From positions 4,680,001 to 4,712,000 of the forward strand of contig NZ_CP064923.1 in the NCBI RefSeq assembly GCF_018336915.1: DNA of 32,000 nucleotides, read 5' to 3'. The translations under genes and the position numbers were made by a program. Below the pieces are notes generated by a model. It was not told the origin of the DNA, made no database searches, and worked only from the letters and a program-made list of their open reading frames with translations. This document shows positions 1 to 32,000 of this stretch, in pieces. The DNA is from Acaryochloris marina S15 (GTDB taxonomy: Bacteria > Cyanobacteriota > Cyanobacteriia > Thermosynechococcales > Thermosynechococcaceae). How positions within the stretch are numbered: the first letter of the stretch is position 1; every line of letters starts with the position of its first letter.

Positions 1-309
1 CAAGATCCAGCCTTGCAAGCTGACGAAGGGATTGTAGCCGACTCGCTCGCCTAAATGGGGATAGGGTATCCACTGATCGAAGAGAATCCATTCAGCAAAA
101 ACGATGAGACCGACTGCGATCGCAGTTATCGTTACCTTGGCACTCGGTCGTATATCCTGCCAGGGGCGAGCCAAAAGTCCCAGCAGCATAGACACCACAA
201 TCACCTTTACCCCATAGAGCCAGGGATAGGCACCAGGCCATACCCCTTCCACAGTGGTAATCAACATAAAAGTAGCCATCGGGGCTACATAGGCAACCCA
301 AGGCGGCAT
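1..309 (-). CDS. 5' part of a polytopic membrane protein, CPBP/CAAX-protease-related type (gene continues past the window start)
   Basis: Missing from the ORF track because it runs off the edge. My minus-strand translation from ATG 309-307 reads MPPWVAYVAPMATFMLITTVEGVWPGAYPWLYGVKVIVVSMLLGLLARPWQDIRPSAKVTITAIAVGLIVFAEWILFDQW... and stays open to position 1. It contains consecutive hydrophobic helices and resembles the N-termini of CAAX prenyl protease-related proteins. The catalytic motifs would lie outside the window. It starts 24 nt after the btpA stop on the same strand. Confidence 0.45.
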   Translation of the reverse strand, partial: MPPWVAYVAPMATFMLITTVEGVWPGAYPWLYGVKVIVVSMLLGLLARPWQDIRPSAKVTITAIAVGLIVFAEWILFDQWIPYPHLGERVGYNPFVSLQGWIL

Positions 310-333
310 ATCAATACGTAGCTCGCGTAAAAT

Positions 334-1197
334 TTATGACTCGAGCATAACCGATGATTTCACATTCGCTGTGTCTTGATTAGTTAAGCTGCGGCGCATG
401 GCTTCCACAAATCGACTGACACGAATGGGATCAATAGGCTGATCGATCTGACCACGACGCTTAAGGGAGCTAGACACAATGGCTCCATGGGCAGATTGAA
501 TCAAGCTAGGAATGTTTTCCCAATTAGCACCACTGCCAATAAAGACAGGAACGTCTTTGGCGGCATCAATCGCCAATTCTAAATCACCCAAATTGGGCGG
601 ACTACCCGTTTCCCAACCAGAGATAATAATGCCATCCGCCAACCCCCGCTCGATGGTTTCATGCACCGTTGTGGTCAGATTGGGAGAGCCCAAAGGACGG
701 GCATGTTTGACGAGGACATCGGCAAAAATCTTGACGTCGCTCCCCAGTTCGCGGCGATACCGGAGTAGACGGTGGGCTTCCCCTTCAATCAACCCTTGAT
801 CCGTTTCCATCACCCCTGTCAGCACATTGACTCGGATGAATTGGGCATCCACACAGGATGCGATCGCCATGGCGCTACAGGCATCGTTGCGGAGCACATT
901 AATGCCAATGGGCAAAGGCACTAGATTCTTGACCCGCTGCACCACCAAGCTCATGGCGCTGACTACGGCCGGATCAACCGAACCTTTCGTGAACGGAGCA
1001 TCAAAGAAATTTTCAATAATCAGCCCATCAACCCCGCCTGCAGCAAGGGCAGTAGATTCTTGTTCGGCTCTGGCAATGACTGCCTTAAGGCTTCCGCCCC
1101 AACGAGGGGAGGTGGGTAATGGCAGTAAATGAACAACGCCAATAATGGGATTAGGGGATTTAAAAATGTGTTGTAACTCCACGGATAATTGAGTCAA
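334..1197 (-). CDS. btpA: BtpA/SgcQ family protein (photosystem I biogenesis protein BtpA)
   Basis: 287-aa ORF. Family-typical stretches include IGVVHLLPLP, GGVDGLIIENF, INVLRND and FIGSGA (TIM-barrel BtpA family). Confidence 0.85.
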   Translation of the reverse strand: MTQLSVELQHIFKSPNPIIGVVHLLPLPTSPRWGGSLKAVIARAEQESTALAAGGVDGLIIENFFDAPFTKGSVDPAVVSAMSLVVQRVKNLVPLPIGINVLRNDACSAMAIASCVDAQFIRVNVLTGVMETDQGLIEGEAHRLLRYRRELGSDVKIFADVLVKHARPLGSPNLTTTVHETIERGLADGIIISGWETGSPPNLGDLELAIDAAKDVPVFIGSGANWENIPSLIQSAHGAIVSSSLKRRGQIDQPIDPIRVSRFVEAMRRSLTNQDTANVKSSVMLES

Positions 1198-1398
1198 ACT
1201 CAGTAGGGAGACTATAAAAAAATATAATAAAAAAGTCTAGAAAATTCTAGCTCAGTCGCCAGAACATTATCGGCAAGGCCAAAAGCTTCTGGAGTGTCTA
1301 GCATAACAGCTTCCAGGACTCCTGTATATTGCGGAGCTGCCCTTAGATATGCAAAATTCCGGGGGAGCTTTTCTGCAAACACAACCCGCTATTAACCC

Positions 1399-3066
1399 TT
1401 ACTGTAATGCTTTGAGATAAGAGGTCATTAGTTGGTAATTGGTCTGATCTTTTTGAGATTGGTAGAAGGCTACCGCTTTTTGGATATCGGCAAATGCTCG
1501 CTGGGGTTGTGCAAACACTTCAGCTAGGAGCGAGCCACGCAGACGATAGGCATTGCCGTCATTGGGATTTCTACGGATCGCTGCATCTGCTTGGGCGAGA
1601 ACGGCGCGACTATTAGGAAAGGCGGCTTGCACATTTTCTTGTACAGCATAGCGTTGAGCCAAGTTGGGATTCGTACTTCTTAACATGCTTTTAGCCAGGA
1701 TAAATTGGGCGAGTTGTTGCTGCTTAAGAGCGATGGCTGAGGCATTCTGAAAGTCTAAGGCAGCACCCTTGGCATCTTGGAGCTGAAGTCGAATGGCCGC
1801 ACTAGATAAGAAATGAGCAAAGGTGTCGGTGCCGGACTGTAATTTTTTAAGTACTGTCAAGCCTTGTTCAATTTTTTTAGCCCCTAGGATGTTGCCTTGG
1901 GATCGCATCAATTTCGCTGTCTGCTGCAGATCTGCCACTGCCCCTGGATAGTCTGCCTGCAAAAACTTGATCGTGCTGCGCAGTCCATAGCCAGATGGAT
2001 GCTGAGGATTTAATCTCAAACCTTGACTAGCATCCGCCAAAGCCCCATCCAATTCACCAATCCTACTGCGCACCAAACCACGGACCACATAGGCTTGCGC
2101 ATTGTCCGGGTCGAGACGAATAGCTTGTTCGCTGTCCGCTAGGGAACTGGATGCTTGGGCCAGCCTGGCATGGGCAAATCCCCGTGCAGAATAGGCTGCG
2201 GAATAATCAGGCTTGAGCTGGATAGCTTGATCGAGATCTGCGATCGCACCTTTGTAGTCTTCTTGCTGAATTTTGGCTTGGGCTTGTAGATACCAGTCAT
2301 CGGCAGTGGTTTGGGAAGGGGGCACTTGAGGTGATGGGGCTTCTACGCCAATATTGATGCCTGCTTGGGGAGCCAAAGTTGTAAACGTATTGATGGGAAT
2401 GCCTAAATTAAATCCGCTCTTAATGTAGATATCAGGATTGAGATTTTGATCCTGAGCTTTGGAAGTGGTATCAGCCCGCCCGTGAATTCCAATTAACTTA
2501 CCGTCGGCATCTAAGACAGGACCGCCACTCATACCGGGTAAGGTGTTGTTGGAATAGACCAAAGCATAGCCATCTGTTAAGGGGCGGCTGGCATTGGCGG
2601 TAATTTTACCTTCCGTAAAGTTATAGATGGTTTCAGAAATAGCTAGGGTACGCAGTGGGAAACCCGCAACATAGCTGCGAGTTCCTTCGGTGACAGAGCC
2701 AGAGCTGCCGATCTCCAGGGCCTGATAGGTGTTGGGACTCTGGAATTGCAGAATCGCCAGGTCAACCCCCGACAACCTTTTGATAGTCTTGGCATTGACT
2801 GCGACCGTCTGACCATCCGGTGTAATCACATCGTAACTATCTTCGGTGGCCACTACATGGGCGGCAGTAAGGACGGTATAGGTGTTGTTATCCCGCTGAA
2901 TAATGACCCCTGACCCCGAGGTCTGACTGACAATCCGAATCGTTGTGCTTTTGGCGAGCTGGTTAATTTCTGGAGCTGTCAGTGCCACTGCGGCAGGAGA
3001 CACAAGACAAATCAGAGGTAGGCTGGAGCCCAATAGGCTGACGTATCTCAGGGTAGACCAATACAT
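1399..3066 (-). CDS. Secreted trypsin-like (S1/S1C) serine protease fused to C-terminal TPR repeats
   Basis: N-terminal hydrophobic signal. Catalytic triad contexts are TAAHVV (His), DLAILQF (Asp) and GMSGGPV (Ser). The C-terminal half has repeated A-x-x-D-x-x-x-A-I-x-L-x-P TPR-like units. Confidence 0.85.
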   Translation of the reverse strand: MYWSTLRYVSLLGSSLPLICLVSPAAVALTAPEINQLAKSTTIRIVSQTSGSGVIIQRDNNTYTVLTAAHVVATEDSYDVITPDGQTVAVNAKTIKRLSGVDLAILQFQSPNTYQALEIGSSGSVTEGTRSYVAGFPLRTLAISETIYNFTEGKITANASRPLTDGYALVYSNNTLPGMSGGPVLDADGKLIGIHGRADTTSKAQDQNLNPDIYIKSGFNLGIPINTFTTLAPQAGINIGVEAPSPQVPPSQTTADDWYLQAQAKIQQEDYKGAIADLDQAIQLKPDYSAAYSARGFAHARLAQASSSLADSEQAIRLDPDNAQAYVVRGLVRSRIGELDGALADASQGLRLNPQHPSGYGLRSTIKFLQADYPGAVADLQQTAKLMRSQGNILGAKKIEQGLTVLKKLQSGTDTFAHFLSSAAIRLQLQDAKGAALDFQNASAIALKQQQLAQFILAKSMLRSTNPNLAQRYAVQENVQAAFPNSRAVLAQADAAIRRNPNDGNAYRLRGSLLAEVFAQPQRAFADIQKAVAFYQSQKDQTNYQLMTSYLKALQ

Positions 3067-3171
3067 AGGGTTGAGATTAAAGGACTTACTATTTATTTTT
3101 GAGATAATTTTTAGCTGGTGTCAATTAAGCTGACATTGTCATTCAGATTATGTTGAGTAGTCAGGATCGAT

Positions 3172-3678
3172 ATGGTTCTAACAGACCCACAAGCTAGTAA
3201 CTTAGTTGCGATCGCACTCGGTAGCAATCTGGGTGATTCTCGGACGATACTCATGGCTGCGATTGATCAACTCAGCCAAGATCCAAAGATTAAATTACAG
3301 GCCACATCCCATTGGTATCAAACCGCAGCCGTTGGTCCGCCCCAACCGGATTATCTAAATGGGTGTGTCAGTATATTGACGACCTACTCACCCGAAGTTT
3401 TGCTAGAAAAGCTTTTGGCGATTGAATCCCAGTTCGGTCGGGTGCGGCGTGAGCGTTGGGGGCCGCGCACTTTAGATTTGGATGTACTGCTATTTGGGCA
3501 ATCGGTGATTCAGACGCAGACGTTAACGGTGCCCCATCCCTATCTACATGAGCGGGCCTTTGTGTTAGCTCCCTTGGCAGAAATTTGTCCTGGCTGGAAC
3601 CATCCAGTGCTCAAGCAAACCATTGCCGAGCTTGCTAAAGCTGTAGACTATACGGGAGTTCATCGCCTAGCTAATTAG
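3172..3678 (+). CDS. folK: 2-amino-4-hydroxy-6-hydroxymethyldihydropteridine diphosphokinase (HPPK)
   Basis: 168 aa. Typical HPPK motifs are present: AIALGSNLGD, RERWGPRTLDLDVLLF and PHPYLHERAFVLAPLAEI. Confidence 0.9.
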   Translation: MVLTDPQASNLVAIALGSNLGDSRTILMAAIDQLSQDPKIKLQATSHWYQTAAVGPPQPDYLNGCVSILTTYSPEVLLEKLLAIESQFGRVRRERWGPRTLDLDVLLFGQSVIQTQTLTVPHPYLHERAFVLAPLAEICPGWNHPVLKQTIAELAKAVDYTGVHRLAN

Positions 3679-3843
3679 CACCACAGTTGCTAATTAACCT
3701 CTGATTCAAACGGTTCCTAACCTCTCATCAGATAAAGCAGACAATTGCCTGTTGCTTCCTTCTTAGATAGTCCCAAAACCTGGCGTTTTGACCCTTGCAA
3801 GTCTCAAGTTCGAATTCTGACCTCCGACCTAAATATTCAACCC

Positions 3844-4392
3844 ATGTCTTTATTCCAAGAACCCCCTGAAGTCCTGAAGCCGTTGATGTTTTATGACGGT
3901 CGAAAGTATACGTTTGAGGCAAATCGTCTGCGGTTACCGAATGGCAGCGAAGGAGATTGGTCTTGTGTACGGCATCCCGGTGGAGCGATGGCGGTGCCGA
4001 TTACGAATGACGGCAAGTTTGTGCTGGTGAAGCAGTATCGCTTTGCCCTGAAGGGACGGCTATTGGAATTCCCGGCAGGGACAGTGGAAATCCATGAGGA
4101 GCCGGGGGTGACGATTCGGCGGGAGATTGAGGAGGAGACGGGGTATCGAGCCCATAAGTGGCGTAAGTTGGGGGAGTTTCCTTTGGCTCCGGGGTATTCA
4201 GATGAGATTATCTATGCGTTTTTGGCTCAGGAGTTGGAGTTGTTGGAGAATCCGCCGGAGCAGGATGAGGATGAGGATATTGAAACGGTTTTGATGACTC
4301 CTGCGGAGTTTGAACAGGCGATTTTGGCGGGTGAGCCGATTGATGCAAAGTCGATTTGCGGGTTTTATATGGCACGGGCGATGTTGGCCTAA
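3844..4392 (+). CDS. NUDIX hydrolase, NudF-like ADP-ribose pyrophosphatase type
   Basis: Nudix box GTVEIHEEPGVTIRREIEEETGY (GX5EX7REUXEEXGU), with a downstream APGYSDE segment like ADPRases. The ORF track starts at 3745. I prefer ATG 3844 (MSLFQEPPE...) because the upstream 33 codons look non-coding. The start is uncertain. Confidence 0.8.
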   Translation: MSLFQEPPEVLKPLMFYDGRKYTFEANRLRLPNGSEGDWSCVRHPGGAMAVPITNDGKFVLVKQYRFALKGRLLEFPAGTVEIHEEPGVTIRREIEEETGYRAHKWRKLGEFPLAPGYSDEIIYAFLAQELELLENPPEQDEDEDIETVLMTPAEFEQAILAGEPIDAKSICGFYMARAMLA

Positions 4393-4550
4393 TTGATTCG
4401 TTTCTATTGAGTCAGAGACTTACTGTTTATGAAAACAATCCGATAAAGCGGGATGAAGTACTGAGATTCACCTTAGATTCAGCTATTAGGTGATCTTTCT
4501 GTTGATTTTCTGAATGAGGATGGCGTGAAGTTCTTATAGCGGGGAAAAGT

Positions 4551-7430
4551 ATGTTTTGGACAGAAGCAGAACGACGGATTCAAGAGGCAATCAAGCAACA
4601 ATCTGTGTCACTTGATTTATCGGGATTGGAGCTAACAGAAATTTCCAATGCGATCGGACAACTGGTTAACCTACAATCGCTTGACCTACAACAAAATCAA
4701 CTGAACACGATTCCCGATGTGATCGGACAACTGGTTAACCTACAATCGCTTGACCTACAACAGAATCAACTGAACACGATTCCCGATGTGATCGGACAAC
4801 TGGTTAACCTACAATCGCTTGACCTACACAAGAATCAACTGAACACGATTCCCAATGTGATCGGACAACTGGTTAACCTGCAATCGCTTGACCTACAACA
4901 AAATCAACTGAACACAATTCCCAATGTGATCGGACAACTGGTTAACCTGCAATCGCTTGACCTACACAAGAATCAACTGAACACAATTCCCAATGCGATC
5001 GGACAACTGGTTAACCTACAATCGCTTGACCTACAACTAAATCAACTGAACACGATTCCCGATGCGATTGGACAACTGGCAAACCTGCAAACGCTTAACC
5101 TATATGGGAATCAACTGACCACGACTCCTGATGCGGTCGGACAACTGAAAAACCTACAAAAGCTTGACCTAGGCAGTAATCAACTAAACACGATTCCCGA
5201 TGCGATTGGACAACTGGTAAACCTGCAATCACTTGACCTAGATGAGAATCAACTGGCAACGATTCCCGATGCGATTGGACAACTGGCAAACCTGCAAACG
5301 CTCAACCTAGATAGGAATCAACTGGCAACAATTCCCGATGCGATTGGACAACTGGCAAACCTGCAAGAGCTTTACCTACACGGAAATAGTTCACTAAAAA
5401 TTCCGGTAGAGTTGCTGGGCCCTAAATACGGAGAGGTTCACTTTGGAAATGCAAAACCAGCTAAACCACAAAATATCATTGAGTACCTCTTCCGTATTCA
5501 GAAAAAAGCCCAACCCTTGAATGAAGCTAAATTGATTCTGGTGGGCTATGGTGCGGTTGGTAAAACCTCTTTAGTCAACCGATTGGTTCATCAAACCTTT
5601 GATGCAGGTGAGACTAAAACTGAAGGCATTCAAATCACCGATTGGCCGCTTTTCTTGAATGGTAATGAAGATGTCAATTTAAATGTTTGGGATTTTGGAG
5701 GGCAAGAAATCATGCACTCCACCCATCAGTTTTTTCTAACCGAACGGAGTCTGTATCTTTTAGTCCTCAATGGTCGCCAAGGTCATGAAGATGCAGATGC
5801 TGAATATTGGCTAGAACTCATTCAAAGTTTTGGTGGTAACTCTCCCGTCATTGTCGTCCTCAACAAAGTTAAAGAACATCCCTTTGATGTCAACCGCAGT
5901 GGCCTCAAACAAAAATTTCCTAATATCAAAGACTTCATACGTACAGACTGTAAAACGGAGCATGGTCTAGATGAACTCAGCCAAGTTATTGAACGTGAAA
6001 CAGATCGCCTCGAAAATTTGCGCGATTCTTTCCCGTCAAGCTGGTTTGCCATAAAACAGCAGCTAGCAGGTATGAAGGAAAATTACATTCCCTTTGAGAA
6101 ATATCGGAATATTTGTGGTCAAAATGATGAACCCGATCAAGATTCTCAAGATAAACTCGCCTTTTATCTTCACAACTTAGGGATTGCCCTCAACTACAAA
6201 GATGATCCTCGCCTGCGAGATACCAATATTCTCAATCCCCTTTGGGTAACCAATGGCATCTACAAAATTCTCAACGCCCATAATTTAGCAGACCACAAAG
6301 GAGAACTAGATCTTAGCTGCCTTACCCAACTGTTGGATTCGCAAAAATATCCCCGTGAGCGCCACGGCTTCTTGATGGAGCTAATGCGCAAATTCGAGCT
6401 ATGTTTTCCCTTCCAAGACCGTCAAGATCGCTACCTCATCCCAGACTTACTCGACAAACAACAACCACCAGAAGCCGAGGGCTTTATCCTCGAAGACTGC
6501 CTTAATTTTCGCTACGAATATCCCATCTTGCCCGAAGGTTTATTGCCTCGCTTTATTGTCCGCACTAACGTTTTGAGTAGTAACCCAATGCGCTGGCACA
6601 CAGGTGTCATCCTTGATTTTGAAGGCAATCGTGCCCTTGTCAAAGCCGACCAACAAGACCGAAGTGTCACCATCAGCATCAATGGTCCTCAACAGGGGCG
6701 TCGTCGATTGCTCGCCATTATTCGCTCCGATTTTGAGCGCATTCACAGCAGCTTCAAATCAAAACCAGAAGAGAAAGTTCCCATTCCTAACCATCCACAC
6801 CTAAGCCTCACTTACGATGATCTATTGGTAATGGAAAAACAGGGTCTCACTGAAGTCCCTATGGTGATCAATGGAAAAGTCATCCAAATCAATATCAACG
6901 AACTCCTCGACGGCGTTGACCTAGGCCAACCACACCAGGCTGCCAAAGACTCCGAGCATTCTTCTGGAGCATTGAAACTTTTCTATAGCTACTCCCACAC
7001 AGACGAGACGCTTCGCGATCAGCTCAGTCTTCGGCTCAAGATATTCCAACGCAACGGCTTAATTCAAAGTTGGTACGATAGGCAAATCCCTGCAGGTGCC
7101 AAATGGGAAGAAGAATTAGACAGAAATCTAGAACAAGCCGATATTATTCTGCTGTTGCTTAGTCCAGATTTTATAGCATCAGATTACTGCTACGAAGTCG
7201 AATTAGAACGTGCTTTAGAACGTGCCCAATCGAATAAATCAATCGTAATTTCCATTCTCCTCAGACCAGTCAACCAAAAATCACCCCTATTGAAGCATAT
7301 TTTTGCCCTTCAAGCTTTGCCTAGAGATCTCAAACCAGTGACTCAATGGAAAGACTCAGATAATGCTTGGCTCAATATTGAGCAAGAACTAGAACAACTC
7401 ATTCTTGATCGTACAGGCTTTCGACCTTAG
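4551..7430 (+). CDS. ROCO-family multidomain protein: LRR (about 12 x 23 aa), Roc GTPase, COR, C-terminal TIR domain
   Basis: 959 aa. LRR units IPDxIGQLxNLQxLDLxxNQLxT span aa 31-283. Roc motifs are G1 GYGAVGKT (5544-5567) and G3 DFGGQ (5691-5705). A long COR-like helical/winged region follows. The C-terminal approx 150 aa (from 6972) reads LFYSYSHTDETLRDQL...ADIILLLLSPDFIASDYCYEVELERAL, a bacterial TIR_2 pattern with a candidate catalytic Glu at 7194-7196. Confidence 0.9.
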   Translation: MFWTEAERRIQEAIKQQSVSLDLSGLELTEISNAIGQLVNLQSLDLQQNQLNTIPDVIGQLVNLQSLDLQQNQLNTIPDVIGQLVNLQSLDLHKNQLNTIPNVIGQLVNLQSLDLQQNQLNTIPNVIGQLVNLQSLDLHKNQLNTIPNAIGQLVNLQSLDLQLNQLNTIPDAIGQLANLQTLNLYGNQLTTTPDAVGQLKNLQKLDLGSNQLNTIPDAIGQLVNLQSLDLDENQLATIPDAIGQLANLQTLNLDRNQLATIPDAIGQLANLQELYLHGNSSLKIPVELLGPKYGEVHFGNAKPAKPQNIIEYLFRIQKKAQPLNEAKLILVGYGAVGKTSLVNRLVHQTFDAGETKTEGIQITDWPLFLNGNEDVNLNVWDFGGQEIMHSTHQFFLTERSLYLLVLNGRQGHEDADAEYWLELIQSFGGNSPVIVVLNKVKEHPFDVNRSGLKQKFPNIKDFIRTDCKTEHGLDELSQVIERETDRLENLRDSFPSSWFAIKQQLAGMKENYIPFEKYRNICGQNDEPDQDSQDKLAFYLHNLGIALNYKDDPRLRDTNILNPLWVTNGIYKILNAHNLADHKGELDLSCLTQLLDSQKYPRERHGFLMELMRKFELCFPFQDRQDRYLIPDLLDKQQPPEAEGFILEDCLNFRYEYPILPEGLLPRFIVRTNVLSSNPMRWHTGVILDFEGNRALVKADQQDRSVTISINGPQQGRRRLLAIIRSDFERIHSSFKSKPEEKVPIPNHPHLSLTYDDLLVMEKQGLTEVPMVINGKVIQININELLDGVDLGQPHQAAKDSEHSSGALKLFYSYSHTDETLRDQLSLRLKIFQRNGLIQSWYDRQIPAGAKWEEELDRNLEQADIILLLLSPDFIASDYCYEVELERALERAQSNKSIVISILLRPVNQKSPLLKHIFALQALPRDLKPVTQWKDSDNAWLNIEQELEQLILDRTGFRP
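4641..5399 (+). repeat. Tandem 69-bp repeat array (11 units) encoding the LRR domain; units 1-6 (4641-5054) are near-identical at DNA level
   Basis: The units start at 4641, 4710, 4779, 4848, 4917, 4986 and so on. The first six differ only at a handful of sites, in codons 2-4, 11, 17-18 and 23 of each unit. The array is in frame within the ROCO ORF. Confidence 0.9.
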
Positions 7431-8015
7431 CTCCATCCACCCGTTTTCGAACCCCTATATGGGCCACCATCGCACAAAAGATCAAGTGCAATCTTTAGCA
7501 TCTGCTCTACCTAAACTTATGACCATAAGCCTCTGGTGTATCCTGACCGCTTTGCTGGCCCCTTAAGATTCTGTCAGTGCTAGACCAAAGCTGACTATGT
7601 CCAAAATCCACGAGCCTTTAACGAAACCCTCACCGGATGGCACCGCCGCGCCCATCTCGCCCAACTCAATGCTTTTGAGACCTTCCCTAGATTTTCTACA
7701 GCCGTACTCGTGGCCCATTTGACCCAAGTCCCTCAGATTCAAGTCAATACAGTCTATTTCGCATCCTCCACGCCAGCTTCTACATCACCGATGAATCTAA
7801 TCTCCGCAGCCTTAGACAATTGGGCATGCTCTGTATCGTCAGCCTATTTATCCTAGCCGCTATCCCCCAGCCAACCTAATACTCCGCAAGACTGACATCG
7901 TTATTCCCAAACGTAAAACCTTCCGGCTAAAGCCTTGTTGGTAAGATGCTCGTATTTCCCTCTAAACCTGTAGATACAGCAGTATCAAAACCACCAAATT
8001 TAGTCATACTCATTT

Positions 8016-9113
8016 ATGCTCACCCAGAATCGGCAATCGAGTCAGACAAGTCAACCCCGGCCCTTCACTCCCTATCGTCCTCAATATTCAACCCTAAGCT
8101 GGGTCAAACGTAACTTCATCATTGCCAGAGCCTTTCTGGGGGCCATAACCATTGTCTTCAAATCGAGACTGCAAAAACAGTCTCTCCCCTTCGGGGCTTC
8201 CGTAGAAATCACCGATCGCTGCAATGCTGGCTGCCATTATTGCTATGTCTATCCCTCCGACTGGAACCAAACCCAACGAGTCCAAGGGTATCTCCAGCTT
8301 GACCCTGCCGAACATAAAGCCAAAGACCAAGCCATTTACCAAACCCTAGACCAGCTTTCCCGCCAAGGCATGGTCCTCGCCACCCTCGTGGGTGGAGAAC
8401 CCACCTTAGCCCCTAGAGTGATTCAATATGCTGGCCGGAAATTTCCGGTGGTTTGGGTCGTGACCAATGGCTCTGGCAAATTCCCCAAAGTGCCGCGTTC
8501 CGTGGTCTATAGCGTCAGTATCGATGGTCCCCCTGACCACCATAACCAAACCCGAGATCCCCTAGATTTTTTCAAAAACCATACCTACCAAGATCTCCAC
8601 GGCATGGCGGCGGCCATTGTCCGCAATATCAATGAATCCGAGCGAGGTGCATATGCCCACATCACCCTGACCAAATCTAGCCTCGACCTCTTTCCTGAAA
8701 CCGTAGACTGGCTCGTCACCTCTGTCACCAAACTTAGAGGCATCATGGTCTCCGGTGCAGCCACCCAGTCTCCTGACGACCCTAACACCCTCACCCTGAC
8801 GGATCGGCAAACCATGAAGGGGATGATTGAAGCAGCGGCGGTCCAATACGGTTGGGACTTATTTCCCTTTAACCAGCCTGCCGTCAATGCCTACCTCTTT
8901 GATGCGCCCTTCGTGATTCAAAACGCCACCCAATGTACCGTGGCTCGGCGAGTGACCAGCTTGGGCTTTGATGGCCAAAGCGTCGGTAAGTGCATCCTGC
9001 GAGATGCCACAGATTGCCAGACCTGCGTGTGCAATTTGACCGGGTTAATGCGCGGGGTCGCTACAGCAGATCGCCCCAGTTTAAAAGGACTCTATCAAGC
9101 CTGCTTAGGCTAG
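8016..9113 (+). CDS. Radical SAM domain protein with a C-terminal Cys cluster
   Basis: CxxxCxxC motif in EITDRCNAGCHYCYVY, plus a GGEPTL SAM-binding-like motif. The C-terminal sequence CTVARR...GKCILRDATDCQTCVCNLTG suggests an auxiliary Fe-S site. The subfamily was not recognised. Confidence 0.8.
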   Translation: MLTQNRQSSQTSQPRPFTPYRPQYSTLSWVKRNFIIARAFLGAITIVFKSRLQKQSLPFGASVEITDRCNAGCHYCYVYPSDWNQTQRVQGYLQLDPAEHKAKDQAIYQTLDQLSRQGMVLATLVGGEPTLAPRVIQYAGRKFPVVWVVTNGSGKFPKVPRSVVYSVSIDGPPDHHNQTRDPLDFFKNHTYQDLHGMAAAIVRNINESERGAYAHITLTKSSLDLFPETVDWLVTSVTKLRGIMVSGAATQSPDDPNTLTLTDRQTMKGMIEAAAVQYGWDLFPFNQPAVNAYLFDAPFVIQNATQCTVARRVTSLGFDGQSVGKCILRDATDCQTCVCNLTGLMRGVATADRPSLKGLYQACLG

Positions 9114-11003
9114 AGTGGCCTTGCTCAGATAGCTCTGGTATCGCACCTGCAATTGCTCGACCCTCACCTTGCCAGACCAAAACTCCACCATGGTTTGGCC
9201 AAAGGCCCAGGCATCTTCCTTAATCGAGGGAGCCGTTTCTAGCAGCAGCGGCCACAGGGACAAAAAATCAAAGACAGGATGAGCATCAGGTTCAGCAAGC
9301 AACGTAAATAACTCATAGCCCATCTGTAGCTTCCCCATCACGACAGGGGCCTGCTCAATGGGCAGTTGAGTTGCCAGGGCTGTTGCTAAGGCTGGAGAAC
9401 CCGTCGTCATCGTCGATAGAAAGCCTAAAACCGGACTCTTAAGCAGAGCCGCAAGTCCCTGGGTCGTGCTCATTTGGGAGGCATACTGATTGATGATTTT
9501 GGCAGAAGTGGTGATACGGGTGGTGCGATCGCGCAAAAATCTCGCCATTCGGGCCTGCTTTGCCGGGTCAGATTCATCCACCATCGCTGCCGACAGTTCC
9601 GTCCCTCCCCAAGCTGGCCGATCCTGGCTCCTATCCTCTGTGACCATCGGCAAAATTGCCGCCGAGAGTTCCCCCAAAATCTCTTGACGATAGGCAATCG
9701 CCTCACGAATCGAGTTCTCCTTGGGTTGGTCACCGGATCGCCAATCGTAGGGTGGAGACCATTCTCGAATCGGTCGTAGCCGATCCACCTGAGTGACGAT
9801 GCTAATGATGGGCAGATCATCCACTTGGGTTGTGATCTCTTCTAAAAACGCCAGATCCATTTGCAGGGCTGGATCCGTCGCCGGTGTGACCAACAACAGC
9901 AAATCCGCCTCAGCTGCTTTCTCGATCACTGCTTGGCGTAGATCATCTCTTCCACTTTGCTCATACCCCGGTGAATCCCAGAGAATGAGAGTTTCATCTA
10001 GATCATTCTGGAAAGGGTAAGACTGCAAGGTGTCCGTACTGGGTAACACATCTACGGCTGCTGTCTGTCGGCCAAACAGGGTATTCACCAGGCTACTCTT
10101 GCCTGCCCCTGTACGTCCAACCAAGAGCACATTCAAGGGAGCCTGCTCTACGGTCTCGGCAGGCGCGGCTTCCGTAATAATCCCTTGTAGGGTTTGAGTC
10201 TCGGCCTCTGGTAGTTTTAGCTCCAGGCTCTCCAAGGAGCGCACCGCTTCGCCACCGTAGAGGGCAATCGCTCGTTCCCCGAGGGCCTGCAAAGTGGTCT
10301 CTCGCACAATCTGCCCTAAGTTGGCCAGTAACTGTTGATTGGCCTGAGTCCGATAGGTTTGGGTAGAGGTGCGGGTCAAGGCTGCCACCGGATTAAAAAT
10401 CCACCGGGACCATTGCCACACTTTGACGACCGTGCGGGCAGCCGGCTCTAATTTTCGATAGGTTTCGTAGGTTTCGTAGGCTTGTCCCACGGTCACCTGC
10501 CCCAGCACAGGGGAAAGCTTTTGCATCCACTGATCCACATCGTCCACGGTGCCCCGCAATAAACCATAGGCATCTGGCACATAGATATTCAGAAAGGGCC
10601 GTTTGGTAGTGGGGTAGTAGACATGGGCAATCGCCTCAATCAAGGTTTGGCAGCGGCGAAAGAACTGAGCCCAATCTTCCCAGGGCAAGACATCTTCCCG
10701 AGCAGCGACCAGAATCGTTTGAATTTCGGCTTCGGCCTGTTCCCGGCGGGGCTGACCTGCCCTGGGAGTCTCTGCAGCATTGTCTTGAATAAAGGCTCTG
10801 GCCTCTGCAGCAATCTGATCTGGCAACCGCACCCAGCGAGCCAGTAAATATCGCCAACCGACAAACACCAAAACCACCACAGCCCAAATCCAACTCAGTC
10901 CCCACTGATGGATTTGCAGCCCAGCTGCAACACCGAGAAATCCGAGCACGCTAACGACGGGTAAGGCCAAGATGACCCACTGCCAGACCTTGAGACGAAT
11001 CAT
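9105..11003 (-). CDS. Membrane-anchored P-loop GTPase family protein
   Basis: 632 aa with two N-terminal TM helices. G1 is LLVGRTGAGKSSLVNTLFG, G3 is WDSPGY and G4-like is TQVD. The 3' end overlaps the convergent radical SAM gene by 9 nt (9105-9113). Confidence 0.75.
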   Translation of the reverse strand: MIRLKVWQWVILALPVVSVLGFLGVAAGLQIHQWGLSWIWAVVVLVFVGWRYLLARWVRLPDQIAAEARAFIQDNAAETPRAGQPRREQAEAEIQTILVAAREDVLPWEDWAQFFRRCQTLIEAIAHVYYPTTKRPFLNIYVPDAYGLLRGTVDDVDQWMQKLSPVLGQVTVGQAYETYETYRKLEPAARTVVKVWQWSRWIFNPVAALTRTSTQTYRTQANQQLLANLGQIVRETTLQALGERAIALYGGEAVRSLESLELKLPEAETQTLQGIITEAAPAETVEQAPLNVLLVGRTGAGKSSLVNTLFGRQTAAVDVLPSTDTLQSYPFQNDLDETLILWDSPGYEQSGRDDLRQAVIEKAAEADLLLLVTPATDPALQMDLAFLEEITTQVDDLPIISIVTQVDRLRPIREWSPPYDWRSGDQPKENSIREAIAYRQEILGELSAAILPMVTEDRSQDRPAWGGTELSAAMVDESDPAKQARMARFLRDRTTRITTSAKIINQYASQMSTTQGLAALLKSPVLGFLSTMTTGSPALATALATQLPIEQAPVVMGKLQMGYELFTLLAEPDAHPVFDFLSLWPLLLETAPSIKEDAWAFGQTMVEFWSGKVRVEQLQVRYQSYLSKATLA

Positions 11004-11120
11004 AGGGCGGATTTATAGATGGAATGAAAAAGGACCCAAGGGCAATATAGCCCGCAGACGAACTAAACGAACCTGAAAAACCTGAGCAAAGGTTCCCTAG
11101 AACTATAGTCGCTCTGCAAC

Positions 11121-11306
11121 CTAGGAGAAGACAACCGCTGGAGCATACAGATAAGGAGTGCCCACCCAGAGGGCAATTAGTCCAGTCACCAGATCACCCA
11201 TGACCATATAGTAAAGTCCAGTGCCAATGTTGAGGACCAAGCCCAACCAGGTGATTAGAATCGAAATCTGCAACGACAACTGAGCCATCGGGGAGTGACG
11301 AGCCAC
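11121..11306 (-). CDS. Small hypothetical two-helix membrane protein
   Basis: 61-aa ORF from GTG 11306, or 55 aa from ATG 11288 (MAQLSLQISILITWLGLVLNIGTGLYYMVMGDLVTGLIALWVGTPY...). Support comes only from hydrophobic periodicity. Confidence 0.35.
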   Translation of the reverse strand: MARHSPMAQLSLQISILITWLGLVLNIGTGLYYMVMGDLVTGLIALWVGTPYLYAPAVVFS

Positions 11307-11464
11307 AAAAAAGCTAGCCCCACAGGAACCTGCTCTCCCACAGTTGGGACAACTCAGCAGGCCTGAGTCTTACCCAGTACCGCACTTAGAACAAGTCTGC
11401 ACAGATTGGTGATCTCACTGCTGTGTTATTCAGACGTGGAGCATGAACTAATTATTGACTGACA

Positions 11465-11824
11465 CTACTCAGCGTCTTCAGAATCTTGATCAAAAGAGAG
11501 ACCATTGCCCAACAGGCTAGTATCCAGTTCCATCCGTTGTTCCATCTTGCGGAGGAAATAACCAGTCATCATCGCGGAGGCAAGCAAGCCAGCTAAATTA
11601 TCGCGATCGGTAACGACTTGAACGCTGAAGGCTTCGCTAGGCAGGACACCCACTAGCCCTTGCACATTTTGCGAGATGATTTGCTTAATCTCGGGGCTGA
11701 CGGACTTAGCAACCCGGGCCAGGACTTCTGGCGGTTGATTTTGTAAATATTTGATTAAGAGATTGGCCTGAGCCTCCTCTGAATCACTCATAATAAAGTT
11801 GGCGTTTTCGGGGTCAAAGGCCAT
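11465..11824 (-). CDS. DUF760 domain protein (cyanobacteria/plastid lineage)
   Basis: 119 aa. The sequence NLLIKYLQNQPPEVLARVAKSVSPEIKQIISQNVQGLVGVLPSE...NLAGLLASAMMTGYFLRKMEQRMEL matches the DUF760 pattern as I remember it. Confidence 0.8.
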   Translation of the reverse strand: MAFDPENANFIMSDSEEAQANLLIKYLQNQPPEVLARVAKSVSPEIKQIISQNVQGLVGVLPSEAFSVQVVTDRDNLAGLLASAMMTGYFLRKMEQRMELDTSLLGNGLSFDQDSEDAE

Positions 11825-12099
11825 AAAGCACCCTCAGAATCTGCTTGTGTTCATTGTGTCATCTCTTCCTCTAGTATGCCCAGGTTCTCGATGGAGAGAA
11901 GCCCGAACCTTAAGGTAATTTGATCAACACTATCATCCAGAAATCAGAACTTCGTGAATGGGTAAACAAGCGTTCTGCTTCCTTGACGGTAGTATAAACG
12001 ATTGTTAACTTTTTTGGCGAGATTTCAAGCCTAGACCGCCTAGGGCAAGCGCTTATACATCAAGCATCAAGAAGAATTCGCTAGATTGCTTTTTGGCCT

Positions 12100-13269
12100 C
12101 TAAATGGACTCCCATAATCGAGGCCGAGGCTGACCTTGCAAACGAGTATGGGTGTCTTGGAGCAATTGGGGAATATTTAACTGCTCAGGACAGCGAGGCA
12201 AGCAGTCTCCACAGTCAGTACAGCGATTGCCCCGTCGTCCAGGGAACCAATGCCCCGCATTTTCAAACATACGATAGCGATAACGGCCAAATTCTTCCAT
12301 ATCGTAGGCTAGGGCCAAATTCCGTAATCGCAGAATTTCTGGAATATTGATATCTTCCGGGCAAGGCAGACAGGCATAGCATTGCTGGCACAGATCGGGC
12401 AGCGTCTGGGCCTGGATTTGAAAACGGTCAAGAATCTGCTGTTCTTCGTCCGTGAGGGGGTGAATCTGATCTGCAATCTCAAGGGGCCAATCCAACTCTT
12501 CTGGCTTTGCAGCTCCCACGCTCAGGGTTGTCACATGAGGCTGACTCAGCAAAAACCGGGCATTGAGATGGAGCGGGTCTAGCGGCTGGCAGAGAGCTTG
12601 TAACCGTTCTGGCGGCGTATATAGCAATCCTCCTTTATCCGCAGGGGAAATGATGAAAATGCCCATCTCTTTGCGCCTCGCCAGCTCAACGGCTGGGGCA
12701 TTGCGCTGAAAGAAAAAGTTGTAGTGCAGATTCACAAACTCAAATAAATCTGTCTCCAACGCGGCCAGAATTAGCTCTAATGAACCATGGGTGGAAAACC
12801 CTACATGGCGAATCCGATTTGCGGCTTTTGCAGCCTGCACCGCCTGCATACATCCGTGGGGATCCTGGACCCATTCCAAATGCTCTGGCGTATTGAGTCC
12901 ATGAATGGCCAGACAATCAATCGTCTCCAGTCCTAGCCGTTCTAGGGACAAATCAATCGCCTCGGCCATCGCTTGGGCACCAGGTTTAGGCGTGATTTTC
13001 GTGGTGAGATAGAGGCGTTTAGCCTCTCCCTGGCCTTGCTCTGGCAGATAGCAACCCTCTTCCCTTGCCAGCCCTAAAGCCTGAATCATCTGCCCTAGGT
13101 AGACTTCACTTTTTCCATACCCTTGGGCTGTTTCAATATGATTAATGCCCAGTTCAAAGGCCCGCTCCAAGGTTGCTTCAGCATTCTGAGCCGACTGTAA
13201 GTACCGCATCGTTCCCAGAGAAAACACCGACAGATGCAGATTAGTCTTGCCGAAACGGCGATATTTCAT
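12100..13269 (-). CDS. Aldo/keto reductase with C-terminal 4Fe-4S ferredoxin-type Cys motifs
   Basis: The N-terminus MKYRRFGKTNLHLSVFSLGTM...GINHIETAQGYG is AKR-like. The C-terminus carries CQQCYACLPCPEDINIP and CTDCGDCLPRCPEQLNIP. Confidence 0.85.
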   Translation of the reverse strand: MKYRRFGKTNLHLSVFSLGTMRYLQSAQNAEATLERAFELGINHIETAQGYGKSEVYLGQMIQALGLAREEGCYLPEQGQGEAKRLYLTTKITPKPGAQAMAEAIDLSLERLGLETIDCLAIHGLNTPEHLEWVQDPHGCMQAVQAAKAANRIRHVGFSTHGSLELILAALETDLFEFVNLHYNFFFQRNAPAVELARRKEMGIFIISPADKGGLLYTPPERLQALCQPLDPLHLNARFLLSQPHVTTLSVGAAKPEELDWPLEIADQIHPLTDEEQQILDRFQIQAQTLPDLCQQCYACLPCPEDINIPEILRLRNLALAYDMEEFGRYRYRMFENAGHWFPGRRGNRCTDCGDCLPRCPEQLNIPQLLQDTHTRLQGQPRPRLWESI

Positions 13270-13284
13270 GGTGAGTTGCGAGGA

Positions 13285-13797
13285 TTAGCTAGATTCAGCC
13301 GAGGGTTCGCTGCCACCTCGACTCTGAGTAAAGTCTTCGGGACGAATATTATCGATAAATTCGTGAAATTCTTCTTGTTCTTGCAGATCGGCTTCTTTAT
13401 CAACGGGAATAGAGGCATCTGCAACCACTTCTTCTAGCACCCAAATGGGGCTATCCATGCGCAGTGCTAGTGCGATCGCATCACTCGGACGGGCATCGAC
13501 TTCTTTTTTAGAATCCCCTTGCTGTAAGGTCAGCACCGCATAAAACGTATTGTCTTGCAGGGAATGAATCACCACCCGCTCTAAATCGATGTCCCACTGA
13601 TCCATGCAGTTCACCATCAAATCATGAGTCATGGGGCGTGGGGTCTTTTGGCTCTCTAATGCCGTGAGAATAGCCCTAGCTTCTGTTTGACCGATCCAAA
13701 TGGGTAAAGCCCGACGTTCCGTCGCATCTTTCAAGAGAACGATAGGCAAGCGGGTTGCGGCATCCAAAGCAATACCCGCAACATTCATTTCAATCAT
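13285..13797 (-). CDS. Bifunctional nuclease family protein (DUF151/BFN)
   Basis: PIVLLKD...ALPIWIGQTEARAI...RPMTHDL...DARPSDAIALALR pattern, followed by an acidic C-terminal tail. Confidence 0.85.
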   Translation of the reverse strand: MIEMNVAGIALDAATRLPIVLLKDATERRALPIWIGQTEARAILTALESQKTPRPMTHDLMVNCMDQWDIDLERVVIHSLQDNTFYAVLTLQQGDSKKEVDARPSDAIALALRMDSPIWVLEEVVADASIPVDKEADLQEQEEFHEFIDNIRPEDFTQSRGGSEPSAESS

Positions 13798-14031
13798 GCT
13801 TGTAGACCCAATGGAACAATGGCCACGGAGGACACCTTCTCATGTAAACCCATACCATTGAGGATTCTCTACAATTTCTTTAGGGCAATTTATACTCTAA
13901 GGATCAGACTGAGAATCTCAGAAGTACGAGGTTTGAGAATTAAGATAGAATTCCCCACCCTGATCCTAGCCAAGGCAATCAGACTTTGACAATGTAAGAA
14001 ATACTGATGTTAATGATGGCGTGATACGTAA

Positions 14032-14700
14032 GTGTTTACAGGACTCATTCAAGGACTCGGTTATCTTCAGCCCCAAGGCCCACAGCAAATTTTAGTGAAG
14101 TGTGGGTCCACTCTCTTTTGGGAGGACCTCGCCATCGGCGACAGTGTAGCTGTGGATGGCGTCTGTTTAACCGTCGAAACTCTAGTTGCTCAGGGGTTTG
14201 TGGTGTCTGTGTCTCCTGAGACAGTGCAGCGAACCACCCTATCGCAGCGGCTGCAGTCCCACCAAGCCGTCAATTTAGAACCGGCGCTCAGCGTGGGGGA
14301 TCGATTAGGCGGCCATTTTGTCACGGGTCATATTGATGACGTGGGGGTGTTCCAAGGACTCCAACAAACGGACACATCCTGGGAGTTGAGTTTTACAGTA
14401 CCGGATGCGATCGCACGCTTTATCATCCATAAAGGCAGCGTGGCCATCAACGGTGTCAGCCTGACGGTTGCCGACTGCAACGAGAGTGGTACTCACTTCA
14501 AAGTTGCCGTCATTCCCCATAGCTTTGCCAATACGAACTTGCAAGACTTAAACCCAGGCGATCAGGTCAATATTGAAAACGATGTATTAGGCAAATATGT
14601 CGCTAAACTTCTGCACCTGCCAGGTCCCTCATCCGCCACCACAACCCTGCCTGAAATAACACCTGAATTCCTGGCCACCCACGGATTCGGTAACCTGTAA
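14032..14700 (+). CDS. ribE: Riboflavin synthase (alpha chain)
   Basis: GTG start. The N-terminus is MFTGLIQGLG. It has a duplicated lumazine-binding fold with GDSVAVDGVCLTV and GSVAINGVSLTV, plus GGHFVTGHID. Confidence 0.9.
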   Translation: MFTGLIQGLGYLQPQGPQQILVKCGSTLFWEDLAIGDSVAVDGVCLTVETLVAQGFVVSVSPETVQRTTLSQRLQSHQAVNLEPALSVGDRLGGHFVTGHIDDVGVFQGLQQTDTSWELSFTVPDAIARFIIHKGSVAINGVSLTVADCNESGTHFKVAVIPHSFANTNLQDLNPGDQVNIENDVLGKYVAKLLHLPGPSSATTTLPEITPEFLATHGFGNL

Positions 14701-14930
14701 TGGTTCTTGTCCAGCAATCCATGCCCTCGAAAATCAGTCAGGCCCTGAGCAACACACAAATATTGCGCCAGTACATTTCATTGCCGCAAAAGCACCACCT
14801 CAAGCAGTAAGTCATCGCGTCTAACTCATCTCCAAACCTAGATATAGCAAGACCCCGGACTTACACCTCACCCCTTCTCTAAAATTCTCGATTCGCAAGC
14901 GCCTTCTTTACTGGTTAGCAGTCATCAAGA

Positions 14931-16430
14931 ATGAAGCATCGAAAAACAAAGTTAGTGATGATAGTAGCTTTGTGGCTAGGTTCACTAACCTTGATTGCCA
15001 TTAGTACCCTGTCTCCATTTACGTTTAATTTCCAGGACCTTAATCTCAAAGACGCCATTCGTTTAGGGATTCAGAATCCCACGAATCCCATTGATATCTT
15101 GGCGAATATCATTCTCTTTTTGCCCCTAGGATTCAGTAGCTATGCCCTCACCAGCAGACTGCCAAGGCACAAAGCCTTACTTTGTCTGATGAGTATTGGT
15201 TTGATCAGCACTTCCACCTCGCTGCTGGTTGAGGTGGCACAACTCTTTCTTCCTGGTCGATATCCAACCTTATCCGATATTATTTTCAATGGATTAGGGG
15301 GTTTTTTAGGGGGCTTATATGCGCTGCAGTTATTAACACCAAAACCCAAAAGATTTTCGATCAGGCTCAACAAAAAGATTTGCATCGTTGCATTTCTTGG
15401 GTATTTTATTTCTATCTATTTAGGACTCTCTATATTTGCCAGTCAAATCCAGATCAGTAACTGGCAAACGTCTTATCCCTTAACCATTGGAAATACTGCA
15501 ACAGGGAAAAATCCATGGCTAGGTAAAGCATCCAATATTCTCATATTTGATTCAGCATTGCCATCAGATAGTATCGAACCATTACTTGACTTCAAGCTCG
15601 ACTCTACTAGCTATGAATCGTTAGCCTTTTCCTGTCTATTAGAACCAGATATAGCAGAACAGTATCGTTTACCTTCAGAGCTAGACTCATGCGAAAACGC
15701 CTCCCCTCAACCCAAACTACATCCTAAGGCAGACAATGATTTCTGGTATTTAGTTGAAAGCAGTAACGTTGACTTCATCAGCCGCATGAAGTCCAATACA
15801 GCTTTTACCATTGCCCTCAAAATCAAGTCTAAATTCAATAAGGGCTTTGGCGTAGTTTTGGCGATTGCTGAAGATATAGATCATGCAAATTTTATCTTAG
15901 GCATCCAGGCGAATCGACTGACTAGCCGCATTCGATTTCCACTCTCTGGAGTGTCAGGAATGACTCCTGAATTCATAATGCATGACGAAAACCTAAACTT
16001 TATAGATCAAAATATCGTCATTGTATATGACGGTATTTCCTTTCACATTTACCAGAACCATCTGAATCAAGATAAACAAGTCTCTCTACTTGCTGGCCTA
16101 TACTTTATGCAGCCTCTGTCTAAAATCTATCGAGAATGGCGGCTAGCGCTTTTGAGCTTCGACTTATATAAAGGGTTATTTATTGCCTTTACGTTTGCCC
16201 CCGCAATCGTCTTATTCGAGCTACAGCAGGCAACGGGGCAAATTAATACGGCTAGGGAAATTTCTCAATATGTAATTGGCATCTCGATATTAGCTGCACT
16301 TATTTCTAGGGTATATACAAGCAGCCTCAATATTTGGTTATTTGAATATATTGAAGTGTTAGCCATGCTCTTCTTCTGCTGGTTTGGTACCAAGCTTTAC
16401 TTCATCACCTTAGAGAAGTATCAGCTTTAG
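14931..16430 (+). CDS. VanZ-like membrane protein with a central extracytoplasmic (possibly LamG/concanavalin-like) domain and C-terminal TM helices
   Basis: The N-terminal approx 135 aa have VanZ-type helices (NIILFLPLGF, LLVEVAQLFLPGRYPTLSDIIFNGLGGFLGG). The middle approx 230 aa are soluble and beta-rich. The C-terminus is hydrophobic. The region is somewhat AT-richer than its flanks by eye. Confidence 0.6.
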   Translation: MKHRKTKLVMIVALWLGSLTLIAISTLSPFTFNFQDLNLKDAIRLGIQNPTNPIDILANIILFLPLGFSSYALTSRLPRHKALLCLMSIGLISTSTSLLVEVAQLFLPGRYPTLSDIIFNGLGGFLGGLYALQLLTPKPKRFSIRLNKKICIVAFLGYFISIYLGLSIFASQIQISNWQTSYPLTIGNTATGKNPWLGKASNILIFDSALPSDSIEPLLDFKLDSTSYESLAFSCLLEPDIAEQYRLPSELDSCENASPQPKLHPKADNDFWYLVESSNVDFISRMKSNTAFTIALKIKSKFNKGFGVVLAIAEDIDHANFILGIQANRLTSRIRFPLSGVSGMTPEFIMHDENLNFIDQNIVIVYDGISFHIYQNHLNQDKQVSLLAGLYFMQPLSKIYREWRLALLSFDLYKGLFIAFTFAPAIVLFELQQATGQINTAREISQYVIGISILAALISRVYTSSLNIWLFEYIEVLAMLFFCWFGTKLYFITLEKYQL

Positions 16431-16490
16431 TTGTCTATTGCACCGTTTTCACCTTAAGAGAGGATAGTCAGTAGCCCAACCTATAGATCT

Positions 16491-16832
16491 ATGAAAACCT
16501 CAGGTCGTCAAAGCTATTTTTATCAACAAATTTATCAGTTAGTACGCAAAATTCCCTCAGGGAAAGTCGCCACCTATGGCCAAATTGCGGAATTATTAGG
16601 CAAGCCCCGTCATGCCCGCCAGATTGGTTATGCCCTGTATCGAGTGGCACCGGATTCAGATATTCCTTGGCAGCGGGTCGTAAATGCTCAGGGTATGATT
16701 TCTCATTCTCCCCAACGCCAGGGAAGCGATGACCTGCAACGCATTTTGCTGGAGCAAGAAGGCGTCACCTTCAATAGCCAAGACAAACTGGATCTGCGCT
16801 GCTATCGGTGGCAGCCGAACGTACTAGAGTGA
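16491..16832 (+). CDS. MGMT-family DNA-binding protein, alkyltransferase-like (ATL) type
   Basis: IPSGKVATYGQIA...ARQIGYAL...IPWQRVVNAQG. The canonical PCHRV active-site Cys is replaced by Trp (PWQRV), as in ATL proteins. The 3' end overlaps the convergent permease gene by 9 nt. Confidence 0.8.
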   Translation: MKTSGRQSYFYQQIYQLVRKIPSGKVATYGQIAELLGKPRHARQIGYALYRVAPDSDIPWQRVVNAQGMISHSPQRQGSDDLQRILLEQEGVTFNSQDKLDLRCYRWQPNVLE

Positions 16833-18011
16833 GCCTCTGGGGTCCAAGACATCTCGCAGCGTGTCACCTAAGAGATTAAAGGACAGCACCGTCAAGATAA
16901 TCAAAACGGCAGGAGGCCACACCAACCAGGGCTGCAAAATCAAGATAGAGGCATTGGTCGATAAAGATAGTAAGTTGCCCCAAGAGGGATCAGGCTGCTC
17001 AATTCCTAGACCAATTAGGCTCAACACTGATTCCGCCACGATAAAACTAGGAATGGCTAGGGTCGCGGAAATAATCACATAGGTAGCCGTTTGGGGGAGG
17101 ACATGGCGGGTAATGATATACAGCGGCTTCGCTCCCATCACCTTGGCAGCCTGGATAAACTCCTGCTCCTTAATCGACAAGACCTGACCTCGAATAACTC
17201 GGGCCAGTCCTGCCCAACCCACAAACGAAGTAATTAAAACAATCAGCAAGAAGCGCTCACTACTGGATAATCCTGGCGGCAAAATAGCAGCCAGCGCCAC
17301 CAGTAAATACAGTCCAGGAATGGTCATCAAGACTTCCGCGAAGCGCATCAAGATGGCATCCACCCATCCCCCGAAATACCCAGAGATGCCCCCCACTAGC
17401 ATCCCCAAGGGCAGGGAAATAGCAACGCCCACCAAACCAATGCTGAGACTAATACGCCCCCCAAAGAGGAGGCGGCTCAATTGGTCACGGGCCTGATCAT
17501 CAGTCCCCAAGACATTGAGGTAGCCAGGGCCAGTAGTGCCAAACAAGTGACGATTAAAGGCAAAACCTGGGAAGACGGTGACCTGATCAATTTTGGGGTC
17601 AGACCAGGAAAATTGAGTGGGCAAGGGCAGCTTCAGTTGCAGAAACTGATAATCCCAGCCTTTGACAAAAAGGCGAAGGGGAGACGGTTGAGTCCGATCG
17701 ACTTGTAAATCACGGATGCCGGTCTGCCAGGCTTTGGATTCCTTATTGCGCCAGTCAATAGGTTCGAGGGTGGTGGGATAGACATGGGGGCCAATCCATT
17801 GGCCATCGTCATTGTTCCAATAAATCTGGGTGGGCGGTAATAAGGCTCCATTTACTTGGGGCTGGCAGGCTCCAGTATTAATGGTTTCCGTGTCGCAGGG
17901 GGCATAGGGGGCAACAAAGTCTGCGCCGATCACTAGTACATAGAAGGTAATCAGAATCGCAGCCCCAAATCGAGCCAACTTTTTCTGGCGAAGCTGTTGC
18001 CACCAACTCAT
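16824..18011 (-). CDS. ABC transporter permease (oligopeptide/dipeptide OppC/DppC type)
   Basis: 395 aa with an N-terminal TM helix and a large periplasmic insert. A binding-protein-dependent permease core follows (GTDDQARDQLSRLLFGGRISL; EQEFIQAAKVMGAKPLYIITRHVLP, an EAA-like loop). Confidence 0.85.
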   Translation of the reverse strand: MSWWQQLRQKKLARFGAAILITFYVLVIGADFVAPYAPCDTETINTGACQPQVNGALLPPTQIYWNNDDGQWIGPHVYPTTLEPIDWRNKESKAWQTGIRDLQVDRTQPSPLRLFVKGWDYQFLQLKLPLPTQFSWSDPKIDQVTVFPGFAFNRHLFGTTGPGYLNVLGTDDQARDQLSRLLFGGRISLSIGLVGVAISLPLGMLVGGISGYFGGWVDAILMRFAEVLMTIPGLYLLVALAAILPPGLSSSERFLLIVLITSFVGWAGLARVIRGQVLSIKEQEFIQAAKVMGAKPLYIITRHVLPQTATYVIISATLAIPSFIVAESVLSLIGLGIEQPDPSWGNLLSLSTNASILILQPWLVWPPAVLIILTVLSFNLLGDTLRDVLDPRGSL

Positions 18012-18198
18012 AATGTCCCGTCCTTAGGGCTGAAGACCTCCACATTGTAGGCCGTTGCTTAGGATAAAGAGTGATTTAAGTGGCCAAACTAGATGAATAG
18101 AGTTTTGGGTTATTCAGCCACACTGGATCTAATTGATGCCATACTCACCCTCTTTAGGTGGATGTCCAATAGCAGAATTAACTGGGGCTGGGCTTTTC

Positions 18199-19305
18199 TT
18201 ATTGCATTGTGACCATGCTCAGTTCCTCTGCTAATGCTAGAGTCTCTGCTACATACTCAGAGTAGTAAGTATTTCTATTCCGTTGATCAAATTGTTCTGC
18301 TAATGCGATCGCATGTTGGTTGAACCAAGCTTGTAACCCATCCAGGTCATAACACCCGTCTACTTGCCACAAGGCAAAATCTTGAGGTAACCGAGCTTTA
18401 ATAGAGCGACGCCCCGCACAGATCAATTGTTGGGTTAGGAGGTGGCAAGCCGCATAAAAATGTAGCTGGTTCAGAGGAATGGAACTCTTAAGCGCCATGG
18501 GTAGATGGCGCTCTAGCAGTGTCACTGCTCGCTCTAAATTACCGATCACGGATAAGTAGATAATGTGAATGCCATGTTCCTTCACAAAGTTGGGATTCTG
18601 GGCAATGCGCTGATACCCCAGGCGATGGAACTCTTGAGCCTCCGCTAACTTGTTCAGACGCAGGGCAGGAAGAAGCAGCACCGCATAGGTCAAATGTGGA
18701 ACTTCAGCACAACGCTTTCCACCAGACAGTATCGGTTCTGCATATTCAAAGGCATCTTCTAGACGACCAAGATGAGTGAGCACGATGACTGACTCGTTAA
18801 TATCACAGGCATGGCAATCCGACACGGTATCACGAGCTTGGAGCGGCCACTCCTGGTAGGCTAGTGCAGCTTCAGACAAATGTCCCATTACGGCATACCC
18901 CGCTGCTTTTCGTTGATAGTAAACACGTGAGCTGTAGCCCGCTGCCTGAAAGCGTCTTCCCAAGTCTTCCAATAGCTCATCAAACTGTGCCAGGCTAATA
19001 CCAGGACACTCACTACAGGCTGCAACTATCCACTTATACATCCACAATAGATGACGCAAATCAAAGCGATTGGGATTGGCATCTGCTTGAGCTAGACACC
19101 AGGCAAATGCGGGGATAGATAAGTCTGGCCGACCGCGAAAAGCACTGCAGCTGATTAGTTCTTCACGGGCTGCGTACCCTCGGTCTAGATCATTGATCTG
19201 ATCTGCTAGGGCAATGGCCTGTTTTGCCAGAGAAATTTTTAGAGACCCTTTGGGTTGGTTGGTACATTCATAGAGCAGCTCATCAATCTGTTCAGTCATA
19301 CTCAT
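18199..19305 (-). CDS. Hypothetical all-helical (TPR-like) Cys-rich protein, operon partner of the HSP90 paralog
   Basis: 368-aa ORF that starts 2 nt after the HSP90-family stop (TAG-CT-ATG at 19303-19310). It has helical-repeat character and several Cys, including SDCHACD. I recognise no family. Confidence 0.6.
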   Translation of the reverse strand: MSMTEQIDELLYECTNQPKGSLKISLAKQAIALADQINDLDRGYAAREELISCSAFRGRPDLSIPAFAWCLAQADANPNRFDLRHLLWMYKWIVAACSECPGISLAQFDELLEDLGRRFQAAGYSSRVYYQRKAAGYAVMGHLSEAALAYQEWPLQARDTVSDCHACDINESVIVLTHLGRLEDAFEYAEPILSGGKRCAEVPHLTYAVLLLPALRLNKLAEAQEFHRLGYQRIAQNPNFVKEHGIHIIYLSVIGNLERAVTLLERHLPMALKSSIPLNQLHFYAACHLLTQQLICAGRRSIKARLPQDFALWQVDGCYDLDGLQAWFNQHAIALAEQFDQRNRNTYYSEYVAETLALAEELSMVTMQ

Positions 19306-19307
19306 AG

Positions 19308-21146
19308 CTATTGCATTCCATTAAGACTGGCTAAATTCAAACTCATATCAATGAGACCCAGCAGCCCTTTATTCATTAGCTTGATTTCTCGGTGACCTAA
19401 AGGATACTGACCTAATAGCAAAGCTTGAACATAGAGCATCTGCACAACCCGCTCTTGCAGCGCTCGGTCTGGCAAGTCCACCATACGCAGAAACGTTTCA
19501 TTGTCGAAGTTAAAACAGAGTCGGGAGTGGGCTTGGAATTCAATGCCTTGGGCAATTCCATCTAGCACATTGGAAAATAAGTCATTGCTAATATCCTTAG
19601 TACGACTAATCGATCGCAAAGTTTCTGCGGCTTCATTTTGTAAATAGATAGCCGGAAGATCGACCGGTTTAAAGCGACGTGCTTCAGTTTGGACGCCAAA
19701 CGGTTGCAACACGACATCGGCTAAGCGCAAAAAGTCATGAACGCGATCTCGCTCTGTGAGGGACAGTTCTTCAAATGCTTCGCTCAACTCAGCCGGATCT
19801 ATGACTTCAAAAGAGATATCCGAGAAAAGAGCCGTGGCCCGGTCTAAGATTTCTGTATCGTGGGTATAGCCCGCATTAATCACCAACATGGACTGGGCTG
19901 TAGCAACACTAGCTATCTGGCGAAACCGATCAACCGTGTTCACGAAGCATACGGTTTGTCTATTTTCCCGGATCTCTTGGCCTGTCATCCTACCCAAGGA
20001 GGTTTCAAAGGGCAGCCAATTGAAGAAGAGGCGCAATAGATCATCATTCTCAACGGCAAGGGCTTTCAAGGCCGGATAATGCAAGGAGATTAACCGTTGG
20101 AGACGTGCTGAATCTGTCTCTGCCAACCCAATCAGATATTGCTTTAAGGCTTGCCCCAAAGCATTTCGAACCTGATCTAGATCTTCATTCTCGTAGAGGT
20201 CTTCACGGGATGCGGTGGGACGTAGCGTACGAGCATCGACCACACAGCGGACAAAAAAGGCCCAATCTGGCAGCAGTTTTTTGGATGCTTCTGAAACCAG
20301 CATGCCTTTGATATATACGCGATGGCTGGGAGTAGATCCAACCGTGCCACTATTCGCTAGGACATAAGCGACCCCCTCAACGCCTTCAGCAATGGAGGGT
20401 AAAGGGATAGCATCGAAAAATTTTTCGCCTAATAACCGTTCGCCATAGGCTAACGTTTCCTGACGCCATTGTTCATCGGTGCAGCCTTTGCGCCAGGGTG
20501 GAACATCATTCAAACCAATTGTTTTCTGGTTGGCTGATAACTCCAGCGCCATAGGCAATAGGCCACCATAGTGGCGAACCAATACCTCTAAAGATTTAAC
20601 GGACAGCAATTCTTGACACCCAGGTCGAGCCACCAAATACACTCGGGTCCCAGGCTTGAGATCTCGTTCCAGAGTGCGAACCTTGTAGGTGCCATCAGGT
20701 TTACCGCGCCATTCGACTGGCGGTGCTTCTGGATGACGAGCTGATTTTGTAACAATGGCAATTTCTTCACTGACCATAAAGCAGCTCAATAAGCCAATCC
20801 CAAACTGGCCGATAAAGGTGCTTCTTTGCTCAGACAGTTCGCCTCGCTTGGAGCTTTTACCAATCGTAGCTAGGAATTCATGAACTTCGGCCTCGGTCAA
20901 ACCTACGCCATCATCTTCGACCATGAGGGTGGGTGTACCATCTTCACTATCCACGACTTCAATCAGGACGCGGCCCAAATGGTTAGGCTGAATTAGCCGC
21001 CGGGCTTCTATGGCATCAACCGCATTTTGAAGCAGTTCTCGGATATAGACCCGTGGGTCACTATAAAGGTGGTTAGAAAGAAGTTCAATCATGCCCCCCA
21101 GATTGACCTGGAAGCAGTGTTCTTGTGCTGCTTGGGAATGAATCAT
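19308..21146 (-). CDS. HSP90-family protein (non-canonical HtpG paralog, GHKL ATPase)
   Basis: Motifs: LYSDPRVYIRELLQNAVDA (Hsp90 motif ELxxNAxDA), VEDDGVGLT (DxGxG) and FIGQFGIGLLSCFMV (GQFGxG). At 612 aa it is divergent outside the N-domain. Confidence 0.85.
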   Translation of the reverse strand: MIHSQAAQEHCFQVNLGGMIELLSNHLYSDPRVYIRELLQNAVDAIEARRLIQPNHLGRVLIEVVDSEDGTPTLMVEDDGVGLTEAEVHEFLATIGKSSKRGELSEQRSTFIGQFGIGLLSCFMVSEEIAIVTKSARHPEAPPVEWRGKPDGTYKVRTLERDLKPGTRVYLVARPGCQELLSVKSLEVLVRHYGGLLPMALELSANQKTIGLNDVPPWRKGCTDEQWRQETLAYGERLLGEKFFDAIPLPSIAEGVEGVAYVLANSGTVGSTPSHRVYIKGMLVSEASKKLLPDWAFFVRCVVDARTLRPTASREDLYENEDLDQVRNALGQALKQYLIGLAETDSARLQRLISLHYPALKALAVENDDLLRLFFNWLPFETSLGRMTGQEIRENRQTVCFVNTVDRFRQIASVATAQSMLVINAGYTHDTEILDRATALFSDISFEVIDPAELSEAFEELSLTERDRVHDFLRLADVVLQPFGVQTEARRFKPVDLPAIYLQNEAAETLRSISRTKDISNDLFSNVLDGIAQGIEFQAHSRLCFNFDNETFLRMVDLPDRALQERVVQMLYVQALLLGQYPLGHREIKLMNKGLLGLIDMSLNLASLNGMQ

Positions 21147-21450
21147 ATGAATTGCTTCGATGAGCTAGAGAAATGACGAATGCTGACAATGATGCTTTTT
21201 CTGATATGGGTCGAATCCCTTGAAAAAGCCAACTTATCTCAATCAAAGAAAGAAAAAATGCAATATTAGACTTTTCAAACGACAATCCATCTATAGATAA
21301 GATTTATCGCTGAATCACAAAGAATTAGTAGCGCAGGCTATAGCCTATAATGCCCCAATAATAGGGAGATACGAACAAAAACTCTCAAGAGAGAATTTTT
21401 TCAAGGTAGGCTTTGAGCACAACTCCTTTTCTTTAACAAATTTCCAACCC

Positions 21451-21678
21451 TCAAAAGCTTTGATTAGTGAAATGATGGTGGATTTTTCTGCCCCATTTTT
21501 TTATCAAGGTAGCAGCGATATCCACCATATTGGGGTCAAACGTGCTGATATAGCTTGTTAAACCTTCATCTAAAGGCTGTGAACTGAGTTGAGAAAGGAT
21601 TATCTCAGAATTGTCTTGCGTAGATAGAGTCTCTAGCAAATAGGCTTGAAAATCAGCGAGGTCTTGCTCTGGCATCAT
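21451..21678 (-). CDS. Small (75 aa) partner protein of the MNIO enzyme (function unknown; possibly MbnC/DUF2063-N-like)
   Basis: ATG 21678 overlaps the MNIO TGA (ATGATG at 21673-21678). The sequence begins MMPEQDLADFQAYLLETLSTQDN... The track ORF (21451-21822) extends 148 nt into the MNIO gene, so I prefer the coupled start. Confidence 0.5.
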   Translation of the reverse strand: MMPEQDLADFQAYLLETLSTQDNSEIILSQLSSQPLDEGLTSYISTFDPNMVDIAATLIKKWGRKIHHHFTNQSF

Positions 21679-22553
21679 TCCCCTCCTGCTTCCGCAGCGT
21701 GAGAAACGTGATTTATGATCTGCCGAATATGGGCAAAGTCTCGTCGAAATTGAAGTTGCTCTTGCTTGGAGTTCAGCGTATTGCCCATACGTTCCAAAAT
21801 AACGGTTTCGACCTGGGGACACTGTTGAAGGGCCAGTTTTAAGAGTTCAAAGACTGGCTCTGGAACCGCCTGATCATGGGTATCACGTCGAATCGTTGCC
21901 GTGCCATGGTGACTCCAGGATCCACCCGACAGGTGAAGTTCTCGTACTCTTTCGAGGGGATAGAGGCTGAAGATTTCTGTGGCTGAGAGCTGAAAGTTGT
22001 GCATTTGGCAGTAGAGATTATGCAAATCCAGCAGGAGAAAGCCATCTACGGGGTCTAAGAGCTGATCTAGGAACTCGCCTTGTTGACGGACATCTTGGAG
22101 GCCAAAGGCAAAGGCGAGGTTTTCTAAGCCGATGGGCACTTGGGCGATATCTGCGAATTTCTGGATGCGATCGCATCCCAGTTTCAGGGTCTCTGGCAGT
22201 AGAGGCATCGGCAACGGCGCACTGCGAGCAAAATTCCGAGTCGCCATCCAGCCAAAATGCTCGGAGATATGCCGATAGGAATAGTCCAGACATTCTGCCT
22301 GCAGACAAGCCAACCAGTGTCGCCGATCCAGTTGAGCAGACAGTAGCGAGTAGCTTACCCCATGCCCTAACAGTCCATTTCCCTGGCTAAACTGCCGCAA
22401 AACAGAACACAACAGATCGGGCAGTACCACACCCCCCCAACCCATATCAAAGCTCCACTCCACCACGTCTATCTCATCCGCATCAAAGAGAGGCTGAGCC
22501 GCCTGCCAAAAGTTAGGCTGAGGCATCAAGGATAGACCAAGCTGAGGCGTCAT
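21675..22553 (-). CDS. DUF692 / MNIO (multinuclear non-heme iron oxidative) family enzyme
   Basis: By-eye alignment to MbnB-type landmarks gives ISEHFGW, PIGLENLAF, LLDLHNLYC, ELHLSGGSW, RRDTHDQAV and VILERM. Preferred start is ATG 22553, which overlaps the precursor stop (TAATG). The track start is 22577. Confidence 0.85.
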   Translation of the reverse strand: MTPQLGLSLMPQPNFWQAAQPLFDADEIDVVEWSFDMGWGGVVLPDLLCSVLRQFSQGNGLLGHGVSYSLLSAQLDRRHWLACLQAECLDYSYRHISEHFGWMATRNFARSAPLPMPLLPETLKLGCDRIQKFADIAQVPIGLENLAFAFGLQDVRQQGEFLDQLLDPVDGFLLLDLHNLYCQMHNFQLSATEIFSLYPLERVRELHLSGGSWSHHGTATIRRDTHDQAVPEPVFELLKLALQQCPQVETVILERMGNTLNSKQEQLQFRRDFAHIRQIINHVSHAAEAGGE

Positions 22554-22840
22554 TAGCCCATGCCGCAAGGGGGACAAGGCTCATGGGGAAGCTGGCGTGG
22601 ATCAAAGGGGGCGTGGGGTTGCATTCCCGGAGTTAGAGTCTCGGGAACAGGTTCAGCTTCAGTGACTAAAGTGGGCTGAGTGCTGGGTGTTTCAGGTTTT
22701 GCCCCTGACACCGCTGGTTCGGGTTCAACAGTGGCAGACTGAAACCACCATTGATTGGCAGCAGGACGCGCCTGAACAGCCAGAGAGACCAAAGAGAGTA
22801 AAAATGCCGTCAAACCAGCGGTGACAGAGAACTTTTTCAT
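22553..22840 (-). CDS. Candidate RiPP precursor: Sec signal peptide, Pro/Glu/Thr-rich spacer, C-terminal CPPCGMG
   Basis: From ATG 22840 the sequence reads MKKFSVTAGLTAFLLSLVSLAVQA/RPAAN...PRQLPHEPCPPCGMG-stop, 95 aa. The track start at 22855 is a TTG. The only two Cys lie in the last 7 residues. The stop overlaps the MNIO start. Confidence 0.65.
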   Translation of the reverse strand: MKKFSVTAGLTAFLLSLVSLAVQARPAANQWWFQSATVEPEPAVSGAKPETPSTQPTLVTEAEPVPETLTPGMQPHAPFDPRQLPHEPCPPCGMG

Positions 22841-22976
22841 GGGAGACTGGGCCAAAGTTATTGAGATGACTCCATGCTAAGCAATGAATCAGGCTTGCAG
22901 TCCCTGGTTTCAATTTTTGCAACTCATAGGTCTGCCCTCGTGATCAGTCTGGCATCCCATCGAATTCCCTATGGTT

Positions 22977-23837
22977 CTAGTAATGAAAAGGAATGGTCAA
23001 CAAAGGTGCAGCCGTCACTAATAAGCCACTCCATGTCCATGAATAGGCAGGGAGAGCCGTCTCACTCGGGGCAAGCAAGGCGTCTATCCGCTCTGATAAT
23101 CGATGGCCCGTTGCCGTCTGCATGGCAGCACAAATACTCTCCGAAAAGTCTGCAGGAGAGGGATTAACCATCAACAGCAAGGATTCTGCCAACACCAACG
23201 GATCGACTTGCTGGGCGGCCCACTGGTCGGCTCGTAATTCTCGAAGCAGCAAGAGTTCTTGCCAAAGTTCTGTGGAATGGGGCAGCCAATCCGTCAGCCG
23301 CCGGAGCCATCCCCACCAGAAAAACCAAAACGTATCGCGATACTGTTGATGGGCTTGTTCGTGCACAAGGACTGATGTCAGTTGCTCTGCAGATAGAGTC
23401 TGCAATAACCCCTGGGTGATGACTAATTCAGACTGCCAAAAACCCACCTGAGCTGCATAAGGTAAGACATGATCAACCTGGTAGGCCCAATGGCCTTGAA
23501 TCTGAGTTTGAGGGCAAGCATGAATGCGCTGTAAGCTAGCCCAACCTTCGATGATGAGCCTGAGGTTGAGGCCAACTGCCATACCCACAAAACCAATGGC
23601 TAAGCCATAACTCCACCAACCTTCCTGGACCCAAACCATATGGCCTTGAGGTCCCATCCATAACACTGCGATCGCAGTCATTAACAACAACAACGGTGAC
23701 CATAAAAAGACTAACAAATTACCCTGCCATCGCTTTGCCCAAGTCCACTGATTTCTCTTGGCTTTCAGCCATCGATAGCCATAGGTTCGACAAAGCCAGA
23801 CCAGGGACAAGGCGCTGAGGATCATGAACAAATGCAT
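22977..23837 (-). CDS. M56-family (BlaR1-like) membrane metalloprotease, PetP-like
   Basis: 286 aa with about 4 TM helices and HExxH in LVHEQAHQQYRD. The start overlaps the stop of the upstream BlaI-like gene (TAATG at 23835-23839). Confidence 0.8.
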   Translation of the reverse strand: MHLFMILSALSLVWLCRTYGYRWLKAKRNQWTWAKRWQGNLLVFLWSPLLLLMTAIAVLWMGPQGHMVWVQEGWWSYGLAIGFVGMAVGLNLRLIIEGWASLQRIHACPQTQIQGHWAYQVDHVLPYAAQVGFWQSELVITQGLLQTLSAEQLTSVLVHEQAHQQYRDTFWFFWWGWLRRLTDWLPHSTELWQELLLLRELRADQWAAQQVDPLVLAESLLLMVNPSPADFSESICAAMQTATGHRLSERIDALLAPSETALPAYSWTWSGLLVTAAPLLTIPFHY

Positions 23838-24256
23838 TACTGTTCCTCCCTGGCTTTACGAGCGGCCCGTATCTTATCTGCGATCGCTTCTATCTGCTCG
23901 ATGCTGGCCTGATCAAGGTGATCGGCAAAAGCAGCAACGGTATCAGGATTTCCCACTGCTAAAAACTGCTGAAGCTGGTCATAGGCCCAAAGGGAGTTGG
24001 CCTGTTCTCGCGAGACCAGAGGACGCCATACAAAGCTACGGTTTTGCTTATCGCAAGCCAACCAGCCCTTTTTAGTGAGGCGATTGAGGACAGTGGTGAC
24101 GGAGGTATAGGCCAATTCGCGATCGGGGTTGGCCAAAATCTGATCATGAACCTGTTTGACGGTGGCAGTCCCCAAATCCCAAATCAAATTGAGAATTTCG
24201 AATTCTAAGGGACCGAGAGAAAGCTGCTTGGGACGAAAGTCAGGGAGCGATGCCAT
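23837..24256 (-). CDS. BlaI/MecI/CopY-family winged-helix transcriptional repressor, PetR-like
   Basis: LGPLEFEILNLIWDLGTATVKQVHDQI...AYTSVTTVLNRLTKKGWLACDKQNRSFVWRPLVSREQ. Preferred start is ATG 24256 (139 aa). The track start 24310 adds 18 non-conserved-looking residues. Confidence 0.85.
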   Translation of the reverse strand: MASLPDFRPKQLSLGPLEFEILNLIWDLGTATVKQVHDQILANPDRELAYTSVTTVLNRLTKKGWLACDKQNRSFVWRPLVSREQANSLWAYDQLQQFLAVGNPDTVAAFADHLDQASIEQIEAIADKIRAARKAREEQ

Positions 24257-24271
24257 AGTGCTTGATATAAA

Positions 24272-24399
24272 AGACCTTATCGGAAATAAAATGGGTGAGA
24301 ATAACTTCAAACGTCTATGTCGTAAGTCTTTGAGGTCGATTTTTCTCCAAAAATAAAACGCTTTCCCAGTAAGGCTTCCAGCTATTTCCGATAAGGTCT
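24272..24399. repeat. Perfect 17-bp inverted repeat (AGACCTTATCGGAAATA / TATTTCCGATAAGGTCT) with a 94-bp spacer
   Basis: The arms at 24272-24288 and 24383-24399 are exact reverse complements, checked base by base. The left arm lies 16-32 nt upstream of the preferred start of the BlaI-like gene. Confidence 0.85.
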
Positions 24400-24479
24400 A
24401 AAGGTAAAAAAGTCTGACAAGCCAGGTAAACGTATCAATCGTTTGATAATTCTATAGGCATGAAATTTTTTTCAAAAAG

Positions 24480-25301
24480 CTAGTCTATAGGTTTTTCTAC
24501 CTCTTCAAGCTGCTTAAGACTTTTCAAAAAAGACAAAGATAATTGAAATGACTTGATTCGAGATTGCCCAATTGAAAAGTAATAAGATTGAATTATCAAA
24601 ACAACAAAAAGAAGATATGGAATAGCCCTCTGTATTTCTTCAGATTTCATGATATCAATATTAGGGAATCTAAAAACAAAGTAAATTGTAAGTACAATAA
24701 AAATTGCCACAAAAATCGATGCTTTTTGTAGCAATTTTTGCCGACTTTTCATGATTTCTATTGACTCTTCAAATCTTACAACAACAATATCTATGCATAA
24801 AATTCTTGTGTTTATACTTGATGCATTCGATTCCCATGCAAGAGAAGTCATAGGATTTTGATATTTATGAGTATTGTACATATTTTTCAATCTTTCTTTT
24901 ATAAGGAAAATATGTTCCTCATAAGTCTCATAAGCTTGAAAGCTATCAACCACCCATCGCAATACCAACAAAAACAGATAAATGGCTGCTAAGGATATTG
25001 CAAGCAAGCAAATGAAAGCAAAAAATTTCCTGAATTCCAAAAACGGGTTGGCTAATGCTATAGACAATGAAATAAAAAATATTACAAAATAAGTAATAGA
25101 CCTCCGCCTGAAGTCTTTTTGGCTTAAATGCATAAATGCCAGTCTTATTTTTTGCATAAATAAATCTATGCAAAAATTTATTTTATTATCCTTTTTATCT
25201 TCCTCTTCCTCTTCCTTATATTGGTAAGACTTAAAATCCTTATCAATAAGATCAAATAGTATTTCTAACTCTTCCGTAAACAGAGATTCTTCACAATTCA
25301 T
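24480..25301 (-). CDS. Hypothetical 4-TM membrane protein in an AT-rich insert
   Basis: 273 aa. It has an acidic N-terminus (EEEEEDKKD), two TM hairpins (ITYFVIFFISLSIALANPFL / FFAFICLLAISLAAIYLFLLVL and ASIFVAIFIVLTIYFVF / AIPYLLFVVLIIQSYYFSIG) and helical linkers. Codon usage is strongly AT-biased compared with the neighbours. Confidence 0.55.
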   Translation of the reverse strand: MNCEESLFTEELEILFDLIDKDFKSYQYKEEEEEDKKDNKINFCIDLFMQKIRLAFMHLSQKDFRRRSITYFVIFFISLSIALANPFLEFRKFFAFICLLAISLAAIYLFLLVLRWVVDSFQAYETYEEHIFLIKERLKNMYNTHKYQNPMTSLAWESNASSINTRILCIDIVVVRFEESIEIMKSRQKLLQKASIFVAIFIVLTIYFVFRFPNIDIMKSEEIQRAIPYLLFVVLIIQSYYFSIGQSRIKSFQLSLSFLKSLKQLEEVEKPID

Positions 25302-25838
25302 TCAAAATTATATTACCTATAATACAAGCTTACTTCTTTACTAGATCTATTACATAATTCAGCTAATGATATGTAGAGGATTAAAAATCCAAGTCAGATC
25401 GTAGCATTTACATTTATTGAGTAAATAACACATCATGAAACGAATATTGCAAAAAATCTACTAACTATATTGGAGTTGGAATCATTATTCAATGATTCTT
25501 ATATACAAAATCCTGAGATAAGAATAAGACGAAATTCTACCGTTATTCAAGATTCTCAGAGTCATTGAAAAATTTTAGTCAGAATATATTTAACGACTTG
25601 ATTATTTGGCATCTTCATGAGACCAATCATCATTAAGATTATGTGGCTAATCGAATTTCATAAATATTACTTGCGATCGTATTGTATATACTGCTGTTCA
25701 TATTTTACTAGAGTAATTTACGATTATTTTGCAATCACGATACTAGAAAAAACTTGCCGCATCAACTTCCAAGACAATCAGTCCAACACCATATTATCTC
25801 AATGGAATATCAACACAGACATTGACTATCACTCTAAT

Positions 25839-26399
25839 CTATTTAATTGCCGTCAAAACCATGTCTACATCTCGAATTAAATTGCTATAGACTTCACTTT
25901 CTTTCAGCAGTAGCTTTTCATCAGAGACATGGTTGGGATACCGCTCAACCCAGACTTCACTGGGAGTGTAGGAACAATGCGTCAACTCAAAATCGACATC
26001 TAAATACAGTGCTAGCAGGGTAAAAGCTTTTCCACTTTCCTGCCATTCTCGATTGAGCCGTTTCGAGAACATACTCAATCCTACAGGTGTGATCGGACGA
26101 ACATGGGTTGGGTCATGAAAGAAACGATCACTGCGATGATGGGGCACTGTAATATGCACCGTCGCTTTTGGCTGGCAAACACGGTAGAGTTCCTGGATTA
26201 TTTTCAAATAAACGTCGGTTTGCTGGCCCAGATGCTCTAAAACATGGTGTAATTCAATTTCAGAAACACTGTTATCCTCCCAAGGATAAGGAAACGTCTC
26301 TAGGTCAAAGCGCACATCAGGCGTGCCAAACCGATCAACATTGATATAACCAGCCAACTGTTTAGCACCGCATCCCAGATTGAGTCGCAAATCTGCCAT
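25839..26399 (-). CDS. Class I SAM-dependent methyltransferase (Methyltransf_11/23-like)
   Basis: Motif I LNLGCG, a later HHVLEHL motif, 186 aa. Confidence 0.75.
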   Translation of the reverse strand: MADLRLNLGCGAKQLAGYINVDRFGTPDVRFDLETFPYPWEDNSVSEIELHHVLEHLGQQTDVYLKIIQELYRVCQPKATVHITVPHHRSDRFFHDPTHVRPITPVGLSMFSKRLNREWQESGKAFTLLALYLDVDFELTHCSYTPSEVWVERYPNHVSDEKLLLKESEVYSNLIRDVDMVLTAIK

Positions 26400-26545
26400 T
26401 TTTGAGAATCTCCCTAGGAGAATGACATAGTAAGACTTCTCACACGATACGCGCTACCCAAAAACAAGGTAGTAATGAAGCGACCCATTGCGAAATTGAC
26501 GCTGCTGCTCTGGCTTGCTAGACTCAAGCCCTATGGAGCTTTTAG

Positions 26546-27136
26546 TTGACAAAATTAATCCTTGTAGCGCCTGCAGTTGAGCTGTACGAGGCGTTTTGCG
26601 AATCCTTCGAGCATTTACCCAACGTTGAAGTCGTTCATAATTATTTTGAGTGGTTGACCGAGTTTGACTGCCTGGTGAGTCCTGCCAACTCCTTCGGCAT
26701 GATGGATGGCGGCATGGACGCCGCTATCACGAAATTTTTTGGAGTGGATCTGGAATGGAAAGTTAAATCCCAAATCCTAGAAACGTATTTGGGAGAACAG
26801 CCCATTGGCACATCCATGATTGTCGAAACTGGGCATCCTCAACATCCTTACCTAGCTCACACCCCAACCATGCGGGTGCCCATGATCATCAAAGGAACAG
26901 ATATTCCTTACAGCGCCATGTGGGCCATGTTGTTAGCCGTTCGGCAGCATAATCAACAGTCCCATAGACCCATAGAAAGTATTGCCTGTCCTGGTTTGGG
27001 AACAGGGATTGGTCGAGTTCCCTATCACGAAGCCGCTCGGCAGATGGCTGTCGCCTATGACCACTTTCTCTATCCACCCAAAATGTTGAATTGCTTCGTT
27101 GCAGCATCCCGGCAACTGCAAATTTGGGAAGGTTAA
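26546..27136 (+). CDS. Macro domain protein (ADP-ribose binding/processing)
   Basis: LVSPANSFGMMDGGMDAAI and ACPGLGTGIGRVP match macro-domain diphosphate/ribose-binding loops. The start is TTG and uncertain. Confidence 0.75.
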   Translation: MTKLILVAPAVELYEAFCESFEHLPNVEVVHNYFEWLTEFDCLVSPANSFGMMDGGMDAAITKFFGVDLEWKVKSQILETYLGEQPIGTSMIVETGHPQHPYLAHTPTMRVPMIIKGTDIPYSAMWAMLLAVRQHNQQSHRPIESIACPGLGTGIGRVPYHEAARQMAVAYDHFLYPPKMLNCFVAASRQLQIWEG

Positions 27137-27313
27137 GTATCCCCATTCCCTGAGATATGGTTGCAAGCAGGGCGTAGATGCTCAATACGACAGGTTGTCT
27201 TTTGACTTTTCCAGAAAGGGTCGCTCAGGATAGATTGGGCAAATTATTTGCTAGTAAAATTGCAGGTTGGTTTTGACTTGCGATCGCATTTCTATTCTCT
27301 GGGGAATCTGGTT

Positions 27314-27799
27314 ATGACTTCTGTTCGAAGATGGGCTTTACTGGCCACTTATATAAGCGTTGGGGTATTGGTGACACCCCGAATCGTGCAATCCCACCAT
27401 ACTCAACCCCAAACCATTTCATCAGCCGATCAGAGCCAAACCCAACATCACCACCACAAACAACTAGAAATTTCTGCCAATCAAGCCACCCCCACCGTTG
27501 AGTTAGTCGTTCATCCCGATCAGGTCCAAGGCTGGAATCTAGAACTAAAAGTCACTAATTTCAACTTTGCCCCAGCTCAAGTCAACGCTGCCAGCAAAAC
27601 TTCTGAAGGCCATGCCCACTTATATATCAATGATAAAAAAGTAACTCGCCTCTACGGCAACTGGTATTACCTCTCTGAGTTACCATCTGGCTCTAACACT
27701 CTCAAAGTCACCCTCAACAGTAACGGGCATGAATCCCTCGTCCATCGAGGACAGCCCATCAGCGACACTGAAGTGATTCAGGTTGCGCCCCAGCCTTAA
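27314..27799 (+). CDS. Secreted His-rich protein (DUF4399-like GHxHLYI motif)
   Basis: Preferred start is ATG 27314 (MTSVRRWALLATYISVGVLVTP..., signal-like). It carries a QSHHTQ...QTQHHHHKQ His-rich tract and EGHAHLYINDKK. It is the first gene of a tight three-gene operon; the next ATG is 3 nt after its stop. Confidence 0.6.
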   Translation: MTSVRRWALLATYISVGVLVTPRIVQSHHTQPQTISSADQSQTQHHHHKQLEISANQATPTVELVVHPDQVQGWNLELKVTNFNFAPAQVNAASKTSEGHAHLYINDKKVTRLYGNWYYLSELPSGSNTLKVTLNSNGHESLVHRGQPISDTEVIQVAPQP

Positions 27800-27802
27800 G
27801 AA

Positions 27803-29023
27803 ATGCTAGACCTGTTGCTTGTCGCCGTCCTGGGATTTGTAGGCAGCTTTGGCCATTGCGTCGGTATGTGTGGACCATTAGCAGCCAGCTTTGCCTTGAC
27901 CTCAGGTGAATCCAGAACTTGGCAACAACAGCTGACGTTTCACTTTCTACTCAATCTAGGACGAATTTTGAGCTATGGCCTAATCGGGGCAGCCATTGGT
28001 GCCCTCAGTTCTGTCCTGGCTGTGGGTGGAGAACTAGCAGGTATCGATAGTATCCTGCGTCGGAGCATTGCTTTTTTGATGGGTATTTTGTTGATCTGGC
28101 TGGGAATTCGGCAAATTCGCCCCGACTGGTTACCTAAATTACCATTGCCACATCCATTACTGAAATTGGGGCTGCATGAGCGTTTCAACCGAGCCATGGT
28201 GGGGCTAGCTCATCATCCCCATTGGTGGACTCCTGCTTTGCTAGGCATGGTCTGGGGATTAATTCCCTGTGGCTTTCTGTATGCCGCCCAAATCAAAGCC
28301 GCTGCCACAGGGGACTTGTTACTAGGAAGTGCCACGATGCTATGTTTCGGTTTGGGAACGATGCCAACCTTATTAGGCGTCGGTTTTTCTACTGCCGTTC
28401 TCAGCCAGGATCGACGTAGCCAACTCTTTCAGGTAGGGGGCTGGCTGATGCTGATCATTGGGTTACTGACCGTCCTCAGAACTGGAGAGATGCAGGACTA
28501 CAGTAGCCATACCGCCTTGCTGTTATTGATGTTGGCCCTACTGGCCCGTCCCATCCAGCCTGTATGGTCGGCCCCACTGCACTATCGTCGGTTGTTAGGG
28601 GTCGGAGCTTTTGTGCTGTCGCTGATCCATGTATTGCGGGTTCTCGACCATTCTTTTCAGTGGTCTCTCACAGCCCTTCCCTTTATGCTGCCCCTCCATC
28701 AAGCGGGCCTCTGGGCAGGTATCGTTGCTTTGACCTTGCTCACTCCCTTAGCCACCACCAGTACCAACTGGATGGTTAAACGATTAGGCCCCCATTGGCG
28801 ACGGCTCCATCTCCTGAGTATCCCGGCTCTCCTCTTAGCAGGCGGCCATACTGTGATGATCGGATCCCATTATTTAGGGGGGCTGGAATGGACAGGCGTA
28901 CATTTAGGCAGGACCGTTGCGATCTCAACTACAATCCTCCTCGTCTTACTCCTGCGCTGCCGCTGGGTCTGGGCCTTGTTTTCACTAGAGAAATTTTATG
29001 GTGCGTCTTCTCCACTGCAGTAG
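27803..29023 (+). CDS. Fusion membrane protein: DsbD_2/UreH-like (HCxGMCGP) transmembrane domain plus C-terminal ferric-reductase-like (MsrQ/YedZ-type) heme-binding TM domain
   Basis: The N-terminus has GSFGHCVGMCGPL and a later WGLIPCGFLY, typical of the TauE/DsbD_2/UreH-like family. The C-terminal approx 160 aa have spaced His in TM helices (LSLIHVL, HWRRLHLLSIPALLLAGGHTVMIG). Confidence 0.65.
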   Translation: MLDLLLVAVLGFVGSFGHCVGMCGPLAASFALTSGESRTWQQQLTFHFLLNLGRILSYGLIGAAIGALSSVLAVGGELAGIDSILRRSIAFLMGILLIWLGIRQIRPDWLPKLPLPHPLLKLGLHERFNRAMVGLAHHPHWWTPALLGMVWGLIPCGFLYAAQIKAAATGDLLLGSATMLCFGLGTMPTLLGVGFSTAVLSQDRRSQLFQVGGWLMLIIGLLTVLRTGEMQDYSSHTALLLLMLALLARPIQPVWSAPLHYRRLLGVGAFVLSLIHVLRVLDHSFQWSLTALPFMLPLHQAGLWAGIVALTLLTPLATTSTNWMVKRLGPHWRRLHLLSIPALLLAGGHTVMIGSHYLGGLEWTGVHLGRTVAISTTILLVLLLRCRWVWALFSLEKFYGASSPLQ

Positions 29024-29576
29024 TTTAGCCATCTTAGCGATTGGGTTATGGAGCGGACCAGGACAGGCTCACACCGTCAAAGCCTCCGGATCCGTTGCGG
29101 TCACCTTCCACTTAGAACCCGATCACAACCCACGGGCGGGAGAACCTGCCCAAGTCTGGTTTGTCCTCACCCAAAAGGGAGGCCGCACGATTCCTCTCTC
29201 CCAATGCGATTGTAAATTTCAGGTCATTTCCGAGGAAAATGGGCAGGCGATTTCTCAACCTCCCTTAACCGCCATCTCCGCAGAGCAATACCAAAATATT
29301 CCGGGCGCTGATGTAACTTTTCCCAAACCGGGTGCTTACCAATTAAGCATTCAAGGCCAGCCGCAAACGGGTGACGCATTCCAACCGTTTCAGTTTAGTT
29401 TTCCAGTCACAGTCGCCAAGGGAAGCAACCCTCAACCGTCTTCTCCGGCCCAGCCGACAGATCCTCCCCAATCTTCATCGCAATCAGGTCTACCCAAGAT
29501 TGCATGGCTCAGCATTAGTATTGGCGCAGGACTCAGTCTGTTGATGCTGGTTCTTTGGCTACGCAAAAAACAGTAA
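28998..29576 (+). CDS. Secreted, C-terminally membrane-anchored beta-rich protein (YtkA/Ig-like)
   Basis: The signal MVRLLHCSSLAILAIGLWSGPGQA/HTVK would give a mature protein beginning with His. VTFHLEPDHNPRAGEPAQVWFVL is a beta-sandwich-like pattern. A Pro/Ser linker and the TM anchor IAWLSISIGAGLSLLMLVLWLRKKQ follow. It overlaps the upstream gene by 26 nt. Confidence 0.6.
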   Translation: MVRLLHCSSLAILAIGLWSGPGQAHTVKASGSVAVTFHLEPDHNPRAGEPAQVWFVLTQKGGRTIPLSQCDCKFQVISEENGQAISQPPLTAISAEQYQNIPGADVTFPKPGAYQLSIQGQPQTGDAFQPFQFSFPVTVAKGSNPQPSSPAQPTDPPQSSSQSGLPKIAWLSISIGAGLSLLMLVLWLRKKQ

Positions 29577-29800
29577 ATAGCCAATTGAGATCATCCCCCT
29601 CCCTGATCCCTCTCGTCATCAAACTGAATCAAGAAAACACTTACCCCTTCTCATAGAGCTTCCACAAAATCTGGGTAAAGAGGAATGATAGCTGCGTGAA
29701 GATGACTTGTTGCTCAACTAAAACTCTGCAGCATAGGCTGCATGAATCCCCTCAGCCCTATACGGAAGACTGAATGACTCCGTTGTTATAACCACACCCC

Positions 29801-30142
29801 TTATGTGCCTGATTTTGGGGTCTCATTCGGGTCAATTTTACAAACGAGTTCATAGACAGAGACTTTAGGCGGCTCTGAGAAATAAGGAGCCATTTGATTG
29901 ATAATGGCTTTTTGTTCTTCACCCTCATGGGCTTCCATATCTTCTAAGTTGTCCCAGAGAATGACCGATACGCCTTTGTCTGTGCCGGGTTCTTGGAACA
30001 GATAGGCTCCTTCAAAGCCATCAGAATAAGTTGAGATCGCTTGTTCATACAGGTGTCGAACCTCTGCAAATTTACCCGGTTTGAACTCACCAATCGCTAC
30101 TGATGCAAACCGCCGCTTCAAACAATCCTGAAAGTCTGACAT
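29801..30142 (-). CDS. Small ABM/Dabb-like alpha+beta barrel protein (hypothetical)
   Basis: 113 aa. The size and a ...VSVILWDNLEDMEAH... segment resemble antibiotic-biosynthesis-monooxygenase-like domains. Support is weak. Confidence 0.45.
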   Translation of the reverse strand: MSDFQDCLKRRFASVAIGEFKPGKFAEVRHLYEQAISTYSDGFEGAYLFQEPGTDKGVSVILWDNLEDMEAHEGEEQKAIINQMAPYFSEPPKVSVYELVCKIDPNETPKSGT

Positions 30143-30454
30143 TGTTTACTCCTTCCGCCATTTGGGAGAAATTTGGCTAGGGTTTTGGGGTAACAAAACG
30201 AACCCCAATCGTTGATCAATCTGCCTGTCCTGGCTGAGGATTGATCCATACCCATAGGGTAGAAGGTGACCTGACCAATACTGGGGAACTTAAACAACAT
30301 CTAAGGAAGTGCTAGGGATTTAATTGCCCCTAGCCGTTCATATTTATTCATCTTTTTGCTCACAATCATAAACTTTATTTATCTTGAGAAATAAAATATT
30401 GCCAGTCGGGAATGCTGAAACTTAGACATCCTCACTGCTTTTAACTCAGAATTG

Positions 30455-31036
30455 ATGAATATCAATCTCTTAGACTCATTTTTGAGCAAAGGACTGCCAT
30501 TTTTAGACCTATGCCTGATGGGTCAAACATCTTTTCGCGGCATAGATCTAGTCGGGGTTCACTTGGATGGCGTGGTCCTCAAACACCTAGATTTAACAGC
30601 CGTAAATTTGCAGGCAGCCAGCCTACAGCGGGCTAATCTCCAACGATCGATTCTGACCTCTGGATGCTTAGACCAGGCGAATATGCGGGAATGTTATCTC
30701 TACCGCAGCCACTTAGAAATGGCTTCGTTGCAGCAGACCCATTTACAGCGGGCTAATTTATCTCATGCCTACTTGATGGGGGCCAATCTTCAGGGAGCGA
30801 ATCTCCACAAAGCTCAATTGATTGGCACAGATCTCCGCGATACCAATCTGATGGATTGTTTATTCCAAGATGCGAACTTAAAGGGTGCTCTCTACAGTGA
30901 AGATACTCAATTTAGCCCTTCCTTCAATCCAGTCCTTGCAGGAATGAAGCTATGGACAGCAGAAACACTGGCCAACTCCAGCGAACAAAAAGAGAGAGGG
31001 CTGAGAGAGAGGCACTGGGGCTGGCAATGTTCATAA
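30455..31036 (+). CDS. Pentapeptide repeat protein
   Basis: Runs of A(D/N)LxxAxLxxAxL pentads (ANLQRSIL, ANLSHAYLMGANLQGANLHKAQLIGTDLRDTNL). ATG 30455 is preferred over the adjacent TTG 30452. Confidence 0.85.
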   Translation: MNINLLDSFLSKGLPFLDLCLMGQTSFRGIDLVGVHLDGVVLKHLDLTAVNLQAASLQRANLQRSILTSGCLDQANMRECYLYRSHLEMASLQQTHLQRANLSHAYLMGANLQGANLHKAQLIGTDLRDTNLMDCLFQDANLKGALYSEDTQFSPSFNPVLAGMKLWTAETLANSSEQKERGLRERHWGWQCS

Positions 31037-31119
31037 TCTTCCATTAGAGTCAGCACCCTGACAGGGGAAAGTTAAGGTTATAATTTCATTAAGAAATGTA
31101 ACACGCCTATCTCTCCCCC

Positions 31120-32000
31120 ATGTCTAAGTCACCTCATGAAACTGCTGTCGTTGTTATTGGTGCAGGCATTGGCGGCTTAACAGCAGGGGCATTGTTGGCG
31201 AAGCGAGGTTATCGTGTCAAAGTCTTTGATCAAGCCTGGGTACCAGGAGGCTGTGCCTCTACTTTTAAACGGCGGGGTTTTACCTTTGATGTGGGGGCAA
31301 CCCAAGTAGCGGGTTTAGAACCCGGCGGCATCCATCATCGGATCTTTCAGGAATTGGGGGTTGAGATTCCAACCGCCAGCCATTGCGATCCGGCTTGTGC
31401 AGTCTTTTTGCCCGGAGAAACTGAACCCATCTCCGTCTGGCGAGACCCAAACCAATGGCAGGCAGAACGGGAAAAACAATTCCCCGGTAGTGATAGGTTT
31501 TGGCAGCTCCTAGCAAACCTGTTTCGTTACAACTGGGGGTTTCAATCCCGCGATCCAGTCATTCCTCCCCGTAATCTTTGGGATGGATGGCAGCTTTTAC
31601 AAGCGGTTCGCCCCGATACCTTACTAACCGTGCCTCATCTATTTACGACGGTGGGTCAACTCCTCCGACTAACGGGCCTAGGCAATCAACGCCGCTTAAA
31701 AACCTTTTTAGACCTCCAACTCAAGCTTTATTCCCAGGTCAATGCCGATCAGACCGCTTTACTGTATGCCGCCACGGCGCTAGGGGTATCACAAGCGCCC
31801 CAAGGCTTGTTTCATTTGCATGGCAGTATGCAGGTGCTCAGCGATCGCATCGTCGAAGCCCTGAAAAAACATGGGGGTGAACTGCATATGGGCCATAGCG
31901 TTGACCAAATCCAGGTGCATAACCAGGAATTTTTAGGTGCATTAATCCGTCAGCAAAAAACAGGTAAGACTTGGACGGAATCGGCGGACCATGTAGTGGC
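31120..32000 (+). CDS. crtD: FAD-dependent carotenoid desaturase/isomerase family, C-3',4' desaturase CrtD-like (5' part; continues past the window end)
   Basis: Missing from the track because there is no stop in the window. My translation reads MSKSPHETAVVVIGAGIGGLTAGALLAKRGYRVKVFDQAWVPGGCASTFKRRGFTFDVGATQVAGLEPGGIHHRIF... It has a GxGxxG dinucleotide fold and resembles cyanobacterial CrtD. Confidence 0.8.
   Translation, partial: MSKSPHETAVVVIGAGIGGLTAGALLAKRGYRVKVFDQAWVPGGCASTFKRRGFTFDVGATQVAGLEPGGIHHRIFQELGVEIPTASHCDPACAVFLPGETEPISVWRDPNQWQAEREKQFPGSDRFWQLLANLFRYNWGFQSRDPVIPPRNLWDGWQLLQAVRPDTLLTVPHLFTTVGQLLRLTGLGNQRRLKTFLDLQLKLYSQVNADQTALLYAATALGVSQAPQGLFHLHGSMQVLSDRIVEALKKHGGELHMGHSVDQIQVHNQEFLGALIRQQKTGKTWTESADHVV

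What the first reader, a model, noticed from the sequence alone, without database searches (positions are those of the whole stretch)
4551..7430. Single-polypeptide LRR-Roc-COR-TIR protein: candidate GTPase-switched TIR immune sensor
The sequence shows a sensor-like LRR solenoid, a Ras-of-complex GTPase with P-loop and DxxGQ, a COR dimerisation region, and a complete C-terminal TIR_2-type domain. The TIR domain retains the Glu context (DYCYEVELE) used by NADase TIRs. Known bacterial TIR immunity couples TIR to SIR2/SLOG partners or to STAND ATPases (Thoeris, TIR-STAND/Avs, bNACHT). Here a ROCO GTPase, the LRRK2-type switch, occupies the place of the NTPase. That gives an LRR-switch-TIR logic analogous to plant TNLs but with reversed domain order. 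Repeat + NTPase + effector architectures have been catalogued computationally in multicellular bacteria. To my knowledge a Roc-COR-gated TIR has not been characterised experimentally.
Basis: partly seen in the sequence, partly recalled or inferred. Interest (0 to 1): 0.7.

Follow-up and report, generated by a model that had tools for sequence, protein, structure and literature searches.

The report
ROCO GTPase fused to TIR enzyme
This is a real, intact gene for a large cyanobacterial protein that joins a leucine-rich-repeat sensor, an LRRK2-like GTPase switch and a TIR NAD-cleaving domain; computer surveys already listed this design in 2021 as a probable anti-virus sensor, nobody has tested it, and this strain has lost the small membrane protein that sits beside the gene in sister strains.

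Summary
ORF 4551-7430 (+) encodes a 959-aa LRR-Roc-COR-A-COR-B-TIR protein of Acaryochloris marina (WP_212662944.1), with strong profile hits and a confident AlphaFold model.

- **Not new:** Kaur et al. 2021 (eLife, PMC8195603) describe "AP-GTPase-centred counter-invader systems" with TIR among the C-terminal effectors. Their source data list the syntenic MBIC11017 orthologue (WP_012162488.1) as LRR+AP-GTPase+COR+TIR.
- **Untested:** I found no experimental paper on this architecture.
- **Catalytic Glu corrected:** the family-invariant Glu that aligns with the catalytic Glu of AbTir and plant TIRs is E884 (nt 7200-7202).
- **Context:** the flanking genes are housekeeping. No partner gene is conserved across 83 loci.
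- **Fast, mosaic evolution:** LRR copy number differs between strains and the COR-B/TIR half is far more diverged than the Roc half.
- **Lost neighbour:** in other Acaryochloris genomes a ~150-aa 3-TM gene lies directly downstream. Elsewhere that gene usually pairs with ThsB-type TIR genes, as a Thoeris-like effector would. It is deleted in this window.
- **GTPase pocket:** the family lacks the NKxD Asp and carries a conserved Asp in G5.

The most likely role is a GTPase-switched TIR immune sensor that stands alone in this strain.

The parts
4551..7430 (+). Complete ORF, 959 aa: an LRR-Roc-COR-A-COR-B-TIR protein (WP_212662944.1 / QUY41747.1, Acaryochloris marina).
4602..5429 (+). LRR solenoid, about 12 repeats of 23 aa (residues 18-293). 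Within this protein variation is greatest at repeat positions 7-8 of LxxLxLxxN. Across 700 repeats from homologues it is greatest at positions 3, 8, 7, 13, 5 and 2.
4641..5380 (+). Tandem DNA repeat that underlies the LRRs: 69-bp unit, 10.7 copies, 87% matches. The first six units are 86-99% identical to each other, which points to recent unit duplication. Sister strains carry 5 fewer units (842 aa) or the same number (958 aa).
5511..6020 (+). Roc (Ras-of-complex / AP-GTPase) domain, residues 321-490. It deviates at none of the 91 family columns that are at least 90% conserved.
5544..5567 (+). P-loop / G1 motif, GYGAVGKT (332-339). The Gly residues and K338 are invariant in 120 homologues; T339 is T117/S3.
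5691..5705 (+). Switch II / G3 motif, DFGGQ (381-385). D, F, G384 and Q are invariant; G383 is conserved in 119 of 120.
5862..5873 (+). Atypical G4 motif, NKVK (438-441). The guanine-specificity Asp of NKxD is replaced. At this position the family has K61, Q10, E8, N8, R8 and only D2.
5943..5951 (+). G5 region, T-D-C (465-467). D466 is conserved (D115/E3). Rocos that keep NKxD have Ser here (T/I-S-C). D466 is a candidate relocated base-recognition carboxylate.
6033..6452 (+). COR-A domain (residues 495-634).
6495..6914 (+). COR-B domain (residues 649-788), the dimerisation module in CtRoco.
6915..6971 (+). Linker between COR-B and TIR (residues 789-807). Residues 794-804 have pLDDT below 50, so the tether is probably flexible.
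6972..7415 (+). TIR domain (residues 808-955): βA 808-813, BB loop about 842-851, αC 878-893, βD 898-903, αE 936-955.
7200..7202 (+). E884, the family-invariant Glu in helix αC. It aligns with the catalytic Glu of AbTir, plant TIR and Cat1 and is the correct site for an E-to-A mutant.
7203..7489 (.). Breakpoint region. Nucleotide homology to the MBIC11017-type locus stops at 7202 and resumes at 7490. The 960 bp of the sister locus replaced here include the ~150-aa 3-TM gene, which is absent from the window.

Best explanation
The gene encodes an intact single-polypeptide sensor-switch-effector protein of the prokaryotic ROCO family. It belongs to the published class of 'AP-GTPase-centred counter-invader systems'.

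Proposed mechanism; every step below is inferred, none is shown here:
1. The N-terminal LRR solenoid holds the protein closed, recognises an invader-derived or stress-derived protein, or does both.
2. The Roc-COR module is a nucleotide-dependent conformational and oligomeric switch, as in C. tepidum Roco and LRRK2.
3. The TIR domain hangs on a flexible ~15-residue tether from the COR-B dimerisation domain. It becomes active only when two or more TIRs are brought together to form composite active sites around E884.
4. The active TIR then cleaves NAD+.

No partner gene is conserved across the family, and the neighbouring 3-TM gene of sister strains is deleted here. In this strain the output is therefore most likely direct NAD+ consumption that leads to growth arrest (abortive infection).

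The sequence directly shows the architecture, intact G1/G2/G3 motifs, the catalytic-type Glu and purifying selection on Roc-COR-TIR. Inference covers the ligand, the direction of the nucleotide switch, NADase activity and the phage-defence phenotype.
For: - **Architecture and intact motifs:**
- **Catalytic-type TIR:** TIR fold with invariant E884 aligned to the catalytic Glu of AbTir, plant TIR and Cat1.
- **Purifying selection:** against the syntenic A. marina orthologue, dN/dS is 0.08 for Roc, 0.12 for COR-A, 0.10 for COR-B and 0.14 for TIR, against 0.54 for the LRRs.
- **Conflict-gene signatures:**
  - LRR copy number differs between strains (842 vs 958/959 aa).
  - Near-identical 69-bp repeat units underlie the LRRs.
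  - Divergence is mosaic. Roc is 92% identical to MBIC11017, COR-B is closest (91%) to a third strain, and the TIR is at most 69% identical to any of the 119 best full-length homologues.
  - dS is 1.6-2.1 for COR-B/TIR, against 0.4-0.8 for most neighbouring genes.
  - Distribution is patchy: at least 469 species-level genomes across Cyanobacteriota, Acidobacteriota, Chloroflexota, Planctomycetota, Chlorobi and Bacteroidota.
  - 2,108 representative clusters match COR-B+TIR at E<=1e-30.
- **Shared effector TIR:** the same TIR clade (~50% identity) serves in EAD1-TIR, EAD7-TIR and TIR-NB-ARC proteins, and in an NB-ARC / TIR / TPR operon on an Acaryochloris plasmid.
- **No conserved neighbour:** the most frequent neighbour cluster occurs in 11 of 83 loci and is a generic histidine-kinase family.
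- **Published prediction of the same role:** PMC8195603.
Against: - There is no defence island. The neighbours are BtpA, HPPK, NUDIX, radical SAM, a large GTPase, DUF760, an aldo-keto reductase and riboflavin synthase.
- The gene is syntenic in at least four Acaryochloris genomes, and local synteny is also seen in Nodosilinea and Acidobacteriota clades. That is more stable than typical mobile defence genes.
- No COR-TIR copy was found on plasmids or phages.
- CtRoco goes from dimer to monomer on GTP binding (established literature, from my own knowledge). TIR enzymes need assembly, so the direction of gating is unclear.
- The NKxD Asp is missing.
- The 3-TM neighbour in sister strains argues that the lineage's TIR output may be a signal rather than NAD+ depletion.
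- No biochemical or phenotypic data exist.
Confidence: 0.45

Rival explanations
1. ROCO-Thoeris with a lost effector. In the Acaryochloris lineage the ROCO-TIR plays the ThsB role: it is the sensor and also makes an ADPR-derived signal. The ~150-aa 3-TM protein encoded directly downstream is the signal-gated membrane effector. In the window strain that effector gene has been deleted. The ROCO-TIR would then be an orphaned signal generator. It could be non-protective on its own, or it could signal to an unlinked effector.
For: - **The pairing with ROCO-TIR:** the 3-TM gene lies immediately downstream of ROCO-TIR in A. marina MBIC11017 and AP026075 (L005, L001), in Acaryochloris sp. IP29b (L004), in a further Acaryochloris-type contig (L091) and in a Leptolyngbya MAG (L017).
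- **The pairing with ThsB-type TIR genes:** the same family sits next to small ThsB_TIR genes in 7 of the 9 non-ROCO loci shown (6 of 8 proteins looked up).
  - ThsB_TIR then 3-TM in Nodosilinea and in a Burkholderiales MAG.
  - ThsB_TIR, 3-TM, ThsB_TIR inside a type I R-M operon.
  - ThsB_TIR then 3-TM beside a methyltransferase/NotI pair, in two near-identical loci.
  - 3-TM then a 228-aa ThsB_TIR protein in two Firmicutes.
  - Sources.
- **Candidate defence status:** PADLOC scores the 3-TM protein as candidate defence component PDC-M50A (2.3e-26).
- **Loss in the window:** the window lacks the gene and the next gene, MAPEG, is a pseudogene. Homology to sister loci breaks inside the TIR at nt 7202.
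- **Atypical TIR C-terminal half:** the window TIR deviates at three near-invariant columns, A897S, P901S and W909Q. Only 3 of 119 homologues deviate that much in this half.
- **ThsB-like TIR:** it scores 4.7e-42 on a PADLOC ThsB model.
Against: - Only 4 of the 83 loci in the cluster analysis (5 ROCO-TIR loci counting L091; these are four Acaryochloris loci plus one Leptolyngbya) carry the 3-TM gene. The family as a whole works without it.
- The window ORF is intact. It has a canonical catalytic Glu, no deviations in the TIR N-terminal half and none in Roc.
- The TIRs that partner the 3-TM gene elsewhere are PF08937-type, not this TIR_2 clade.
- No signal molecule or effector activation has been measured.
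Confidence: 0.25
2. Non-immune signalling protein. The ROCO-TIR is a vertically inherited regulator, for example of stress-induced or developmental cell death or of NAD+ homeostasis. It would respond to an endogenous cue rather than to an invader.
For: - Housekeeping neighbours and stable synteny within Acaryochloris, Nodosilinea and some Acidobacteriota.
- Strong purifying selection on Roc-COR-TIR.
- No mobile-element genes, tRNA or Rfam hits nearby.
- Eukaryotic ROCO proteins such as LRRK2 and DAPK1 are mainly signalling proteins (established knowledge).
Against: - Between two strains of one species the protein is 75% identical, against 88-98% for most neighbours. The mosaic COR-B/TIR part has dS of 1.6-2.1.
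- LRR copy number varies.
- Distribution across phyla is patchy, and some genomes hold several paralogues (L050/L070, L052/L053).
- Split ORFs occur in several genomes.
- The TIR clade is shared with NB-ARC, EAD and CHAT conflict-system operons.
Confidence: 0.15
3. The TIR is a non-catalytic assembly or adaptor module, or the gene is drifting towards loss in this strain, so that no NAD+ chemistry is involved.
For: - Many animal TIRs act as scaffolds (established knowledge).
- Relative to canonical TIRs there is a one-residue insertion between the SDYCY motif and the Glu.
- Three near-invariant TIR positions are changed in this allele.
Against: - E884 is conserved in 118 of 120 homologues and in all 57 sequences of the TIR-clade alignment.
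- The ORF is full length with a confident fold.
- dN/dS for the TIR is 0.14.
Confidence: 0.05

Closest known systems
AP-GTPase-centred prokaryotic counter-invader systems (Kaur, Iyer, Burroughs, Aravind, eLife 2021, PMC8195603, Fig. 6D and source data)
   Same: The architecture is identical: fast-evolving N-terminal LRRs, AP-GTPase (= Roc), COR, and a variable C-terminal effector that includes TIR. [quoted passage not shown]
   Different: Nothing differs in kind. This allele has 5 more LRRs, a strongly diverged COR-B/TIR half, and has lost the TM+TM+TM neighbour. The published class is a computational prediction without experiments.
Chlorobium tepidum Roco and Methanosarcina barkeri Roco2 (structural models of bacterial and archaeal ROCO; PDB 3DPU, 6HLU, 8R4B, 4WNR)
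   Same: LRR-Roc-COR core: E 9.4e-93 to MbRoco2 and ~1e-68 to CtRoco, with 6HLU the best fold match. The P-loop, the DxxGQ motif and the COR-A/COR-B order are the same.
   Different: None of the CtRoco and MbRoco2 matches above extends into the TIR region of this protein; here the domain after COR-B is a TIR. Those proteins have a canonical NKID G4 with Ser in G5. This family has NK[IV]x plus Asp in G5.
Human LRRK2 / LRRK1 / DAPK1 (eukaryotic ROCO proteins)
   Same: An LRR-Roc-COR module followed by an enzymatic output domain, giving the logic 'GTPase switch controls a C-terminal enzyme' (E ~1e-27).
   Different: The output is a TIR rather than a kinase. There are no ANK, ARM or WD40 domains. 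The protein has 959 residues against more than 2,000.
Thoeris (ThsB TIR sensor plus a signal-activated effector; types I-XI, Yirmiya et al. bioRxiv 2025)
   Same: The TIR scores 4.7e-42 on a PADLOC ThsB model. In sister strains a small TM protein lies directly downstream, and elsewhere that protein pairs with ThsB_TIR genes.
   Different: The window has no adjacent effector. The TIR is the C-terminus of a 959-aa ROCO protein, not a small ThsB. The Thoeris survey discarded stand-alone TIR proteins and does not mention Roc, LRR or GTPase.
TIR-STAND proteins (Avs/AVAST TIR, bacterial TIR-NB-ARC) and plant TNL receptors
   Same: Repeat sensor plus NTPase switch plus TIR effector. The same TIR clade (~50% identity) occurs fused to NB-ARC and in NB-ARC/TIR/TPR operons.
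   Different: The NTPase is a Ras-like GTPase with COR, not a STAND ATPase. The domain order is LRR-NTPase-TIR, the reverse of plant TIR-NB-ARC-LRR.
Characterised catalytic TIRs: Cat1 (9MUD), AbTir (7UWG/7UXU), SARM1, plant RPP1 and AtTIR
   Same: TIR fold (TM-score ~0.6) and a catalytic-type Glu in αC aligned with E884.
   Different: Foldseek fold matches are at most 22% identical. There is a one-residue insertion before the Glu (SDYCYE-V-E against SDWCWD-E). Neither activity nor product is known.

Membership tests
ROCO protein family | A Roc (Ras-like) G domain immediately followed by COR-A and COR-B | tested here: met
   Pfam Roc 2e-29, COR-A 1.9e-44, COR-B 9.6e-33. PDB MbRoco2 9.4e-93 and CtRoco ~1e-68. 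Best fold match is 6HLU.
ROCO protein family | Intact nucleotide-binding motifs G1 (GxxxxGKT/S), G2 Thr and G3 (DxxGQ) | tested here: met
   GYGAVGKT 332-339, T357, DFGGQ 381-385. Invariant or nearly invariant (at least 117 of 120) across 120 homologues.
ROCO protein family | Canonical G4 NKxD, whose Asp gives guanine specificity | tested here: not met
   The window has NKVK. At the Asp position the family shows K61, Q10, E8, N8, R8 and D2. A conserved Asp appears instead in G5 (T-D-C). This is a family-level variant and not grounds to exclude membership.
ROCO protein family | GTP binding and hydrolysis, and a nucleotide-dependent dimer-monomer cycle | not testable with these tools
   Needs biochemistry.
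AP-GTPase-centred counter-invader systems (Kaur et al. 2021) | N-terminal LRRs + AP-GTPase + COR + a variable C-terminal effector domain from the conflict-system repertoire | tested here: met
   Architecture. The text names TIR among the effectors. The syntenic orthologue WP_012162488.1 is listed with this architecture.
AP-GTPase-centred counter-invader systems (Kaur et al. 2021) | Rapidly evolving LRRs and lineage-specific diversification | tested here: met
   LRR dN/dS is 0.54 against 0.08-0.14 for the other domains, although repeat alignment is ambiguous. LRR motif matches range from 0 to 20 per homologue, and low counts include truncated proteins. There is a 5-repeat difference between strains.
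Catalytic (NADase-type) TIR domains | TIR flavodoxin-like fold | tested here: met
   Pfam TIR_2 1.4e-14. TIR-only model pLDDT 91.4. Foldseek hits to RPP1, SARM1, AbTir, MAL and SPARTA TIRs, probability 1.00.
Catalytic (NADase-type) TIR domains | Conserved catalytic Glu in helix αC | tested here: met
E884 is conserved in 118 of 120 homologues and in all 57 sequences of the TIR-clade alignment. It aligns with the YEL Glu of AbTir, the DEL Glu of plant AtTIR and the Cat1 Glu.
Catalytic (NADase-type) TIR domains | NAD+ cleavage activity that depends on TIR self-association | not testable with these tools
   Needs an enzyme assay. No multimer modelling was available.
Thoeris | ThsB-like TIR protein | tested here: inconclusive
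   PADLOC ThsB1 PDLC00420 scores 4.7e-42 on the TIR domain. Pfam ThsB_TIR (PF08937) was not among the hits listed at E<=0.1, and the protein is a 959-aa ROCO.
Thoeris | An adjacent effector gene (ThsA or another Ths effector) in the same operon | tested here: not met
   No effector-like gene flanks the ORF in the window. The 3-TM gene present in sister strains is absent here. No neighbour is conserved across 83 loci.
STAND NTPase immune sensors (Avs, bNACHT, TIR-NB-ARC) and plant TNLs | A STAND-type ATPase domain (NB-ARC or NACHT) | tested here: not met
   The only NTPase domain is Ras-like Roc.
Defence-island-encoded system | Enrichment next to known defence genes | tested here: not met
   The window neighbours are housekeeping genes. 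Among 148 nearest neighbours from 50 loci no PADLOC family is hit by more than 3 and no Pfam family by more than 6; PIN 5, Uma2 3, DUF1016 3. This is a small sample with crude ORF calling, not a formal enrichment test.

The most novel reading that the evidence does not exclude
'ROCO-Thoeris'. In the Acaryochloris lineage a Roc-COR GTPase switch gates a TIR that synthesises an ADPR-derived second messenger. That messenger opens the ~150-aa 3-TM protein encoded immediately downstream. The 3-TM family otherwise pairs with ThsB-type TIR genes (PADLOC candidate PDC-M50A). The window strain would then be a natural effector-deletion allele. In addition, the family's relocated base-recognition Asp (G4 NKxD lost, G5 T-D-C gained) could change which nucleotide the switch reads. 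Neither point appears in the literature I could search.
Probability: 0.25. Interest if true: 0.7.

Novelty: already known. Interest (0 to 1): 0.42.

Why it matters
The architecture is already catalogued, so its existence is not news. Its value is as an experimental opportunity.

1. Bacterial ROCO models studied so far, such as CtRoco and MbRoco2, have been studied as LRR-Roc-COR cores without an assayable enzymatic output (my own knowledge of the field). How the Roc nucleotide state is transmitted to an output, the central LRRK2 question, therefore cannot be read out in them. A ROCO with a C-terminal TIR gives a simple NAD+ assay for that coupling.
2. It would add a Ras-like GTPase to the list of NTPase switches shown to control TIR enzymes. 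That list is so far made of STAND ATPases and cyclic-nucleotide or oligonucleotide sensors.
3. The Acaryochloris strains form a natural series: 5 fewer or the same number of LRRs, diverged TIRs, and presence or absence of the 3-TM neighbour. This series can test whether such TIRs signal or deplete.
4. The loss of the NKxD Asp together with the gain of a G5 Asp is a concrete, testable variation of the GTPase base-recognition pocket.

Tried and rejected
- **Thoeris proper.** There is no ThsA or other effector next to the gene in the window.
- **Defence island.** The neighbours are housekeeping genes. The PADLOC hits on the neighbours are low-scoring partial matches (E 3e-12 to 5e-07) covering only part of each model (protease, radical SAM, GTPase), which I read as generic domain similarity.
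- **Conserved partner gene.** All-vs-all clustering of ORFs from 83 loci found nothing in more than 11 loci. The top clusters are generic: histidine kinase, ABC ATPase, SSF symporter and hydrolases.
- **NUDIX as a functional partner** (for example an ADPR hydrolase). It is adjacent only through Acaryochloris synteny. It sits beside HPPK, which fits folate metabolism.
- **Plasmid or phage carriage of COR-TIR.** Plasmids match only the TIR part, and phages do not match at all.
- **Promoter and terminator scan.** The number of sites does not exceed the shuffle expectation, so it is uninformative.
- **Rfam and tRNA scans.** Nothing found.
- **The 3-TM protein as a recognised Pfam family such as SLATT.** No hit even at E 0.5.
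- **Decay of the TIR after effector loss.** Only 3 atypical residues, the catalytic half is canonical and the ORF is intact, so there is no convincing degeneration.
- **Literature search for experimental ROCO-TIR work.** None found. Subscription-only papers are not covered.

Full report
**1. The observation**

The ORF listing shows one long ORF at exactly 4551..7430 on the + strand (ATG, 959 aa; translation).

Pfam hits:
- LRR families over residues ~1-285 (LRR_14 1.2e-44, LRR_8 7.8e-41)
- Roc 327-440 (2e-29)
- COR-A 495-634 (1.9e-44)
- COR-B 649-788 (9.6e-33)
- TIR_2 811-919 (1.4e-14)

PADLOC's ThsB1 model PDLC00420 hits residues 809-951 at 4.7e-42. NCBIfam adds only generic LRR and small-GTPase matches.

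Against solved structures, the Roc-COR part matches M. barkeri Roco2 (4WNR, 9.4e-93), C. tepidum Roco (3DPU/6HLU/8R4B, ~1e-68) and LRRK2 (~1e-27). The TIR matches Cat1 (1.1e-05) and an AbTir-like TIR (4e-04).

An AlphaFold2 model built from 66 homologues has mean pLDDT 87.8 and pTM 0.71. Only the 794-804 linker falls below 50. Its best PDB fold match is the CtRoco LRR-Roc-COR crystal structure. A TIR-only model (pLDDT 91.4) matches plant RPP1 and RPPT, MAL, TIR-1/SARM1, AbTir and SPARTA TIR domains.

**2. Identity and organism**

The protein is 100% identical to WP_212662944.1 / QUY41747.1, annotated 'COR domain-containing protein [Acaryochloris marina]', on a 5.88-Mb contig.

**3. Motifs**

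I aligned 120 homologues; by Pfam annotation all but P0110 and P0113 carry a TIR.

- The P-loop Gly residues and K338, and D381, F382, G384 and Q385 of DFGGQ, are invariant. T339 is T117/S3 and G383 is conserved in 119 of 120.
- The switch-I Thr (T357) is conserved in 119 of 120.
- The G4 motif is NK[IV]x. The Asp of NKxD, which reads the guanine base in Ras-like GTPases (established knowledge), is replaced here by Lys. At that position the family shows K61, Q10, E8, N8, R8 and only D2.
- The G5 segment reads T-D-C, with D466 conserved (D115/E3).
- The two closest Rocos without a TIR (P0110, P0113) have NKxD together with T-S-C, and MbRoco2 and CtRoco have NKID with I-S-C.
- In more distant COR-TIR representatives, 41 of 48 have T-D-C and 8 of 48 still keep the G4 Asp.

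I read this as a relocated base-recognition carboxylate. D466 sits at the position of Ras S145, which contacts D119 (my own knowledge). Nucleotide specificity is untested.

In the TIR, E884 is conserved in 118 of 120 homologues. A profile of the TIR clade aligned to PDB chains puts the invariant Glu on AbTir 'YEL', AtTIR 'DEL' and Cat1 'D-EL'. The catalytic-type Glu is E884 (7200-7202). Relative to canonical TIRs there is a one-residue insertion just before it.

**4. Prior knowledge**

[quoted passage not shown] That protein is P0004, the syntenic orthologue in A. marina MBIC11017. The architecture string occurs 556 times in that file, about 278 proteins if each row holds it twice.

A red-alga TPR-ROCO-TIR is also mentioned in PMC11378527.

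I found no experimental study of a Roc-COR-TIR protein. The 2025 systematic Thoeris survey removed stand-alone TIR proteins and never mentions Roc, LRR or GTPase. The architecture itself is already known.

**5. Distribution**

The best 80 are mostly filamentous cyanobacteria, with Acidobacteriota, Chloroflexota, Planctomycetota, Chlorobiaceae, Bacteroidota, Latescibacterota and others at 44-67% identity. Some genomes carry two copies.
- A full HMMER scan of 1.84 billion cluster representatives found 2,108 at E<=1e-30.
- Phage records have no match.
- Plasmids match only the TIR part at 43-51% identity. Examples are an NB-ARC / x-TIR / TPR operon on A. marina plasmid pREB7 and a TIR / CHASE2 / DUF928 / CHAT cluster on a Calothrix plasmid.
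- The same TIR clade (~50% identity) also occurs as EAD1-TIR, EAD7-TIR and TIR-NB-ARC.

The TIR is therefore a shuffled effector module of the 'multicellular-bacteria' conflict systems.

**6. Genomic context**

In the window the gene is flanked by these genes:

| Coordinates | Strand | Gene |
|---|---|---|
| 334-1197 | - | BtpA |
| 1399-3066 | - | trypsin-TPR protein |
| 3172-3678 | + | HPPK |
| 3745-4392 | + | NUDIX |
| 8016-9113 | + | radical-SAM protein |
| 9105-11003 | - | large GTPase |
| further downstream | | DUF760, an aldo-keto reductase, BFN, riboflavin synthase |

The PADLOC hits on these neighbours are low-scoring partial matches (E 3e-12 to 5e-07) covering only part of each model, which I read as generic domain similarity. 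This is not a defence island.

Across 83 loci, clustering of all flanking ORFs found no family in more than 11 loci, and the top families are generic. Among 148 nearest neighbours from 50 loci, the commonest Pfam families are SSF symporter (6, from Nodosilinea synteny), PIN (5), DUF1016, Uma2 and trypsin-PDZ (3 each). No PADLOC family is hit by more than 3. The family is thus a single-gene unit in variable but not classically defensive surroundings.

**7. Micro-evolution within Acaryochloris**

The same BtpA-HPPK-NUDIX-[ROCO-TIR]-...-radical SAM-GTPase-DUF760 synteny is found in three places:
- A. marina AP026075/MBIC11017 (L001/L005)
- Acaryochloris sp. IP29b (L004)
- a further assembly (L091)

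Against L001, most neighbours are 88-98% identical in protein with dS of 0.4-0.8. The ROCO-TIR is 75% identical.

| Domain | Identity | dS | dN/dS |
|---|---|---|---|
| Roc | 92% | 0.55 | 0.08 |
| COR-A | 84% | 0.75 | 0.12 |
| COR-B | 74% | 1.6 | 0.10 |
| TIR | 61% | 2.1 | 0.14 |
| LRR | 71%, with a 115-residue length difference | 0.42 | 0.54 |

- COR-B is closest (91%) to the L091 allele, whose Roc is only 77% identical.
- The TIR is at most 69% identical to any of the 119 best full-length homologues.
- The LRRs are encoded by a 69-bp tandem repeat (10.7 copies, 87% matches). The first six units are 86-99% identical to each other.
- Within the protein, variation is greatest at repeat positions 7-8.
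- Across 700 repeats from homologues, positions 3, 8, 7, 13, 5 and 2 are the most variable, mostly the x positions of LxxLxLxxN. This is expected of any LRR and fits a variable binding face.

Overall, purifying selection acts on every catalytic or structural domain. It is combined with repeat turnover and intragenic recombination. That pattern is typical of immune receptors but is not proof of one.

**8. The missing neighbour**

In the four other Acaryochloris loci and in one Leptolyngbya MAG (L017), a ~150-aa protein with three predicted TM helices lies directly downstream of the ROCO-TIR. The TM+TM+TM annotation comes from the Kaur et al. table.

In the window, nucleotide homology to L001 stops inside the TIR at 7202 and resumes at 7490. 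The 960 bp of L001 that lie between these points, which include the 3-TM gene, are replaced in the window by 287 bp (7203-7489). tblastn finds no copy anywhere in the 32 kb. The next gene, MAPEG, is a pseudogene split over three frames with an in-frame stop (7519-7870).

The 3-TM family comprises 337 clusters at 90% identity, from cyanobacteria, Firmicutes and Burkholderiales. It has no Pfam family. It hits PADLOC candidate PDC-M50A at 2.3e-26.

I looked up eight family members outside ROCO loci, which gave nine loci. Seven of the nine place the gene beside a small ThsB_TIR gene:

| Locus | Arrangement |
|---|---|
| L089 | ThsB_TIR then 3-TM, overlapping |
| L090 | ThsB_TIR then 3-TM, next to an integrase |
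| L094 | ThsB_TIR, 3-TM, ThsB_TIR inside a type I R-M operon |
| L095, L096 | ThsB_TIR then 3-TM, beside a methyltransferase and NotI |
| L087, L093 | 3-TM then a 228-aa protein that passes the ThsB_TIR cut-off |
| L088, L092 | no adjacent TIR gene seen |

This is the signature of a Thoeris-like effector. The ancestral Acaryochloris arrangement therefore looks like a ROCO-TIR paired with a TIR-signal-responsive membrane protein, and the window strain has lost the latter.

The window's TIR is still largely canonical. It has 0 deviations in 30 conserved columns of the N-terminal half. In the C-terminal half it has 3 (A897S, P901S, W909Q), a level that only 3 of 119 homologues reach. Roc has 0 deviations in 91 columns.

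**9. Mechanism**

I favour a stand-alone GTPase-switched TIR sensor (confidence 0.45). The LRRs act as ligand-binding or autoinhibitory module, Roc-COR as the nucleotide-dependent conformational and oligomeric switch, and the tethered TIRs form E884-centred composite active sites on assembly and consume NAD+.

The stand-alone reading follows from the absence of any conserved partner in 79 of 83 loci. It also follows by analogy with other sensor-fused bacterial TIRs that deplete NAD+ (established knowledge: TIR-STING, TIR-SAVED, SPARTA, Cat1).

Rivals:
- **Orphaned ROCO-Thoeris signal generator (0.25).** Supported by section 8.
- **Non-immune regulator (0.15).** Supported by housekeeping synteny and weakened by the mosaic, patchy evolution.
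- **Non-catalytic or decaying TIR (0.05).**

An unresolved point is the polarity of gating. CtRoco is dimeric when nucleotide-free or GDP-bound and monomerises with GTP (literature, my own knowledge). TIR catalysis needs self-association. The TIR follows the COR-B dimerisation domain through a ~15-residue flexible linker.

**10. Verdict**

- The functional reading is reasonable but unproven.
- The novelty claim is overstated, because the architecture, and the orthologous locus itself, are in a 2021 catalogue.

Noticed in passing
L001 12770-13216; L004 2431-2928; L017 2348-2797; L091 9137-9586 (absent from window 7431-8015): A ~150-aa 3-TM protein lies directly downstream of ROCO-TIR in sister Acaryochloris genomes and in one Leptolyngbya MAG. 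The family has no Pfam model and hits PADLOC PDC-M50A at 2.3e-26. In 7 of the 9 non-ROCO loci examined it is adjacent to small ThsB_TIR genes, once inside a type I R-M operon. It looks like an undescribed or newly described Thoeris-type membrane effector.
   Followed up: yes
window 7519-7870 (+): MAPEG-family pseudogene. It is homologous to the intact 130-aa gene of sister strains but is split over three reading frames with an in-frame stop. It lies next to the deletion that removed the 3-TM gene.
   Followed up: partly
window 5862-5873 and 5943-5951: The Roc G4 motif lacks the NKxD Asp (NKVK), and G5 carries a conserved Asp (T-D-C). The two close Rocos without a TIR, and MbRoco2 and CtRoco, have NKxD with Ser in G5. 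This may be a relocated guanine-recognition carboxylate or an altered nucleotide specificity.
   Followed up: partly
window 1399-3066 (-): A 555-aa trypsin-like protease with TPR repeats is inserted between BtpA and HPPK in this strain only. In L001 and L091 BtpA and HPPK are adjacent. Trypsin is one of the effector domains of the same class of conflict systems.
   Followed up: partly
window 3172-3678 (+): HPPK is a divergence outlier between A. marina strains: 77% identity and dS 2.4, against 0.4-0.8 for most neighbours. Recombination seems to affect the whole HPPK to ROCO-TIR stretch.
   Followed up: no
window 18199-21146 (-): A 612-aa GHKL/HSP90-like ATPase (HATPase_c_3 1.9e-10, with weak PADLOC TmtA ATPase-domain hits) is followed by a 368-aa ORF with no family. 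They may form a two-gene unit. Larger HSP90-like ATPases (883-884 aa) also sit next to the 3-TM gene (with ThsB_TIR in L089) in L088 and L089.
   Followed up: no
window 24000-26400: An AT-rich patch (GC 0.31-0.36 against ~0.48 elsewhere) contains two ORFs with no family (24480-25301 and 25839-26399, both on the - strand). It is probably horizontally acquired DNA.
   Followed up: no
window 21675-22577 (-): An MbnB/TglH/ChrH-family RiPP precursor-modifying enzyme (5.8e-36). It suggests a small peptide-natural-product locus.
   Followed up: no
L028, L038, L049, L059, L065, L082: In several genomes the ROCO-TIR reading frame is split into two or more ORFs. These may be pseudogenes, although assembly errors in MAGs cannot be excluded. 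L028 (Nodosilinea nodulosa PCC 7104) is an isolate genome.
   Followed up: no
P0241, P0242, P0253: Very large proteins (1,564-1,928 aa) carry 5-6 tandem copies of this TIR clade.
   Followed up: no
window 7239-7241, 7251-7253, 7275-7277 (S897, S901, Q909): This allele departs from residues that are at least 90% conserved in the family (A897, P901, W909) in the βD/αD region of the TIR, next to the homology breakpoint at 7202. Only 3 of 119 homologues deviate as much in the C-terminal half of the TIR.
   Followed up: partly

Follow-up and report, generated by a model that had tools for sequence, protein, structure and literature searches.

The CPxCGxG motif is the published hallmark of the ChrH subfamily of MNIO (DUF692) enzymes (PMC10214503, PMC13056109). 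In the ChrA/ChrH(/ChrI) system of Chryseobacterium (PMC10214503) the substrate ChrA is secreted with a signal peptidase I (SPI)-type signal, and has its only two cysteine residues in a terminal CPxCGMG. ChrH is a single fused protein of the 363-aa type that S-methylates its product (+10 Da), and the cluster adds a DUF1772 membrane protein (ChrI), an epimerase and an M42 peptidase. DybA of the Bacteroidota DAG-RiPPs has a lipobox cysteine and is a triacylated lipoprotein, modified by the fused enzyme DybH (PMC13056109). In Cyanobacteriota the C-terminal domain of ChrH is a separate polypeptide, as in MelH/MelHc (PNAS 2026; PMC13056109, PMC12636315), where MelHc co-purifies with MelH and is needed for the -4 Da modification (PMC13056109, PMC12636315). 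The substrate MelA1, from Candidatus Melainabacteria SJ512, is a 34-kDa TPR protein dimer with an SPI signal and a C-terminal CPACGMG. The products of the characterised homologues contain a macrocycle and a hydantoin, with a single loss of 4 Da, a free thiol, and no heterocycle chromophore or UV-visible feature. The -4 Da product is unmethylated with MelH/MelHc, DybH, ChsH and HymH, ChrH gives an S-methylated product, and ArlH of Archangium gives a mixture.

Here we analyse a window of 32,000 nucleotides from Acaryochloris marina S15 that contains a compact three-gene module, very probably a chryseobasin-type RiPP operon in which a split enzyme carries out a ChrH-type reaction on CPPCGMG. The module most resembles the Mel system (PMC13056109, PMC12636315), with a catalytic MNIO and a separate small helical-bundle protein, an SPI-type signal and a C-terminal CPxCGMG on the substrate, no ChrI partner, and a host of the Cyanobacteriota lineage. 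It differs in that its substrate is a mostly disordered peptide of 95 aa ending in CPPCGMG, with a conserved DPR sequence upstream of the motif, and in that the host, Acaryochloris, is an oxygenic cyanobacterium. With the Chryseobacterium system it shares the MNIO subfamily, ChrH being its best NCBIfam match, and a precursor of similar size; its enzyme is split, however, and none of the additional Chryseobacterium genes was found beside the operon. The reaction motif is shared with DybA/DybH, and the same unmethylated macrocycle and hydantoin would be expected. Bufferins (BufA/BufB/BufC/DoxX) and methanobactins (MbnA/MbnB/MbnC) likewise have the MNIO superfamily fold and target cysteine, and bufferins also have Sec signal peptides. 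They belong to other MNIO subfamilies and precursor families, with a DUF2063 or MbnC partner in place of a detached ChrH domain, and their aromatic thiooxazole or oxazolone-thioamide chelators contrast with the macrocycle and hydantoin expected here.

Organization of the module

The three ORFs are co-directional on the minus strand, and re-reading of the sequence showed that each stop codon overlaps the next start. The ChrA-like precursor gene (22553-22840, minus strand) encodes 95 aa plus the stop and begins MKK. It is followed by ORF2 (21675-22553, minus strand; 292 aa), the TIM-barrel catalytic subunit of a ChrH-subfamily MNIO, and by ORF3 (21451-21678, minus strand; 75 aa), which corresponds to Hc, the helical bundle that ends ChrH-type enzymes, here detached, and is the equivalent of MelHc. 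The precursor TAA (22555-22553) and the MNIO ATG (22553-22551) have one base in common within TAATG at 22551-22555, and the MNIO TGA (21677-21675) overlaps ATGATG at 21678-21673, the start of the 75-aa ORF. The initial annotation had described this layout of three overlapping ORFs, and all its coordinates check out. The block is syntenic in the related loci L001, L010 and L038. A scan of 21000-24600 for promoters and terminators gave sites no more numerous than in shuffled sequence, and a search of the PLSDB plasmid collection gave no match.

The precursor peptide

Residues 1-24 (MKKFSVTAGLTAFLLSLVSLAVQA; 22769-22840, minus strand) form a predicted Sec signal peptide for signal peptidase I, a rule-based reading from hydropathy and the -3/-1 rule. 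The n-region is MKK, the hydrophobic core covers approximately residues 4-21 (Kyte-Doolittle up to 2.1), and the c-region ends AVQA/RP, with cleavage before RP; by the same rules the Sec signal suggested at the outset is present in all its parts. Residues 1-20 are identical across five Acaryochloris homologues; the homologues also do not vary at Q23-A27, the stretch that spans the predicted cleavage site. A spacer of 64 residues follows that contains no cysteine and is 62% P/E/T/Q/A. Cys 89 and 92 are the sole cysteine residues of the precursor, in agreement with an earlier description of a Cys-free spacer and two cysteines within the last seven residues. They belong to the core motif CPPCGMG (residues 89-95; 22556-22576, minus strand), the predicted site of MNIO modification, which matches the family CPxCGxG.

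Homologous precursors (85-94% identity) are confined to Acaryochloris and keep the motif, except for one (P0005) where it is lost via a frame change. For the precursor and ORF3, word-indexed protein searches found close Acaryochloris relatives only, and an exhaustive search with a genome scan reached further; Pfam and NCBIfam searches with the precursor gave no match. Comparison of precursors revealed a conserved DPR sequence (residues 80-82; 22595-22603, minus strand) six residues ahead of the first cysteine. DPR lies five or six residues ahead of this cysteine in 8 of 10 cyanobacterial precursors, namely that of the window, two copies each in L001 and L024, and those of L002, L010 and L037, and was absent at that position from the non-cyanobacterial precursors compared. 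DPR may mark where the precursor is recognised or processed. The precursor has no lipobox cysteine, there being none before residue 89 and the signal ending AVQA/RP, and therefore its product is not a member of the lipoprotein (DAG-RiPP) type. Precursors of the lipobox type occur in the Bacteroidota loci L013 and L014.

The MNIO enzyme and its subfamily

ORF2 matches PF05114 with E 5e-36 (125 bits, cut-off 25), so that both its proposed identity as a DUF692/MNIO protein and the assignment of the locus as an MNIO-dependent RiPP operon hold. Among the NCBIfam models it scores 332 bits with MNIO_ChrH (NF050165; E 5e-99, profile positions 2-288 of 363), 112 with BufB, 87 with HvfB, 46 with ApyH and 15 with MbnB. 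Judged on these comparisons ORF2 belongs to the ChrH (chryseobasin) subfamily, and the orthologue of Acaryochloris sp. CCMEE 5410 (WP_010467436.1) is already in the published ChrH-subfamily (SSN) table, taken here from the supplement of the preprint. The score is below the equivalog cut-off of 600 bits, both for ORF2 alone and for ORF2 joined to ORF3 (339 bits). However, fused ChrH-like enzymes from metagenomes reach only 296-357 bits, and relatives from other phyla, fused and split, lie in the range of ORF2. The cut-off thus appears to bound the close Chryseobacterium/Bacteroidota group and not the whole subfamily, the model apparently being tuned to Bacteroidota. As ORF2 is under 600 bits, the model does not certify that it performs the same reaction, although it probably does so.

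The sequences SEH, GLEN, DLHN, HLSGG, DTHD and ILER hold H99, E144, D176/H178/N179, H207, D224/H226 and E254 respectively. A comparison of 26 ChrH-like enzymes shows no variation at these ligand-type residues or at H64, so the landmarks pointed out initially are both present and general. At most ORF2 is ~43-44% identical to the Bacteroidota enzymes, ChrH included. The PDB contains no ChrH-type structure, the nearest by sequence being TglH and MbnB. An AlphaFold2 (AF2) model, calculated for an ORF2+ORF3 pseudo-fusion with an alignment of 36 sequences, has a pLDDT of 89.6 (a single-sequence run gave 35) and contains a TIM barrel for which TglH and MbnB are the best fold matches in the PDB.

ORF3 as a detached domain of ChrH

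ORF3 encodes, as a gene of its own, the helical bundle found at the C-terminus of ChrH. When it is concatenated with ORF2, coverage of the ChrH profile extends over positions 2-360 of 363. A profile made from 15 standalone Hc proteins matches fused enzymes over their final ~60 residues, with E values from 4e-18 to 9e-7. Exhaustive phmmer searching with ORF3 recovered 74 representatives, among them the C-termini of ChrH-type MNIOs of 370-390 aa, and natural fusions of 368 aa align with 61% identity across 96-97% of ORF2+ORF3. Split and fused forms of the enzyme were mapped over 28 loci. In the AF2 model ORF3 forms four helices, with pLDDT mostly 83-93; the last helix and the junction are lower, at 66-69. 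ORF3 had been proposed to be an MbnC/DUF2063-like partner, an identity that the profile, phmmer, fusion alignments and model replace with the detached ChrH domain; neither family was matched, and ORF3 alone gave no match in Pfam or NCBIfam even at E 10.

Conservation of the CxxCGxG motif

In each of 28 ChrH-like loci from other genomes an ORF ending CxxCGxG adjoins the enzyme, so that on this comparison the pairing of precursor and enzyme is not due to chance. The ORF is immediately upstream of the enzyme and ends CPxCGxG in 23 of the loci, with the variant termini CAACGTG, CRACGMG, CYGCGRG, CYGCGMG and CIACGMG in the other five. CPPCGMG itself is also natural in L001, and CPPCGRG or CPPCGLG occurs in L007, L024 and L025. 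The retention of the motif in all these loci bears out the expectation that the C-terminal cysteine pair of a signal-bearing substrate is a conserved modification site.

Genomic neighbourhood

Directly upstream of the precursor gene, across 136 bp (22841-22976), is that of a BlaR1-like membrane zinc protease (22977-23837, minus strand), which contains HEQAH and has weak Pfam M48/M56 matches. Its start overlaps by one base the end of the gene for a BlaI/CopY-family repressor (23837-24256, minus strand; PF03965, E 1e-29), which encodes 139 aa when read from its ATG; as listed, the repressor ORF reaches back to a TTG at 24310. The pair is also found in L010, L027 and L038. In L010 and L038 the protease gene adjoins the module in the same direction, and in L027 it is 3.5 kb away on the opposite strand; it was absent from the other cyanobacterial loci compared. 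The protease is a conserved neighbour within Acaryochloris, and any functional link to the module is putative.

The downstream HSP90-family gene and a 368-aa ORF were considered as members of the cluster and rejected; neither occurs in any related locus, and in the syntenic L038 an OppC-like permease directly follows Hc. Nor is there a conserved cyanobacterial neighbourhood, the flanks being variable (FUR, STAS, GT2, PGM, MFS, GAPDH and a beta-lactamase-family protein). The OppC-like permease of the window lies beyond the HSP90-family gene and the 368-aa ORF.

Expected chemistry

The gene layout, family assignments, split of the enzyme and conservation of the motif come from the present analysis; the reaction proposed below, its dependence on Hc and the sequence of steps are modelled on published work on the homologues. 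The 95-aa precursor would be made in the cytoplasm, where a heterodimer of ORF2, an iron-containing TIM barrel, and ORF3 would bind the C-terminal CPPCGMG. Using O2, the enzyme would perform a single four-electron oxidation that cross-links both cysteines in a small macrocycle of the thioether type and converts the backbone at the terminal Gly-Met-Gly, by rearrangement, to an imidazolidinedione (hydantoin). One thiol would stay, the total change would be -4 Da, and S-methylation is most likely absent. The modified peptide would then be exported by Sec and cut by signal peptidase I after AVQA, releasing a largely disordered peptide of 71 residues with a modified C-terminus into the periplasm or extracellular space, with possible further trimming at the conserved DPR. 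For DybH the motif alone suffices, and the DybA A46P mutant, which has CPPCGMG, is modified with a change of -4 Da and loss of one thiol (PMC13056109); this sole test of CPPCGMG used a Bacteroidota enzyme, not a split cyanobacterial one.

Discussion

The locus had been put forward as a candidate new class of metallophore-type operon, and it was noted at the time that it differs from bufferin operons. The latter point stands. ORF2 scores 112 bits with BufB (NF050167, cut-off 310) and 14.7 with MbnB (TIGR04159, cut-off 325), Pfam and NCBIfam searches of the module proteins and neighbours found no DUF2282, DUF2063, DoxX or Buf_6/12Cys precursor, and NCBIfam gave no match to MbnC. The claim of novelty does not, given that ChrH is the best subfamily match, CPxCGxG is published and an Acaryochloris orthologue is already tabulated. 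What the locus holds is an uncharacterised version, in Acaryochloris, of a system described before; it is not a new class of copper-binding peptide.

A periplasmic copper chelator akin to bufferins or methanobactins, with each cysteine converted to a thiooxazole or oxazolone-thioamide and the 75-aa protein binding the substrate in the manner of MbnC or BufC, is nevertheless suggested by the MNIO nature of the enzyme, the signal peptide on its substrate, the BlaI/CopY-family repressor upstream with its weak match to CopY_TcrY (46 bits), and a FUR-family regulator ~2 kb from the Symplocastrum locus. We regard it as highly improbable. BufB, HvfB and MbnB score far under ChrH and under their own cut-offs, the repressor lacks a C-terminal CxC metal motif and is below the CopY_TcrY cut-off of 122 bits, and no neighbouring gene is conserved across cyanobacteria. 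Moreover the motif is that of ChrH, and when homologues modify CPxCGxG substrates, CPPCGMG among them, the change is a single -4 Da and a thiol is kept; by analogy the initial expectation of -4 Da per cysteine and two thiooxazole or thioamide chelators would not hold, and the product expected is a thioether macrocycle with a hydantoin, -4 Da in total and one thiol left. A metal-related function of another kind is conceivable, although this analysis found no support for one.

A ChrH-type reaction followed by SAM-dependent S-methylation, as in the chryseobasin of Chryseobacterium, would give a net +10 Da and no free thiol. As ChrH methylates and ArlH of the same family gives a mixture, methylation status is unpredictable from sequence. 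MelH/MelHc, the sole cyanobacterial-lineage split system tested, gives an unmethylated product, however, as do DybH, ChsH and HymH, and the limited identity of ORF2 to the Bacteroidota enzymes also makes methylation distinctly unlikely. A silent operon or one in decay, with inherited gene overlaps and no product, might be read from the frame change in P0005 and from the lack of convincing sites in the promoter and terminator scan. Against this all three ORFs are intact with invariant catalytic residues, other Acaryochloris strains keep the motif and the signal peptide, and synteny of the block is maintained in three further loci; we find such a remnant scarcely credible.

The chryseobasin-type reading carries little weight as new biology, because the subfamily, the split in Cyanobacteriota, the motif and the tolerance of CPPCGMG are published and an orthologue is catalogued. 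It is conceivable, though on balance unlikely when all its parts are taken jointly, that there is an oxygenic-cyanobacterial sub-class of chryseobasins with short Sec-exported Pro-rich precursors, cleavage at DPR, BlaI/BlaR1-like control in Acaryochloris and a defined extracytoplasmic role. If so, cleavage at DPR would free a macrocyclic peptide of ~13 residues, whose free-thiol macrocycle might bind metal or a pyrophosphate/lipid-II-like ligand, and this would be the first physiological function for the chryseobasin-type RiPP family. The value of the module lies in its being a small, natural set of three genes whose substrate is short and secreted and would carry a native Pro-Pro macrocycle, in an oxygenic cyanobacterium that can be cultured. 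It could help to show the purpose of chryseobasin-type modifications, and whether DPR and the BlaI/BlaR1-like pair act in processing or regulation. The tryptic fragment QLPHEPCPPCGMG of the precursor has a computed [M+H]+ of 1365.575 unmodified, 1375.559 if S-methylated, and 1361.544 if modified as predicted.

Assignment of the operon to the ChrH family

The operon belongs to the chryseobasin/ChrH family, as an uncharacterised example of the split form already known from cyanobacteria, and the analysis does not support the initial proposal of a new class of metallophore-type RiPPs. It comprises three tightly coupled minus-strand ORFs, identified by translation of the window sequence. These encode a ChrA-like precursor of 95 aa starting MKKFSV (22840 to 22553), an MNIO/DUF692 enzyme of 292 aa (ORF2, 22553 to 21675) and a protein of 75 aa (ORF3 or Hc) that starts within the ATGATG at 21673–21678 and ends at 21451. 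The precursor TAA and the ORF2 ATG share one base in TAATG (22551–22555), and the ORF2 TGA overlaps the ATGATG. The precursor begins with a basic n-region and a hydrophobic core, and its c-region, AVQA/RP, leads into a cysteine-free spacer of which 62% is Pro, Glu, Thr, Gln or Ala. Its only two cysteines lie inside the terminal CPPCGMG. The initial annotation had described these overlaps, the signal, the spacer and the cysteine positions correctly throughout. Predicted signal peptidase I cleavage gives a 71-residue peptide with a computed monoisotopic mass of 7621.63 Da when unmodified. The precursor, ORF2 and ORF3 form a self-contained module.

ORF2 was proposed to be a DUF692/MNIO enzyme with the ligand motifs of that family, and this is borne out. 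It matches Pfam PF05114 (MbnB_TglH_ChrH) with E = 5e-36, and H64, H99, E144, D176, H178, N179, H207, D224, H226 and E254 are invariant across 26 aligned ChrH-like enzymes, located within the motifs originally named. Judged by profile score, ORF2 clearly prefers ChrH among the NCBIfam MNIO subfamily models, with 332 bits (5e-99, profile positions 2–288 of 363) for MNIO_ChrH (NF050165), and 112, 87, 46 and 15 bits for BufB, HvfB, ApyH and MbnB respectively. This falls under the 600-bit equivalog cut-off of NF050165. Metagenomic fused ChrH-like enzymes score only 296–357 bits, so the cut-off marks a close Bacteroidota group rather than the subfamily.

ORF3 is a detached ChrH domain

For ORF3 the initial annotation had proposed an HMM search with DUF2063/MbnC. 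On its own the protein has no match among the Pfam or NCBIfam models; several findings identify it instead as the C-terminal domain of a ChrH-type enzyme, detached from the catalytic chain. On concatenation of ORF2 and ORF3 the end of the ChrH alignment moves from profile position 288 to 360 of 363. Across 28 ChrH-like loci from GTDB genomes the enzyme takes two forms. The short form (~282–299 aa) is followed by an ORF of 64–96 aa that overlaps or abuts the enzyme stop, and is found in Acaryochloris, Symplocastrum, Leptolyngbya, Chlamydiales, Omnitrophota, Verrucomicrobiota, Planctomycetota and some Acidimicrobiales. The long form (357–399 aa) has no small downstream ORF, and is found in Bacteroidota, Obscuribacteraceae, Polyangiaceae and other Acidimicrobiales. 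The long enzymes are matched over their final ~60 residues by a profile of 15 small ORFs (E from 4e-18 to 9e-7). Exhaustive phmmer searching of 1.8 billion representatives gave 74 ORF3 relatives at E ≤ 1e-3, the majority being proteins of 60–110 aa; the matches also include the C-termini of ChrH-type MNIOs of 370, 371 and 390 aa. Natural single-chain enzymes of 368 aa are 61% identical to the concatenation over 96–97% of its length, and one is preceded by a precursor that has a signal peptide and ends ...DPRYGIHDNCPACGMG. AlphaFold2 models the pseudo-fusion (36-sequence alignment; mean pLDDT 89.6, pTM 0.77) as a TIM barrel joined through a long helix to a four-helix unit from ORF3; the closest PDB folds to the model are TglH and MbnB.

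The window Hc carries a His-rich tail, KIHHHFTNQSF (21451–21480, minus strand), absent from the 64–70-aa Hc proteins of other strains. Other Acaryochloris homologues are mostly 66–67 aa.

Relation to characterised members and proposed mechanism

ChrA/ChrH was defined by Ayikpoe et al. 2023 (PMC10214503), where the C-terminal CPACGMG of ChrA is converted to a macrocycle with an imidazolidinedione, two thioaminals and an S-methyl group. According to later work (Chen, Zhu and van der Donk, preprint PMC12636315; PNAS 2026, PMC13056109), members of the subfamily occur in Bacteroidota, Cyanobacteriota, Myxococcota and Planctomycetota, and every one has an additional helical bundle at its C-terminus, which is a separate polypeptide in Cyanobacteriota. 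Modification requires MelHc, which binds to MelH. CPxCGxG is common to the precursors, and the seven-residue motif is by itself enough for recognition; ChrA and MelA1 have signals of the signal-peptidase-I type. For most homologues the product is unmethylated (−4 Da), keeps one thiol free and shows no chromophore in the UV-visible range, and a CPPCGMG mutant retains cyclisation. Members in Supplementary Table 2 of the preprint include an A. thomasi protein and WP_010467436.1 from Acaryochloris sp. CCMEE 5410, a strain that also has homologues of the window precursor and ORF3.

The assignments of the genes themselves come from the present sequence analysis. By extrapolation from these homologues, which supply the chemistry, the Hc dependence and the order of events, an ORF2/ORF3 heterodimer would modify the CPPCGMG tail before export, in the cytoplasm. 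A single four-electron oxidation would yield a macrocycle and a hydantoin (−4 Da) and leave one of the thiols. Sec export would follow, with signal peptidase I freeing the 71-residue peptide. The predicted native Pro-Pro macrocycle is apparently undiscussed in the literature consulted. The same appears true there of the DPR that cyanobacterial precursors conserve ahead of the motif and of the Acaryochloris-specific BlaI/BlaR1-like neighbours; each is a minor point.

Substrate motif and precursor diversity

Mining of genomes for cysteine-motif ORFs beside the enzyme, as the initial annotation suggested for cyanobacteria, finds an ORF ending CPxCG[MLRT]G immediately upstream in 23 of the 28 loci. 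The other five end CAACGTG, CRACGMG, CYGCGMG, CIACGMG or CYGCGRG, the last in an opposite-strand 269-aa protein of an Obscuribacteraceae MAG. A C-terminal CxxCGxG is thus universal in this set (28/28). CPPCGMG is kept in four close Acaryochloris precursor homologues, and a more distant Acaryochloris strain (L010) has CPACGMG. Natural CPPCG.G occurs also in Acaryochloris sp. IP29b (L001), an Akkermansiaceae MAG, an uncultured cyanobacterium and an Acidimicrobiales MAG. In one Acaryochloris-like precursor homologue from a Logan assembly (P0005, 117 aa) the sequence departs from the others beyond residue ~78 and the terminal CPPCGMG is missing, consistent with a frameshift through assembly error or a pseudogene.

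DPR lies 5–6 residues ahead of the first cysteine in 8/10 cyanobacterial ChrA-like precursors (the window, at 22595–22603 on the minus strand, and loci L001, L002, L010, L024 and L037), in the contexts DPRQLPHEPC, DPRQFPHDPC, DPRHTGGGC, DPRRSSQDPC, DPRQLSQEPC, DPRHSFHDNC, DPRYWAEYC and DPRYGIHDNC. None is present at the equivalent position in the non-cyanobacterial precursors compared. DPR could be where a protease acts, or else a recognition element.

L001 has a second, tandem precursor (1640–2005, plus strand) with no signal peptide, an extra CMFC pair near the N-terminus and the end DPRHTGGGCPACGMG; L024 has tandem precursors ending CPGCGMG and CPPCGRG. Among L008, L009, L011 and L019, some substrates are large proteins, namely Planctomycetota proteins of 255–292 aa ending CPGCGMG and the opposite-strand 269-aa protein of the Obscuribacteraceae MAG, and a Polyangiaceae precursor has an internal CPACGTG plus a terminal CPACGMG. 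Acidimicrobiia/Acidimicrobiales MAG precursors (L015, L016, L018, L020, L021, L022, L025 and L028) have Arg-Arg or Arg-rich N-terminal motifs followed by an Ala-rich hydrophobic stretch (e.g. SRRTLALMAAAGA, SRRALGLMAVAA); these N-termini look like Tat rather than Sec signals. Actinomycetota is not among the phyla named in the available part of the published subfamily survey.

Genomic neighbourhood

A BlaI-family repressor and a BlaR1-like M56/M48 protease precede the module in Acaryochloris (the window, L010 and the syntenic contig L038). In Leptolyngbya FACHB-8 such a pair lies 3.5 kb off on the other strand, and the remaining cyanobacterial loci have unrelated neighbours. A link to copper is not supported, since the repressor lacks a CopY-type cysteine motif and scores under the CopY cut-off. 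Downstream of Hc (18199–21146, minus strand) are an HSP90-family gene (NF010683, 734 bits) and an ORF of 368 aa that matches no family, separated by two bases (19305/19308). The pair is absent from every related locus compared. An OppC-like permease directly follows Hc in L038 and lies at 16824–18011 in the window; by comparison of gene order, the pair is a strain-specific insertion between them.

A low-GC island (24480–26400, 28–34% GC against ~50% around it) is probably a strain-specific acquisition. It holds a Lys/Ile/Phe-rich membrane-like ORF of 273 aa (24480–25301, minus strand), and a 186-aa ORF (25839–26399, minus strand) overlaps its edge; neither matches Pfam. L038 has a DUF4272 gene and a 143-aa gene at this position. 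Further along (27248–29576, plus strand), ORFs of 183 and 192 aa with no family match flank a protein (27803–29023) fusing DsbD_2, a cytochrome c biogenesis-type transmembrane region, to a ferric-reductase-like domain. This arrangement is conserved in L038.
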